Source: Christensenellales bacterium
GTDB lineage: Bacteria > Bacillota > Clostridia > Christensenellales > UBA1431
Assembly (NCBI GenBank): GCA_040772545.1
Contig: JAXGXY010000002.1
Span: 82,841-146,840 of the forward strand
Direction: 5' to 3'
Length of the DNA: 64,000 nucleotides
Below the pieces are notes generated by a model. That model was not told where the DNA came from, did not search any database, and saw only the letters and a program-made list of their open reading frames with translations. The position numbers and the translations under genes were made by a program. Positions 1 through 64,000 of the stretch are shown in pieces (the first letter of the stretch is position 1; each line of letters starts with the position of its first letter).

Positions 1-603
1 AGAGTCATCGGGTTTTTTGCGCGCATCGAACCGGTGAAAGGCCACCGCATTTTCCTTAGCGCGTTACGGGAACTGGTTAGTGAGAGGCAGGACGTCCTGT
101 GCCTGATGGCCGGGGCCAACATGGGCATGGAGGACGACTATGCCCGCCGGGTGATGGACGACATCCGCGAACTGGGGCTGGAGCGTTTTGTATGCTGCCT
201 CGGCTTCCGCGACGACGTGATCCGCCTGATCACGCTGTGCGACATCGTGGTCCTCCCCTCCGAAAAGGAGGGGATCCCGAGGGTCCTCATGGAGGCCATG
301 GCGCTGGGCAAGCCGGTCGTCGCCACCGACGTGCCGGGGACGCGCGAGCTCGTAGAAGACGAAAAGACGGGCCTGCTCGCGCCCTACGGCGACCCGGCGG
401 CGCTTGCCTCGGCGATGGACCGCCTGCTGAGGGACGGGGAACTCGCTTCGAGGCTGCGCGAAGCGGCGCGGCTCAGGGTCGAGCGGGAATTCGACGAAAG
501 ACTGGTCATCGGGCGTCTGGAAGCGGTCTACCGCGACGCGCTCGAACGGGGCGCCAAGGCGACGCCGGGATGTGACGGAGGGACGGCATGCAAACCATAC
601 TGA
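1..603 (+). CDS. glycosyltransferase family 4 (GT-B fold), C-terminal part; 5' end outside window
   Basis: Frame-1 ORF open from the window edge to TGA 601-603. 'PSEKEGIPRVLMEAMALGKPVVATDVPGTRELVEDEKTGLL' is the typical GT4 E-x7-E donor-binding region. Confidence 0.8.
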   Translation, partial: RVIGFFARIEPVKGHRIFLSALRELVSERQDVLCLMAGANMGMEDDYARRVMDDIRELGLERFVCCLGFRDDVIRLITLCDIVVLPSEKEGIPRVLMEAMALGKPVVATDVPGTRELVEDEKTGLLAPYGDPAALASAMDRLLRDGELASRLREAARLRVEREFDERLVIGRLEAVYRDALERGAKATPGCDGGTACKPY

Positions 604-1457
604 TAACGGGGTGCAGGGGGCAGTTGGGCCTGGAGCTGACCAGGCAGCTCGGCGCCGACTGCCGCCTGATCCTTGTCGACATCGAGGAGCTGGACATCAC
701 CGATTCGGCCGCTGTATTCGACCAGGTGAAAAAGGCCGAGCCGGACGCTGTCATCAACTGCGCCGCCTACACCAACGTGGACGCGTGCGAGCACAACGTC
801 GACCTCGCCTACAGGGTCAACGCCATGGGCGCGCGCAACCTCGCGTGCGCGTCCTTCGAAGCGGGCGCGAAGATGGTGCAGATCTCCACGGATTACGTGT
901 TCAGCGGCGAGGGCGTAGGCGACGAGGACGGCTCGGTCCGGGCGTACGTGGAGAACGACAGGCCGGGGCCTATCAACGTGTACGGGAAGTCGAAGCTGGC
1001 GGGCGAGGAGATGGTACGCGCGCACAACCCGCGCCACCTTATATTCAGGACGGCCTGGCTCTTCGGCGAGGGCGCCAACTTCGTAAGGACGATGCTCAGG
1101 CTGGCAAAGGACCACGATTCGATCACGGTGGTAAACGACCAGTGGGGCAATCCGACCAGCACGAAGGAGCTGGCCAGGCTCATCATCGACGTGATGCGGC
1201 GTCCCGAGTACGGGGTCTTCCACGCCACCTGCGAGGGCGTGTGCACCTGGTACGAATTCGCCTGCGAGATCTTCCGCGTCAGGGGCCTTGAAACCAGGGT
1301 CGTGCCCTGCACGAGCGCCGAATACCCGCGTCCGGCGCCGAGGCCGCGGTATTCCATGCTGGACAACCGCGCGGCGCGTTTATGCGGCGCGTATTCGATG
1401 GCGCACTGGAAAGACGCCCTTGCCGAGTACCTAAAGGCGCAGGAGGGACCATGCTGA
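588..1457 (+). CDS. rfbD: dTDP-4-dehydrorhamnose reductase
   Basis: 289 aa. 'ILITGCRGQLG' Rossmann motif, 'STDYVF', 'YGKSKLAGE' (YxxxK). Start overlaps the upstream stop; sits beside rfbB/A/C. Confidence 0.9.
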   Translation: MQTILITGCRGQLGLELTRQLGADCRLILVDIEELDITDSAAVFDQVKKAEPDAVINCAAYTNVDACEHNVDLAYRVNAMGARNLACASFEAGAKMVQISTDYVFSGEGVGDEDGSVRAYVENDRPGPINVYGKSKLAGEEMVRAHNPRHLIFRTAWLFGEGANFVRTMLRLAKDHDSITVVNDQWGNPTSTKELARLIIDVMRRPEYGVFHATCEGVCTWYEFACEIFRVRGLETRVVPCTSAEYPRPAPRPRYSMLDNRAARLCGAYSMAHWKDALAEYLKAQEGPC

Positions 1458-2518
1458 CGTATCTGGTGACCGGCGGCGCCGGATTCATAGGCTCGAACTA
1501 TGTAAGGCACGTGCTCCGAAACACGGAGGACGTGCGGGTCATCAACGTCGACGCGCTCACGTACGCGGGCAACCTTGAAAACCTTAAGGGGCTCGAAGGC
1601 ATGCCGCGCTACGCCTTTGTCCGGGCGGACATCTGCGACGCGGACGCGCTGGGCGGGGTTTTTTGCCGCAACGACGTGGACGTCGTCGTGCATTTCGCGG
1701 CCGAAAGCCATGTGGACCGCAGCATCGAGGAACCGGACGTGTTCGTCCGCACCAACGTGCTCGGGACGCTGAACCTGCTCAACGCCGCGCTTGGCGCCTG
1801 GGAAAGCGGGGGCATGGAAGGCAAAAAGTTCGTGCACGTCTCCACCGACGAGGTGTACGGGTCGCTGGGGCCGGCGGGGTATTTCACGGAAGAGACGCCG
1901 CTTGACCCGCACAGCCCGTATTCGGCGAGCAAGGCGGCGTCCGATCTGCTGGTCAAGGCCTACGGCGACACCTACGGCCTGCCCGTGAACATCACGCGGT
2001 GCTCCAACAACTACGGCCCGTACCAGTTCCCCGAAAAGCTCATCCCCCTGATGCTCAACAACGCGCTGTGCAACAGGCCGCTGCCGGTATACGGCGAGGG
2101 CCTGAACGTGCGCGACTGGCTCTACGTCGGGGACCACTGCGCGGCCGTCGAACTCGTGGCGCGCAAAGGGAAGCCGGGCGAGGTCTACAACATCGGAGGG
2201 CACAACGAAAAGACCAACATCGAAATCGTGCGCCTTATCCTGGCGGCGCTCAAAGAGATGCTTTTACAAAGCGACCCGCGCCGGGCCCATATCACGGAGG
2301 ACCTCATCACGTTCGTAAAGGACAGGAAAGGCCACGACCTGCGCTACGCGATCGACCCTTCGAAGATCAGGCGCGAGCTGGGCTGGGAGCCGAAGACGGC
2401 GTTTGAAGAGGGCCTTCGCGGCACGATCGCCTGGTACCTCGACAACGAAGACTGGCTCAGGCACGTGACCAGCGGGGAGTACACGCGCTATTACGAGCGC
2501 ATGTACGGCGGCAGATGA
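1451..2518 (+). CDS. rfbB: dTDP-glucose 4,6-dehydratase
   Basis: ATG at 1451 preceded by AGGAGGG; earlier in-frame ATG 1382 rejected. '[14 protein letters not shown]', 'STDEVYG', '[10 protein letters not shown]' are RmlB hallmarks. Confidence 0.92.
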
Positions 2519-2538
2519 CCTTACGGTGGGAGGGGAAC

Positions 2539-3411
2539 ATGAAAGGAATCATACTCGCGGGGGGCGCGGGCACGAGGCTCTATCCCGCGACCATGGCGAT
2601 CTCCAAACAGATCCTGCCCGTTTTCGACAAGCCGATGATCTACTATCCGCTCTCGGTCCTGATGCTGGCCGGAATAAGGGAAGTGCTCATCATCTCGACG
2701 CCGCGCGACATCGGCCTGTTCAAGGACCTGTTCGGGGACGGTTCCCAGCTCGGGATGCGTTTCGCGTACGCCGTACAGCCCGAGCCGAGGGGCCTTGCGG
2801 ACGCGTTCATCATCGGCGAAGCGTTCATCGGAAGCGATCCGGTCGCGCTTATACTGGGCGACAACATCTTCTACGGGCACGGTTTGAGCGGGCTGCTGAA
2901 GAAGACGGCGAAAAACGGCGACTGCGCGACGATCTTCGGGCTTTACGCCAAGGACCCCGCCAGGTTCGGCGTCGTGGAGTTCGACGACGCGGGGAACGTG
3001 GTCTCCATCGAGGAAAAGCCCAAGCGCCCGAAATCGAACTACATCGTTCCCGGCCTGTATTTCTACCCGAACGAAGTGGTCGGGATCGCCAAGAACATAG
3101 AGCCGTCCGACCGCGGCGAGATCGAGATCACCGCCGTGAACAACGAGTTCCTGCGGCTGGGCAGGCTGCGCGTAGAGCTCCTGGGACGCGGCATGGCCTG
3201 GCTGGACACCGGCACGCACGAGAGCCTGATGGACGCGTCCAACTTCGTGGCCGCGATCCAGAACACGCAGGCCGTATACGTGGCCTGCATAGAGGAGATC
3301 GCCTACCAGCAGGGGTACATCGACGCGGAAACGCTCAGGAAAAGGGCGCTGGCCCTCGGGAAGACGGCGTACGCGGAATACATCCTCCGGGTGATCGACG
3401 AGGGGACATAG
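2539..3411 (+). CDS. rfbA: glucose-1-phosphate thymidylyltransferase
   Basis: '[36 protein letters not shown]' is the canonical RmlA N-terminus. ATG 2539 follows GGGAGGGG. Confidence 0.93.
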
Positions 3412-3423
3412 GGAGGCAGCATT

Positions 3424-4002
3424 ATGGGCAGATTCACTTTCGAAGAGACCGGAATAAACGGCGTATACATCATCGACCCGCCGGTGTTTACGGACGCGCG
3501 CGGGTTTTTCATGGAGTTCTACAACGGCCGCGACTTCACGGAAGCCGGGCTTAAAGTGACCTTCGTACAGGACAATCATTCGCTGTCCGCTAAGGGCGTT
3601 TTGAGGGGGCTCCACCTGCAGGCCGGGCATCCGCAGGGCAAGCTCGTGCGCGTGCTGAGGGGCGAGGTCTTCGACGTGGCGGTTGACGTGCGCGAGGATT
3701 CCCCGACCTTCGGCAAATGGACGGGCATGATCCTTTCCGGGGAAAACAGGCGCCAGCTCTACATCCCGCCGGGGCTGGCGCACGGGTTCCTCGTGCTCTC
3801 CGACGATGCGGAGTTCATGTACAAGTGCACGGATTTCTATTATCCCGAGGACGAATGCGGCATCATTTGGAACGACCCGGACCTGAACATTAAATGGCCG
3901 TTGCCCGAAGGCGGCGCGCCGCTGCTGTCCAAAAAAGACATGGCCTGGGGCACGTTCAAGGATTTCATCGGCCGCGTCGGCGGCCGGGGAGGCCCGGTTT
4001 GA
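3424..4002 (+). CDS. rfbC: dTDP-4-dehydrorhamnose 3,5-epimerase
   Basis: 192 aa cupin. 'FVQDNHSLSAKGVLRGLHLQ', 'KLVRVLRGEVFDVAVD', 'LYIPPGLAHGF' are RmlC motifs. Confidence 0.92.
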   Translation: MGRFTFEETGINGVYIIDPPVFTDARGFFMEFYNGRDFTEAGLKVTFVQDNHSLSAKGVLRGLHLQAGHPQGKLVRVLRGEVFDVAVDVREDSPTFGKWTGMILSGENRRQLYIPPGLAHGFLVLSDDAEFMYKCTDFYYPEDECGIIWNDPDLNIKWPLPEGGAPLLSKKDMAWGTFKDFIGRVGGRGGPV

Positions 4003-4976
4003 AGAAGGTTCTCGTGACAGGCTGCGCGGGGTTCATCGGTTCGCATGTCTGCGAGGCGCTGCTCCTGCGCGGAGTGGACGTGGCGGGCGTCGACGACCTC
4101 GACGAATACTACGACGTGGCCATGAAACACGACAATCTCGCGCAGTTGAGGGCGGCGGCGTCGGGCGGCGCGCGGTTCTACTTTGTCAAGGCCGACGTCT
4201 GCGACGAGAAGGCGGTGGCGGCGGCGTTTTCGGAACACGCGCCGCAGGCCGTGGTGCATATGGCCGCGCTGGCCGGGGTGCGATCCTCCGTGAAACATCC
4301 GGCGCGGTATGCGCGCGTAAACGTTGAGGGGACGGTCACGCTCCTCGAAGCCTGCCGGAAAAACGCCGTGCGGCGGTTCGTCTACGCGTCGTCGTCGTCG
4401 GTGTACGGCAACGCCGAAAAGGTCCCGACCGCGGAGGAAGACCGGACGGACCGGCCGCTCTCGCCCTACGCCGCGACCAAAAAGGCGGCGGAGCTCATGT
4501 GCCGCGCGTACTGCGAGCTGTGGGGGATGCGCGCGGCCTGCCTGCGTTTCTTCACCGTTTACGGGGAAAGGCAGCGGCCCGACCTTGCCATACACAAGTT
4601 CGCCCGGCTGATGCTGGCCGGCATGGAGATCCCCGTGTTCGGGCCGGGCGACACCGCCCGCGACTACACCTACATAGCGGACGCGGCGCGCGGCGTGATG
4701 TCGGCGCTGGACTGGACCGCCGCGCCGGGCGGGGCCTTTGAGGTTTTCAACCTGGGGAGCGGGCGGCCCGTCGCGCTCAACGACATGATCACCGTCCTCG
4801 AGGGCGCGCTGGGGACGGTCGCGCGCGTCGCCCGCCTTCCCCTGCAATCCACGGACCCGCGCGTCACCTTCGCCGACATCTCAAAAGCCCGGCGCGTGCT
4901 GGGGTACGAACCGTCCACGCCTTTTGAGGAAGGGATCGAAAGGTTCGTTGCCTGGGCGCTATCGCGGCGCCCGTGA
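3999..4976 (+). CDS. NAD-dependent epimerase/dehydratase, UDP-glucuronate 4-epimerase-like
   Basis: Probable TTG start at 3999, overlapping the rfbC stop (TTGA). 'VLVTGCAGFIGSH', 'YASSSSVYG', 'SPYAATKKAAE', 'LRFFTVYG' align by eye with the Cap1J/UGlcAE family. Confidence 0.75.
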   Translation: MKKVLVTGCAGFIGSHVCEALLLRGVDVAGVDDLDEYYDVAMKHDNLAQLRAAASGGARFYFVKADVCDEKAVAAAFSEHAPQAVVHMAALAGVRSSVKHPARYARVNVEGTVTLLEACRKNAVRRFVYASSSSVYGNAEKVPTAEEDRTDRPLSPYAATKKAAELMCRAYCELWGMRAACLRFFTVYGERQRPDLAIHKFARLMLAGMEIPVFGPGDTARDYTYIADAARGVMSALDWTAAPGGAFEVFNLGSGRPVALNDMITVLEGALGTVARVARLPLQSTDPRVTFADISKARRVLGYEPSTPFEEGIERFVAWALSRRP

Positions 4977-5025
4977 CCCGCGGCACCGCCTTTTTATAAA
5001 TCAATGCGATTAGGGAATTCCGCCC

Positions 5026-5076
5026 GGAACAACCGGCGCACCTTTCGGTTTGCGCCGCTTGTTCCGTATTTGTTTC
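5026..5076 (+). terminator. intrinsic terminator after the rml/epimerase operon
   Basis: Hairpin GGAACAACCGGCGCA...TGCGCCGCTTGTTCC (14/15 paired) followed by a T-rich GTATTTGTTTCT. Confidence 0.6.
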
Positions 5077-5170
5077 TGCCGTATTGTGAAAGTCGCACGT
5101 TTTATGATACTATAAGACGAATATTATGTTTGGTATTTCTTATTTGAACCGCCAAAACGGAGGTACTGTC

Positions 5171-8100
5171 ATGGGTACTCTGGATTTATATCTTCAACAG
5201 TTGAAAAAGGACGAGTCGTTTCGGGGGTATTTCGGCCTCGTCCGCATGCACGGGTCCAAGGTCGCATCGGAAATCCTCGAAGGCGATACCATAAAGAAAA
5301 TCACGTACGCTGAGCAGGTGACATACTGCTATGAGACGGCCAGGCGCATCAGCGAGAGGGTGCACGCCGAGGCGGGGACGCGCTTTGTGGGATTAAGGAT
5401 GGGCAACGGCCCGATGTGGCCGGTGATGTTCTGGGGAATCGTCATGGCCGGCCTGAACCCGATCCTTATCGACGTGCGCTACCAGCCGGAACAGGCCGAC
5501 CACCTGCTCCGCCAGGTGAACGCGCTCGCATTGTTCACCGACGACGCTAGCTTCGACGTCGCGGCCTGCCAGTGCATCCCGGTAAGCGAGGTGCTCGACG
5601 ACAGCGGCGGGGAGTGCGCGTACGAGCCCAGATGGGCCACGCATTACGCGCTGTGCACCTCGGGGACGACCGCCACGTCCAAGGTCTACTATTACGAGGC
5701 GAAGACGCTCTGCCAACAGGTGAGCTGCATCGGCTCGCTGACCAAGGACTTCGCCTATACCGACGCGCCCTACAAATCCCTCGCTTTTTTGCCGTTCCAT
5801 CACGTGTTCGGCCTTTTGACCGTCTTTTTCCTCTGCAACCTCTTCGGCGGGACGATCGTGTACCTCAGCGAACTCACGCCCAACGTGATCCTGAACGCCT
5901 GCAGGCGCCACAGGGTCACGCACATCTTCACGGTGCCGCTATTCTGGAACAACATCGCGCAGAACGTGATGCGCAAGGCGAAGCTGGGCGGGCCGGAGCG
6001 CGAGGCCATGCTGCAAAAGCTGATACGCGTAAGCACGATGATCCAGCGGCGCTTCCCGCGGATCGGGCGGAAAATAGTGAGCCGTTTCGTGGCCGGGAAG
6101 GTTCAGGACGCGCTATTAGGGCGCGACATACGCCTCACGATCACGGGGGGCGGGCACATCCTGCCCGAGGCGATGAAGCTCATCAACGTGCTGGGATACC
6201 AGCTAGTAAACGGCTTCGGCATGACCGAGATCGGCATCACCTCGGTGGAGACCACCACCGATTTCGACCTTCGCAACGCCGCCTCGACGGGCAAGCCGAT
6301 GCCCCGCGTGGAATACTACGTCCAGACCGACGAGGGGATCAAAACCGAAGGCGTGGGGGAACTGCTGATAAAGACCGCGTATATCCATACCGGGCGGTAT
6401 ATCGACGGCAAGGACATCGGGTGCGAGGCCGACGATAATGGGTACTTCCACACCGGCGACGTGGGCCGCATCGACAGCACGGGCCGCCTCTGGCTGGAAG
6501 GGCGCCTCAAGGAAGTCATCATCAACGAATCAGGCGAAAACGTGTACCCGGACGAACTCGAGGACGCGTTCCTCGAACTCCCCCACACCGAGCAGATGTG
6601 CGTGACCGGCATCGACACCGGCGGGACATACGAGCAGATCACCCTGGTGCTGCACCTGGGGGACGCGCTCGGCGACAACGAGCGCATCGCCGAGCTGGCG
6701 GAGGCTTTTTCGAAGGCGAACGCGCCGCTGCCCGTATACAAGAAGGTGCAAAGGGTCATCGTCGCGCACGAACCGCTTCCGCTGGCCAGCGGGATCAAGG
6801 TGGCGCGCCAGCGGCTGCGGCGCATGATCGAGCAGGGCGCCGTCGCGTTCGACGAACTGGACGTGCGTGGGGGCCGGCTCATACTGGCCGCGGGGAAGGT
6901 GCAGGCCCCCGAGGTGCTGTCCGCCGGGGTGGAGGAGGCGGACCTCAGGGCCATCAAGGACGAGATCAAGGCCATTTTTGCCGAGGTGCTCTCCCTCAGG
7001 CCCGAGGACATATCCGACACCGCCCATTTCATCAACGACCTGGGGGGCGACAGCCTGTCCAGCCTGGCCGTGTTCATCAAGGCGGAGGAAAAATACGGCC
7101 TGCTCATCAGCGACACGGACTACTACGGCTGCGAGAACGTGAACGACCTGGCCGAACTGATGTACGCAAAGCTCAGGGGGGACAGGGCCGCGCCGCAGAA
7201 GGCCGCTGAGGCGCCGCGGCAGGTCCGCCGCGTCGAGACGTTCGAACAGTCGCGCGAGCACGACGAATTCATGGTCCAGCTCAAGATCGCGGAAGTGGTG
7301 GGGAACCCGTTTTTCATCGCGCACGACTCGGTGCTCAGGGACACGTCGGTCGTGGGCGGCAGGCGCGTTTTCAACTTCGGGTCCTACAACTACCTGGGCC
7401 TGTCGGGGCATCCCGAGACGATGCGCGCCGCCATCGAAGCGATCGGGGAATACGGCACGTCGGCGAGCGGGAGCCGCCTGATCGCGGGCGAGAAGACGCT
7501 TTATAAGGAACTCGAGAAAACGATCGCCGAGTGGAAGCACACCGAGGACGCGCTGGTGCTGGTGGGCGGGCATTCCACCAACGTGACCTTCGTGGGGAAC
7601 TTCTGCAACAAGCGCGACCTGATCCTCTACGACGCGCTCTCCCACAACTCGGTCACGCAGGGCTGCCAGCTCTCCCCGGCCGAGACAAAGGCCTTCCCCC
7701 ACAACGACTACGAAGCGCTCGAAGGCATCCTCAGGGCCAACCGCGACCGGTACGAAAAGGTGCTCATCGTCGTGGAGGGCGTGTACAGCATGGACGGCGA
7801 CATCGCGCCGGTCAAAGAGTTCGTCCGGCTCAAACGCGAGTACGGCGCGTTTTTGATGGTGGACGAGGCGCACTCGAGCTGCGTGATCGGCGAGAAGGGC
7901 GGCGGGGTGGACGAGTACTTCGGGCTGGCGCCCGACGACATCGACATCAAGATGGGGACGCTGAGCAAGGGCCTGGGCACCTGCGGGGGCTATCTGGCGG
8001 GCAAGCGGTCCATGATCGACTATCTGCGCTACAACGTCCCGGGCTTCGTGTTCTCGGTGGGGATCAGCCCGCCGCTTGCCGCGGCGGCCAAGCGGGCGAT

Positions 8101-8446
8101 CGAGCTGCTGGGGGAGAACCCGCAACTGGTGAAGAACCTGCAGGCGAACATCCGCGCGTTCGTGGAGGCCGCCAAGGCGAAGGGGTTCAACACCTGCCTC
8201 GCGAAGGAATCGTCCATCATCCCGATATTCGTCGGCAGGGACGAGGACGCGGCGCTGCTCAGCCGCCTGATGCTCGAAAACGGCGTGTTCGTGCCGCCGG
8301 CCGTGTTCCCTGCGGTCCCCCGCAACCAGGCGCGGCTCAGGTTCTGCGTTACCAGCGAGCACAACGAAGGGCAGATAAAAACAGCCCTCGACACGCTCGA
8401 GAGGCTCGCGGGAGAACAGGGCATCAACCTGACAAAAACGGCCTGA
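5171..8446 (+). CDS. tri-domain fusion: AMP-dependent acyl ligase (FAAL/acyl-ACP synthetase-like) + acyl carrier protein + alpha-oxoamine synthase (8-amino-7-oxononanoate synthase / serine palmitoyltransferase family)
   Basis: ATG 5171 with GGAGG 7 nt upstream. Adenylation motifs: 'TSGTTATSK', 'GFGMTE', 'HTGDVGRIDSTGRLWLEGRLKE'. ACP motif 'DLGGDSLSSL' (DNA ~7041-7061). AOS part: 'NFGSYNYLGLSGHP', 'VEGVYSMDGD', 'VDEAHS', PLP-lysine motif 'GTLSKGLG' (~7954-7977). Confidence 0.85.
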   Translation: MGTLDLYLQQLKKDESFRGYFGLVRMHGSKVASEILEGDTIKKITYAEQVTYCYETARRISERVHAEAGTRFVGLRMGNGPMWPVMFWGIVMAGLNPILIDVRYQPEQADHLLRQVNALALFTDDASFDVAACQCIPVSEVLDDSGGECAYEPRWATHYALCTSGTTATSKVYYYEAKTLCQQVSCIGSLTKDFAYTDAPYKSLAFLPFHHVFGLLTVFFLCNLFGGTIVYLSELTPNVILNACRRHRVTHIFTVPLFWNNIAQNVMRKAKLGGPEREAMLQKLIRVSTMIQRRFPRIGRKIVSRFVAGKVQDALLGRDIRLTITGGGHILPEAMKLINVLGYQLVNGFGMTEIGITSVETTTDFDLRNAASTGKPMPRVEYYVQTDEGIKTEGVGELLIKTAYIHTGRYIDGKDIGCEADDNGYFHTGDVGRIDSTGRLWLEGRLKEVIINESGENVYPDELEDAFLELPHTEQMCVTGIDTGGTYEQITLVLHLGDALGDNERIAELAEAFSKANAPLPVYKKVQRVIVAHEPLPLASGIKVARQRLRRMIEQGAVAFDELDVRGGRLILAAGKVQAPEVLSAGVEEADLRAIKDEIKAIFAEVLSLRPEDISDTAHFINDLGGDSLSSLAVFIKAEEKYGLLISDTDYYGCENVNDLAELMYAKLRGDRAAPQKAAEAPRQVRRVETFEQSREHDEFMVQLKIAEVVGNPFFIAHDSVLRDTSVVGGRRVFNFGSYNYLGLSGHPETMRAAIEAIGEYGTSASGSRLIAGEKTLYKELEKTIAEWKHTEDALVLVGGHSTNVTFVGNFCNKRDLILYDALSHNSVTQGCQLSPAETKAFPHNDYEALEGILRANRDRYEKVLIVVEGVYSMDGDIAPVKEFVRLKREYGAFLMVDEAHSSCVIGEKGGGVDEYFGLAPDDIDIKMGTLSKGLGTCGGYLAGKRSMIDYLRYNVPGFVFSVGISPPLAAAAKRAIELLGENPQLVKNLQANIRAFVEAAKAKGFNTCLAKESSIIPIFVGRDEDAALLSRLMLENGVFVPPAVFPAVPRNQARLRFCVTSEHNEGQIKTALDTLERLAGEQGINLTKTA

Positions 8447-8478
8447 CGGCCGGGGCGGGACAACGACGACGGGGGTGT

Positions 8479-9468
8479 ATGAGCATGGGCTGTGTGATGG
8501 TGGCCGGCGGCGCCGGATACATCGGGAGCCACGCCGTGCGCGAACTGCGGCGGGCGGGACGGTGCGTCGCCGTGCTCGACAACCTGAGCACCGGGCACCG
8601 GGCCGCCGTGGAGGGCGCCGAGTTTTTAGAGGCGGACATCCGGGACACGGACGCCGTGTACGAGGCGCTAAAGGCCTATGAGGCGGAGGCGGTGATGCAT
8701 TTTGCCGCCGACAGCCGGGTGGGCGAGTCGCAGGTTGACCCCGAAAAATACTACGGCAACAACGTCTGCGGCACGTTCAGCCTGCTCTCGGCCATGCGCC
8801 GCGCGGGCGTGAACAGGCTGGTGTTTTCCTCGACAGCGGCGGTGTACGGGGACGCGAAAGGCCTCATCACGGAGGAGTACCCGAAACGGCCGGCCAACGT
8901 ATACGGCCGCACCAAGTGGATGATCGAGCAGATGCTCGCGGACTTCGACGCGGCCTACGGCCTGAAGGCCGTCGCGCTGCGCTACTTCAACGCCGCCGGC
9001 GCGGACCCGGAGGGCGGCATCGGCGAGGACCACAGGCCCGAGACGCACCTGATCCCGCTGGTGCTGCGGGCCGCGGTCAACAGGGAGCCGCTGACGGTGT
9101 TCGGGGACGACTACCCGACGCGCGACGGCACCTGCGTGCGCGACTACATCCACGTCAGCGACCTCGCCTCGGCGCACCTATTAGCGCTCGAAGCGCTGGA
9201 GGGCGGGGAGGGGAGCCGCGCGTACAACCTCGGCAACGGGAAAGGGTTTTCCGTGCTGGAGGTCATACGGGCGGCAGAGCGCGTGACCGGGAGGAAGGTG
9301 CCCTTCGCCGTCGGCGCGCGCAGGCCCGGCGACCCGCCGAGCCTGGTGGCCGACAGCTCGGGCATCGTGCGCGAACTGGGGTACGCCCCGCGTCACGCCG
9401 CCCTCGAGGACATCATCTTAACGGCCTGGCGGTTCCATCAAAGCCACGAGAACGGGTACGGGGACTAA
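8479..9468 (+). CDS. galE: UDP-glucose 4-epimerase
   Basis: C-terminal 330 codons of the 645-aa ORF. 'VMVAGGAGYIGSH', 'SSTAAVYG', 'YGRTKWMIE', 'LRYFNAAGA', 'DGTCVRDYIHVSDLA'. Start is 8479, 8485 or 8497 (ambiguous). Confidence 0.9.
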   Translation: MSMGCVMVAGGAGYIGSHAVRELRRAGRCVAVLDNLSTGHRAAVEGAEFLEADIRDTDAVYEALKAYEAEAVMHFAADSRVGESQVDPEKYYGNNVCGTFSLLSAMRRAGVNRLVFSSTAAVYGDAKGLITEEYPKRPANVYGRTKWMIEQMLADFDAAYGLKAVALRYFNAAGADPEGGIGEDHRPETHLIPLVLRAAVNREPLTVFGDDYPTRDGTCVRDYIHVSDLASAHLLALEALEGGEGSRAYNLGNGKGFSVLEVIRAAERVTGRKVPFAVGARRPGDPPSLVADSSGIVRELGYAPRHAALEDIILTAWRFHQSHENGYGD

Positions 9469-9516
9469 GCCCGGGCGCCCCGGGGCTCAGGTCTTCCGGC
9501 CGGACGGACAACGGCG

Positions 9517-9541
9517 ATCCGCGGAAAAGTTTTCCGCGGAT
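9517..9541 (+). terminator. hairpin after galE
   Basis: ATCCGCGGAAAAgtTTTTCCGCGGAT perfect stem. The trailing tract is only weakly T-rich. Confidence 0.45.
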
Positions 9542-9575
9542 TCTTCATGTGTTCCGGTGCTCCGCCGCCTTGCGG

Positions 9576-9605
9576 TTGCTAAAGGCCGGCGCATGCATAT
9601 ATAAT
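9576..9605 (+). promoter_or_regulatory. sigma-A-type promoter candidate for the DegV gene
   Basis: TTGCTA (9576-9581), 17-18 nt spacer, then ATATAAT (9599-9605). Confidence 0.45.
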
Positions 9606-9649
9606 GTATATACAAAAAAATGCCGGATGCGCTCGCAAGGAGGGGGAAC

Positions 9650-10519
9650 ATGGATTACGTCATCATGACGGATTCGGATTCGGAACTGGACTACGCCTAT
9701 GCGGCCGGGCACGGGGTGCTGATGCTGTTGATGCCGTATACGCATATGGGGCAGGAGTACGCCTACCGCCCTTCCTACGATTTCGACACGGAGAAGTTCT
9801 ACGGGGAACTGCGGCGCGGGGAGGTGCCGACGACGGCGTGCCCGAACCCGCACGACTTCCTCACGCTGTGGGAGCCGCACCTTAAGCAGGGAAAGGACAT
9901 CGCGTACCTGGCCCTGTCCTCGGCGCTGAGCAATACGTACGAGAACGCGCTGATGGCCAGGGAGGAAGCGCTTGAAAGCTATCCGGGGCGCACGATCCGG
10001 GTGGTGGACACGCTGCGCATCTCGATGGCCATGGGGTTGCTGGTGATGATCGCGGCCTCTATGCGGGAGCAGGGGAAATCGCTGGCCGAAGTGTGCGACT
10101 GGGTCGAAAAAAACCGGCAGCGCGCGCGGGCGTGGTTCATCGTGGACGACCTGCATTACCTGAAACGCGGGGGCAGGCTCTCCGGGTCGGCCGCGTTTTT
10201 CGGGACGATACTGGACGTCAAGCCGGTCCTGACCATCGACGACGCGGGCAGGCTCGTCCCGGTTGAAAAGATCAAGGGGCGCAAGAAGGCCATACGGTAC
10301 ATGCTCGAACAGATGGACAAGGAGGCGGCCGGGCCCGGGGAAGGCTTCGTGGCCATATGCCAGGCGGACTGTTACGGCGACGCGAAATCCGTCGAGGAGA
10401 AGATAGGGCAGCGCGGCTACGCCGACACCGTCGTCAACCCGGTGGGCCCGGTCGTGGGGTCGCACGTGGGGCCGGGGACGCTGGGGATATGTTATATGAA
10501 AAAGGGAGACAGTGTTTAG
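9650..10519 (+). CDS. DegV family fatty-acid-binding protein
   Basis: ATG 9650 after GGAGGGGG. 'MDYVIMTDSDSEL', 'VVDTLRISMAMG', 'VDDLHYLKRGGRLSG' are DegV hallmarks. Confidence 0.85.
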   Translation: MDYVIMTDSDSELDYAYAAGHGVLMLLMPYTHMGQEYAYRPSYDFDTEKFYGELRRGEVPTTACPNPHDFLTLWEPHLKQGKDIAYLALSSALSNTYENALMAREEALESYPGRTIRVVDTLRISMAMGLLVMIAASMREQGKSLAEVCDWVEKNRQRARAWFIVDDLHYLKRGGRLSGSAAFFGTILDVKPVLTIDDAGRLVPVEKIKGRKKAIRYMLEQMDKEAAGPGEGFVAICQADCYGDAKSVEEKIGQRGYADTVVNPVGPVVGSHVGPGTLGICYMKKGDSV

Positions 10520-12121
10520 ATGAGGATACGGTTTTTGGGCGCCGCGCGCGCGGTAACGGGGTCGTGCCACATGATCGAGACGGACAACGGGAACCTGCTG
10601 GTCGACTGCGGGATGCACCAGGGCAGGGACCAGCACGACTGGAACCCGCTGGCGCCCTTCGGGTTCAACCCGCCGGAGATCAAATGCGTGCTGCTGACGC
10701 ATTCGCACATCGACCACTCCGGCCTGATCCCGCTGCTCGTGAAAAACGGGTTCACGGGGAAGGTCTACTGCACGGGGCCCACGGCCGACCTTTGCAGCAT
10801 CATGCTCCCCGACAGCGGCTATATCCAGGAAATGGAGGCCGAACAGCGCAACCGCAAGCGCCTGCGCGCGGGCAGGCAGCCCGTTGAACCGCTTTACACC
10901 GCCGCGGACGCCGCCGCCTGCCTGGGGAGCTTCGCGCGGCTCAACTACGGCGACACGACCGAGGTGCTCCCCGGCGTGCGCGCGCGTTTCGGGGAAGCGG
11001 GGCACCTGCTCGGCTCGAGCACGGTCGAGCTGTGGGTCGAGGACGCGCACGGGGACGCGAAGCTCGTGTTCTCGGGCGACATCGGGACGTACAACCGCCC
11101 GATCATCAACGACCCCGGCGTCATCACCGAGGCCGATTACGTCGTGATGGAGAGCACGTACGGCGACCGGCTGCACGACATGCACTGCGACGCGAAAAAG
11201 CAGTTCAGGGAAATCGTAAGAAGCGCGATCGCCAAGGGCGGGAACCTGGTCATCCCGTCGTTTGCCGTGGGACGCACGCAGGAACTCCTCTACGACCTGA
11301 AAATCATGATGCTTAGCGGCGATGTCCCCGGGCTGGACAAAGTGCCCATCTACGTCGACAGCCCGCTCGCGACCCGGGCGACCGAGATCTTCAGGAAGGA
11401 CTATTACAAGTACTACGACCCCGAAGCGATGGCGCTGATGGCAAGGGGCGAGGACCCTTTGAACATGCCCAACCTGCAGTTCTCCGAGACGACCGACCAG
11501 TCGCGGGCCATCAACGAGGCCAAGGGCACCAACATCATCATCTCGGCCAGCGGCATGTGCGAGGCGGGGCGCATCCGCCACCACCTCAAACACAACCTCT
11601 GGCGCGAGGAAGCCACCGTGCTCTTCGTGGGCTACCAGGCCGAGAACACGCTCGGGCGCTTGCTGCTCGACGGCGCGCGAAGCGTGAAGATCTTCGGCGA
11701 GGAGATCTTCGTGCGCGCGCGCATCTGCAACATACCGGGGTACTCGGGGCACGCCGACAGGGACGGTCTGATCGAGTGGATAAAAGCGTTTGACCCGAAG
11801 CCGCGCAGGGTCTTCGTGGTGCACGGGGAAAGCGCGGTCTGCGACGTTTTCGCAAAGGCGCTGCGCGACCGGCTCGGGCTGGACGCGGCCGTGCCCGACG
11901 AGGGCATGTGCTACGACATCGCGATGGAGGCGTGGGAAGGAGGGCGCGCGCCGAAGGTGCCCGCCGAAGAAACGCTGCTCAGGATGGAAGGCGCCCTGCG
12001 CGACCTCATCAGGGACGGGAGCCGCGCGATCCGCGAAGGAGGGGAGAAGGCCATATCCGCGCAGCAGATGCAGGAGGAACTCGAGAGGTTCCTCGGGCGG
12101 TGGATGGGCAGGATCGCGTGA
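10520..12121 (+). CDS. MBL-fold metallo-hydrolase, beta-CASP ribonuclease family
   Basis: 'LLTHSHIDHSG' (HxHxDH), 'VMESTYGDRLH', 'IPSFAVGRTQELL', 'YSGHADRDGL' match the beta-CASP motif order. 533 aa. Confidence 0.8.
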   Translation: MRIRFLGAARAVTGSCHMIETDNGNLLVDCGMHQGRDQHDWNPLAPFGFNPPEIKCVLLTHSHIDHSGLIPLLVKNGFTGKVYCTGPTADLCSIMLPDSGYIQEMEAEQRNRKRLRAGRQPVEPLYTAADAAACLGSFARLNYGDTTEVLPGVRARFGEAGHLLGSSTVELWVEDAHGDAKLVFSGDIGTYNRPIINDPGVITEADYVVMESTYGDRLHDMHCDAKKQFREIVRSAIAKGGNLVIPSFAVGRTQELLYDLKIMMLSGDVPGLDKVPIYVDSPLATRATEIFRKDYYKYYDPEAMALMARGEDPLNMPNLQFSETTDQSRAINEAKGTNIIISASGMCEAGRIRHHLKHNLWREEATVLFVGYQAENTLGRLLLDGARSVKIFGEEIFVRARICNIPGYSGHADRDGLIEWIKAFDPKPRRVFVVHGESAVCDVFAKALRDRLGLDAAVPDEGMCYDIAMEAWEGGRAPKVPAEETLLRMEGALRDLIRDGSRAIREGGEKAISAQQMQEELERFLGRWMGRIA

Positions 12122-12253
12122 GAAAAAAGCGGAACATCGGGGGACCTACGGCCGTCTTTGAAACGGATTGCACGAAGATCGCGTGAATTTTGCGTATCTT
12201 AAAGGGTTGTATGTTATAATATAATTGACTCTGACTAAGAAAGGAGGTTAAAT

Positions 12254-13060
12254 ATGGAAAAGAGGAAAATGAACCGCGCCGATAAGACTGCGTACCTGCG
12301 CAGCAAGAAGGGATTCATCTGCGACATGGACGGCGTGATTTACCACGGCAACCAGGTGCTGCCCGGCGTCGTCGACTTTTTCGAGTGGCTGCAGAAGGAA
12401 GACATAAAGTTTTTGTTTCTGACCAACAGCAGCGAGCGCACGCCCACGGACCTGAGGCAGAAGCTCCTTCGGATGGGGCTGGATGTGGACGAGAGCCATT
12501 TTTACACCAGCGCGCTCGCTACCGCCAGCTTCCTCGCGAACCAGACGCCCGAGGCAAGCGTGTTCGTCATCGGTTCCGCGGGGCTCACACACGCGCTCTA
12601 CGACGCGGGGCTGTCCATGAACGACGTGAACCCGGATTACGTGGTGCTCGGCGATACGCGGACCTACAACTTCGAGCTCATCGAGCACGCGGTGCATCTC
12701 GTGCACAGCGGCGCCAAGCTCATCGGCACCAACTACGACCTCACCGGCCCGACGGAAAAGGGGATCGTGCCTTCCGTGCGCGCCCTGATCGCGCCGATCG
12801 AGTTCGCGACCAAAAGGGACGCGTATTTCGTTGGAAAGCCCAACCCCATCATGATGCGCGAAGGCCTAAAGAGGCTGGGCGTCGACAACGACGACGCGGC
12901 GATCATCGGCGACAGGATGGATACGGACATCGTTTCCGGGCTGGAGGCGGGGATCGACACCGTGCTGGTGCTCAGCGGCGTGACGCGGGAAAAGGACCTT
13001 CGGAAGTTCGCTTATCAGCCGGACTTCATCATCGACGGCGTCGGCGACATCCTATGCTAG
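12254..13060 (+). CDS. HAD-IIA family hydrolase (NagD-like sugar phosphatase)
   Basis: RBS AAGGAGG. 'FICDMDGVIYHG' (DxDG), 'LTNSS', 'VGKPN', 'IGDRMDTDI'. Confidence 0.85.
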   Translation: MEKRKMNRADKTAYLRSKKGFICDMDGVIYHGNQVLPGVVDFFEWLQKEDIKFLFLTNSSERTPTDLRQKLLRMGLDVDESHFYTSALATASFLANQTPEASVFVIGSAGLTHALYDAGLSMNDVNPDYVVLGDTRTYNFELIEHAVHLVHSGAKLIGTNYDLTGPTEKGIVPSVRALIAPIEFATKRDAYFVGKPNPIMMREGLKRLGVDNDDAAIIGDRMDTDIVSGLEAGIDTVLVLSGVTREKDLRKFAYQPDFIIDGVGDILC

Positions 13061-13196
13061 GATAGCGAGACGCCAAAAACCGTTTGCGCTTATATCGCGC
13101 GATGGTTTTTTATTTTTGGGGAGAAGACACGCAGAAGAAAACACGGGAGCGCCGTTTCGGTCTTTCTTGAATCCTTGCGATAAAAGATGTTGGCGG

Positions 13197-13814
13197 TCAG
13201 GGAATGAATTGCTGGGTCATGGAAACGATGACGCCGCCGACTACTTTCACATGCATCAGCGGTTCCTCGACCATCCTCGTCCTGAATTCGTCGAACGAGA
13301 CGGTTTCGGTGAGGTTGCCCGGGTCCTCGGGGTCGACTACGCTGATCGTGCAGCCGGGGGCGAGCGGGAACGTCCGGATCAGCTTGTTCACGTTACGGAT
13401 GTAATAATCGTTGAGGACATAATAGTTTCCGTGTTCGTCCTTTTCCACGGCGTCGGAACCGTCCGCGAGCGCTTTGGCGACCGCCTCGTCGCCGAAGTAC
13501 ATGTCTACGTAGTCGATCCTGATGGTGTTGACGCCGCCGCTCACAAAGGCTTCGGTCACGATACCCAGCCTGGTTTCCGTCACCCCCGCTGTCGCGGCGG
13601 CGGTGGGGACGGCCGGGGACGGTGTTACCGGCAAGGCCGTTACCTCGGCTGAAGAGGCGGACGGGACGGACGGCGTTGCCGGCAGGGCCGTTACCTCGGC
13701 TGAAGAGGCGGACGGAACCGCGGGCGTAGCGTCGGCCCCGGCGGGCGCGGCGCACGCCCCCATGACCGCGGCTGTCAGGACGCAGAGCAGCACGACGAAA
13801 ACTGTTTTTTTCAC
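13197..13814 (-). CDS. hypothetical lipoprotein with tandem Pro/Ser/Ala-rich repeat
   Basis: GTG 13814 preceded by AAGGAGGG. Signal peptide plus lipobox 'VLLCVLTAAVMGAC'. Duplicated 'PSASSAEVTALP.TPS' linker. The C-terminal domain has no motif I recognise. Confidence 0.65.
   Translation of the reverse strand: MKKTVFVVLLCVLTAAVMGACAAPAGADATPAVPSASSAEVTALPATPSVPSASSAEVTALPVTPSPAVPTAAATAGVTETRLGIVTEAFVSGGVNTIRIDYVDMYFGDEAVAKALADGSDAVEKDEHGNYYVLNDYYIRNVNKLIRTFPLAPGCTISVVDPEDPGNLTETVSFDEFRTRMVEEPLMHVKVVGGVIVSMTQQFIP
13625..13730. repeat. 51-bp tandem duplication inside the lipoprotein gene
   Basis: GGCCGTTACCTCGGCTGAAGAGGCGGACGG occurs at 13635 and again at 13686. Confidence 0.85.
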
Positions 13815-14200
13815 GTCAAACCCTCCTTTACAATCGTGTATTCCTGTGTCGCGGCAAAACCAAAGCCGCACGTGGTTATTGGCACAATCCTGCGCCGAAT
13901 CGTTTCCGTATTCGCGTTATGCGTTGCAGGCCGATCCACTCTTATATGAAATTATAAAGGCAACAGTCCCGCAGGGCAACCGTCACATGGATTATTCCGT
14001 TATCCTGAGAGAACAGGAATCACGCGAAGCCATTTTGAGGTCCTGCGGTTTACGGTTGCCATGCATGGCAAAGGATGACCTGGTCATGTGCCGGGAATCG
14101 CTGGGCCGGGCCTGTTGGAAGAAACAATGAGGTCACGTAAACATACTATAAAGTCAATTAGCGGCGAGGGCATGAGCCCTATTCTCATGATTACGGGACG

Positions 14201-15223
14201 GTGAATGAAAAGATGAGCATTACGACGGAGGAGCTCGCGGCGTTTGTGAAAAAGGCGGCGGCGGAGAAATGGGGATACGTCTACGGCGGACAGGGACAAA
14301 TATATACCCCCGAACTCGCGAAAAAATGGGCGGGTCAGGGGCGCGCGGGAAAAAGCGCCGACTATTTCCTCAACGATTGCAGGCGATGGTTCGGTAAAGT
14401 GGTGGTAGACTGCAGCGGCCTGCTGGTCGAAGCCTTCCGAAGCAGGGACAGGGGTTATTACGACAGGACGGCCAACACGTTCAGGGCCCAGGCGGTGGAG
14501 CGCGGCAGCATAAATGATATGCCGGGCATGGCGGGATTGGGCGTTTGGCGAAGCGGCCATATCGGCATCTATATCGGGGCGGACAAGGTCATCGAAGCGG
14601 GCGGGACGAGAGTGGGCGTAGTGGAAACCCCGTTATCGTCTCCCGCCACGGGGAAGGCGTGGAAGGAATGGCTCCATTTGAGAGGCGTGATCTGCGACTG
14701 CCCGCCGGGAGAGCACGAAGTCCCGGAAGACGCGTTTAACGTGAACCGGCTGCTCGAACTGACAAGCCCGATGATGTCCGGCGACGACGTGCGCGACGTG
14801 CAGGAAGAGCTCATGGCCCGGAAATACAGCGTCGGCAGCGCGGGCGCGGACGGCGTATACGGTCCGGATACAGCACAGGCCGTGAAACAGTTCCAGCGGG
14901 ACAAGGGGCTGCGGGCGGACGGCGTTGTCGGCCCGAAAACGACGACGGCCCTGGGAGGCCTGTGGGAGGACGCAGAGGCGGCTTTCGCCGTCGCAAGGCT
15001 GCTAAAACTGACGAGCCCGATGATGTCCGGCGACGACGTGCAGGCCGTGCAGGAGGCGTTGACGGCTCAGGATTACGATGTGGGCGTGAACGGGGCAGAC
15101 GGCGTATACGGCCCGGACACCGCAAAGGCCGTGCAGCGGTTCCAGCGGGACGAGGGGCTGCGGGCGGACGGCATCGTCGGCCCGGAAACGACGCGAGCCC
15201 TGGGAGGGCAGTGGAGCGGGTGA
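14201..15223 (+). CDS. NlpC/P60 peptidoglycan hydrolase with two PG_binding_1 domains
   Basis: 'WGYVYGGQG...VVDCSGL...GHIGIYIG' is the NlpC/P60 Cys-His core. Then two copies of 'LTSPMMSGDDV..VQE.L......GADGVYGPDTA.AV..FQRD.GLRADG.VGP.T'. Start is 14201 or 14213. Confidence 0.85.
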   Translation: MNEKMSITTEELAAFVKKAAAEKWGYVYGGQGQIYTPELAKKWAGQGRAGKSADYFLNDCRRWFGKVVVDCSGLLVEAFRSRDRGYYDRTANTFRAQAVERGSINDMPGMAGLGVWRSGHIGIYIGADKVIEAGGTRVGVVETPLSSPATGKAWKEWLHLRGVICDCPPGEHEVPEDAFNVNRLLELTSPMMSGDDVRDVQEELMARKYSVGSAGADGVYGPDTAQAVKQFQRDKGLRADGVVGPKTTTALGGLWEDAEAAFAVARLLKLTSPMMSGDDVQAVQEALTAQDYDVGVNGADGVYGPDTAKAVQRFQRDEGLRADGIVGPETTRALGGQWSG

Positions 15224-15264
15224 CGGCGCGGGCACCGGCGGTTGCATATAAGATAATATGGCAT

Positions 15265-15296
15265 AAACGGCGTGATACCGGCGCCGTTTTTGTTTT
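15265..15296 (+). terminator. intrinsic terminator after the NlpC/P60 gene
   Basis: AAACGGCG-tgatacc-(G)CGCCGTTTTTGTTTT. Confidence 0.7.
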
Positions 15297-15480
15297 GTCG
15301 CGGCGGGCTGGCCCGAAGCCGTACCCGGGAGAAGCCCCGCAATGCGAAGTTTTTGGGAAAGGGAGGAGCGACTTGGCGAGCGGGATTTCACTCTTGCGCG
15401 GAAGCGGGCGGTATGAGGTTTCGCGACGACGCGTGCGGAGTTGGCCCCGGTAAGGCGGCATGGGCGCCGGATCGGCACAG

Positions 15481-15505
15481 AAACGGTGTGACGCCGTTTT
15501 TCTGT
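15481..15505 (+). terminator. second, near-duplicate terminator hairpin
   Basis: AAACGGTGTGACGCCGTTTTTCTGTTT closely resembles 15265-15296. No annotated gene ends here. Confidence 0.5.
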
Positions 15506-15573
15506 TTGCATGCGCGGATGAGATGGTTTACTATAGAGTTGCAGCAAGCGTTGTTTGAGAGAGGGTATGAACG

Positions 15574-16098
15574 TTGTTCAATGTGCCAAACATCCTCACG
15601 ATGATCCGGCTCGTACTGGTCGTCGTGTTCTATTTCGTGTTCAATATCCCCGACCACATGCTCGCGCTGGCCATCTTCCTGGTCGCCGGCGCGACGGACC
15701 TGCTGGACGGCTACATCGCCCGCAAATACGACCTCGTCACGGACCTTGGCAAACTCCTCGACCCGCTCGCCGACAAGCTGCTGCTGATCGTGGCGCTTTT
15801 CTGCCTGTATTCGGCGGGCTACGTCCCCCTCGTTTTCCCGATACTGGCCACCATCAAGGAGGTCGCCATGGTGGTGGGCGGCGCTTTGCTGTTGACCAGG
15901 GAGCATAAGGTGGTGTATTCTAAGACCATCGGCAAGATAGCGGCGGGAACGTTTTTCCTGGGCGTCGCGGCTTCCTTTTTCAAGCCGCAGATCGACCCGT
16001 ACCACATCGTGGTGCTCAGCGCCGGCTTGGGGCTGTCGGTCGTCGCGATGGTCAGCTACGCCGCCGAGAATATTTTCCGGCGCAAAACCGAAGAATAG
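15574..16098 (+). CDS. pgsA: CDP-diacylglycerol--glycerol-3-phosphate 3-phosphatidyltransferase
   Basis: TTG start. 'NILTMIRL', 'GATDLLDGYIARKYDLVTDLGKLLDPLADK' is the CDP-alcohol phosphatidyltransferase signature. Confidence 0.9.
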   Translation: MFNVPNILTMIRLVLVVVFYFVFNIPDHMLALAIFLVAGATDLLDGYIARKYDLVTDLGKLLDPLADKLLLIVALFCLYSAGYVPLVFPILATIKEVAMVVGGALLLTREHKVVYSKTIGKIAAGTFFLGVAASFFKPQIDPYHIVVLSAGLGLSVVAMVSYAAENIFRRKTEE

Positions 16099-16134
16099 TC
16101 GGAAACGGGCGGACGCAACCGAATAGACGCAACC

Positions 16135-16393
16135 GATGGAGGATGAGGAAGTACGCGCACACGCATCCCACGAAGCAGAGAGGGCCGTCCGCAGGCTGGA
16201 AGGCGGCCCGGGCGGGCTGGCGCGGAAGGGTCGCGTCCTCACGGCCGGAATCGTCCGGCATAAGGTTCCCGGCACCCCGGGCGGCGAAGCGGCCGTTATC
16301 GCGCGATGAAGGGGCGCGTGCGAGCGCCTGAAATAAGGTGGTACCACGGAACAACCGCTTTCGTCCTTAACATGGGGGAAGCGGGTTTTTTGT
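16135..16393 (+). promoter_or_regulatory. T-box riboswitch leader, probable Val (GUC) specifier
   Basis: Stem I base GAGGA(16145)/TCCTC(16236). S-turn AGUA (16150) opposite GAA (16225). Candidate specifier GUC at 16230-16232. AGAGA bulge ~16187. T-box sequence AAATAAGGTGGTACCACGG at 16331-16349. Terminator CCGCTT...AAGCGGGTTTTTTG at 16353-16393. valS lies downstream. Confidence 0.75.
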
Positions 16394-16409
16394 ATGGGGG
16401 ACGGAGCAT

Positions 16410-16622
16410 ATGCGGTGGTTTTTAAACGCCGGCGCTTCGGGCGCGATCGGGCTCGCGCTGCTCGCCTCGGCGGCGGCGTGTGCGTTCGGCGCGCGCCTGT
16501 TTTGCAGGCGCAGGGGCTACGACGAAGAAAAAACGGCGGACGCGGTTTTTCGCGCCAAGGTGCTGGCCATTATACTGGCCGTCGCCGGGACGGCGCTGGT
16601 CACCGACGTCGTCCGTTTCTGA
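16410..16622 (+). CDS. hypothetical small membrane protein (2 predicted TM helices)
   Basis: 70-aa ORF between the T-box terminator and valS. GGAG lies 5 nt before the ATG. Hydrophobic segments 'GAIGLALLASAAACAF' and 'VLAIILAVAGTALV'. No recognisable family. Confidence 0.35.
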   Translation: MRWFLNAGASGAIGLALLASAAACAFGARLFCRRRGYDEEKTADAVFRAKVLAIILAVAGTALVTDVVRF

Positions 16623-16643
16623 AATTTTTACCGGAGGTTTTTT

Positions 16644-19280
<2,637 letters not shown>

Positions 19281-19286
19281 ATCGTT

Positions 19287-20561
19287 ATGGGCACAGAAAA
19301 GACCATCGGATATATATACGGGCTCAGGGGAGAGCCGCGGCCGGATCAGGAGCGTTTTAAGGCGCTCCTGAGCGCGCTGGGCGATCCGCACAGGGCGTTT
19401 TGCTCGGTGCATGTGGCGGGGACCAACGGCAAGGGCTCGACCTGCGCCTTCCTCGCCTCCATACTGGCAGCGCACGGGAAAAAGACGGGCCTTTACACGT
19501 CGCCGTACCTGGAACGCTTCAACGAGCGGATGCAGATCGGCGGCGCGCCCATAGGCGACGATGAACTCACACGCGCAGTGGAGCGCGTGCGCGCGGCCGC
19601 GGAGGCGATCGAATCCGCACACGGCGCGATCCGCCCGTACGAGGCGATCACGGCCGCGGCCTTCTGGTGGTTCGCCCGCAACGGCGTGGAGACGGCCGTT
19701 ATCGAGACGGGCCTGGGCGGGGCGGGGGACGCGACCAACGTGCTCTGTCCGTCGCACGTGGCCATCACCAGCATATCGCACGATCACACGCGCCGGCTGG
19801 GCAGCCGCATCGAGGACATCGCGAGGGAGAAGGCGGGGATCATCAAGCGCGGCGCTTTCGTGGCCGTGCATCCCCAGGAGAAGACGGTGGAGGACGTGCT
19901 CATGGGTCGCGTGGGGCAGACCGGCTGCCGCGCGCATTTCATCCGGCCGCATGACGTGGCCGTCGTCGAGGACAGCATGCGCCGCCGGGCGTTCGACCTC
20001 ATATGCGGTCCTTCCGCGCTGTGCGGGATCGAGGTGCCGCTGCTGGGGCGGCATCAGATGGACAACGCGGCGAGCGCCGCTTGCATTGCGCTGGACATGG
20101 GCGTCCCCGCCGAAGCGATACGCCTGGGCATAAGGCGGGTGCGGTGGCCGGGGCGGATGGAGCTCGTCTGCGGCGAACAGGGGTGCGCGGTCATAGACGG
20201 CGCGCATAACCCGGCCGGCGCCCGGGCGCTGGCGCAGTCCCTGGAACGATATTTTGCCGGGGTCCCGAAGGTGCTGTTGTGCGCCGTATCCGCGAACAAG
20301 GACGCCGCCGCCATGGCGCGGATATGGGCGAAAGCGTTCGACGGCGTCGTGGCCACGACCTGCCCGCGCCTGATGCCGGCGGCCGAAACGGGGAGGCATT
20401 TCGCGGCGGCGGGGGCGAGGGTCACGGTTTGTGAAGACGCGCGGCAGGCGTTTTTCACGGCCCGTGAACAACGCGGCGCGCTGGCGGTTGTCGCCGGTTC
20501 GATCTATCTCGCGGGGGCGATGCGCACCCTCCTTCGGCAGGCGCCGGGGCCCGCGCATTAG
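19287..20561 (+). CDS. folC: bifunctional folylpolyglutamate synthase / dihydrofolate synthase
   Basis: 'HVAGTNGKGST' P-loop and Mur-ligase family layout. valS-folC adjacency as in Bacillus. Confidence 0.9.
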   Translation: MGTEKTIGYIYGLRGEPRPDQERFKALLSALGDPHRAFCSVHVAGTNGKGSTCAFLASILAAHGKKTGLYTSPYLERFNERMQIGGAPIGDDELTRAVERVRAAAEAIESAHGAIRPYEAITAAAFWWFARNGVETAVIETGLGGAGDATNVLCPSHVAITSISHDHTRRLGSRIEDIAREKAGIIKRGAFVAVHPQEKTVEDVLMGRVGQTGCRAHFIRPHDVAVVEDSMRRRAFDLICGPSALCGIEVPLLGRHQMDNAASAACIALDMGVPAEAIRLGIRRVRWPGRMELVCGEQGCAVIDGAHNPAGARALAQSLERYFAGVPKVLLCAVSANKDAAAMARIWAKAFDGVVATTCPRLMPAAETGRHFAAAGARVTVCEDARQAFFTAREQRGALAVVAGSIYLAGAMRTLLRQAPGPAH

Positions 20562-20630
20562 CCGGGCGGTGCCCTTTGCCCGGTCCCATGCATATGATGG
20601 CGCAAGGAAGATGCAGGGAGGCCGGTGCTT

Positions 20631-21527
20631 ATGGCGGGACAGGTGTGCATCGCATACGCGGGAGAAGACGCGCTCGCTTTCTGGGAGACGGACCCGTTGC
20701 GCGAAACGGGGCGGATGGACATCGCGGCGATGGCGGGGATGAAGGGGCTGGGGCCGAGGAGGCTCGCATGGGACCCGCTTTATAAGCGGCTCTACGTGTC
20801 CTGTTCGTTCGCAAACTGCGTCGGCGTGGTGGACATGGAAAAAAGGGAATGGCTCATGACCGTATTCGTGGGATCGGCGCCCACCGACGTGTGCGTATGC
20901 GGGGACCGCGTGCTCGTATGCTGCTGTGAGAGCGAAAGCCTGTGGGCGCTGGACAGGGAGGACCCCTCCGCGGTGGGGTGCGTAAGGCTTCCCGGGTTCC
21001 CCTATTCCATGGACAATTCGAACCATACGCTGCTGCTGTGCTGCATCACGCGGCCCGCGGTATGGAGCGTGGACAAGGATCTAGCGATCGCCGGAGTGCT
21101 GGAGCTCTCCTGCGCGCCCATGCACGCCACGAAGCTCCCGGGCGGGGACATGCTCGTCACCCTGCTGCCGGGGAACGGGTCCGACGCAGGCAGGCTCGTC
21201 CGCCTGGACCGAAAAGGCAGGGTCGTTTACGCGCTGGAGATGGGCGAGATGCCCGGCGTCGTTCGGCTCTCGGAAGACAACGGCCTGGCGGCCGCGGTGA
21301 ACATGGAAGAGAGCGAACTGTTCCTCGTCGACCCGGACACGTTCTCGCACCGCAAACGCAGGATGTGCGCCATGCCCGACGACGTGCTCTTCCTTCCAAA
21401 CGGGGCGGGGATACTGGCGACGTGCATGATCGACAACAGGGCCGTGCACCTGGACATGAGGGGGAAACCGGTGCAGTGCGCGACCGCCGGGAAAGAGCCG
21501 CGCGGCATGGTATGCCTCGACGCCTAG
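20631..21527 (+). CDS. hypothetical protein, possibly beta-propeller (YVTN-like) repeats
   Basis: ~298-aa ORF (GTG 20625 or ATG 20631). Repeated short strand-like blocks ('LYVSC','VLVCCC','LLLCC'). No catalytic motif recognised. Confidence 0.5.
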   Translation: MAGQVCIAYAGEDALAFWETDPLRETGRMDIAAMAGMKGLGPRRLAWDPLYKRLYVSCSFANCVGVVDMEKREWLMTVFVGSAPTDVCVCGDRVLVCCCESESLWALDREDPSAVGCVRLPGFPYSMDNSNHTLLLCCITRPAVWSVDKDLAIAGVLELSCAPMHATKLPGGDMLVTLLPGNGSDAGRLVRLDRKGRVVYALEMGEMPGVVRLSEDNGLAAAVNMEESELFLVDPDTFSHRKRRMCAMPDDVLFLPNGAGILATCMIDNRAVHLDMRGKPVQCATAGKEPRGMVCLDA

Positions 21528-22057
21528 TCGGCGGGGGAGAGGAGCGAAGTGAGGATGTGCGCGTACAACGCTGGCGACTGCGACTGCCACCGGCTGCACA
21601 GCTTCCGGGCCTCGTCCGCCGTCGCTACGTTCAGCTTGATGCGCATGATCTCGATGGTGCCTTCGGTCATCCAGAGTTCGGCAAGGTACTGGCCGTGCGC
21701 GATGCAGCGGTAGTCCGCGCCCGTCTGCGCCTGGAGCCTGAGGGTATCGGCGTGGTCCTGCATGTACGCGTTCAGGCGGCGGTGCAGGCTGCCGGGCAGG
21801 GTGGGCTCGAGGTTGTGAAGCACGTCCCTGCCTGCGGGGAGCAGGCGCAGCGCGTTGCCGGCCGACGTGCGCTGTTCCTGGATAAGGTTGGAGGAGACGA
21901 GCTGCGCGACCGCGAGCGAAACGTCGAAGAAATGCAGGTGAAGATGCCCGAGCAGGATGTCCTCGAGCTGTTGCCTCGTCAGCGCTACGTTCGCGCGGTG
22001 GAGCACGAAAAGCATGCAAAGTTTGGCCGTGTTTAAATCGGTAAGCCCTGACGCCAT
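21524..22057 (-). CDS. DUF4364 family protein (winged-helix-like, clostridial)
   Basis: 177 aa. The N-terminus 'LTDLNTAKLCMLFVLHRANVALTRQQLEDILL..HLHFFDVSLAVAQLVSSNLI' matches my memory of the DUF4364 pattern. Confidence 0.6.
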   Translation of the reverse strand: MASGLTDLNTAKLCMLFVLHRANVALTRQQLEDILLGHLHLHFFDVSLAVAQLVSSNLIQEQRTSAGNALRLLPAGRDVLHNLEPTLPGSLHRRLNAYMQDHADTLRLQAQTGADYRCIAHGQYLAELWMTEGTIEIMRIKLNVATADEARKLCSRWQSQSPALYAHILTSLLSPAD

Positions 22058-22114
22058 CTGAACCCAACCTCCGATTATTCATTATAGCATAAATGGGTGC
22101 ATACACAAAAAGGC

Positions 22115-22142
22115 TTGCATTTCCGCGGTTTTTCGGTATAAT
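22115..22142 (+). promoter_or_regulatory. sigma-A promoter for tRNA-Val
   Basis: TTGCAT (22115-22120), 16 nt spacer, TATAAT (22137-22142). It lies ~18 nt before the tRNA 5' end. Confidence 0.6.
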
Positions 22143-22160
22143 AAATGTTGCATGCGGCGC

Positions 22161-22237
22161 GGGGTTATAGCTCAGCTGGTCAGAGCGCTACGTTGACATC
22201 GTAGAGGTCGTTGGTTCGAGCCCAATTAACCCCACCA
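22161..22237 (+). tRNA. tRNA-Val (anticodon GAC)
   Basis: Acceptor GGGGTTA/TAACCCC. D arm GCTCAGCTGGTCAGAGC. Anticodon loop TTGACAT. T arm GTTGGTTCGAGCCCAAT. Encoded CCA. Confidence 0.93.
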
Positions 22238-22245
22238 GCGCATGG

Positions 22246-22282
22246 AATCAGGGTTTTCGCCTATTTGGCGGGCCCTGATTTT
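22246..22282 (+). terminator. terminator after tRNA-Val
   Basis: AATCAGGG...CCCTGATTTTCGTTT. Confidence 0.6.
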
Positions 22283-22497
22283 CGTTTGGGCTGCCCGATT
22301 CGGGCGCGCAATAGGCGGAGAACGTTTCGTATGCCGCCACGCCCGGAGAAAACGAGGTTCGATGCTTTTTGCCCCGGCTCCCGATGCCTGCGCGTTGGTT
22401 TTTCAAAGCATATGGAGAACCGTTGAAACAGTACCTTTGATTATTTTTGGAATATGCTGATTAGGCGACCGTAAAAGTTAGAAAGGGAGTCTCAAAG

Positions 22498-22809
22498 ATG
22501 AAAGACGGCAAATGCGTAGATTACTGCAAAGTGAATGATATATGCAACGACGAACATTGTCACCATGATTGCAAAAACGAAATTCTTTGTTGTGAGGCAA
22601 AGGTATGCAGATGCGGCGCAGAGCTTTTTTGCACGGTTGCTGAAAGGTTGTCGTGCGAAATAAAGATGGCGAGGAGTTCGCGGGAGCTGGCGTGCTTTAT
22701 CGAATTGAGCAACAGCTTTTTGATCGCCAGTGCGCAGAAAGAAAATGCGATCAGCAGCGTTTTATGTTGTCTCGGCGTGAATGAAGAAAAGATGCTTAAG
22801 TGTCCATAA
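22498..22809 (+). CDS. hypothetical cysteine-rich small protein
   Basis: 103-aa ORF in a visibly AT-richer patch. RBS AAAGGGAG. The N-terminal ~45 aa carry ~11 Cys ('CVDYCKVNDICNDEHCHHDCKNEILCCEAKVCRCGAELFC'). A hairpin terminator follows. Confidence 0.6.
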   Translation: MKDGKCVDYCKVNDICNDEHCHHDCKNEILCCEAKVCRCGAELFCTVAERLSCEIKMARSSRELACFIELSNSFLIASAQKENAISSVLCCLGVNEEKMLKCP

Positions 22810-22826
22810 GCGTTATTATTTAATAA

Positions 22827-22848
22827 GAAGGGAGCAAATGCTCCCTTC
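22827..22848 (+). terminator. hairpin terminator of the Cys-rich gene
   Basis: GAAGGGAGCaaatGCTCCCTTC. Confidence 0.6.
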
Positions 22849-22850
22849 TA

Positions 22851-22979
22851 GGCCGTCGACAAACCCTTCGGGATTTGTCGACGGTTTTCTGTGTGGAAAA
22901 AATGACTTTTTTTCCGCCAATCTGACGCACATGTCGTCAGATTGGATTGAAGGCGGGGGATTGCATCCCCACACCCCCT
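22851..22979 (+). repeat. family-1 modular four-hairpin element, copy 1
   Basis: GTCGACAAAcccttcgggaTTTGTCGAC; GGAAAAAAtgacTTTTTTTCC; CAATCTGACGcacatgtCGTCAGATTG; then GGATTGAAGG and GGGGGattgcatCCCCacaCCCCC. Near-identical to 36136-36266. Confidence 0.85.
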
Positions 22980-23265
22980 GCCAGTCCGGGGAGCATATCC
23001 TCCTTCTTTCCTGTTTTTCTTCGGAGGACCCTTGCCCGTCAGCCCGCCCATAATGTCCGCGCCTATGCACAAGGTGCCGTGTACGGTTTGCCGGGCAGGC
23101 CATATTCGATCGGTTTTCCTGCAGCATTTTGGTTGGCCGCACAAAAAGGTTCTTCTTTAACTCGCAGAACGCTTCATACTACCGGACGACTGGCTCCGGA
23201 TAATCGGCTGGAACCAGAGCCTGTCCGCGTTTCTTTTTCTTTATGCGATATTGTTTTGCGGGTGT

Positions 23266-23294
23266 TGACAAAGGACAAAGTAATTGGTAAGATA
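23266..23294 (+). promoter_or_regulatory. rRNA operon promoter candidate
   Basis: TTGACA (23266-23271), 17 nt spacer, TAAGAT (23289-23294), ~180 nt upstream of 16S. Confidence 0.5.
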
Positions 23295-23474
23295 ATAAAG
23301 CCGCCTGAGAGGCGGGTTTCGCCTTAAAGAGGCGGGAAGGCAGCAGCTTGAAAACTATACAGTACACCTAAGCAAGGTAAGAGACAGACAAAGAAGAAGC
23401 CAGAGAGACTTTGAGTTAAAGAGAACCCCGTCCGGTGTTTTGAGAGAAGAAGCGCGGGGCGGGACAAAGGATTT

Positions 23475-25016
<1,542 letters not shown>

Positions 25017-25207
25017 GGGAGTAAGGATTCGAGAGAATCGTACTTCATAGGTCGATAGTGTTTCTGGCAAGCGACATCGGCGAAGGGGTACTGTATGGTT
25101 TTGAGGCCGCTGGGCGTCTTAATGTAATTTAACTATGTTAAGATGGCATTCCTGCCTCAACGGCAGGGAGCGGGCTTCACTCTTGGACGTAAGCACGTCC
25201 CCGGGGT

Positions 25208-25327
25208 ATGGGGGCGGAGGCTCCCATGTTCAGCGACATGTGCGGCGAATCGGTGAAGAAACGGCGCCGGGAGCGGCGTTTCAACCGACCGGGAACCAGA
25301 CAAATCCCGAAGGGATTTGCTCTGGCC
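25208..25327 (-). repeat. family-1 element, degenerate copy in the 16S-23S spacer (inverted orientation)
   Basis: Starts GGGGTATGGGGG. CAGCGACATGTGCGGCG retains the conserved ACATGT loop. Also GAAACGGCGCcgggagCGGCGTTTC, AACCGACC, and CAGACAAATCCCgaaGGGATTTGCTCTG. Confidence 0.65.
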
Positions 25328-25335
25328 CAGCAGAC

Positions 25336-25390
25336 GGGGGTGTAGCTCAGCTGGGAGAGCACCTGCCTTGCACGCAGGGGGTCAGCGGTT
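25336..25390 (+). pseudogene. tRNA-Ala (UGC), 5' two-thirds only; T-arm and 3' acceptor strand not found
   Basis: GGGGGTGTAGCTCAGCTGGGAGAGCACCTGCCTTGCACGCAGGGGGTCAGCGGTTC is canonical up to T-loop 'TTC'. It then runs into TCGTCGGAGCAAACTACGCTCC (family-2 repeat). No ...CCGCTCACCCCCACCA follows. Confidence 0.6.
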
Positions 25391-25520
25391 CTCGTCGGAG
25401 CAAACTACGCTCCACTCCGAACCCCCTAAGCGCTTTGCGCGGCGGGGATTCGTCGCAACGCTCCGTTGCTCCTCCTTATCCCCACAAAGCTTGCGCTTTG
25501 CGGGGAGGTACTCGGGAAGG
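25391..25520 (+). repeat. family-2 spacer repeat, copy a
   Basis: CGTCGGAGCAAACTACGCTCC..CCCCTAAGCGCTTTGCGCGGCGGGGATTCGTCGC..CGCTCCGTTGCTCCTCC..CACAAAGCTTGCGCTTTGCGGGG. Related to 25605-25715 and, inverted, to 29115-29300. Confidence 0.7.
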
Positions 25521-25527
25521 GCTGTGT

Positions 25528-25604
<77 letters not shown>

Positions 25605-25715
25605 CCGCGTCGGAGCAAACTACGCTCTGCTCCCGCGTCGGAGCGGACTGCGCTTCGCTCGCTTACGGGCAAAGCCCGAAAGCTCGCGCGCTCCGTCGCT
25701 CCTCCTTTAACGTGA
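25605..25715 (+). repeat. family-2 spacer repeat, copy b (first module duplicated)
   Basis: CCGCGTCGGAGCAAACTACGCTCTGCTC followed by CCGCGTCGGAGCGGACTGCGCTTCGCTC, then ...CGCTCCGTCGCTCCTCCTTTAAC. Confidence 0.65.
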
Positions 25716-25764
25716 GAGGCGCTGGGGCCTCACCTTCTGGAAGGCAGAACGTTCCAGGGGGTAT

Positions 25765-25889
25765 GGGGGATCGCAATCCCCCATGTCAATCCAATCTGGC
25801 GACATGCGCGTCAGATTGGGGAAGAAATGTTGCGAAGTAACATTTCAACCGACCAGGAATCCGCATAGGGCCGAAGGCCCGAATGCGGC
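25765..25889 (-). repeat. family-1 element, copy in the 16S-23S spacer (inverted orientation)
   Basis: GGGGGATCGCAATCCCCC, TCAATCC, CAATCTGGCGACATGCGCGTCAGATTG, GAAATGTTGCGAAGTAACATTTC, AACCGACC. This is the reverse complement of the module order in copies 1-3. Confidence 0.75.
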
Positions 25890-26041
25890 AAGGAAAGCCG
25901 GAGGCTTTCCGGAAGAAGAGCACCTTGAAAACCGCATAACGAAGTAAAGCGAGAGCAAGAAAAGGGTAAGATGCGCTTTTAGAAGGAAAGTGCAGCATAC
26001 TGAAAGATTCGCTTGGTAAAACAAGAGTCAAGGGAAGAGAC

Positions 26042-28963
<2,922 letters not shown>

Positions 28964-29114
28964 ACGATTTTCAGGCGCTGCGTTAAGGCGCAAACCTTAC
29001 GTTTCTCGCACAAACGGCGTTATGCGGTTTTGAGGGTGTTTGGTCCTACGGCAATTAATATGCCGGGATGACGCTCGAATACGAGCAGGCACCATTACCC
29101 GCGCCAAAATGGAG

Positions 29115-29300
29115 GCGCAGCGGAGCGTAGTTTGCTACGACGCAGTAGCCCTACCTTCAAAATCCCCGCTAAAACCCTCCCCGGGAAAACCATGCAAAGC
29201 GTAGCTTTGCATGGAAGAGGAGGAGCAACGGAGCGGGGCGAAGAATCCCCGATCGCGAAGCGTAAAGGGGATTCAGAGCAAAGCGAAGTTTGCTACGACG
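29115..29300 (-). repeat. family-2 repeat material in the 23S-5S spacer (inverted)
   Basis: GGAGCGTAGTTTGCTACGACG; CCATGCAAAGCGTAGCTTTGCATGG; GGAGGAGCAACGGAGCG; GGGGCGAAGAATCCCCGATCGCGAAGCGTAAAGGGG. These are reverse complements of the copy-a modules. Confidence 0.65.
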
Positions 29301-29305
29301 AAGTT

Positions 29306-29421
<116 letters not shown>

Positions 29422-29430
29422 TTCCAATAT

Positions 29431-29505
29431 TCCTCAGTAGCTCAGCGGTAGAGCATCCGGCTGTTAACCGGAGGGCCGTAGGTTCAAATCCTACCTGAGG
29501 AGCCA
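29431..29505 (+). tRNA. tRNA-Asn (anticodon GUU)
   Basis: Acceptor TCCTCAG/CTGAGGA. Anticodon loop CTGTTAA. T arm GTAGGTTCAAATCCTAC. Encoded CCA. Confidence 0.92.
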
Positions 29506-29510
29506 GACAT

Positions 29511-29538
29511 AAAAGCGCATTCGACAGGATGCGCTTTT
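29511..29538 (+). terminator. rRNA operon terminator
   Basis: AAAAGCGCATtcgacaggATGCGCTTTT. Confidence 0.75.
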
Positions 29539-29647
29539 GGCGTGCCCTGTGCGGCTGGGGAGCCGCGAACGACGGAAGCCTTTTATATCCACCGGAAGGT
29601 GATTAATATATCGTTTTGTTTATTGTTGGAGAACCGCATTTATGATC

Positions 29648-30430
29648 TTATATCATCCGTGGAGCAAAGACGGGGGATAATCTGCAGAAGAAATCCATCA
29701 TGCAGGCATCTATTCCCGGTGTCAACCTCGATCTGTTTCGAATAATGCCCCTAATAATGATGTTTGCAGTCTTCTGGGGAGTTAATAGCAGAAATGAAAA
29801 TTTTTTCCGCAACTCCGCTTCCCTCATGTTGGTTTGCACGCCGGAATTGTCGATGATATTTGAACTGATCCCACCCGGGAAAACAGTCATGACCCGTACT
29901 CTCGTGTTTTTTAGTTCCGAGCGTAAGCCTTCCGTCAGAACTTTGACGGCGGCTTTGGAGGCCCCATAAATCGTTTGTCCTGGCACAGGAGTGAGTGCGC
30001 CGGAGCTTGAAACGTTTATTATATATGCTTCAGGACGTATGCACAGATATGGCAAAAACGTTTTTACCATGTTTAACGCCCCGTAAAAATTAATGCTGAT
30101 AACCCTTTGCGCAGTATCAAAACTGGTGTTGATAACGTCCAGAAAAGGTTGAATGATCCCGGCGTTATTTATTATTCCGTCAACTGCGCCATGCTTTGTT
30201 ATGATTTGTTCAGCAAGCGACGCAATGGACTTCAGATCCGCCACGTTTGCTTCGTGCGTTGTTAGCTTATCCTTATATTCCCCTGAACAATCGGCAGTTT
30301 CCTCTAACGCGCGCAGATTAATATCGACGGCCGCAACCCTTGCGCCCTTTGCGAGAAGATTAAAAACCAGTTCCCGGCCAACGCCGTTTCCGCCTCCGGT
30401 CACAACGAAAACCTTATCTTTTAATTTCAT
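29648..30430 (-). CDS. SDR family oxidoreductase
   Basis: 'VFVVTGGGNGVGRE' (TGxxxGxG), 'NNAGI', 'SSSGALTPVPGQTIYGASKAAV' (S..YxxxK). Lies in an AT-richer islet. Confidence 0.85.
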   Translation of the reverse strand: MKLKDKVFVVTGGGNGVGRELVFNLLAKGARVAAVDINLRALEETADCSGEYKDKLTTHEANVADLKSIASLAEQIITKHGAVDGIINNAGIIQPFLDVINTSFDTAQRVISINFYGALNMVKTFLPYLCIRPEAYIINVSSSGALTPVPGQTIYGASKAAVKVLTEGLRSELKNTRVRVMTVFPGGISSNIIDNSGVQTNMREAELRKKFSFLLLTPQKTANIIIRGIIRNRSRLTPGIDACMMDFFCRLSPVFAPRMI

Positions 30431-30609
30431 GAGTCACCTTCCGCAGAGTTGACTTTTCCCATATCTCATATTATATTCACCATGTGTATGGAAATAAACC
30501 AACTGTTGATTTAGAGACAGTTGTATGAAAGACGATTTTGCGCTATTTGATGCTCTCGCGACGCATGACAGTTATTTGGCACATGATCGAAGTCTAAAAG
30601 GAGGAAGCC

Positions 30610-31160
30610 ATGAAAGAGAATCAGCGTGTACGGCTGACGAAAAAGATGCTTCAGGATAGCCTGATATGGCTTCTGCCAAACAAAAGCATTCATAAAATAT
30701 CTGTCAGGGAAATTTGCGATAATGCTGAGATAAACCGTTCTACTTTCTATAAGTATTATGGGAGTCAATATGATCTGCTAAAGGACATGGAAAATGAGGT
30801 GCTTTTACAGATTGACGGCTATTTGAATGTAAGCAAAGACCAGCCCGACTACGATGTGCTGGCCCTTACCAGGATTGCTGTCTATTGCAGGAAAATCTTG
30901 ACCTGTGCAGGCTATTGATAAACAATACCGTGGATTCCGAATTCCCGGAAAAGCTGCTTAATCTCCCCATGATACGGCAGCTCTTGAGTGAACAGCTGAC
31001 AGAAGAGCGCGATAAAGCCGAGTTGGAGTACGTATCTCAGCTTGTTGTAAACGGCGGATTCAGCATCATAAAAAGATGGATCAACAAGGACGAGCGTGAA
31101 TCCCCGGAGAGAATCGCCAGGATTTTGGTAAACACGGTTTACAAACTATGTACAAACTAA
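30610..31160 (+). pseudogene. TetR/DhaS-like transcriptional regulator, apparent 1-nt frameshift near 30885
   Basis: N-terminal HTH 'ISVREICDNAEINRSTFYKYYGSQYDLL' in frame 1 stops at 30918. The continuation 'LQENLDLCRLLINN...GGFSIIKRWI' is in frame 3 from 30885. TATTGCAG is consistent with TAT(T)TGCAG having lost one T. Confidence 0.65.
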
Positions 31161-31433
31161 ACGGCACCGGGAGCTCCGATTCCGGTTACCCCGGCGCAAA
31201 CCCAAGAAACCCAGCCTGTATGCCTTAGCCTTTAACGGTTCCGGCATTATTTTTTGCTGATTACCGTAGCCGTTGTCAACGAGCCGGGCAACTCACCGAA
31301 AAAGCCTGCGGCTTCGCAGGGGTATTTCGCGGGGGCGGCCAGGGCGCCGTGCTATTATATATATTTTTTCTGCCGCGCCGGGGACAATATGGTAGAATGA
31401 AGGGAATTATTACCGATCATGAAGGAGGGTCAT

Positions 31434-32180
31434 ATGCCAACGCAGGTCATAGCGCATCGCGGGGCGTCCGCGTACTATCCCGAAAACACGATGGCGTCCT
31501 TCGAAGCGGCGGTGAAGATGGGCGCGGACGCTATAGAACTGGACGTGCACATGAGCGCGGACGGGCGGATCGTGGTCATCCACGACGAAACGCTGGAACG
31601 CACGACCAACGGCAGCGGGTACGTGCATGCGCATACCTGCGCAGAGCTTGAGGCGCTGGACGCGGGCATCCTGCGGCCGGGGTACGAAAAAGAACACATC
31701 CCGCTGCTAAAAGACGTCCTTACGTTTGCAAAAGAATCGGGCGTATGGGTGAACGTCGAGATCAAGGCGGGGAGCGTAAATTATCAGGGCATGGAGGAGA
31801 AACTGGCCGGCGCCGTGCGCGCGTGCGGGATGGAAGAGAGCGTGCTGTTTTCCTCCTTCGACCACTTCGCCCTGCTGCGGCTCAGGGAAGCCTGGCCGCA
31901 GGCGCAGACGGCGGTCCTGCACGTAAGCGCCCTCGTCGAGCCGTGGGAGTACGCGAAAAAGCTGGGCGCGCGGGCGATGCATCCGCTGTATGCCGTGGCG
32001 ATGCTCCCGGGATGGGTGGACGGCTGCCGCCGTCACGGCGTCGCCGTGAACGCCTGGACGGTGGACGACGAGGCGGCCATGGAATCGCTGTTTGGGATAG
32101 GCGTTAACGGACTGGTGACCAACAGGCCGGACGTCGCGCTGAGGGTCCGCGCGGCGTTGGACGGGCGGAAGGCGAAATGA
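31434..32180 (+). CDS. glycerophosphodiester phosphodiesterase
   Basis: ATG 31434 after GAAGGAGGG. 'VIAHRGASAYYPENT', 'IELDVHMSADGRIVVIHDETLERTTNG' are GDPD motifs. Confidence 0.88.
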   Translation: MPTQVIAHRGASAYYPENTMASFEAAVKMGADAIELDVHMSADGRIVVIHDETLERTTNGSGYVHAHTCAELEALDAGILRPGYEKEHIPLLKDVLTFAKESGVWVNVEIKAGSVNYQGMEEKLAGAVRACGMEESVLFSSFDHFALLRLREAWPQAQTAVLHVSALVEPWEYAKKLGARAMHPLYAVAMLPGWVDGCRRHGVAVNAWTVDDEAAMESLFGIGVNGLVTNRPDVALRVRAALDGRKAK

Positions 32181-32240
32181 AAAACACGGCGATGAAAGCC
32201 GCCCGTTTTGGCCGGTCCGAAACCGCTTGACGCCGATGGA

Positions 32241-33122
32241 TCAGCCGCGAGGCCCGCTCATGAAGAACAGCGCCAGCGTGCCCGCGCCCACGTGGGAGCC
32301 TATGACGGCGCCTATGGGGGAGATGACGATCTCTTCGCACGGATACGCTTTTTCCACCATTTCCCTGAGCGTCAGCGCGTCTTCGAGGCAGTCGCCGTGG
32401 CTGATCGCCACGGCCCCGCGGTCCCATCCTTCGATGTTGTCGGCCATCTTTTTAAAGAGCGTTTTAATAGCCTTTTTCCGGCTGCGCGCTTTTTCGACGG
32501 GTACGAGCTTCCCTTCCGTATTGACGCTGAGCACGGGCTTGATGCGCAGCAGCGTGCCGATCGCGGCGCTCGAACTCGAAAGCCTGCCTCCGCGTTTGAG
32601 GTGGCCGAGGTCGTCCACAGTGAACCAGTGGTGGGCGTTGAGCCTGTTTTCGAGGACCCAGTCGGCGACGGCGTCCAGGCTTTCACCGGCGTCGCGCATT
32701 TTTACCGCGTGCATCACCAGCAGGCCTTCTCCCAGGGAGGCGCCAAAAGAGTCCACGATGCGCATCCTCCTGTCCGGGAAACGATCCTTTAGCGTTTCGG
32801 CGGCGTTCAGCGCGCCTTCATACGAACCGGACAGGCCGCTGGAAAACGCGATATAGAGGATGTCTTTGCCGGATTCCAGGATGGGCGTCATGAACGCCAG
32901 GTACTCTTCCGCGGTGATCTGGGAGGTCGTGGAGAGCTTGCCTTCGCGCAGTTGATTATAAAACGAATGGTAGCCGTCGGCTGCGCCCTCGTTGTCGGCC
33001 CTTGCGACGCCGTCGATGATATAGGTGAGGGGGATGACCGCGAGCCCGTTTTTCTGGCAATAGGCTGCCGGGAGGTCCGAAGTCGAATCCGTCATCAGGA
33101 CGTAATCTGCCATTTCATGCAA
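32241..33122 (-). CDS. DegV family protein (second paralogue)
   Basis: 'MADYVLMTDSTSDLP', 'IVDSFGASLGEG', 'VDDLGHLKRGGRLS'. Start is 33122 or 33113. Confidence 0.85.
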   Translation of the reverse strand: MHEMADYVLMTDSTSDLPAAYCQKNGLAVIPLTYIIDGVARADNEGAADGYHSFYNQLREGKLSTTSQITAEEYLAFMTPILESGKDILYIAFSSGLSGSYEGALNAAETLKDRFPDRRMRIVDSFGASLGEGLLVMHAVKMRDAGESLDAVADWVLENRLNAHHWFTVDDLGHLKRGGRLSSSSAAIGTLLRIKPVLSVNTEGKLVPVEKARSRKKAIKTLFKKMADNIEGWDRGAVAISHGDCLEDALTLREMVEKAYPCEEIVISPIGAVIGSHVGAGTLALFFMSGPRG

Positions 33123-33258
33123 TATTTCCCTTCTATAAGGATAGATTCATTCTATCGTTATCCGATATAAAAATCAAGCAATCGTTCGCCCCAGCGCGGG
33201 CATCGGACCGGGGCGGCCCTAAAAAGATGGAAGATTTTTGTATAAATGCAACAAATGG

Positions 33259-33287
33259 TTGAATACGATGCAAAAATGTAATAGAAT
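33259..33287 (+). promoter_or_regulatory. sigma-A promoter candidate for the aminotransferase gene
   Basis: TTGAAT (33259-33264), 17 nt spacer, TAGAAT (33282-33287). Confidence 0.5.
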
Positions 33288-33385
33288 ATACAGACGGGGG
33301 TAGAAACGTCCGTTAAAATGAATGATGCATTACGCTGTCCTTCATCGCTTACGGATGCTAAAGAAGTTTTGGGAGGCATATCATC

Positions 33386-34579
33386 ATGGAAGTTTCCAGG
33401 AGATGCTCGAACATCCTCGGTTCGCTGACGCTGGAGATCAGCGCGAGGGTGAAAGCGATGAAGGCGGAGGGCCACGACGTCATCGGCTTCGGCGCGGGCG
33501 AGCCGGATTTCGGTACGCCTTTGTGGGTGGTGGACGCCGCGAAGGAAGCGCTCGACAAAGGACTGACCCGTTACACGCCCGCCTCGGGCACGCCGGAGCT
33601 GAAAAGGGCGATCTGCGACAGGTACAGGAGGAAATACGGCCTCGACTACGATGTCGCCCAGGTGGTGGTCTCCAACGGCGCGAAGCATTCGCTGTTCAAC
33701 GTCTTCCAGGCGATCCTCAACCCCGGCGACGAGGTGATTGTGCCGGCCCCGTACTGGCTGAGCTATCCGGAAATCGTCAAGATGGCCGACGGCGTTCCCG
33801 TCGCCGTGGAAACGACCGAGGCCGAAGCCTTCAAGCTGTCCCCCCGCGCGCTGAGGGAAGCGGTCACCCCCCGTACCAAAGCGGTCATCATCAACAACCC
33901 CTCCAACCCGACGGGCAGCGTGTACACCCGCGAAGAACTCAGGGAGATCATGGACGCCGCGCTGGACTGCGGCCTCTGCGCCGTGGCCGACGACATTTAC
34001 GAGGAACTCGTCTACGACGGCGCGGAGATGGTATGCATACCGACTTTGGGCGAGAGGTACAGGGAGAATACCATCGTCGTGAGCGGCGCGTCCAAAACCT
34101 ACGCGATGACGGGCTGGCGCATCGGCTATTCGCTCTCCCCGCACGAGATCGCAAAGGCGATGGGGAACTTCCAGAGCCATTCCACGTCCAACCCGAACTC
34201 CATCGCCCAGTACGCGACGATCGCCGCGCTCAACGGCCCCGATGAGGGGATTATCAGGATGCGAGCGGCGTTCGACGAGCGCAGGCGGTTCATGCACGCG
34301 CGCATCAACGGGATAGACGGCCTCGGTTGCCTGCTGCCCTCCGGCGCCTTTTACATGATGATGAACATTTCCGGCATCCTGGGCAGGGAATGGGAAGGAC
34401 GGCGGATTTTAGGTTCCATGGACTTCGCCATGGCCCTGCTCGAAGCGCAGAAGGTCGCCGTCGTGCCCGGCATCTGCTTCGGCGCGGACGATTATGTGCG
34501 CATGTCCTATGCCGTATCCATGCATAACATCGAAAGAGGACTGGACCGTATCGAGGCGTTCTGTGCGGGTCTAAAGTAA
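33386..34579 (+). CDS. pyridoxal-phosphate-dependent aminotransferase (aspartate aminotransferase, class I)
   Basis: 397 aa. 'GAGEPDF', 'NNPSNPTG', 'SGASKTYAMTGWRIGY' (PLP lysine), 'RMSYA'. Confidence 0.88.
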   Translation: MEVSRRCSNILGSLTLEISARVKAMKAEGHDVIGFGAGEPDFGTPLWVVDAAKEALDKGLTRYTPASGTPELKRAICDRYRRKYGLDYDVAQVVVSNGAKHSLFNVFQAILNPGDEVIVPAPYWLSYPEIVKMADGVPVAVETTEAEAFKLSPRALREAVTPRTKAVIINNPSNPTGSVYTREELREIMDAALDCGLCAVADDIYEELVYDGAEMVCIPTLGERYRENTIVVSGASKTYAMTGWRIGYSLSPHEIAKAMGNFQSHSTSNPNSIAQYATIAALNGPDEGIIRMRAAFDERRRFMHARINGIDGLGCLLPSGAFYMMMNISGILGREWEGRRILGSMDFAMALLEAQKVAVVPGICFGADDYVRMSYAVSMHNIERGLDRIEAFCAGLK

Positions 34580-34670
34580 AAAAGCGCACAGGATGCCCCG
34601 TTAAGGCTTAGCGCATGCGGTTATATTGTATACAATTATACAGGGATACACAAAGAAAAGGGTGGGGATC

Positions 34671-36071
34671 ATGATCGAATTCAATCCGAAAACGAATCTT
34701 CTCGAGGAAAACGTGTACGAGTACGAATTACAGGACGTGGAAGAACCCGAGCTTTTCAGGGAGTTCTTCGACTACGGTTCGATCCCCAAAACGGCGTTCA
34801 ACAAGCGCTCCGTGCCCATGGAATGCCCGGAGGAAATCTGGATCACGGACACGACCTTCCGCGACGGGCAGCAGTCCTGCTCGCCTTTCACGCCCGTCCA
34901 GATCGCGCGGCTCTACGAGATGATGCATCGCCTGGGCGGCCCGAAGGGCCTGATCCGCCAATGCGAGTTCTTCATCTATTCCGAAAAGGACCGCGAAGCC
35001 GTGCGCCGCTGCCAGGACTTCGGGTTCGAGTTCCCCCAGATCACCAGCTGGATACGGGCGCACGAAAAGGATTTCCGTCTGGTGAGGGAAATGGGCCTGA
35101 AGGAAACGGGAATCCTGGTGAGCTGCTCGGATTACCATATATTCAAGAAGATGAACCTCACGCGCGCCAAGGCGATGGACAAATACCTCGGGATCGTAAA
35201 GGGGGCGCTGGATAACGGGATCTGCCCGCGCTGCCATTTCGAGGACATCACGAGGGCCGACTTTTACGGCTTCGTGGTCCCCTTCGCACGGGCGCTGATG
35301 GAGCTGTCCAAGCAAAGCGGCATACCGGTCAAGATACGCGCCTGCGACACGCTGGGGTACGGCGTGACCTATCCCGGCGTCTCCCTTCCGCGCTGTGTAC
35401 AGGGGATCGTCTACGGGCTCAGGCGGTTTGCCGAGGTGCCCAGCCGGCAGCTCGAATGGCACGGCCACAACGACTTCTACAAGGTGGTTACCAACGCGGC
35501 CACGGCCTGGCTCTACGGCAGTTCCGCCGTGAACTGCGCGCTGCTCGGGATCGGCGAGCGCACCGGCAACTGCCCGCTCGAGGCGATGGCCATCGAGTAC
35601 GCTTCCCTCCGGGGGACCAACGACGGCATGGACTATTCCGTCATCACGGAGATCGCCGAGTTCTTCGAATACGAACTGGGGTACGAAATCCCGCCGCGCA
35701 CACCGTTCGTGGGGCGCAGCTTCAACACGACGCGCGCGGGCATCCACGCCGACGGCCTTTTAAAGGACGAGGAGATCTACAACATCTTCGACACCGCGAA
35801 GATCCTCAACCGCCCCGCAGGCGTGGCCGTGGACTCGCATTCCGGGCTGGCCGGCATCGCGCACTGGATGAACGGCTACTTCGACCTTAGGGGGGAGCAT
35901 GCGATGGACAAGCGCTCGGAGATGGTGCAGAGGATAAAGGCGCTGGTCGACGCGGAGTACGAAGGCGGACGGACCACGGCGATGGGCGACATGGAACTCG
36001 AGGAGATGGTGCGCAACACCGACGTCGAGGCGTACATCATGCTCTGCCACCACAAGAACAAGACGGCGTGA
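34671..36071 (+). CDS. HMGL-like aldolase: homocitrate / Re-citrate synthase-like (isopropylmalate synthase superfamily)
   Basis: ATG 34671 after GGGTGGGGA. 'ITDTTFRDGQQS' is the DRE-TIM metallolyase motif; also 'WHGHNDFY', 'GIGERTGNCPLE'. No LeuA C-terminal regulatory domain recognised. Confidence 0.7.
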   Translation: MIEFNPKTNLLEENVYEYELQDVEEPELFREFFDYGSIPKTAFNKRSVPMECPEEIWITDTTFRDGQQSCSPFTPVQIARLYEMMHRLGGPKGLIRQCEFFIYSEKDREAVRRCQDFGFEFPQITSWIRAHEKDFRLVREMGLKETGILVSCSDYHIFKKMNLTRAKAMDKYLGIVKGALDNGICPRCHFEDITRADFYGFVVPFARALMELSKQSGIPVKIRACDTLGYGVTYPGVSLPRCVQGIVYGLRRFAEVPSRQLEWHGHNDFYKVVTNAATAWLYGSSAVNCALLGIGERTGNCPLEAMAIEYASLRGTNDGMDYSVITEIAEFFEYELGYEIPPRTPFVGRSFNTTRAGIHADGLLKDEEIYNIFDTAKILNRPAGVAVDSHSGLAGIAHWMNGYFDLRGEHAMDKRSEMVQRIKALVDAEYEGGRTTAMGDMELEEMVRNTDVEAYIMLCHHKNKTA

Positions 36072-36110
36072 CCCTCGCCGTGAAGGTGTGACGCATCAGC
36101 ACCCGCTTTC

Positions 36111-36135
36111 GGGGCGCCCGTTCAGGGGCGCTTTT
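36111..36135 (+). terminator. terminator after the citrate-synthase-like gene (left copy of a duplicated hairpin)
   Basis: GGGGCGCCCgttcaGGGGCGCTTTT. Confidence 0.65.
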
Positions 36136-36266
36136 GGCCGTCGACAAACCCTTCGGGATTTGTCGACGGTTTTCCGTGTGGTTAATATGCCGCTTTTAGG
36201 CGGCATTTTTCAATCCAATCTGACGCACATGTCGTCAGATTGGATTGAAAGTGGGGGATTGGCATC
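36136..36266 (+). repeat. family-1 modular four-hairpin element, copy 2
   Basis: Hairpins 1 and 3 are identical to copy 1. Hairpin 2 is replaced by ATATGCCGCttttaGGCGGCATTTTT. Followed by GGATTGAAAGTGGGGG. Confidence 0.85.
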
Positions 36267-36291
36267 TTGTTGTAGGCTTTTTTGACAGTCT

Positions 36292-36316
36292 GGGGCGCCC
36301 GTTCGGGGGCGCCTTT
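36292..36316 (+). terminator. right copy of the duplicated terminator hairpin
   Basis: GGGGCGCCCgttcGGGGGCGCCTTTATT, near-identical to 36111-36131. Confidence 0.55.
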
Positions 36317-36451
36317 ATTCCCCGTTCGTTCCTCCGATTTAAAAAAAGCTGAAAAAAAACCGCAACGCTGGCAAGACCGGGACAAATCGTTTATAATAAA
36401 CCTATCTTCAGGCCGGCCGGCATGAAGGATAAACTGGGGAGGGAACGGACT

Positions 36452-36862
36452 ATGCTCAAGATTCTGATGGGAAAGAAAGGCGTGGGCAAGACCAAACGGA
36501 TCATTCAGATGGCCAACGAGGAATCCGGAGATAACAAGGGAAATTCTGTGTTCGTCGACGATGACAACCGCTACATGTTCGAGATCAAACGGCCTGTCCG
36601 CTTCATCGACGCTTCCGAGTACCGCATCGACGGCGCTCCCATGTTTCTGGGCTTCATCGCGGGGCTTATGGCCAGCGACTACGACCTCGAGACCCTGTAC
36701 ATAGACGGCTTCCTCAAAATCGTGCGCTCCGAAAACCTGGACAGCCTTGTGGACTTCTTCAAACGCCTGGACAGGCTCACAAGCGACCTGAACGTGATCA
36801 TCAGCATCAAGGGGGACCCCCAGACAGTCCCCGAAGCGTTGAAAAAATATCTCATGAACTGA
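36452..36862 (+). CDS. hypothetical protein with Walker-A-like motif
   Basis: ATG 36452 after GGGGAGGG. 'MLKILMGKKGVGKTK' is P-loop-like. 136 aa; no other motif recognised. Confidence 0.5.
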   Translation: MLKILMGKKGVGKTKRIIQMANEESGDNKGNSVFVDDDNRYMFEIKRPVRFIDASEYRIDGAPMFLGFIAGLMASDYDLETLYIDGFLKIVRSENLDSLVDFFKRLDRLTSDLNVIISIKGDPQTVPEALKKYLMN

Positions 36863-36876
36863 ACTTTGGAGGACGT

Positions 36877-38379
36877 ATGGAGTATATCAGCACCCGGGGC
36901 GGCGGCGGGAGCGCCGACGCCGGCCAAGCCATCATACAGGGCATCGCGTCCGATGGTGGCTTGTTTGTGCCCCGAGAATTCCCCGAGGCAAGGCTCGAGG
37001 GGGTTCTCGAAGCGGCCGGGAAGGGTTATCCGGCCCTTGCCCGGCATATCATCGCCCCGTATCTGGGCGGGTTCACCGGCGAGGAGATACGCGCCGTCGT
37101 GGCCGGCGCCTACGAAGAAGGCTTCGACCATGATGACAAGGCGCCCGTCGTGCGCCTGACCGGCGGGCAACACGTGCTCGAACTCTGGCACGGGCCCACC
37201 CTGGCCTTCAAGGACATGGCGCTGCAGATGCTCCCGCACCTGATGCGCGTTTCGCGCGGGAAAGCGGGCGAAAAGGCGCGCATACTCATCCTTGTGGCCA
37301 CCTCGGGCGACACCGGGAAAGCGGCGCTCGAAGGCTTTTCGGGCGTGGAGGGGACCAGCATCGCGGTGTTTTACCCGCACGGGGGCGTATCGCCGGCGCA
37401 GGAGCTTCAGATGGTCACCCACGGGGGAGACAACGTGTTCGTCGGGGCGGTGCGGGGGAACTTCGACGACACGCAGACGGCGATCAAGCGCGTCTTCGGC
37501 GACGCGGCCTTCGCAGAAGCGCTGTCGGAGCGCGGAGTGAAACTTTCCTCGGCCAATTCCATCAACTGGGGGAGGCTCCTGCCCCAGATCGCGTACTATT
37601 TCTGGGCGTACGCCAGCCTGGTGGGAAAAGGCGCGGTAACCCCCGGCCGGGAAGTGAACTTCGTTGTCCCCACCGGCAACTTCGGCAACATCCTCGCGGG
37701 GTATTACGCGAAACGGATGGGGCTGCCGGTGCGCAGGCTGGTCTGCGCGTCCAACGCGAACAACGTGCTGACCGACTTCTTCTCGTTGGGCAGGTACGAC
37801 GCGAAGCGCCCGTTCTACAGGACGATCTCGCCCTCGATGGACATCCTGATCTCGAGCAACCTCGAACGCCTGCTCTTCGAGATCGCGCAACGCGACGCGG
37901 GCGCGGTCTGCGCCTGGATGCGCGCGCTTAAAGCGAAGGGGGAGTACAGCGTGGCGCCGGAACTGATGCGCGAGGCGTCCGGCCTGTTCGCGGCCGGGTG
38001 CTGCGACGACGCGCGGACGAAGGCGGCCATCCGCAGCGTCTTCGAGGCGCACGGGTATCTGATGGACCCGCACACGGCGGTGGCCAAGCGGGTGTACGAC
38101 GATTACCTCGAATATACGGGCGACGGCACGCCGGCGGTGATCGTCTCCACGGCAAGCCCGTTCAAGTTCAGCGCGGACGTACTGGACGCCCTGGGGGACG
38201 CGGGCGGAGGGAGAGACGAAATCGCTTCGGCGCGGCGGCTTGGCGCGGTCAGCGGCCTGGAGCCGCCGGACGCCATCCTCGGGCTCAGGGACCTGCCCGT
38301 GCGTTTTTCCGAAGTGCTATGTACCGATACGATAAAGGCGCGTATGCTGCGTTTCGCGGATACGCAGCCGAAAGGATGA
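36877..38379 (+). CDS. thrC: threonine synthase
   Basis: 500 aa. 'MEYISTRGG', 'LELWHGPTLAFKDMALQ' (PLP lysine), 'ATSGDTGKAA'. Long-form ThrC. Confidence 0.92.
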   Translation: MEYISTRGGGGSADAGQAIIQGIASDGGLFVPREFPEARLEGVLEAAGKGYPALARHIIAPYLGGFTGEEIRAVVAGAYEEGFDHDDKAPVVRLTGGQHVLELWHGPTLAFKDMALQMLPHLMRVSRGKAGEKARILILVATSGDTGKAALEGFSGVEGTSIAVFYPHGGVSPAQELQMVTHGGDNVFVGAVRGNFDDTQTAIKRVFGDAAFAEALSERGVKLSSANSINWGRLLPQIAYYFWAYASLVGKGAVTPGREVNFVVPTGNFGNILAGYYAKRMGLPVRRLVCASNANNVLTDFFSLGRYDAKRPFYRTISPSMDILISSNLERLLFEIAQRDAGAVCAWMRALKAKGEYSVAPELMREASGLFAAGCCDDARTKAAIRSVFEAHGYLMDPHTAVAKRVYDDYLEYTGDGTPAVIVSTASPFKFSADVLDALGDAGGGRDEIASARRLGAVSGLEPPDAILGLRDLPVRFSEVLCTDTIKARMLRFADTQPKG

Positions 38380-38383
38380 GACG

Positions 38384-39400
38384 ATGGCGGAGCAACGAAG
38401 CAAAGAAAAACAGAAGGTAATATTCAGCGGCATACAGCCGTCGGGCGGGTTCACGCTGGGGAACTACCTGGGCGCGATCGCGAACTGGGTGCGCATGCAG
38501 CGCGAATACCGGTGCTATTACTGTGTCGTGGACCTGCACGCGATGACCGTGCGGCAGGAACCGAAGGAGTTCAGGCGGCGGACGCTCGAATCGCTGGCGC
38601 TGCTGATCGCCTGCGGGCTGGACCCCGGCGTAAACACGATGTACGTCCAGTCCCACGTACCGGCGCACGCACAGATGGCCTGGCTGCTCAACTGCTACAC
38701 GTACACAGGCGAGCTCGGGCGCATGACGCAGTTCAAGGAAAAAAGCCAGAAGCACAGCGAGAACATCAACGTGGGGTTGTTCGCCTACCCCGTGCTGATG
38801 GCGGCCGACATCCTTCTGTACCAGGCCGACCTCGTGCCGGTGGGCGCGGACCAGAAACAGCACCTGGAGATCACGAGGGACATCGCGCTCAGGTTCAACG
38901 CCCTGTATGGAAACGTGTTCACGGTGCCCGAGCCCTATATCCCGGAATCCGGCGCGCGGATCATGAGCCTGCAGGACCCCGTGAGCAAGATGTCCAAGTC
39001 GGACGAGAACCCGAACGCCTATATCCTGCTGACCGACCCTCCGGACGCCGTCGTGAGGAAGATCAGGCGGGCGGTCACCGACTCCGAGGGCAGCGTGCGC
39101 TGCGCCGACGACAAGCCCGGCGTCTCCAACCTGATGCACATCTACTGCGCCGCTACGGGAACGGCCATCGAGCGGATGGAGGCCGACTTTGCGGACAAGG
39201 GCTACAAGGAACTGAAGGAAGCCGTCGCAGGGGCGGTGGTGGAGACCCTCAGGCCGATACAGGACGAGTTCAGGCGCCTGACGGCCGACAAGGGGTACCT
39301 TGAGAGCGTGATGCGGGACAACGCGCAGCGCGCCGCGGCCGTGGCCGAAAGGACGCTAGATAAGGTCCATAAAAAGATAGGCCTTGTGGCGAGGCCGTAG
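38384..39400 (+). CDS. trpS: tryptophan--tRNA ligase
   Basis: 'IFSGIQPSGGFTLGNYLGA', 'VPVGADQKQHLE', 'KMSKSD'. Confidence 0.95.
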   Translation: MAEQRSKEKQKVIFSGIQPSGGFTLGNYLGAIANWVRMQREYRCYYCVVDLHAMTVRQEPKEFRRRTLESLALLIACGLDPGVNTMYVQSHVPAHAQMAWLLNCYTYTGELGRMTQFKEKSQKHSENINVGLFAYPVLMAADILLYQADLVPVGADQKQHLEITRDIALRFNALYGNVFTVPEPYIPESGARIMSLQDPVSKMSKSDENPNAYILLTDPPDAVVRKIRRAVTDSEGSVRCADDKPGVSNLMHIYCAATGTAIERMEADFADKGYKELKEAVAGAVVETLRPIQDEFRRLTADKGYLESVMRDNAQRAAAVAERTLDKVHKKIGLVARP

Positions 39401-39433
39401 CCGCGCACCGTGCCGGGTTTATTAAAAAAGAAA

Positions 39434-39467
39434 GGGCGCCGGGCGATAACGCGGCGCTCGTTTTTTG
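39434..39467 (+). terminator. intrinsic terminator after trpS
   Basis: GCGCCGggcgataacgCGGCGCtcgTTTTTTG. Confidence 0.7.
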
Positions 39468-39832
39468 TCGAAATATGGGGGTTTACGATGCGCCGCAAAA
39501 GGCCGGAAAACGGGCCGCCGCATTTTTGGAGAGATTCTCGGGGGAAACCGTGGCTTTTTTTGAAACCCGTTGTTTGCCACCGGCCGCATATGCTATATAT
39601 AAAATGCACCTAAGGCCGGTCCGGCTCTTTTCCCGGAGCCAAAGACCCTTCGCGCGAGGTCAGGCGGCGCCGGTTTTTCATATAGAGACACGATCGGCAA
39701 CGGCATGCGCCGTTCACGTGGTTTCTTATTTATCAAAACGGAACGGGACGGCGAACGCCGGCCTTTTGCATCTCGTTAGGCACACGGAGGCGGAATACGG
39801 CATGCACGTCCGATTGCGGGGAGGGAAACGGT

Positions 39833-40189
39833 GTGTACGGCAATGCCGAACGGATCCTGCTGCTCAACAGGAAGGGGTATTCCAACAGGGCGATCGCAAG
39901 GGAACTGGGCATCTCCCGCGAGAGCGTAAACAAAGCCGTGCTTTCGATGGGCGCGGTGTCGCCGTTTGCCAGGCCGGTGCGCGTGATGCCGAACCCCGTG
40001 GAAAAAGAGCGCGCGCTTCGCGGCGGGGACGTGCTCGCGTATTTTTCGGGGGGCATCGACGATGTCCCGGTATCCCTCAGGGCGGTGGTGGTGAGGCAGT
40101 ACAGGCGGTTTCTGCACTGCCGGGTGGAGGCGCTGCAGGACGGGCAATGGGTCTACGTCTACGACCAGTGCTTCGCCCGGCACGGCTAG
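39833..40189 (+). CDS. helix-turn-helix DNA-binding protein (resolvase-HTH / sigma region-4-like)
   Basis: GTG start after GGGGAGGG. 'RILLLNRKGYSNRAIARELGISRESVNKAV' is an HTH. 118 aa. Confidence 0.6.
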   Translation: MYGNAERILLLNRKGYSNRAIARELGISRESVNKAVLSMGAVSPFARPVRVMPNPVEKERALRGGDVLAYFSGGIDDVPVSLRAVVVRQYRRFLHCRVEALQDGQWVYVYDQCFARHG

Positions 40190-40204
40190 GAAGGGGGCCC
40201 GGGC

Positions 40205-40708
40205 ATGGACTTCGAGCAGGAGTTGCGGCGGTACCGCGAAGCGAAGGGCATGGTCGCTTTCATCGAGAACGAACTCGAACTGCTTAAGGGGATGAAGGAA
40301 GACAGGGGCTTTCGGGACGAGGGCATCGAGGCCGGGTCCCTGGGCGGCGCGGCGCATAGCTTGGCGAAGGGCGCTATGAAGCTGTCGCGCGTGGAACACT
40401 GCGGCCTGCGGCAGGCCGCGGGCGGGGGCGGGGAGGAACTCGACGCGGAGATACGCTCCCTGGAGCACAGGCTGAGGCATCTGCGGTACCGCATCCGAAG
40501 GGTGGAGGCGATGCTGTGCGCGCTTACCCAGCGGGAGCGCCTGGTCGTGCAGAAATTCTACATCGAGGGGCACCCGTGGAGCGACGTGGTCGCCCTGTAC
40601 AGGCAGGAGATGCCCTCGCCCAGGGAGGCGGATGCGCTCAAGGCGACGCGCAACGCGGCGATGGACAAAATGCGCCAGATATTCCTGCGCTGCAAGCTGC
40701 CGGCATAG
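40205..40708 (+). CDS. sigma-70 region-4-like small regulator (mobile-element/phage type)
   Basis: 167 aa. N-terminal coiled-coil-like region, then C-terminal 'LTQRERLVVQKFYIEGHPWSDVV...ATRNAAMDKMRQIF'. Confidence 0.6.
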   Translation: MDFEQELRRYREAKGMVAFIENELELLKGMKEDRGFRDEGIEAGSLGGAAHSLAKGAMKLSRVEHCGLRQAAGGGGEELDAEIRSLEHRLRHLRYRIRRVEAMLCALTQRERLVVQKFYIEGHPWSDVVALYRQEMPSPREADALKATRNAAMDKMRQIFLRCKLPA

Positions 40709-40794
40709 CGCCGCCGCCGGCTCGCGTGAAGAAGGACCGGCTTCGTTTCGCGGCGGGCGGCCGGTCCTTTTGCGGCGGCGTTTTGGTTTATGCA

Positions 40795-41175
40795 TCAGCA
40801 GCGTTTTCTCCTTCTTATCCCGGCGTCCTGGACGATGTTGAGCGCCTCGCCGAAGCGCTGGAAATGCACGACCTCTCGCTCCCTGAGGAACAGCAGCGGA
40901 TTGCGCACGTCCGGGTCGGCGGTAAGGCGGATCAGGTGCTCGTACGTCGCGCGCGCCTTCTGCTCTGCGGCCATGTCCTCGGTAAGGTCGGCGACCGGGT
41001 CGCCGGTGCAGGCGACGTAGGAAGCCGTGAAAGGGACGCCGTTCGGGTCGCAGGGGAAGAGCCCGAAGTCGTGCTCGGTGTAGAACCCTTCCATCCCCGA
41101 GGCGCGGATGCCCGCGACCGACGCGCCGCGCATGCACTGGTGGATCATCGTCCCTATCATCTCCCAGTGGGCCAA
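40795..41175 (-). CDS. cotJC: spore coat protein CotJC (manganese-catalase family), 3' segment (codons 66-191) of a split gene
   Basis: 'LAHWEMIGTMIHQ...NGVPFTASYVACTGDPVADLTEDMAAEQKARATYEHLI...FLREREVVHFQRF' aligns with B. subtilis CotJC residues ~66-189 as I recall them. No start codon or RBS of its own. Confidence 0.85.
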   Translation of the reverse strand: MAHWEMIGTMIHQCMRGASVAGIRASGMEGFYTEHDFGLFPCDPNGVPFTASYVACTGDPVADLTEDMAAEQKARATYEHLIRLTADPDVRNPLLFLREREVVHFQRFGEALNIVQDAGIRRRKRC

Positions 41176-42776
41176 TTCTTCGGTGCCGCGTTATTGTCGG
41201 TGAGGATGCGGTCCGGGAGCCTGGGGTACAGCACGAGTTCGAACGCGCCCTTAAATACGCGCGCCCGCCCGTTGCCGCCGCGCACGGCCTTATAATAGTC
41301 TATCCGTTCGACGAGGCTCCTGAGCAGGCTGTTTTTCGACATGACGGAGGGCGCGAGCGCATACGCGGCGGCGATGTCTTCGGCGCGCGCGCGCCGGTCC
41401 CGCAGCGCTGTTTCGCGCGCCCGCGCGGCCTGCAGCTGGCGGCGGAGTTCTGTTTCCTGGCGCCGGAGTTCCTCCGTTTGCTCAAGCAGCGCTTCTTTGC
41501 GTTTTTCAAACGTTTCGGCGTCGTATACGCCCTGTTCGAGCAGGTCGTGCGCGGCGGCGCGCTGCGCCTCGAGGCGCGCGAGGCCTTCCCCGATGCGCCT
41601 GAGCGCCTGCGCGGCCGCCGCTTCGACCGGCGCAGGGCCGGTATCGCCTTTAGCTCCGGCGCGTAGCCTGTACCCCCGCAGCCATGTTTTAAGCGAGCGC
41701 AGCACGGCCGATTCGACGAGGCGCAGTTCCGAGCTCACGTTCGCGCAGGCGGCGTCCGGGCAGACGAGCGCGTCCGGCGCGTTTTTGTACGGCTTCCTGC
41801 ACATGCGCCCGCCGCAGACCCCGCAATAAACGAGGCCGGCGAGCGGGTTTTTCAGGGACCCGCCGCGCGTGCCCCGCGGATGCCCGCCGGACAGGTACTC
41901 CTGCGCCCGGTCCCAGGCTTCGCGGCCGATCAGGGGCGGGTGGAGGCCGTCCACCACGATGCAGCCGCCGTTGCGGGGCCGGCTGACCGCCGCGCCGCCG
42001 TCTTTTGCTCTCTTTACCGCCGGGCGGCCCATGTAGCGTATCTTCCCGGCGTAGACGGGGTTTTTGAGGAGCGGCTGGAGCATGGACGGCGTCCAGCGCG
42101 CGGCCCGCCGCGGCCTGATGCCCAGGTCGTTGAGCCTGCGGGCGAGGCGGGCGACGCCCAGCCGCCCTTCGGCCCCGTCGCCCTTTGTATACAGCTCGAA
42201 GATGAGCTTCACGGCCGGGGCGGCGGCCGGGTCCGGGGCGAGCGTGTAGCCTTTCTGGCCGTCGAGCTTCACGCGGACGTAGCCGAACGGCGCGACGCTG
42301 CCGGTGTACTTCCCCTCCAGGGCGGAGGCGCGCCGGCCGCGCTGGAGCCGGCGGTTGATCGCCCTGTACTCGCGGCGGCTCATGAACAGGCCGAACTCGA
42401 AATACTCCTCGTCGAACTCGTCGTCGGGGTCGTAGGTCTTCGCGGGCGTGACGATCTTCGTGTGGGAGAGGGAGAACGCGCGCGCGATGACGCCCTGGTC
42501 GATCGTGTCGCCGCGCGCGAGACGCTCGATCTCCATCACGAGCACGCCGTCCCACAGGCCGCCTTCCACCTCGGAAAGGAGCCGACGCATCACGGGCCGC
42601 GCTGCGATGGTCTCGCCGGAGACGATCTCGCGGTAGGTTTTGGACACGGGCAACCCCATGCGTTCGGCGAGGGAAACGAGCGCGGCCCGGTGGCGCGCGA
42701 GGGTCTCGCCTTCGCCGCGCGCCTCGGCCTCGGCGTCCGCCCTGGATTTTCGAAGGTAGATGCAGTAGTTTGCCAT
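41157..42776 (-). CDS. large serine recombinase, SprA-like
   Basis: ATG 42776. 'YLRKSRADAE..TL..H...L', 'EIVSGETIAARP', 'VLVMEIERLARGD', 'IVTPAKTYDP', 'FEFGLFMSRREY', Zn-ribbon 'CGVCGGRMCRK...CPDAAC', long coiled coil. 539 aa. The stop codon lies beyond the element edge. The 100-codon N-terminal extension in the ORF track covers a repeat and is rejected. Confidence 0.88.
   Translation of the reverse strand: MANYCIYLRKSRADAEAEARGEGETLARHRAALVSLAERMGLPVSKTYREIVSGETIAARPVMRRLLSEVEGGLWDGVLVMEIERLARGDTIDQGVIARAFSLSHTKIVTPAKTYDPDDEFDEEYFEFGLFMSRREYRAINRRLQRGRRASALEGKYTGSVAPFGYVRVKLDGQKGYTLAPDPAAAPAVKLIFELYTKGDGAEGRLGVARLARRLNDLGIRPRRAARWTPSMLQPLLKNPVYAGKIRYMGRPAVKRAKDGGAAVSRPRNGGCIVVDGLHPPLIGREAWDRAQEYLSGGHPRGTRGGSLKNPLAGLVYCGVCGGRMCRKPYKNAPDALVCPDAACANVSSELRLVESAVLRSLKTWLRGYRLRAGAKGDTGPAPVEAAAAQALRRIGEGLARLEAQRAAAHDLLEQGVYDAETFEKRKEALLEQTEELRRQETELRRQLQAARARETALRDRRARAEDIAAAYALAPSVMSKNSLLRSLVERIDYYKAVRGGNGRARVFKGAFELVLYPRLPDRILTDNNAAPKNWPTGR
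41160..41208. other. left recombination junction (attL-type: B arm + core + P' arm)
   Basis: ...CCCAGTGGGCCAA|TTCTTC|GGTGCCGCGTTATTGTCGGTGAGGAT. The core TTCTTCGGTGCC (41176-41187) matches 48148-48159 at 11/12 positions. Confidence 0.7.
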
Positions 42777-42843
42777 CGTTTCACCGCCCGCTAAGCTTTG
42801 TATATTTGTATTTCGCGGGGGCGGCGGATATGGCGGGTACGAT

Positions 42844-42980
42844 GCCGACAAACCTGTGGTTTGTCGGCAATTTTCCGGCAGGTTGAAACGCGCTTTAAGG
42901 CGCGTTTCTTTGCCGATCCTGACGCACATGTCACCAGGATCGGATTGAAGCTCAGGGGGCTTCGGCCCCCCTGAACCCCC
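42844..42980 (+). repeat. family-1 modular four-hairpin element, copy 3 (divergent, with compensatory stem changes)
   Basis: GCCGACAAACCtgtGGTTTGTCGGC; GAAACGCGCtttaaGGCGCGTTTC; CGATCCTGacgcacatgtcacCAGGATCG; GGATTGAAGC; GGGGGCttcgGCCCCCCTGAACCCCC. Confidence 0.8.
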
Positions 42981-43078
42981 AGGGGAAGTTACCGTTTGCC
43001 ATGTTGCCCGGGGTGAAAGGCTGACGATTACCGGTCGGACACATTTGAATAAACCTTCCGTTGCATAAAAACGCACAC

Positions 43079-43303
43079 CTACAAATAGCGTTTCAATACT
43101 TCAACAAGGTCATCTTTATAATTTTCCAACTCATAAATATTGCTGATCGATATCTTTGTATCTTTTTTGTTCTCGTCGGGAATTATGAGGATTCGTTGTT
43201 TTTCTTTAATCATAAGCCGGCATATCCATTTCCGGACATTGTTCTTGTAATTTATAGCGATATAGGACGCGGTGTCCTTGTAGCCGATGTCATCCATGGG
43301 CAC
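43079..43303 (-). CDS. hypothetical protein, probably a gene fragment (AT-rich patch)
   Basis: 74-aa ORF 'MPMDDIGYKDTASYIAINYKNNVRKWICRLMIKEKQRILIIPDE...'. No convincing RBS seen, and composition differs from its surroundings. Confidence 0.3.
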   Translation of the reverse strand: MPMDDIGYKDTASYIAINYKNNVRKWICRLMIKEKQRILIIPDENKKDTKISISNIYELENYKDDLVEVLKRYL

Positions 43304-43603
43304 GAGTTCACGAAGAAGGTTTTTGATGATAAAATACTACTTCACAACACAAAAAAACGATTGCCAGATATTTCATGTGCGCATGGCATGGCGGAGGATA
43401 TATAATTTAACGGTACGAATAAGAAGGCTCGCGCGGCCTCAGACGGAAGGAGCGCGGGCCTGACCGCGGCATGATCGGCTGCAGCGATCGAACCGACGAC
43501 AAATACGGGCCATGCGTAGTGTTTAAACGCAGGTTGAGGATTGCATTAACGTTTTAACATATGGTATCCTGAATTAATATATTAACTCATAAGAGGGGAT
43601 TTT

Positions 43604-44425
43604 ATGAAAAAATCGATGGTGGTGGTCATTGCAGTGCTGATGCTGGCGCTTCTGCTGGCGGGCTGCAAACAGACTGAGGGCACGGACGAGGGGCAACAGA
43701 CGCCCGAGAAAGTGACGATCGGCGGAGTGGAAGACCTTGAAGGCAGGAAGATCGCGGTGCAGGAAGGCACCACGGGCGACATCCTTGCGACCGATATCAA
43801 GGACGCGAAGATCTCGCGGTTCAAAAAGGCGGTCGACGCGGGCATCGAACTGAAGAACGGCAAAGCGGACGCGGTGATCCTCGACGAACAGCCTGCGAAG
43901 AAGATCGTCGAGAACAACCCCGAACTGATGATCCTCAAGGAGAACTTCGTCAAGGAGGACTACGCGATCGGCGTACGCAAGGGCGAGACGGAGCTGTTAG
44001 ACAGCATCAATAAGACCCTCGAGCGCATCAAGGAGGACGGCACCTTCCAGACCTTCCTCGACGCCTACATCCCCGAGACCGGCGAGAGGAAGGCGCTCCC
44101 CGAAAGGACGGCCACGAACTATGACGAAACGATCGTGATGGGGACGAACGCCGAATTCGAGCCTTTCGAGTACATCGAAGGCGACCAGATCGTCGGTTTC
44201 GACGTCGAGGTCGCAAAAGAGATCGCCGCGGACCTGAAGCAGAACCTCAAGATCGAGAACATGAACTTCGACAGCCTCATCAACGCGCTGGTCTCCGGGA
44301 AGATCGACATGATCATCGCCGGAATGACGGTAACGGAAGAGCGCAAGCAGAGCATCGATTTCTCCGAACCGTACTATACGTCAACGCAGGTCATCATCAT
44401 CAGGAAGGAAAGCCTGAAGCAATAG
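43604..44425 (+). CDS. amino-acid ABC transporter substrate-binding lipoprotein
   Basis: Signal peptide plus lipobox 'LALLLAGCK'. 'KIAVQEGTTGD', 'DAVILDEQPA', 'GTNAEFEPFEY', 'DMIIAGMTVTEERKQSIDFSEPYY' are family-3 SBP motifs. Confidence 0.85.
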   Translation: MKKSMVVVIAVLMLALLLAGCKQTEGTDEGQQTPEKVTIGGVEDLEGRKIAVQEGTTGDILATDIKDAKISRFKKAVDAGIELKNGKADAVILDEQPAKKIVENNPELMILKENFVKEDYAIGVRKGETELLDSINKTLERIKEDGTFQTFLDAYIPETGERKALPERTATNYDETIVMGTNAEFEPFEYIEGDQIVGFDVEVAKEIAADLKQNLKIENMNFDSLINALVSGKIDMIIAGMTVTEERKQSIDFSEPYYTSTQVIIIRKESLKQ

Positions 44426-44440
44426 CATACGATAGTACCG

Positions 44441-45181
44441 ATGCGGGACAGCGTAAGACTGTCCCGCTTTTTCGGTGCCGGCCAGGGGGGATGCGGCTTG
44501 TTCGACGAAATATACAGGAACATCATCTACCAGGACAGGTGGCTGTACCTGCTCAAGGGGCTGTGGGTCACCGTCGAGGTCACGTTGTTCGCGATCCTTT
44601 TGGGGACCATACTCGGCATGATCCTGGCACTGATGCGGATATCGAACTTCAAACTCTTTCGAATAAGGATCCTCGAAAAGATTTCGTCCTTCTACATAAC
44701 GATCATCCGGGGGACGCCGCTGATGGTCCAGCTGCTGATCATCTATTTCGTGGTGTTCGCGTCGGTGGACATCGACAAGGTGATCGTCGCGGTCATCGCG
44801 TTCGGCCTCAACAGCGCGGCCTACGTCGCGGAGATCATCCGCGGAGGCATCCTTTCGGTGGACAAGGGGCAGACGGAGGCCGGGCGCTCGCTGGGCCTGA
44901 GCTACACGCAGACGATGCGCCACATCGTCATGCCGCAGGCCATAAAGAACGCGCTGCCCGCGTACACGAGCGAGTTCATCGTCCTCATCAAGGAGACGGC
45001 CATCGTCGGCTACATCGCGCTCGAGGATTTGACCAAGGTGGGGGACACCATACGCAGCAGGACGTTCTCCGCGCTTGTCCCCCTGCTGACCGTCGCGCTC
45101 ATCTATCTGCTTCTGACGGGAGTGCTCGCGAAACTGTTCATGAGGCTGGAGAGGAGACTGAGAAGAAGTGATAACCGTTAA
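44441..45181 (+). CDS. amino-acid ABC transporter permease (His/Glu/Gln/Arg/opine family)
   Basis: '[16 protein letters not shown]', '[35 protein letters not shown]' is the EAA loop. Start uncertain (44441, or a downstream TTG ~44498). Confidence 0.85.
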
Positions 45182-45896
45182 GCACCTGAGCAAGGCATTC
45201 GACGGCCAGCTCGCGGTCGACGACGTTTCCATGGAAATAAACAAAGGGGACAAGATCGTCATCGTCGGGCCGTCGGGGTCGGGGAAGAGCACGTTCCTGC
45301 GCTGCCTCAACCTGCTCGAGGTCCCGACGGGCGGGGAAATCTTCTTCGAGGGACAGCGTATCACGGACCCCAAAACGGACATCAACGAGGTCCGCGCGAA
45401 GATGGGGATGGTGTTCCAGCAGTTCAACCTGTTCCCGCACCTGACGGTGCTCGGCAACATCACGCTGGCCCCCGTCAGGCTGAAGCGGCAGACGAAACAG
45501 GAGGCCGAGGAAACGGCGAACCGGCTATTGGATCGCGTCGGGCTCACGGATAAGCGCGACGCCTATCCCGCGCAACTCTCCGGCGGGCAGAAGCAGAGGA
45601 TCGCGATCGTGCGGGCACTGGCGATGAACCCGGACGTGATGCTCTTCGACGAGCCGACGTCCGCGCTCGACCCCGAGATGGTAGGCGAGGTGCTCGACGT
45701 GATGCGCGAACTCGCCGAGGAAGGCCTGACGATGGTGGTCGTCACGCACGAGATGGGCTTTGCCAAGCAGGTCGGCACGCGGGTGACGTTCATGGACGAG
45801 GGCAGGATCAAGGAGGAAGCGAGCCCCGAGGAGTTCTTCTCGAACCCGAAGCACCCGAGGCTCAGGGATTTCCTTTCGAAGGTCCTGAACGCGTAA
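45168..45896 (+). CDS. amino-acid ABC transporter ATP-binding protein
   Basis: GTG start. 'GPSGSGKST' (Walker A), '[15 protein letters not shown]' (signature), '[11 protein letters not shown]' (Walker B). Confidence 0.92.
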
Positions 45897-45925
45897 ACGC
45901 GGCCGGCGCGAGACGCGACTATGCG

Positions 45926-46186
45926 TTACAGGCCGGTAACATGTTTCGCGCGGTCGTAATCCTTTCGTCTCACGTAGACTTTGTACTCGATTGTCGCGGT
46001 GCCACGCCCGAACCTTCCGAGAGTTGCGCCTGGCGGTGGTACGCCCAGGTCCCTGAACCTGTAGCTGTAGTCGATGCCGTTGGCTTCAAGCGCCTGCCCG
46101 ACCTTGCTGAACCTTTCCATTGAACGGGTAACAATAAGTTCACTTCGGTTAAATATGGTAATCATTGTCCAACGCAAACACCGCAA
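45926..46186 (-). CDS. hypothetical small protein (DUF2007-like?)
   Basis: 86-aa ORF; the likely start is internal ('MITIFNRSELIV...'). The family assignment is from memory only. Confidence 0.35.
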   Translation of the reverse strand: MRCLRWTMITIFNRSELIVTRSMERFSKVGQALEANGIDYSYRFRDLGVPPPGATLGRFGRGTATIEYKVYVRRKDYDRAKHVTGL

Positions 46187-46403
46187 TCAATAGATTGATG
46201 AGAAATCTCGCGGTTTCCTCATCCACCTGAAATGACTGGCTAACCTTTTCCGGCATTTCTCTGTCTTGCTTGCCGTACGTGTCAATCTGTAGATACTTTT
46301 TGTCGTTTCCCTCAAACACAGTATACGTGCTGCTTACTATTTCGTGTATGTTGTTGCGTTGCTTTTCGATTCGAACAAACTTATTCGCATTTATCTGTGC
46401 CAT
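46149..46403 (-). CDS. hypothetical protein / N-terminal gene fragment (AT-rich patch)
   Basis: 84-aa ORF 'MAQINANKFVRIEKQRNNIHEIV...YLQIDTYGKQDREMPEKVSQSFQVDEETARFL'. It ends where composition switches back to GC-rich and overlaps the next ORF by 38 nt. Confidence 0.35.
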   Translation of the reverse strand: MAQINANKFVRIEKQRNNIHEIVSSTYTVFEGNDKKYLQIDTYGKQDREMPEKVSQSFQVDEETARFLINLLIAVFALDNDYHI

Positions 46404-46434
46404 ATCGAATCTCCCAAATAACGGGTTCTCTGTT

Positions 46435-46656
46435 TCATTTCAACCTGTCGATTATCTCGTTGGACCTATCTATTGACTCGTTGGACTCATCTATTAGTCG
46501 TTGCACCTCTTTATACTCTTCACTTTCTTCGTATAGTCTTTTTCCTTCACTTTGGGCGTTCATCCAAAACAGAGTGAGCACTCCAAATACAGCAGCAACG
46601 CACGCCACCACAATAACAGCGATTTTCCATCCTTTCATCCCGAGCCCTCCTTTCAA
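46435..46656 (-). CDS. hypothetical small membrane-anchored protein
   Basis: 73 aa. TM helix 'WKIAVIVVACVAAVFGVLTLFW', then an acidic coiled-coil-like tail. Confidence 0.4.
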   Translation of the reverse strand: MKGGLGMKGWKIAVIVVACVAAVFGVLTLFWMNAQSEGKRLYEESEEYKEVQRLIDESNESIDRSNEIIDRLK

Positions 46657-46865
46657 TGCCAGTTTATACTATGCTAGGAGGGGAGTAAACCGGCGGCTAG
46701 GGCAGGGGCATCCAGTGAGTAATATGCATCATTCATTTTTGGTTCTATTTATACTAATTCCATACGCGATCGTCTATTTCCTTTTTATGTGATGGATTGC
46801 ATTGGTGTAAAATACCGCAAAATGGACGTGCCGCCGGTCATAGACTGTTTCTGGGGCGGTTTCAA

Positions 46866-47060
46866 TTGAAAAAACCGAACATCGTCGAAACATATGTGTA
46901 CGAGGACGGGCCCGTCGCGCATATCGCAGACGACGCATACAGGGAAAAGACGCCGGAGGAACTGCGCGTCGCGTGGAAGACGGCGCAGGCCGCCGCGTTC
47001 GCCTGCCTGGAAGCGGGGCAAAGCGGGCCGCCTGAGCCGGAGCAAAGCGGGGACGCGTGA
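46866..47060 (+). CDS. hypothetical small protein
   Basis: ~64-aa ORF from TTG 46866 ('LKKPNIVETYVYEDGPVAHIADDAYREKTPEELRVAW...'). A strong terminator follows directly. The start is uncertain. Confidence 0.3.
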   Translation: MKKPNIVETYVYEDGPVAHIADDAYREKTPEELRVAWKTAQAAAFACLEAGQSGPPEPEQSGDA

Positions 47061-47074
47061 AGCCGCGCTTTGGT

Positions 47075-47106
47075 GCGCCGGCGGCGCTTTGCCGGCGCTT
47101 TTTTTA
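47075..47106 (+). terminator. intrinsic terminator
   Basis: GCGCCGGCggcgctttGCCGGCGCTTTTTTTATT. Confidence 0.75.
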
Positions 47107-47409
47107 TTGGACAAGCATCGGGGGGCGGATTTTCGTGCGGTTAAGCGTCCGGCGTCCGGCAGTTTTGCGGGATGCCGGGCGCAGGGCGGCAGGCGGACGC
47201 CCGGCAAAGCGAACGCACGGCTGGAAGCAAAAATTTGTAAACAATGGTATTTTTGCCCGGGATAAGATCGCGGCAAATGGATACACTTAACATAACCTTT
47301 TCGGTATGTACCGGCATTCGCGGCGCACGGAGCCGTTTATTGCGGCCATATCCTGAAGGATGAACGAAGAATAAATGCAATAACACGAAATCGAAGGACA
47401 GGAGGCCGA

Positions 47410-48009
47410 ATGAAAAGACCGGGATACAGGCTGCCCGCGATATACTTATCGATCGCGTTCTGCCTGTTAACCATAGGGATGACGGAGCAGGCGGGCGCGC
47501 GGGGACAGGCGGCGGCGGTGTTCAACCACGTGAGCGGAATTTTGGGCAGCGTTATCGAAACGCCGGAGCCGACGGCGACGCCGGCGTCCGTACGGACGCA
47601 AACGCCGAAGACGGCGAAGCCGACGCCCGTACGGACGCAAACGCCCAAGCAGGCGCCCGCGCAGGCATATTCGAAGAAAGACCTCGACCTGCTCGCCAGG
47701 GTCGTATACGCCGAGGCGGGGAGCGACTGGTGCAGCGACGAAATGCAGCTTCTCGTCGCGAACGTCGTGATCAACCGCATGCGCGACCGGCGGTTCCCGG
47801 ACACGCTCCGGGGCGTGGTCTACCAGCGGGGGCAGTACGCCTGCGCATACAAGCTGGGGCGCGTGAAGCCCAACGCGCGCGCGGTGAAAAACGCGAAGCG
47901 TGTGCTGGACGGGGAGCGGTTCTGCCCGGCCAAAGTGGTTTTCCAGAGCGAGTTCAGGCAGGGGAAGGGCCTGTGGAAGAAGGTCGGGAATCAGTACTTT
48001 TGTTATTGA
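47410..48009 (+). CDS. cell wall hydrolase, SleB/CwlJ (Hydrolase_2) family, secreted
   Basis: RBS GGACAGGAGG. Signal-like 'LPAIYLSIAFCLLTIGM'. Pro/Thr linker with a 'VRTQTPK' repeat. 'LLARVVYAEAGSDWCSDEMQLLVANVVINRMRDRRFPDTLRGVVYQRGQYACAY' is the SleB catalytic-domain pattern. Confidence 0.8.
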   Translation: MKRPGYRLPAIYLSIAFCLLTIGMTEQAGARGQAAAVFNHVSGILGSVIETPEPTATPASVRTQTPKTAKPTPVRTQTPKQAPAQAYSKKDLDLLARVVYAEAGSDWCSDEMQLLVANVVINRMRDRRFPDTLRGVVYQRGQYACAYKLGRVKPNARAVKNAKRVLDGERFCPAKVVFQSEFRQGKGLWKKVGNQYFCY

Positions 48010-48034
48010 GGGGAAATGGGGGCAAGTTGAAAGA

Positions 48035-48068
48035 AGCCCCGCGGGCGGTGTCTGCGGGGCTTTCTATT
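48035..48068 (+). terminator. terminator after the SleB-like gene
   Basis: AGCCCCGCgggcggtgtctGCGGGGCTTTCTATT. Confidence 0.65.
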
Positions 48069-48126
48069 GCCGATAAGGCTTATTAGTGATGAATGCTGTA
48101 TAATACCGGTCTTCCCCCTTATTTCC

Positions 48127-48175
48127 CCGACAATAATGCGGTACCGGTTCTTCTGTGCCTATGTCGGTGAGGATC
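48127..48175. other. right recombination junction (attR-type: P arm + core + B' arm)
   Basis: CCGACAATAATGCGGTACCGG|TTCTTC|TGTGCCTATGTCGGTGAGGAT. The P arm is the inverted repeat of 41182-41200. Confidence 0.7.
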
Positions 48176-48342
48176 GACTTGCAGGCGTCGTTGGGCATGG
48201 AATAGCGCTGGTTGAGGTAGCGGATGCCCGCGGCGAGCTCGCTGTCGGGGCCGCCGTACTGGGCGAGGAGCGCCTTGGCCATGCGCAGGTCGGGTTTCCG
48301 GATCCGTACGGGGAACTGAAGCTTTTTCTCATATATCCACAT
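48148..48342 (-). CDS. cotJC: spore coat protein CotJC, 5' segment (codons 1-65) of a split gene
   Basis: RBS AAGGAGG. 'MWIYEKKLQFPVRIRKPDLRMAKALLAQYGGPDSELAAGIRYLNQRYSMPNDACKSILTDIGTEE' is the CotJC/Mn-catalase N-terminus. As integrated, the frame reads 27 unrelated codons into the element and stops at 48064. Confidence 0.88.
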
Positions 48343-48361
48343 GGGGTAACCTCCTTATCAA

Positions 48362-48610
48362 CTACATTTCCCACGGCCAGGGCGACTTCACCCAGGTACG
48401 GCATTCGCCCGCGGGCTGCAGCCCGTTTCCCAGCAGGGGCCCGTATTTGCAGCTGTAATCGTCCATCAACTGACGCAGGCGGCAGGCGCAGATGTCGTAA
48501 TCCTCCATGGCGCGGGCGTCGTCGGGGTGGGTATCCAGGAAGAGCCGGAGTTCGAGACACGCGAACTCGGTCGCTCGTATTTCGTTGAGCATGTGTTGCT
48601 TGTTACGCAT
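48362..48610 (-). CDS. cotJB: spore coat protein CotJB
   Basis: 82 aa. 'ATEFACLELRLFLDTHPDDARAMEDY', 'KYGPL', C-terminal 'SPWPWE' is the CotJB signature. RBS AAGGAGG. Confidence 0.88.
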   Translation of the reverse strand: MRNKQHMLNEIRATEFACLELRLFLDTHPDDARAMEDYDICACRLRQLMDDYSCKYGPLLGNGLQPAGECRTWVKSPWPWEM

Positions 48611-48632
48611 CGTCAGGCAACCTCCTTATTTA

Positions 48633-48936
48633 CTATCGGGAGACCAGGCAGGGGAACAGCGTGCCGTGCAAAAGCGCCTCGCGTGGATTGAACATGCGCC
48701 CGTAAGGCTGGTCGCGCACTGAGGCCTGTGCGAGCGGGAGCGAGGGGCACGGGTCTTCTTCCTGCATGTACAGGCAGGCGCAGGGGTCGGCGTACGCGCC
48801 CCGCCCTTTGCACACTTTCGCTTCGCCGGCGTTAAGCGCCCGTTCGTCCCTGTCGTACAGTGCGGGGCCGCAAATATAAGCACCGTGGCCGCAAACGGAA
48901 CACGCGTAATCATAATCCATATACATAACGTTAAGA
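48633..48936 (-). CDS. cotJA: spore coat-associated protein CotJA
   Basis: C-terminal 101 codons of the 538-aa shadow ORF. ATG 48936 after GGAGG. 'LAQASVRDQPYGRMFNPREALLHGTLFPCL' is the CotJA motif. Has a Cys-rich N-terminal extension. Confidence 0.75.
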
Positions 48937-49076
48937 CCTCCAAAACTCAGATTATGCTGGTTGTATTTTATGAGAGGGAGACTTGATTGGTGCGAGCCCC
49001 CAAATTGATGGTGGCGGTTTGCATGCAACGATGTTACAATGGCTACATAGTGAATAAGGTGGACACACGATAGAAT

Positions 49077-49952
49077 ATGTTTGGATACGTCCAGCCTCTG
49101 CGTCCCGAGCTCCGGGTGCGGGACATGGCGCTGTACAGGGCTTTTTACTGCGGCCAGTGCAAGGCCGTATCCCGGCGCTACGGCGCGATCGCGCGCGGGT
49201 TCCTCAGCTACGACACGGCGCTGCTGGGCCTTTTGTCCGCGGCGCTGAGCGTGCGGGACGCCGGGGTCAGGAACGAACGATGCATCGCGAGCCCCATAAA
49301 GAAGAAACCGGTGGCGCGCCCGTGCGCCGCCACCGAGTTCGCGGCCGATGCGAACGTCATTCTGGCATACAACAAACTTCGAGACGACTGGCGCGACGAA
49401 CGGAGCAAGAAGGCCGCTGCGGGACGCGTTTTTTTGAGCCGCGCCTACAGGCGCGCGCGCCGGGCGCGCCCCGATATGGCCGGGGCCGTGGAAACGCTGA
49501 TGGAAGAGCTGGCCGTGCTCGAGCGCGCAGGCTGCCCGCGCATGGACGAGGCGGCCGACGTCTTCGCGCGCATGATGCAGGCCGTGTTCGCCGAGCTGGG
49601 GGCGGAAAGCGGCGATGCGCGCGCGCTTTCCTGGATGGCCTACAACCTGGGGAAATGGGTCTACCTCACCGACGCGTTCGACGACCTGGAAAAGGACGTT
49701 GCGCGCGACGGTTACAACGTGATATGGCTCCAGTACGGCAGGGAAGGCGACGCCGCCGCCTGCCGGCGCGAGATGCGCGAGGCCGTCGGGTTCAACCTGA
49801 AGACTTCGCTCTCGCAGTGTGCCGCGGCCTACGAGCTTCTGCACGTGCGGCGGTACAAGGAACTGCTGGACAACATCATCTACCTCGGGCTCATGGACAG
49901 GACGGAGCGGGTGCTGAAAGGGGAATCGAAACAGGCGGATGGATCCATATAA
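49077..49952 (+). CDS. DUF5685 family protein
   Basis: 'MFGYVQPLRPELRVRDMALYRAFYCGQCKAVSRRYG...LSYDTALLGLL' matches my memory of the DUF5685 N-terminus. Confidence 0.65.
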   Translation: MFGYVQPLRPELRVRDMALYRAFYCGQCKAVSRRYGAIARGFLSYDTALLGLLSAALSVRDAGVRNERCIASPIKKKPVARPCAATEFAADANVILAYNKLRDDWRDERSKKAAAGRVFLSRAYRRARRARPDMAGAVETLMEELAVLERAGCPRMDEAADVFARMMQAVFAELGAESGDARALSWMAYNLGKWVYLTDAFDDLEKDVARDGYNVIWLQYGREGDAAACRREMREAVGFNLKTSLSQCAAAYELLHVRRYKELLDNIIYLGLMDRTERVLKGESKQADGSI

Positions 49953-50541
49953 GGTGCTGGGAGTGTCCGAAGACGCGACACAGGAGGAGATCAGGGCGGC
50001 ATACCGCGAACTGGTGAAGAAATACCATCCGGACCAGTATGCCAACAACCCTCTTTCCGACCTCGCCCAGGAGAAACTCAAGGAAATAAACCTGGCGTAC
50101 GACATGCTCGCCGACAAATCGCAGCAAGGGCATGGCCCGTCCGGCGGCGCATACGGCGCGGGCGCGGGCCCCGGCATGGAATTCGCGCAGATAAGAGACA
50201 TGATCGTGCGCGGGAACATACAGGGCGCGGAGAGCGCGCTCAACGCCATTCAGGGCCGGAACGCCGAATGGCACTACCTCTACGGGGTCGTGTGCCTGAG
50301 GAAGGGCTGGTATGACCAGGGGCGCGAACACATGCAAAAGGCGGTGCAGATGGAACCCAACAACGTCGAGTACCGCGCCGGCCTGAACAACATCAACAGC
50401 ATGAGTTTCGGGTACGGCCGGTCGTACCAGCGCTCGGGGATGCAGGGGGACTCGGGCGGACTGTGCAACATCTGCGCGACGCTCTGGTGCGCCGACTGCT
50501 GCTGCGAGTGCATGGGCGGCGACTTCATCCCCTGCTGCTAG
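49939..50541 (+). CDS. J-domain protein with TPR-like middle and Cys-rich C-terminal tail
   Basis: 'DPYKVLGVSEDATQEEIRAAYRELVKKYHPDQ' is a J domain with HPD. Tail 'LCNICATLWCADCCCECMGGDFIPCC'. Confidence 0.8.
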   Translation: MDPYKVLGVSEDATQEEIRAAYRELVKKYHPDQYANNPLSDLAQEKLKEINLAYDMLADKSQQGHGPSGGAYGAGAGPGMEFAQIRDMIVRGNIQGAESALNAIQGRNAEWHYLYGVVCLRKGWYDQGREHMQKAVQMEPNNVEYRAGLNNINSMSFGYGRSYQRSGMQGDSGGLCNICATLWCADCCCECMGGDFIPCC

Positions 50542-50557
50542 CGCGCCGGCCCCGGAC

Positions 50558-51103
50558 ATGAAGGAGAACGCAATGAACCAAAGCCGGAAAACCCTGCGTG
50601 GCTCCCAGCGCGTCACGCTGTCCGCAATGACCATATCCCTCACGCTTATTTGCGTGTACCTCTCGAGCATCGTGCCGGCGGGGAGGCTCGGGTTTCTGTT
50701 TTTAAGTTCGATATTCGTCGCGATGCTGATGGTGGAACGCGAGACGGCGCTTTCCGTCATGGCTTTTATAGGCACGGCGCTGCTGGGGCTGCTGATAGTC
50801 AACGACAAGTTGATGATCCTGCCCTACGTTTTTTTGTTCGGGCATTTCGGCATCGCGAAGGAATACCTCGAAAGGATACAGGACAGGATCCTGTGCTGGG
50901 CCGTGAAGCTCCTGTATTTCAACGCGGCGCTGGCGCTGATGTACTTTTTTACGATGCACGTACTGTTCCCGAACCTCGCGCCGGGCTTCCCGGTGTACTG
51001 GCTGCTCATACCCGCGCAGGCGGTGTTCGTCCTGTACGACTGGCTGTTTACGCGCGTCGTCCATTTCTATATGGACCGTATCCGAAGGCTCATCATACAC
51101 TGA
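50558..51103 (+). CDS. hypothetical integral membrane protein
   Basis: 181 aa with ~5 hydrophobic helices. Start is 50558 or 50573. Confidence 0.55.
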   Translation: MKENAMNQSRKTLRGSQRVTLSAMTISLTLICVYLSSIVPAGRLGFLFLSSIFVAMLMVERETALSVMAFIGTALLGLLIVNDKLMILPYVFLFGHFGIAKEYLERIQDRILCWAVKLLYFNAALALMYFFTMHVLFPNLAPGFPVYWLLIPAQAVFVLYDWLFTRVVHFYMDRIRRLIIH

Positions 51104-51280
51104 TCCCCTATTGCGATCCCGAAAAACGCCGCCCCCACGGCCCGGCCAAGGGCTGATTTGGCGCATAAAACGGCCGCCCCGGCGCCGGGGAGGGGAACAT
51201 CCGACCCGCTCTCGGCGTTTGAAAGATGAAGAAAACGTGCGGGTATGATATATTAATGTAAGGCCGCTGGGTCAAGAGAG

Positions 51281-51742
51281 GTGAACGTTTTCTTGGAAGC
51301 TTCGGCATATTCGGTGCTGGCCATGATCATGCAGTACTGGTTCATCATCGCCATACTCTACATCCTTTTCAGGATCGTCGAGAACGCGATGGCCGAATAC
51401 AGGACGCACAGGCAGATCAAGAAGGAGATCGGCAAACAGTTTTTCGGATATATCGAAATCGAGGCCTGCGACGTGGGGGAGATGCAGGGCCGGCGCTACG
51501 GCATCCGCAAAGAAAACGTGTTCGGGCGTTCCAAGCGCTGTGAGATCGCCATCCCGTCCGCCGCCCTGGACGCGTCCCACGGGATGGTCGTGCTCCGCGG
51601 GAAAAAGCTCATGCTCTTCGATCTTTCGCATGCAAAGGGCGTATTCCTCAACGGCGACAGGATCGAAAAACAGGCGCAGCTCAGCGACGGCGACGAGATC
51701 CGCGCGGGGAATACCGTGCTGCGCATCAATCTGGAAAGGTAG
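51281..51742 (+). CDS. FHA domain-containing membrane protein
   Basis: GTG start, N-terminal TM helix. 'GRSKRCEIAI......SHGMVVLRGKKLMLFDLSHAKGVFLNGDRI' is the FHA pattern. Confidence 0.75.
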   Translation: MNVFLEASAYSVLAMIMQYWFIIAILYILFRIVENAMAEYRTHRQIKKEIGKQFFGYIEIEACDVGEMQGRRYGIRKENVFGRSKRCEIAIPSAALDASHGMVVLRGKKLMLFDLSHAKGVFLNGDRIEKQAQLSDGDEIRAGNTVLRINLER

Positions 51743-51750
51743 GTCGGTAC

Positions 51751-53007
51751 ATGGGCAGGAAAAAACCGAGCGCGGCCGCGCTCCTGTTCATCATCATGGT
51801 CTTCGAGCTCTCGGCGTTCGTGCTTCTTTCGCTGCGCGTCCAGCCCATCGACCTGGGCGCGATCCTTTTCGGCGTCATGATGGTAGGGGTTTTCATATTG
51901 CAGTACGCCCTGGTTAACCATTTCTTCCCCTATATCGACCGGTATATCCTCATCATCGCCAACATGCTCGCGGCCGTCGGCCTCATCGTGCAGTACCGCC
52001 TGAACCCGGAGATCGCGTTCAAACAGGCGGGATGGCTCGCGCTGGGCATGATCGCGATGGTGTTCGCGCTTCTAGGGGTCTGGAAGCTCTCCCTCTGGCA
52101 AAAGCGCAGGGTGACGTATATCCTCGCGGGCGGAGGCATACTGCTGCTCGCGCTGACCCTGCTGATGGGCCGGAGCGCCGGCGGGGCGACGAGCTGGTTT
52201 TCCGTGCTCGGGTCCACGTTCCAGCCCTCCGAATTCGTCAAGCTCATCTTCGTGGCCGTGCTCGCGGCGGTGTTCGCGCAGCCGCTTCAGAAGCGGCGCC
52301 TGCTGCTCTGCTTCGGCTTTTGCGGCGCCATGCTCGGGCTTCTGGTGCTGCAGCGCGACCTGGGGGCCGCGCTGCTCTACGCCGGCACGTTCCTTATCCT
52401 GCTGTACGTGGGAACCAACAAGCTTTCCCTCGTCGGCCTGAGCCTGATCGGCCTTGGCGGCGGGGCATACGCGAGCTACCGCCTTTTCGACCACGTGCGC
52501 GTGCGCGTCGCGATATGGCAAAACCCGTGGGCGGCGTATGAATCGCAGGGGTACCAGATCGTACAGGGGCTGATCGCCCTCGCGAGCGGCGGGCTGCTGG
52601 GGATGGGGCTGGGCCTCGGCGCGCCCAACGTGATCCCGGCCTACCATACCGATTTCATCTTCGCGGTGATCTGCGAGGAGTTCGGGCTTATCTTCGGCGT
52701 GGCCATGATCGCCTTTTACGTGATCTTCATCGTCCGCGGCGCGCTGATCGCGCTCAACGCCAAAACGCGGTTCGACATGCTGCTCGCTTTCGGCTGCACG
52801 TCTATGATAACGCTGCAAAGCTTCATCATCATCGGCGGCGTGATCAAGCTCATACCGCTCACCGGCATCACGCTGCCCTTCGTGAGCTACGGGGGCAGTT
52901 CCATGATCGTGTGCATGATGCTGGTGGGCGTTTTGCAGGGGATCGCGGCCAGGAACGGCCAGGCCGAAGACGAGATGCTCGAGCAGATGGAGGGGAACCG
53001 CCCATGA
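51751..53007 (+). CDS. FtsW/RodA/SpoVE family peptidoglycan glycosyltransferase
   Basis: 418 aa polytopic. 'FQPSEFVKL', 'LVLQRDLGAALL', 'HTDFIFAVICEEFG', 'TGITLPFVSYGGSS' are SEDS motifs. Confidence 0.9.
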   Translation: MGRKKPSAAALLFIIMVFELSAFVLLSLRVQPIDLGAILFGVMMVGVFILQYALVNHFFPYIDRYILIIANMLAAVGLIVQYRLNPEIAFKQAGWLALGMIAMVFALLGVWKLSLWQKRRVTYILAGGGILLLALTLLMGRSAGGATSWFSVLGSTFQPSEFVKLIFVAVLAAVFAQPLQKRRLLLCFGFCGAMLGLLVLQRDLGAALLYAGTFLILLYVGTNKLSLVGLSLIGLGGGAYASYRLFDHVRVRVAIWQNPWAAYESQGYQIVQGLIALASGGLLGMGLGLGAPNVIPAYHTDFIFAVICEEFGLIFGVAMIAFYVIFIVRGALIALNAKTRFDMLLAFGCTSMITLQSFIIIGGVIKLIPLTGITLPFVSYGGSSMIVCMMLVGVLQGIAARNGQAEDEMLEQMEGNRP

Positions 53008-54413
53008 TTTTGCAGAAAAGAAACATACGCATCATGCTCACCGTGTTCTTGGCGCTTTTCGCCGGGCTGACGGTGTACCTCGCCTATTCCGTGCTCACCT
53101 ACGGCGAACGCTGGGCCACGAACCCTTACAACCCGCGCATCGCGTCGCAGAAATCGCAGGTGAAGGCGGGCGACATACTGGACCGCAACGGCGTCACGCT
53201 GGCCACGACCGACGCGAAAGGCAACCGCGTCTATACGCCGGACGCGCAGGTGCGAAAGGCGCTCTCGTCGGTGGTGGGCGACAGTTCCGGGATGACCACG
53301 TCGGGCGCGGAGACGTTCATGGCCAACTACCTGCTCGGGTTCAACGACAGCGTGATCGAGCGGTTCTACCAGGAGATCACCGGCGCGAAACGCGAGGGGA
53401 GCGACGCCGTGCTCACCGTCGACAGCACGCTGAGCACGCACGCCTACAACCTGCTGGGAAACTACCGCGGCGCGGCGGTCGTGATGAACTACCAAACGGG
53501 CGAGATCCTTGCGAGCGTGTCCAAGCCGGGGTTCGACCCCTACAACCTGAGCCAGTACAAGGGCGATACGGACAACGAGGATTCGCCCCTCGTGAACCGC
53601 GCCACGATGGGCCGCTACACGCCGGGATCGGTCTTCAAGCTCATCACCGCGGCGGCGGCGCTCGAATACTATCCGGACGCGCTCACGCGCACCTATACCT
53701 GCAAGGGCGAACTGCCGGTGGGCGAGACCGTCATTACGGACGCCAACGGCGAGGTCCACGGCAAGCTCGACCTCAAAAGGGCGTTCGCCGTATCGTGCAA
53801 CAACACCTTCGCCACGATCGGGATGGACCTGGGCGCGGACAAGCTCAAGGCCGAGGCGGAGAAGTTCGGGTTCAACAACAACTTCCTCTTCGGCGACCTT
53901 TTGCTCTATTCGTCGTCCTACAAAAGCCCCACGAAAAAGAGCGACCTCGGCTGGTCGGCCGTGGGGCAGTACAAGGACCTGGTCACGCCGCTGCACATGT
54001 GCATGATAACGGCCGCGGTGGCAAACGACGGCGTGATGATGGAGCCCAAGCTTTTAAAGCACCTGGTCAACGTGCGCGGCTACGACTATCAGGAACTCAA
54101 GCCCGCCGAGTACGGCCGGCCGCTTTCCGCCAAAAACGCCAAAACGCTCCAGGACATGATGGTCTTGGCCGTGCAGTCGGGCACGGGCTCGCGCGCCCGG
54201 GTGGCCGGATGGACGGTAGGCGGGAAGACCGGCACCGCCGAGGTTTCCGAGGACGAGGATGTCAGCCCCAACGCCTGGTTCGTGGGCTTCGTCAAGGACG
54301 AGGGGCATCCTATTTGCGTCGCCGTCGTGCTGGAAAACGCGGGTTCGGGTGGGTCCAAGGCAGCGCCGGTCGCCGCCGGCATCCTAAAAAAGGCGAAGGA
54401 ACTGGGCTACTGA
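53004..54413 (+). CDS. penicillin-binding protein 2 (class B transpeptidase)
   Basis: ATG 53004 overlaps the previous stop (ATGA). TM anchor. 'GSVFKLITAAAALE' (SxxK), 'SCNN' (SxN), 'GGKTGTAE' (KTG). Confidence 0.9.
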   Translation: MILQKRNIRIMLTVFLALFAGLTVYLAYSVLTYGERWATNPYNPRIASQKSQVKAGDILDRNGVTLATTDAKGNRVYTPDAQVRKALSSVVGDSSGMTTSGAETFMANYLLGFNDSVIERFYQEITGAKREGSDAVLTVDSTLSTHAYNLLGNYRGAAVVMNYQTGEILASVSKPGFDPYNLSQYKGDTDNEDSPLVNRATMGRYTPGSVFKLITAAAALEYYPDALTRTYTCKGELPVGETVITDANGEVHGKLDLKRAFAVSCNNTFATIGMDLGADKLKAEAEKFGFNNNFLFGDLLLYSSSYKSPTKKSDLGWSAVGQYKDLVTPLHMCMITAAVANDGVMMEPKLLKHLVNVRGYDYQELKPAEYGRPLSAKNAKTLQDMMVLAVQSGTGSRARVAGWTVGGKTGTAEVSEDEDVSPNAWFVGFVKDEGHPICVAVVLENAGSGGSKAAPVAAGILKKAKELGY

Positions 54414-54414
54414 G

Positions 54415-56274
54415 ATGGAGGCGTTCGAGATTTCCGAAGAGCTGCGGGGACTGATCGCGGCGCTGCCCGATTTGCCGGGCGTATACATCATGAAGGATAA
54501 TAGCGGCGCGGTCATCTACGTCGGCAAGGCCGTATCGCTCAAAAACCGCGTGCGGCAGTACTTCCAGTCGCCAAAAACGCACAGCGCCAAGACCGCGGCG
54601 ATGGTTAAAAGGATCGCCCGCTTCGAAACGATCGTTACCGACAACGAGGTGGAGGCGCTCATCCTCGAGTGCAACCTCATCAAGAAACACCGGCCGCATT
54701 ACAACATCCTGCTCAAGGACGACAAAAACTTCCCCTACGTGCGCATCGACATGCGCGAGGACTTTCCGCGCGTCGAGATCGTACGCCGCAGGGAAAACGA
54801 CGGGGCGCAGTACTACGGCCCGTTCGTTTCTTCCGGCGCGCTCAGGGAGGTCCTGGACGTCGCGGGGAGGATGTTTCCTCTGCGCACCTGCAAAAAGGAC
54901 ATCGCCCGCGCGATCGCGCGCGGGGAGCGCCCCTGCCTGAACTACCAGATCGGCAGGTGCATGGGGCCGTGCACCGGCGGGGTTGACCCGGCGGACTACC
55001 GGCAGGCGCTCGAGTGCATCGTCGGGTTGATCTCGGGCAGGGAGGGCGAATTCGAGGCGGCTGTGCGCGACCGGATGCATGCCGCCGCCGAAGTGCTGGA
55101 CTTCGAGCGCGCCGCGCGGCTGCGCGACACGCTGCGCGCGCTCGAGGAACTTTCGCAGAAACAGAAGATGGCCACCGACGCCGGCGTCGAAAGGGACGTG
55201 TTCGCCCTGCATACGGAAGAGGGCGTCGCGCTGGTGCAGGCGCTGTTCATCCGCGGCGGGAAGCTCCTGGGGAGCGAGCATTTCGAGCTGCAGTGGGAGG
55301 GGGAGGAGAGCCCGGAGGAGTTGATGGCCCAGTTTCTGAGGCAGTATTACGCGGACGCGCCCGCGCTTCCAAAAGAAGTCCTCGTAAACGCCGCGCCGGA
55401 AGACCCGCCGCTCACCGAAGCGTACCTCAGGGGGCTTTGCGGCGCGCGCGTGCGCCTCGCCGTGCCTAAGCGGGGGAAGAAGAAGGCGCTCGTCGACCTC
55501 GCCAAGAGCAACGCGGCGCAGTCGGCCCTCCGGCTGCTTATCAGGGCGCGCACCGACTTCGAGCGGCACGAGGGCGCGCTCATACAGCTCGCCGACGCGC
55601 TCGAACTCCCCGCGCCGCCCGCGCGGATAGAGGCCTTCGACATCTCCAACACGCAGGGGACGGACTCGGTCGCCTCGATGGTGGTGTTCATTAACGGCCG
55701 GCCGTCCCCGAAGGACTACCGCCGTTTCCGGATTAAAACGGTGGAAGGCGCCGACGACTTCGGGTCCATGCGGGAGGTGGTCGGCCGCCGCATGCGCCGC
55801 GCGAAGGAGAAGAGCGCCGGGTTTGCCGACCTGCCCGGCCTTCTCCTGATAGACGGGGGCAAGGGGCAGTTAAACGCGGCGCTGCAGGCGCTTTCGGAAA
55901 CGGGGTGCCCGGACGTGCCGGCCGCGGGAATAGCCAAGCGCATGGAGGAGGTGTTCCTCCCCGGGCGGGAGGCGGCGCTGGTGCTCAAGCGCAACAGCGC
56001 CGCGCTGCACCTGCTCCAGCGCGTCAGGGACGAGGCCCACAGGTTCGCCGTGACCTACCACCGCCGGGTGAGGACCGGGCGCACCATCGCGTCCGAACTC
56101 GACCGGATACCGGGTATCGGGAAGAAACGCCGGACGGAACTGCTGCGCCGCTATAAATCCGTCAAGGGAGTCTCAGCGGCCGGGGTGGAGGAGCTCGCGG
56201 ACGTGGAGGGCATGGACAGGCGGAGCGCCCGGGCCGTGTTCGACCATTTCCACGGAACTCCGAAAGACGAGTGA
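54415..56274 (+). CDS. uvrC: excinuclease ABC subunit C
   Basis: 619 aa. GIY-YIG 'PGVYIMKD..GAVIYVGKA..LKNRV', UVR domain 'FERAARLRD', C-terminal (HhH)2. Confidence 0.95.
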   Translation: MEAFEISEELRGLIAALPDLPGVYIMKDNSGAVIYVGKAVSLKNRVRQYFQSPKTHSAKTAAMVKRIARFETIVTDNEVEALILECNLIKKHRPHYNILLKDDKNFPYVRIDMREDFPRVEIVRRRENDGAQYYGPFVSSGALREVLDVAGRMFPLRTCKKDIARAIARGERPCLNYQIGRCMGPCTGGVDPADYRQALECIVGLISGREGEFEAAVRDRMHAAAEVLDFERAARLRDTLRALEELSQKQKMATDAGVERDVFALHTEEGVALVQALFIRGGKLLGSEHFELQWEGEESPEELMAQFLRQYYADAPALPKEVLVNAAPEDPPLTEAYLRGLCGARVRLAVPKRGKKKALVDLAKSNAAQSALRLLIRARTDFERHEGALIQLADALELPAPPARIEAFDISNTQGTDSVASMVVFINGRPSPKDYRRFRIKTVEGADDFGSMREVVGRRMRRAKEKSAGFADLPGLLLIDGGKGQLNAALQALSETGCPDVPAAGIAKRMEEVFLPGREAALVLKRNSAALHLLQRVRDEAHRFAVTYHRRVRTGRTIASELDRIPGIGKKRRTELLRRYKSVKGVSAAGVEELADVEGMDRRSARAVFDHFHGTPKDE

Positions 56275-56365
56275 GGCTTGTATGAACCCGTCCCCCACCT
56301 TATAATGTAATTGACGGGGGCACCCGTCACGGCTTATAAAAATGCATCTACAGACGGAGGCGGAC

Positions 56366-57175
56366 ATGCAATACAAACTCATCGCGCTGGACCTGGACCA
56401 TACGCTGCTCACGAGCACCCGGACGATCAGCGAGCGGAACAAGCGGGCGATCGCCAGGGCGGTCGAGAAAGGCGCGACGGTCGTGCTCGCGACGGGACGG
56501 CCGTTCGGGGGGACGGCGAAATACTGCGAGGAACTGGGGATAAAACAGCCCGTCATTACCAACGGCGGGGCGGTGGTGGTGGACTCCGCCACGGGCGAGA
56601 CCATCTTCGACCAGAAACTAAACGAGGACCTGGCGCGGGAGGTCATCGGTTTTTTACACGAACAGAACTGTTACCACCAGATCTACGACGCGTCGCCCAA
56701 GTTCCTGTGCGAGGCCTACACGATGTACACCGAGCTGTACTCCCACTTCACCTGCATGCAGTGGAAAGTGGTGGGGGACTTTTTGAAGCTTTCGAGCGTT
56801 ATGACCCCGAAGGTGCTCTGCGTGGACATGGCCTCACGCCTGAGGGTCATGCTCGAAATGCTCCGCGAACGCTTCCCCGGGCGCCTGATCGCGGGCATAT
56901 CCCAGCCGTTTTTCCTGGAGATATACCACCCCGACGCGCATAAGGGGGCGGCGCTAAGAAGGCTGGCGGAGAATATGGGGCTGGACGCGTGCAACGTGAT
57001 TGCGATGGGGGACAGCCACATCGACAAGTCCATGATCGAATACGCCGGGCTGGGCGTGGCCATGAAGAATTCGACGCCCGAAGTGCTGGAGGCGGCCGAC
57101 CTTATCGCCCCCGGAAACGACGAGGACGGCGTGGCCGCCGTCATAGAGGAATACGTCTTAAACGAGGTGGAATGA
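56366..57175 (+). CDS. Cof-type HAD-IIB family hydrolase
   Basis: ATG 56366 after GGAGG. 'LIALDLDHTLL', 'LATGRP', 'MGDSHIDKSMIEYAGLGVAMKN'. Confidence 0.85.
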   Translation: MQYKLIALDLDHTLLTSTRTISERNKRAIARAVEKGATVVLATGRPFGGTAKYCEELGIKQPVITNGGAVVVDSATGETIFDQKLNEDLAREVIGFLHEQNCYHQIYDASPKFLCEAYTMYTELYSHFTCMQWKVVGDFLKLSSVMTPKVLCVDMASRLRVMLEMLRERFPGRLIAGISQPFFLEIYHPDAHKGAALRRLAENMGLDACNVIAMGDSHIDKSMIEYAGLGVAMKNSTPEVLEAADLIAPGNDEDGVAAVIEEYVLNEVE

Positions 57176-57178
57176 CGC

Positions 57179-58126
57179 TTGATCAGGACGCTGCCGGTCA
57201 GGGAGTTCGCAAAAGCGCTGGACCTGAACATCCTGCATATGGGGAAACGCGAGTACATGGAGCTGCACACGAGCGACATCAACCGCCCGGGCCTGCAGCT
57301 GACCGGCTTTTTCGAGCTGTTCGTGTTCGACAGGGTCCAGATCATGGGCCCCGTCGAGATGGCGTACCTCAAACGGCTGGACAAACAGAAGCTGAAAGAG
57401 ACGATGGAGCGGTATTTCAGCTACCCCATCCCCTGCGTCCTGATTTCGAGGCAACAGATACCGCCCGGGGAAATGATGGAGGCGGCCCGCAAGAACGACG
57501 TGCCCATCCTCGATTCGCCGCTGACCACCACGAAGATCATGCACAAGACGATGACCTACCTGGACAACTACCTCGCCCCGCAGGCGACGCGCCACGGCGT
57601 GCTGATGGACATCTACGGCGTGGGCATCATGCTCACCGGCGAGTCGGGCATCGGCAAGAGCGAGACGGCGCTGGAACTCGTCAAGCGGGGGCACAGGCTG
57701 GTGGCCGACGACGTCGTGCAGATCCGCATGGTCGAGGAGGGGAAGCTGGTGGGCTCGTCGCCCGAGGTGCTCAGGTACCTGCTCGAGATCAGGGGCCTCG
57801 GCATCATAGACGTGCGCAACATGTACGGGATCGGCGCGGTCATCCACGACAAGTCGATCGACATCGTGATGCAGTTCGAGCCGTGGCAGCCGGACAGACA
57901 GTACGAACGCCTGGGGCTTCGCGAGGAGACCATATCCATACTGGACGTGAAGGTGCCCTACATCGTCACCCCGGTGATGCCGGGCCGCAACCTTGCCATC
58001 ATCGCCGAGGTCGCCGCGATGAACTTCAGGCTCAAGAAGATAGGCTATTCCACCGCGGCGGAACTGGACAGGCGCATGATGGGCGAGCTGCACCTGCTGC
58101 AGCCGCCCGACAAACGGGAACCGTGA
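57179..58126 (+). CDS. hprK: HPr kinase/phosphorylase
   Basis: TTG start. 'HGVLMDIYGVGIMLTGESGIGKSETALELVKRGHRLVADD', 'LEIRGLGIIDV'. Confidence 0.93.
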   Translation: MIRTLPVREFAKALDLNILHMGKREYMELHTSDINRPGLQLTGFFELFVFDRVQIMGPVEMAYLKRLDKQKLKETMERYFSYPIPCVLISRQQIPPGEMMEAARKNDVPILDSPLTTTKIMHKTMTYLDNYLAPQATRHGVLMDIYGVGIMLTGESGIGKSETALELVKRGHRLVADDVVQIRMVEEGKLVGSSPEVLRYLLEIRGLGIIDVRNMYGIGAVIHDKSIDIVMQFEPWQPDRQYERLGLREETISILDVKVPYIVTPVMPGRNLAIIAEVAAMNFRLKKIGYSTAAELDRRMMGELHLLQPPDKREP

Positions 58127-58133
58127 GGGGGCA

Positions 58134-59105
58134 GTGAAGACGCCGCTGTATCTGGGCGTCGACCTGGGAGGTACGGCCATCAAGGCGGGCCTGGTCGACC
58201 CACAAGGGCATATCGGCAGCGAGGGGGAGCGCCCGACGCTGCCTGAACGCGGCCGGCGGCAGGTGATCCGAGACATGGCCGCGTTGTGTTTGGACACGCT
58301 GGATCGCGCGGGGCTTACCGCGGCCGACGTCGCGGCGGCCGGCGTGGGTGTGCCCGGCCGGGTGGACGACAGGACCGGCGTCGTAAAATGGGCGCCCAAC
58401 CTCGGCTGGCGGGACGTGCCGCTGGCCGCGCTGCTCGGGGAGGTGCTGTCCTGTCCGGTGGCGCTGGACAACGACGCGAACGCGGCGGCCGCCGCCGAAC
58501 ACATCGCGGGCGCGGCGAAGGGCCACGAAAACGCGCTGGTGGTGACGCTGGGCACGGGCGTGGGCGCGGGAGTGGTCGCGCACGGCAGGCTGCTTCGCGG
58601 GGCGCACGGCCTGGCGGGGGAACTCGGCCATATGACGCTCTACCCCGGCGGCGCCCTCTGCGGCTGTAAAAACCGCGGCTGTTTGGAGATGTACGCCTCC
58701 GCGAGAGCCCTCGCGGGACCGGGGCAAAAGGCCGTGATCGAGGACCCGGACGGGCTGATCGCCTATCTGGCAGGCGGCAGGCCCGAACGGGTCACGGCGG
58801 AACTGGTGGCGCGGTGCGCCGAAAAGGGCGACCCTATGGCGCTCGCCGCCTGGGACCGGTACACCTCCGACCTCGCGCTCGGGCTGACCAACGCGGCGCG
58901 GGTTATCGACCCGGGCGTCATCGTGATCGGCGGCGGCGTCGCACAGGCGGGGGAATTCCTGCTTCGGCCCCTGAGGCAGAAGATGGACGCGCTGAGAATA
59001 GGCGGGGCCGGGGCCCCCGGGATCGTGCGGGCGCGGTTTTCGGCGCGGGCGGGGATTGTGGGGGCGGCGCTGCTCGCGGCCGATGCGGCGGGGGAGAAGG
59101 GCTAA
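58134..59105 (+). CDS. glcK: ROK family glucokinase
   Basis: GTG start. 'LGVDLGGTAIKAGLV', 'LDNDANAAA', 'GELGHM...CGCKNRGCLE' is the ROK Zn motif. Confidence 0.88.
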   Translation: MKTPLYLGVDLGGTAIKAGLVDPQGHIGSEGERPTLPERGRRQVIRDMAALCLDTLDRAGLTAADVAAAGVGVPGRVDDRTGVVKWAPNLGWRDVPLAALLGEVLSCPVALDNDANAAAAAEHIAGAAKGHENALVVTLGTGVGAGVVAHGRLLRGAHGLAGELGHMTLYPGGALCGCKNRGCLEMYASARALAGPGQKAVIEDPDGLIAYLAGGRPERVTAELVARCAEKGDPMALAAWDRYTSDLALGLTNAARVIDPGVIVIGGGVAQAGEFLLRPLRQKMDALRIGGAGAPGIVRARFSARAGIVGAALLAADAAGEKG

Positions 59106-59169
59106 GTAATACCCAGGGTCTGCTTTTCATAGTGTTAGTAGGTATCATAAACACTAGGGAAGCAAAACC

Positions 59170-60321
59170 ATGAAATGGAACAAGGACAAAACGAGCTATA
59201 TCCTCTGCGCCCTGCTCGTGGCCTTCGCCCTGTTTGCGCCGTCGCTCATCGGGCCGCAGGTCAACCGCGACCGCTACCAGGAATGGATAGAGCCCACGCC
59301 GCCCGTATGGCAGGGGCAGCTATCGCTCTGGGCCGTATCGGGGTTCCCCGTCGGCCAGAACACGCTGGGCGGCTGGGTGCGCGAACGGGTGCGGGAGTTC
59401 GAGAAGGCCGCGTTCGGCGTGTACGTCGACGTCCGTGCGATGCGGTCCGAGGAAGCGAAGGCCGCGCTTGACGCAGGCGAAAAGCCGGACGTGATCGTCT
59501 TTCCCACGGGGTTTTTCGATTCGCCCGGCATGCTCCTTCCCCTCGACGCGCCGTCGGGGCTGAACGCGGCGCTCGCCGACTCGGGGAAAGAAGGCGCGAA
59601 GACCTACGCGCTCCCGGTGATGTCGGGCGCGTACGTCCTGGCCGTGAACGAGGAACTGGGCATTTTGGCGGGAGTCATGCCGCCGGAGGACATCGGCTAC
59701 GGTCCGCCGGAAGTCGCCCGGATGGCCGGGGCGGAGGGCGGCTCGCTCTGCGCGGATGAGACCGATTATTCGAACCCGTCGCTCGCGTTCGCGTATGCGC
59801 TGGCCGAGGACGGGGAGGCGGCCGTAAAAGCCCTCGAAAGAACAAGAGGCGCCGGAATCTTCTACAGCGGGAACGGCCTGTTATGCCTGGGGAACCAGAA
59901 CACGGCCGCCACGGCGCGGTCCAACTACGAGAACGGGGAAGGGTTCAGCTGCGCGTTCTGGGCGCTGTCCGGGTTTACGGACATGGTGCAGTACGTGGGC
60001 GTAGTGAGCGGCCAGCCCGCTGCGAAGGCGGAAATCTGCGCGCAGCTGGCACGGAGCTTCGTTTCCGAAGAGGCGCAAAGAAGCGTGAAGGGCATTGCCA
60101 TGTTCCCCGTCCTTCAGGGCGGCGAGCCGCTCTACGAGGACGACCAGCGCTTCTGGGCGGCGGAACAGGCGTTTGTGCGCGACACGGCGGCGCCCCCCTG
60201 CTTCGGGTACGCAAGGGTGCGCGCGCGATGGGAAGAGTGGTTGCAAAAGGCGGCAAGAGGGGATAAGGAAGCGCTTAAGTCCCTGGTGAGGGACATGCGC
60301 GCGACCTGTAAACAGGGATAG
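59170..60321 (+). CDS. hypothetical membrane-anchored extracytoplasmic protein
   Basis: 383 aa. N-terminal anchor 'YILCALLVAFALFAP'. No motif recognised; loosely solute-binding-protein-like. Confidence 0.55.
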   Translation: MKWNKDKTSYILCALLVAFALFAPSLIGPQVNRDRYQEWIEPTPPVWQGQLSLWAVSGFPVGQNTLGGWVRERVREFEKAAFGVYVDVRAMRSEEAKAALDAGEKPDVIVFPTGFFDSPGMLLPLDAPSGLNAALADSGKEGAKTYALPVMSGAYVLAVNEELGILAGVMPPEDIGYGPPEVARMAGAEGGSLCADETDYSNPSLAFAYALAEDGEAAVKALERTRGAGIFYSGNGLLCLGNQNTAATARSNYENGEGFSCAFWALSGFTDMVQYVGVVSGQPAAKAEICAQLARSFVSEEAQRSVKGIAMFPVLQGGEPLYEDDQRFWAAEQAFVRDTAAPPCFGYARVRARWEEWLQKAARGDKEALKSLVRDMRATCKQG

Positions 60322-60370
60322 ACCGGCGTTGACCTTACCCCTGACGGATGAAAGTGCAAAGGACGGTGCC

Positions 60371-61288
60371 ATGCAGACAGAACGTGCATATCAGGCGCTG
60401 CTCTCGGCGATAGGCGATCCGAAGCGCGTCTTGCGGGACGAGCCTATGGACCGGCACACGTCGTTTCGGATCGGCGGCCCGGCCGACGTCATGGTCTTTG
60501 CCGGGAGCGCAGACGAGATCGCGGACACACTCGCCGTCTGCCGGGCGCACGGGGTGCCCGTGACCGTCGTCGGGAACGGCACGAACCTGCTGGTGCGCGA
60601 CGGGGGCATCCGCGGCGTCGTCCTCAGGGTCGGCAAGGGTTTTTGCCGCGTCGCCGCCGAGGGGACGCGGGTGCGGGCGCAGGCAGGCGTGCCCGTTTCC
60701 GCGCTGGCGAACCAGACGCTTTCAAAGGGGCTGGCCGGACTGGAGTTCGCCTGCGGGATACCGGGGACGCTGGGCGGCGCGGTGATGATGAACGCGGGGG
60801 CCTACGGCGGCGAGATCGCGGACTGCCTCACGCGCGTATGGTACATGGACAGAAGCGGAGGCACCGGGACCAGGGCCGTCGGGGAGGAAGACCTCGGCTA
60901 CCGGAGGAGCGTGTTCGCCGACGAAGGCCTGATCGTGCTCGAAGCGGAGTTCGTGCTGAGGGAGGACGAGGACGGCTGGGCGCAGGAGCGCGCGCGGGAG
61001 ATCGGCGCAAAGCGCAGCGCGAAACAGCCCCTGAACGTCCCCAGCGCCGGCAGCACGTTCAAACGCCCGGCCTGCGGGTACGCCTCGCGGCTGATCGACG
61101 CCGCCGGGCTCAAGGGGCTCCGGGTAGGGGGCGCGCAGGTGTCCGAGCTTCATGCGGGGTTCATCGTCAACACGGGCGGCGCGACTGCAAAGGACGTCCT
61201 CGAGCTGGCCGACGCCGTGCGCGCGCGCGTGAAGGAGGCGTCCGGCGTCGGGCTGGAACTCGAGATAAAGGTCCTGGGGGAACCATAA
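60371..61288 (+). CDS. murB: UDP-N-acetylmuramate dehydrogenase
   Basis: 'HTSFRIGGPADV', 'VVGNGTNLLV.D.GIRG', 'PSAGSTFKRP' are MurB motifs. Confidence 0.92.
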   Translation: MQTERAYQALLSAIGDPKRVLRDEPMDRHTSFRIGGPADVMVFAGSADEIADTLAVCRAHGVPVTVVGNGTNLLVRDGGIRGVVLRVGKGFCRVAAEGTRVRAQAGVPVSALANQTLSKGLAGLEFACGIPGTLGGAVMMNAGAYGGEIADCLTRVWYMDRSGGTGTRAVGEEDLGYRRSVFADEGLIVLEAEFVLREDEDGWAQERAREIGAKRSAKQPLNVPSAGSTFKRPACGYASRLIDAAGLKGLRVGGAQVSELHAGFIVNTGGATAKDVLELADAVRARVKEASGVGLELEIKVLGEP

Positions 61289-61326
61289 ACGAAAGGACAG
61301 ATAAAAACGTCGCAAGACGGATTATA

Positions 61327-62079
61327 ATGAGAATAACGGCAGACTACCACACGCATACGACTTTCAGCCACGGCAGGGGCAGCGTGGAGGACAATGTGCG
61401 CGCCGCTATCGGCCGCGGCCTGACGGCGATCGGGATCACGGACCACGGCCCGGGCCATGTCTTCTTCGGTTTGAGGCCGGGGAAGCTCCCGCTCCTCAGG
61501 GAGCAGGTCGACACGCTTAACGAAAAATACGCGGGACGGATCCGCGTGCTGATGGGCGTAGAGGCCAACATCACCGGGCTTGACGGGACCATCGACATAC
61601 CTGACGGCCTGATAGGGAACTTCGATTACCTGCTCGCGGGGTACCACCGCACGGCGCGGCTTTTAGACATTGGGACGCTTTGGCATTTTTTCGCAGCCAA
61701 TTTTTCGCGCGGCGAAAAACGGGTGCAAAAGAGCACGGAGGCCTTCGTGCGGGCGATGGAAAGGTACCCTATCGCCTGCATCACCCATCCCGGGAGCATG
61801 ATCGGCCTCGATATGGACATGCTGGGGGAAGCGGCCGCGCGCACGGGCACGGCGATCGAGATAAGCGCGAGGCACGGCCTGCTCCCGGCCGGGGAGTTGA
61901 GGCGCCTGAAGGAAAGGGGCGCGCCGTTCATGATAAACAGCGACGCCCACCGACCAAGCGAGGTGGGGGATTTTTCCCGGCAGATCGAACTGGCGGCCGG
62001 CGCCAGGGTCACCGAAGCCGACGTAATCAACGCCGAGGGCGGCGGGCGCGGGATGCGGATGGCCCGGCCCATGGAATAA
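61327..62079 (+). CDS. PHP domain-containing phosphoesterase (histidinol-phosphatase family)
   Basis: 'DYHTHTTFSHG', 'IGITDHGPGH', 'ITHPG', 'NSDAHRP'. C-terminal 250 codons of the 478-aa ORF. Confidence 0.85.
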   Translation: MRITADYHTHTTFSHGRGSVEDNVRAAIGRGLTAIGITDHGPGHVFFGLRPGKLPLLREQVDTLNEKYAGRIRVLMGVEANITGLDGTIDIPDGLIGNFDYLLAGYHRTARLLDIGTLWHFFAANFSRGEKRVQKSTEAFVRAMERYPIACITHPGSMIGLDMDMLGEAAARTGTAIEISARHGLLPAGELRRLKERGAPFMINSDAHRPSEVGDFSRQIELAAGARVTEADVINAEGGGRGMRMARPME

Positions 62080-62102
62080 GCATACGAGGAGGCTTATGCA
62101 TA

Positions 62103-62969
62103 ATGGATCTCGTCATAGTCACCGGGCTGTCGGGCGCCGGACGGACACAGGCCCTTAGAAACCTCGAGGACATCGGCTATTTCTGCATGGACAACCTGCC
62201 TCCCGGCATGATCACCGACTTCGTCGACATGTGCGAACGGAAGGACTCGGGGATAAAAAAGGCAGCGATCGCCGTGGACAGCCGTTCGGGCGACTTCTTC
62301 AGCACTATTTACGACAACCTGAACACCCTTGAGAAGATGGGCGTGAAGGTGCGCATCCTGTTCATGGACGCGAACGACGAGGTGCTGATCCGGCGGTTCA
62401 ACGAGACGCGGCGCCAGCATCCGATGGCGCCGACCGGGCGCGTCGTGGAGGGGATCGAACGCGAGCGCCGGCTCATGCAGCCGCTCAAGGAACGCGCCTA
62501 CCTGGTGCTGGACACCAGCGTGTTCTCGGTCAAAAAGCTCCGTTCGGTGATAAGAGAGGTATTCTTCGAAGAGGGCATGGACGAGAGGGTGCTGGTATCG
62601 GTGGCGACGTTCGGTTTCAAGCGCGGCATCCCGACCGACGCCGACATGGTCTTCGACGTGCGGTTTTTGCCCAACCCCTTTTATATCGCGGAACTCAAGG
62701 ACCATTCGGGCATCGACGAGGACGTTGCCGGTTACATATTCTCCTTCGAACAGACGAAGGTGTTCCTGCAAAAGCTGGTGGACATGATCGAGTACCTGCT
62801 GCCGTATTATCTGAAAGAGGATAAGAACCGGCTGGTGATCGCGATCGGCTGTACCGGCGGCATGCACAGGTCGGTCGCGATCGCGGAGGCGCTTATTAGA
62901 GAGCTCAGGTCGAAGGGCATCTGCGTATCGATCGCCCACCGGGACCTGGTTAAGGACGCGCCGGAATAA
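62103..62969 (+). CDS. rapZ: RNase adapter protein RapZ
   Basis: ATG 62103 after GAGGAGG. 'VIVTGLSGAGRTQALRNLEDIGYFCMDNLP', 'DVRFLPNPFY', 'IGCTGGMHRSV'. Confidence 0.93.
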   Translation: MDLVIVTGLSGAGRTQALRNLEDIGYFCMDNLPPGMITDFVDMCERKDSGIKKAAIAVDSRSGDFFSTIYDNLNTLEKMGVKVRILFMDANDEVLIRRFNETRRQHPMAPTGRVVEGIERERRLMQPLKERAYLVLDTSVFSVKKLRSVIREVFFEEGMDERVLVSVATFGFKRGIPTDADMVFDVRFLPNPFYIAELKDHSGIDEDVAGYIFSFEQTKVFLQKLVDMIEYLLPYYLKEDKNRLVIAIGCTGGMHRSVAIAEALIRELRSKGICVSIAHRDLVKDAPE

Positions 62970-62982
62970 GAGGTGAGCTACG

Positions 62983-63933
62983 CTGTCGTTCGCATCGGAC
63001 GTAAAGGACGAACTGCTCGGCGTCAGACCCGCGCATAAATCCGAGCAGATAGCAGAGCTTTCCGCGCTGTTGCATGTCACGGGGTCGCTCGGGCTCACTG
63101 GCTCGAAGATGAGCATCGTGGTCCACACCGAACACCCCGGCGTCGCGCGGCGCGTCTTGTCGCTGCTGCACGGGCTGTACGCGATCGAGACCGAGATACG
63201 GGTATCCAGGCGGAAGCGGCTTCAAAAAAGGCGGGGCTACAGCGTATACGTCAGGGGCGAAACGCTCGGCATACTGCGGGACACCGGCCTTATAAACAGC
63301 AGGGACACGCTGCCGACGAAGTTCGTGCGGCGCATACGGCGCTCGATCGTGCGCAACGGAATAGGGCGCAGGGCGTTTTTGCGCGGCGCGTTCCTCGGGG
63401 CGGGGTCCCTGAGCAATCCGGAGCGCGCGTACCACCTCGAGTTCGTGATCCATCAGGAGGAATTCGCGCATGACCTGTGCCGCCTCATCTGCGGCGAAGG
63501 CCTGGGCGCGCGCGTGATACGCCGCAAGGGCAGTTACGTCGTCTACATCAAGGAAGGCGAGCACATCGCCGACCTGCTGGCGATGATGGGGGCGTACAAC
63601 GCGATCCTCAACATGGAGAACGTGCGCATCATAAAGCAGATGCGCAACGACGTGAACCGGGCGATCAACTGCGAGACCGCCAACCTCGACAAAACGCTCA
63701 ACGCTTCGTACAAACAGATCGAGAACATACGCTATATCCAGCAAACGGTCGGAATGGAAGCGCTCCCGGAGCCGCTGAGGGAAGTCGCGCGGTTGAGGCT
63801 GGAAAACGAGGACGCCACGCTTTCCGATCTGGTCAGGCTCACCGGAGGCTCGGTCGGCCGCAGCGGGATAAACCACCGGCTGAGGCGCATAAACAGGTTT
63901 GCTCAGGAACTCCGCGACGAAAGGGGAGGATGA
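62983..63933 (+). CDS. whiA: DNA-binding protein WhiA, probable CTG initiation
   Basis: The conserved N-terminus 'LSFASDVKDELL...AELSALL' lies upstream of the first ATG/GTG/TTG (63070). In-frame TGA at 62974-62976. Only GCT-ACG-CTG remain, and AGAGGTGA sits 6 nt before the CTG. C-terminal HTH region present. Confidence 0.8.
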   Translation: MSFASDVKDELLGVRPAHKSEQIAELSALLHVTGSLGLTGSKMSIVVHTEHPGVARRVLSLLHGLYAIETEIRVSRRKRLQKRRGYSVYVRGETLGILRDTGLINSRDTLPTKFVRRIRRSIVRNGIGRRAFLRGAFLGAGSLSNPERAYHLEFVIHQEEFAHDLCRLICGEGLGARVIRRKGSYVVYIKEGEHIADLLAMMGAYNAILNMENVRIIKQMRNDVNRAINCETANLDKTLNASYKQIENIRYIQQTVGMEALPEPLREVARLRLENEDATLSDLVRLTGGSVGRSGINHRLRRINRFAQELRDERGG

Positions 63934-63934
63934 T

Positions 63935-64000
63935 ATGACCAGGAAGGTGCTGGTTATACGGGCAAAAGAGGGCCTGAGAGGAAGGAACGCCGAGCTTTTC
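63935..64000 (+). CDS. HPr-family phosphocarrier protein (Crh-like), 5' part; continues beyond window
   Basis: ATG 63935 after GGAGGA. 'MTRKVLVIRAKEGLRGRNAELF' resembles the HPr 'GLHARPA' region. The position after whiA is as in Bacillus. Confidence 0.6.
   Translation, partial: MTRKVLVIRAKEGLRGRNAELF

Follow-up and report, generated by a model that had tools for sequence, protein, structure and literature searches.

Attachment sites of a large serine recombinase element that splits the sporulation gene cotJC in an uncultured Christensenellales bacterium

Element and interrupted gene

What do two junctions represent that enclose a recombinase gene within a sporulation gene, at which base pairs would they be recombined, and why does one arm of the inserted DNA resemble the host sequence beyond its opposite end? 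These questions are raised by a stretch of 64,000 nucleotides (hereafter the window; contig JAXGXY010000002.1 of assembly GCA_040772545.1, positions 82,841 to 146,840) from an uncultured Christensenellales bacterium, where ORF and Pfam analysis recovered cotJC in two parts on the minus strand. The 5′ part (48148-48342; codons 1-65, ending ...SILTDIGTEE) is preceded directly upstream by cotJB (48362-48610, minus strand) and further upstream by cotJA (48633-48926, minus strand). The 3′ part (40795-41181) runs from EE/LAHWEMIG... through the stop codon, the slash here and below marking the point of insertion. The target is therefore the coding sequence of a sporulation gene within the cotJA-cotJB-cotJC (cotJABC) operon. 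In Bacillus subtilis, cotJ is expressed in the mother cell under the control of sigma-E.

The intervening element measures 6,972 bp (41179-48150) and has a mosaic GC profile. Its boundaries are ambiguous within a 6-nt core, TTCTTC, the two copies of which (41176-41181 and 48148-48153) lie 6,972 bp apart. The junction strings reported in the preliminary description were found at 41163-41207 (attL) and 48127-48175 (attR), the latter string spanning 48127-48174. As delimited here, attL (41157-41207) joins a weak 3′-side B-type half (41157-41177) to the recombinase-proximal P-type half (41178-41203), with a 13-mer shared between the two junctions reaching 41207. Correspondingly, attR (48124-48174) joins the far-end P-type half (48124-48149, read on the minus strand) to the 5′-side B-type half (48150-48170), and the shared 13-mer reaches 48174. 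The attL junction recurs in other assemblies (L020-L022, L019 and L023), and the attR junction in L020 and L024.

Removal of the 6,972 bp in silico yields an in-frame CotJC of 191 codons with the junction ...SILTDIGTEE/LAHWEMIG..., and the rejoined ORF matches Pfam Mn_catalase (E 1e-53). The resulting protein is full length and collinear with intact orthologues (90% and 84% identical proteins). One metagenomic contig (L017) carries an intact cotJABC without the element; its CotJC is 90% identical, and it is syntenic with the window in a 167-aa ORF, a 118-aa ORF and the genes for TrpRS and threonine synthase. The reconstructed attB aligns with the DNA of L017 over 86 nt, gap-free and with substitutions only; this alignment indicates that the reconstructed attB is a real site. 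In-frame restoration of cotJC, the collinear empty site and a symmetry centre of attP common to related elements (see below) bear out the earlier reading of the two junctions as attL and attR of a large serine recombinase (LSR). Excision through the shared 13-mer as a direct repeat, rather than through TTCTTC, was also considered and rejected: it would delete 6,967 bp and shift the frame of cotJC.

Compared pairwise among occupied genomes, the split copies of cotJC gave dN/dS values of 0.07-0.12 at dS of 1.0-1.35, and comparisons of split with intact copies (0.06-0.13) were indistinguishable from those of split with split. These ratios indicate that the split cotJC is still under purifying selection while interrupted. 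The genome with the empty site (L017) is nearer to the window (dS 0.45) than are the occupied relatives (dS 1.0-1.35), so that the site has been filled or emptied with precision in recent evolution.

Symmetry of the attachment sites and probable position of the crossover

Joining the two element-side arms reconstructs attP, which had been described as near-palindromic in the manner of a serine recombinase site. Our recount reproduced the 17 matches reported between its 19-nt arms as inverted repeats; extended by one base, the arms match at 18 of 20 positions around the 6-nt centre GTTCTT, and at 20 of 26 overall. The best palindrome of the same geometry elsewhere reached 15/20 in the native 64-kb window and 16/20 in 30 shuffled windows; the attP palindrome is far above chance level. 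The site has the form of a serine integrase attP, an imperfect inverted repeat of ~50 bp centred on a non-palindromic dinucleotide. The attB in cotJC, assembled from the host-side arms, proved asymmetric, as had also been proposed, with no symmetry comparable to that of attP: its best centres (12/25 and 11/24) are both off the crossover, and 8/21 positions match at the crossover centre. The attB of the gin element is an earlier case of such asymmetry (PMC5595907). Read in the sense of the gene, the attB junction is GGCACAGAAGAATTGGCCC (in longer form ...ATAGGCACAGAAGAATTGGCCCACTGG...) and the attP junction GGCACCGAAGAACCGGTACC (...AACGCGGCACCGAAGAACCGGTACCGCATT...).

The length of the identity at the junctions varies among related elements, from 6 nt in the window to 9-10 nt in L030 and L025 and down to 4 nt in L027/L028; these lengths are compatible with a crossover of 2 nt. 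In L027/L028 the identity amounts only to GAAT, which overlaps GAAGAA of the window in the second GAA alone. If homologous enzymes cut at a homologous position, the GAAT of L027/L028 places the crossover within TTC, at 41176-41178 and 48148-48150, and the dyad axis of attP selects TC (41177-41178 and 48149-48150) within this triplet. We infer that TC (GA in gene sense) is the crossover dinucleotide, non-palindromic as serine integrases require. Comparison with att sites of homologous recombinases, suggested earlier as a check, pointed the same way: the reconstructed attP of four relatives have their symmetry centre in common, at the same GA. Rebuilt from both junctions, these four attP gave 15-18 matches of 24 at the best centre and 10-12 at the next best, whereas the four attB showed background symmetry only; the elements being homologous, these att sites are to some extent dependent on one another as observations.

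Recognition motifs in the half-sites

With positions counted outward from the central dinucleotide, an inner motif, CKGTRCC, occupies positions 4-10 of both P halves and of the 5′-side B half of cotJC. An outer motif of the zinc-ribbon-domain type reads TGTCGG(T/G)GA at positions 18-26 of the window P halves, namely TGTCGGTGA in the recombinase-side half (41195-41203, plus strand) and TGTCGGGGA in the far-end half (48124-48132, minus strand). In the 5′-side B half, TGTCGGTGA is found at positions 13-21 (48162-48170, plus strand), within the L-T-D-I codons and 5 bp nearer the centre; this half corresponds to the adjacent P half minus positions 11-15. The family consensus of the outer motif is TrTCnGTnA (n, any base), which P halves have at 18-26 and B halves at 13-21, and a P half of L039 (Provencibacterium) fits it perfectly.

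The register was examined in four divergent elements, the outer part of the 5′-side B half being compared with each of the two P halves at shifts between -2 and +10. The best register was +5, with 50/72 matches against 35/72 for the next, the other shifts averaging ~19. The outer motif thus lies nearer the centre in the B-type half for the 5′-side half of cotJC. The 3′-side B half contained no clear outer motif in any register tested, and an ATCGG-like word farther out in it was unconvincing as a candidate; this weak half-site has A1, A2, G5, G6 and C9 alone in common with the far-end P half.

This arrangement is textbook anatomy for the family and not new. The modular recognition resembles that of the Listeria phage A118/LI integrase, for which the model of Rutherford et al. 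(2013) has the RD motif in the same register in both sites, the ZD motif 5 bp inward in attB and a minimal attB ~10 bp shorter than attP (PMC3783163). In the structure of LI integrase with attP, the zinc-ribbon-domain motif is at 16-24, against 11-19 in attB, again a 5-bp shift (PMC3783163); the outer motif of the window element differs in its position (18-26 and 13-21) and in being clear in one attB half only. Cryo-EM of the SPbeta integrase bears out the shift principle, the halves of attB having DBD2 nearer the centre than those of attP, with a shift of 4 bp there and 5 bp predicted for most sites (PMC11722253).

A likeness between the P′ and B′ arms had been pointed out in the preliminary description as a 12-nt identical run. 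The identity is present, and its length is 13 nt (TGTCGGTGAGGAT, at 41195-41207 and 48162-48174); in ~3,000 random pairs of 60-nt windows (60x60) the shared run never exceeded 12 nt. The accompanying proposal, that part of a displaced cotJC sequence is mimicked by the element, is not supported in this wording: nothing is displaced, the B′ arm is in place, and both halves of the gene are intact and under purifying selection. Comparison of the half-sites suggests that the likeness is better explained as recombinase recognition motifs common to P-type and B-type half-sites.

Recombinase

The LSR gene (41157-42776, minus strand) encodes 539 aa, the length given before. The protein contains the Pfam domains Resolvase (PF00239, E 4e-14) and Recombinase (PF07508, E 7e-17) and, marginally, Zn_ribbon_recom (PF13408, 25.9 bits against a cut-off of 25.3), and it matches a PHROG integrase (E 1e-92). 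The closest solved relative is the SPbeta integrase SprA/YokA (E 1e-43), aligned over residues 3-490 and continuously, including the CC region of the latter; the catalytic motif YLRKS11RAD (Ser11) aligns with YLRRSRQD of this enzyme. A cluster of cysteines, CGVCGG...CPDAAC, is present, and a coiled coil is probably embedded in the zinc-ribbon domain.

The stop codon of the recombinase gene lies past attL, within cotJC. Homologues end in ...LYPRL, and the last ~19 residues of the window protein (PDRILTDNNAAPKNWPTGR) are a read-through of the P arm across attL into cotJC. The ORF is intact in every copy, with dN/dS of 0.15-0.45. Alignment of the region upstream of the recombinase genes found no conservation past the 90% relative. 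A hairpin 5′ of the start codon, containing TTGTCGG twice, was considered as a binding site and set aside, since 8 occurrences of this 7-mer are expected in the window and 14 are observed. A scan for related recombinases among viral contigs yielded only sequences at 36-38% identity.

Cargo and related elements

We have identified among the cargo an amino-acid ABC transporter (43604-45896, plus strand) and a SleB-like cell-wall hydrolase (47410-48009, plus strand), the remainder being small ORFs and a 74-aa remnant of an endonuclease that is full length (351 aa) in L019. Searches of the 7 kb with Pfam, NCBIfam and PHROGs found no capsid, tail, terminase or lysis modules, and no transfer, replication or packaging genes were found in the element. 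Judged by its gene content, the element is not a prophage and is gin-like in that respect.

The exact element or its 89-93% variants occur in several assemblies, always integrated. More distant relatives inserted in cotJC were found at recombinase identities of 66% (L025), 63% (L026), 63% (L027-29), 54% (L030) and 51% (L039, Provencibacterium); of these five relatives at 51-66%, four have both junctions. In all relatives, from 90 to 51%, the recombinase gene is directly adjoined by the 3′ part of cotJC, and where both ends are visible cotJC is split at the same codon, GTEE/L. The cargo is wholly different from one relative to another: one set combines a GGDEF protein, a cold-shock protein and a HAD hydrolase, another a transporter and genes for thiamine salvage, and others comprise ParE/RelB, lysins or, in a larger element, an abundance of HTH regulators. 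For the same pairs of genomes, the dS of the recombinase is close to that of the host cotJC (about 1; two genes only), and this similarity is compatible with long vertical co-residence.

Candidate directionality factor and its putative promoter

Recombination of attL with attR by serine integrases needs a directionality factor (RDF). In an all-versus-all comparison of ORFs, the only gene besides the recombinase common to cargo-divergent elements was one of 64 aa with a TTG start (46866-47060, plus strand), present in the window, L025, L026, L027 and L028. It was not detected in L030, and the survey left out L019 and L039, the sequence of which is incomplete. The family has the motif IVETYxxxDGxxVHIADDAYRDKTPEEL and is very rare: a search of 5.8 billion proteins gave 12 clusters. 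Two of the three distant contexts examined contain an LSR: one member belongs to another cotJC-splitting LSR element (L034/35), and another is located in the lysogeny-switch region of a Clostridium prophage (L036), the LSR of which is 56% identical to that of the window. The third lies beside an HTH gene in a phage (L037/38), with no LSR in view. The protein is predicted to fold into a beta-hairpin with a long helix after it (pLDDT 83); comparison with solved structures and RDFs, by sequence and by fold, and with Pfam, PHROGs and NCBIfam gave nothing informative.

A sigma-E-like promoter motif, GCAAAAT-N15-CATAGACT (46817-46846, plus strand), ends 20 nt 5′ of the start codon of this ORF. A distance of 26-27 nt separates the -10-like box from the start codon in the window and in L025, L026 and L037; in L027 the box is 16 nt before the annotated start. 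In L037 the promoter-like block reads TCATATT-N15-CATAGGCT, and those of L025, L026 and L027 are similar. The block fits SigE promoters mapped in Clostridioides difficile, such as TTATAAA-N14-CATATACT of spoIID and GTATAAG-N15-CATATTTT of CD1234, the skin RDF gene (PMC7438776, Table S6). The pattern that we used derives from C. difficile (PMC7438776) and was carried over to an uncultured Christensenellales. It has three matches in the window, one of them spurious, at ~31391 on the minus strand with no gene downstream, and in view of this match it is weak as a stand-alone predictor. The evidence for a promoter thus comes from conservation of the sigma-E-like block and not from its mere occurrence. 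The region upstream of cotJA matches the pattern at only 5/7 positions of the -35 box. On this analysis the 64-aa ORF is a candidate RDF gene behind a sigma-E-like promoter.

Comparison with known systems

LSR elements in sporulation genes, and cotJC as one of their targets, are already in the literature. Excision of gene-intervening elements by LSRs in the course of sporulation is well established for skin in sigK, SPbeta in spsM, vfbin in spoVFB, gin in gerE and yin in yabG. Like the window element, skin (SpoIVCA in B. subtilis; CD1231 with the RDF CD1234 in C. difficile) splits a mother-cell sporulation gene, the ORF of which is restored by attL x attR recombination, and its att sites likewise have imperfect inverted repeats on either side of a short common core. 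The C. difficile RDF, CD1234, is a protein of 72 aa without known motifs; it is controlled by sigma-E and SpoIIID and gives cell-type specificity to the process (PMC5025042). The window element differs from skin in its target (cotJC, not sigK), its size of 7 kb, its metabolic cargo in place of prophage-like genes and a candidate RDF unrelated in sequence.

Gin, in gerE of Bacillus cereus (recombinase GirC, RDF GirX), is likewise a non-prophage intervening element. Its attG, the equivalent of attP, has the cleavage dinucleotide in the middle of an imperfect inverted repeat of 27 bp, and its attB is without symmetry (PMC5595907). GirX (42 aa) was recognised as RDF because gin elements have no other small gene conserved among them (PMC5595907), which is the logic applied here to the 64-aa ORF. 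Target gene and recombinase lineage are different, and for gin activity has been shown in vitro. SPbeta (spsM; SprA/YokA with the RDF SprB/YotN), which provides the closest solved structure to the recombinase and has the YLRxSRxD motif in common with it, also reconstitutes a sporulation gene. It is in contrast an active phage of 134 kb with a 4-bp shift between its sites, against 5 bp here, the value predicted for most LSRs.

As to cotJC itself, it is listed as an integration target by Abe et al. (2013), as cited in 10.1101/2021.11.22.469490, and a skin-like element in cotJC of Laceyella sacchari is mentioned in a preprint by Galperin et al. (2022); in the latter, too, the host gene is split by an LSR element. 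These loci of thermoactinomycetes were recovered in our searches (L005, L015 and, from Hazenella, L004), and their attP are palindromic too. They differ from the window element in the site, MVYK/LTKD, ~12 codons downstream, in the recombinase, only ~40% identical, and in the host, which belongs to the class Bacilli (Thermoactinomycetaceae). What the present locus adds is modest: three separate LSR sites in cotJC, a wide recombinase clade dedicated to one codon, a candidate RDF family and full turnover of cargo, in a lineage not yet described.

Proposed mechanism and its alternatives

We consider it probable that the window contains a 6,972-bp non-phage element integrated in cotJC by its own LSR, with the two junctions as attL and attR, sites read through motifs, a crossover at TC, excision that restores cotJC, and timing in the mother cell through an RDF. 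Recombinase subunits would read each half-site through the inner CKGTRCC and the outer TrTCnGTnA; the presence of the latter at 18-26 in both P halves would make attP palindromic. Strands would be exchanged at TC (GA in gene sense) within the shared TTCTTC, and attL x attR recombination would release a circle carrying attP and leave a codon-perfect cotJC (GTEE/LAH). Identity of the sites, their geometry and the position of the crossover are well supported. By analogy with skin, SPbeta and gin, we infer that excision takes place in the sporulating mother cell, and its trigger would be a small directionality factor, for which the 64-aa ORF behind the sigma-E-like promoter is the candidate; the conservation of this motif is the one indirect indication of such timing. 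In the forespore the genome would retain the integrated element and pass it on to the progeny.

Public data could also be read as those of an immobile relic, with recombinase and att sites both dead and a cotJC permanently split, either a pseudogene or replaced by a paralogue. A degenerate 36-nt pattern for attB, attP, attL and attR, run over JGI metagenome contigs for products of excision, returned only a further integrated copy (L023/L024) and neither a circle junction nor an empty site of identical sequence, and the exact reconstituted CotJC and the 581-aa recombinase read across attP were absent among 15 billion proteins. To this lack of an identical empty site, attP circle junction or reconstituted protein in public assemblies may be added the decay of the endonuclease elsewhere in the element. 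A relic is nevertheless hardly credible, with both halves of cotJC intact and constrained (dN/dS 0.07-0.12 at dS >=1), a recombinase ORF that is intact in every copy and constrained as well, an attP palindrome and motifs kept across relatives at 51-90% identity, and a clean empty site in a close relative. The empty site would also fit an ordinary integrative element or phage satellite that has real LSR att sites, excises for horizontal transfer rather than as a switch timed to sporulation and finds in cotJC a tolerated target; so do the occurrence of the same recombinase clade in prophage-like elements (L036 and L039) and the complete difference in cargo among relatives. We regard this as unlikely for an element without genes for transfer, replication or packaging, in which the divergence of recombinase and cotJC is of the same order (dS ~1), as compatible with vertical co-inheritance. 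Moreover, selection continues to maintain the split gene, which must for this be reconstituted regularly, the sigma-E-like promoter before the candidate RDF gene is conserved, and all studied elements in mother-cell sporulation genes excise at sporulation (PMC5025042, PMC5595907, PMC4191935).

In a further alternative, built on the mimic of the preliminary description, the P′ arm would be captured or copied host DNA that resembles cotJC through an ancestral imprecise excision or gene conversion between attL and attR, and would not be a recognition motif. The 13-nt identity does go 4 nt past the motif common with the other P arm, and the extra bases, GGAT, fit the host's own synonymous variants (GTAC in L017); an extension of 4 nt nevertheless has a chance of ~1/256. 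The far-end P arm, which has no cotJC-like neighbour, contains the same motif (TGTCGGGGA) at the same distance. In the 90%-identical variant element P′ reads GTCGGTGACGAT, and its identity with B′ is broken right after TGTCGGTGA, while in the more distant relatives L025, L027 and L030 the two arms agree at the motif positions only, always in the 5-bp register. Capture of host DNA is thus very unlikely, and the preferred reading remains that of an element excised by its own LSR through recognition motifs that P and B half-sites have in common.

Significance

The cotJC sites provide a clean natural case of the attB/attP rule, with the inner motif fixed and the outer one moved by 5 bp, repeated in five diverged relatives, and the crossover dinucleotide to which they point can be tested. 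For annotation, the two pieces of cotJC would be one functional gene and not pseudogenes, and the apparent C-terminal tail of the recombinase is to be read as translation running over attL.

The recombinase belongs to a widespread clade in uncultured gut and anaerobic-digester Clostridia that appears dedicated to one codon of cotJC, with a cargo that shifts between an amino-acid transporter, thiamine salvage, a GGDEF protein and toxin-antitoxin genes. As tools, the recombinase/att pairs of this clade, possibly each with the respective RDF, are candidates for orthogonal integration systems. More tentatively, and with somewhat less than an even chance in our estimation, the 64-aa ORF may found a new family of RDFs under a sigma-E-type promoter and form with the recombinase clade a minimal switch cassette, the divergence of which has gone along with that of its Clostridia hosts (dS >1) while the cargo was wholly turned over, cotJC being a hotspot with at least three separate LSR sites. 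If this is true, the cotJC hotspot would be a natural panel of orthogonal recombinase/att/RDF sets.

Attachment sites and flanking host genes

At least three distinct attachment sites for large serine recombinases (LSRs) exist within cotJC, as seen from the loci L030, L004, L005, L015 and L034. They lie at codons ~29-32 (YGGP), at codons 62-66 (GTEE/L), which is the site of the window's recombinase family, and at codons 76-79 (MVYK/LTKD), the Laceyella/Hazenella site; the attP was palindromic at every cotJC site where it was reconstructed. In L030, a related locus, a single cotJC (675-9145) holds two different LSR elements, with recombinases of 461 aa (1711-3096) and 528 aa (7229-8815). At the distant locus L034/35, an LSR (43% identical) adjoins the 5' cotJC fragment in opposite orientation.

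Two ORFs downstream of cotJC (39833-40708, plus strand) encode a 118-aa protein that gave weak HTH matches and a 167-aa protein for which no family match was found. Both ORFs are syntenic at all related loci, occupied and empty alike, and are host genes outside the element.

Upstream region of the recombinase gene

Upstream of the recombinase gene, 70-95 nt from its start, lies a perfect 12-nt inverted repeat, TGCCGACAAACC-ACA-GGTTTGTCGGCA (42843-42871), which the 90% variant element retains and which may serve as a terminator or as an operator. It includes TTGTCGG, a word also found in the attP arms; with 14 occurrences in the window against 8 expected, this word is not enriched. The sigma-E-like pattern is matched perfectly by TAATATA-N14-CATATGTT (43556-43584, minus strand), some 780 nt before the recombinase gene begins and directed toward that gene and an endonuclease remnant; since this match sits in an AT-rich divergent promoter region, it may be a chance occurrence.

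Gene content of the element

The endonuclease remnant is a 74-aa ORF (43079-43303, minus strand) within a low-GC patch, corresponding to the C-terminus of a 351-aa HSDR_N-type endonuclease. The full-length gene is present in the 90% variant element (L019:2817-3872) and its product is 98.6% identical across the remnant, so the window's element has lost sequence by deletion at this position.

The recombinase and a conserved 64-aa ORF (46866-47060, plus strand) are the only genes common to elements of differing cargo. Being the sole such gene besides the recombinase, and preceded by a conserved sigma-E-like promoter motif (46817-46846), this ORF, from a very rare and unannotated family, is a candidate recombination directionality factor. 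A second small ORF (45926-46186, minus strand; 86 aa, no family match) also occurs in the related elements L026 and L027 at 33-49% identity; no counterpart was detected in that of L025.

The window's element carries a complete polar-amino-acid ABC transporter (binding protein, permease and ATPase; 43604-45896, plus strand) and a SleB-like cell-wall hydrolase (47410-48009, plus strand), whereas related elements instead carry thiamine-salvage genes, a GGDEF protein, ParE/RelB or lysins. Judged from these gene complements, the cargo has undergone complete turnover around an unchanging recombinase/att module.
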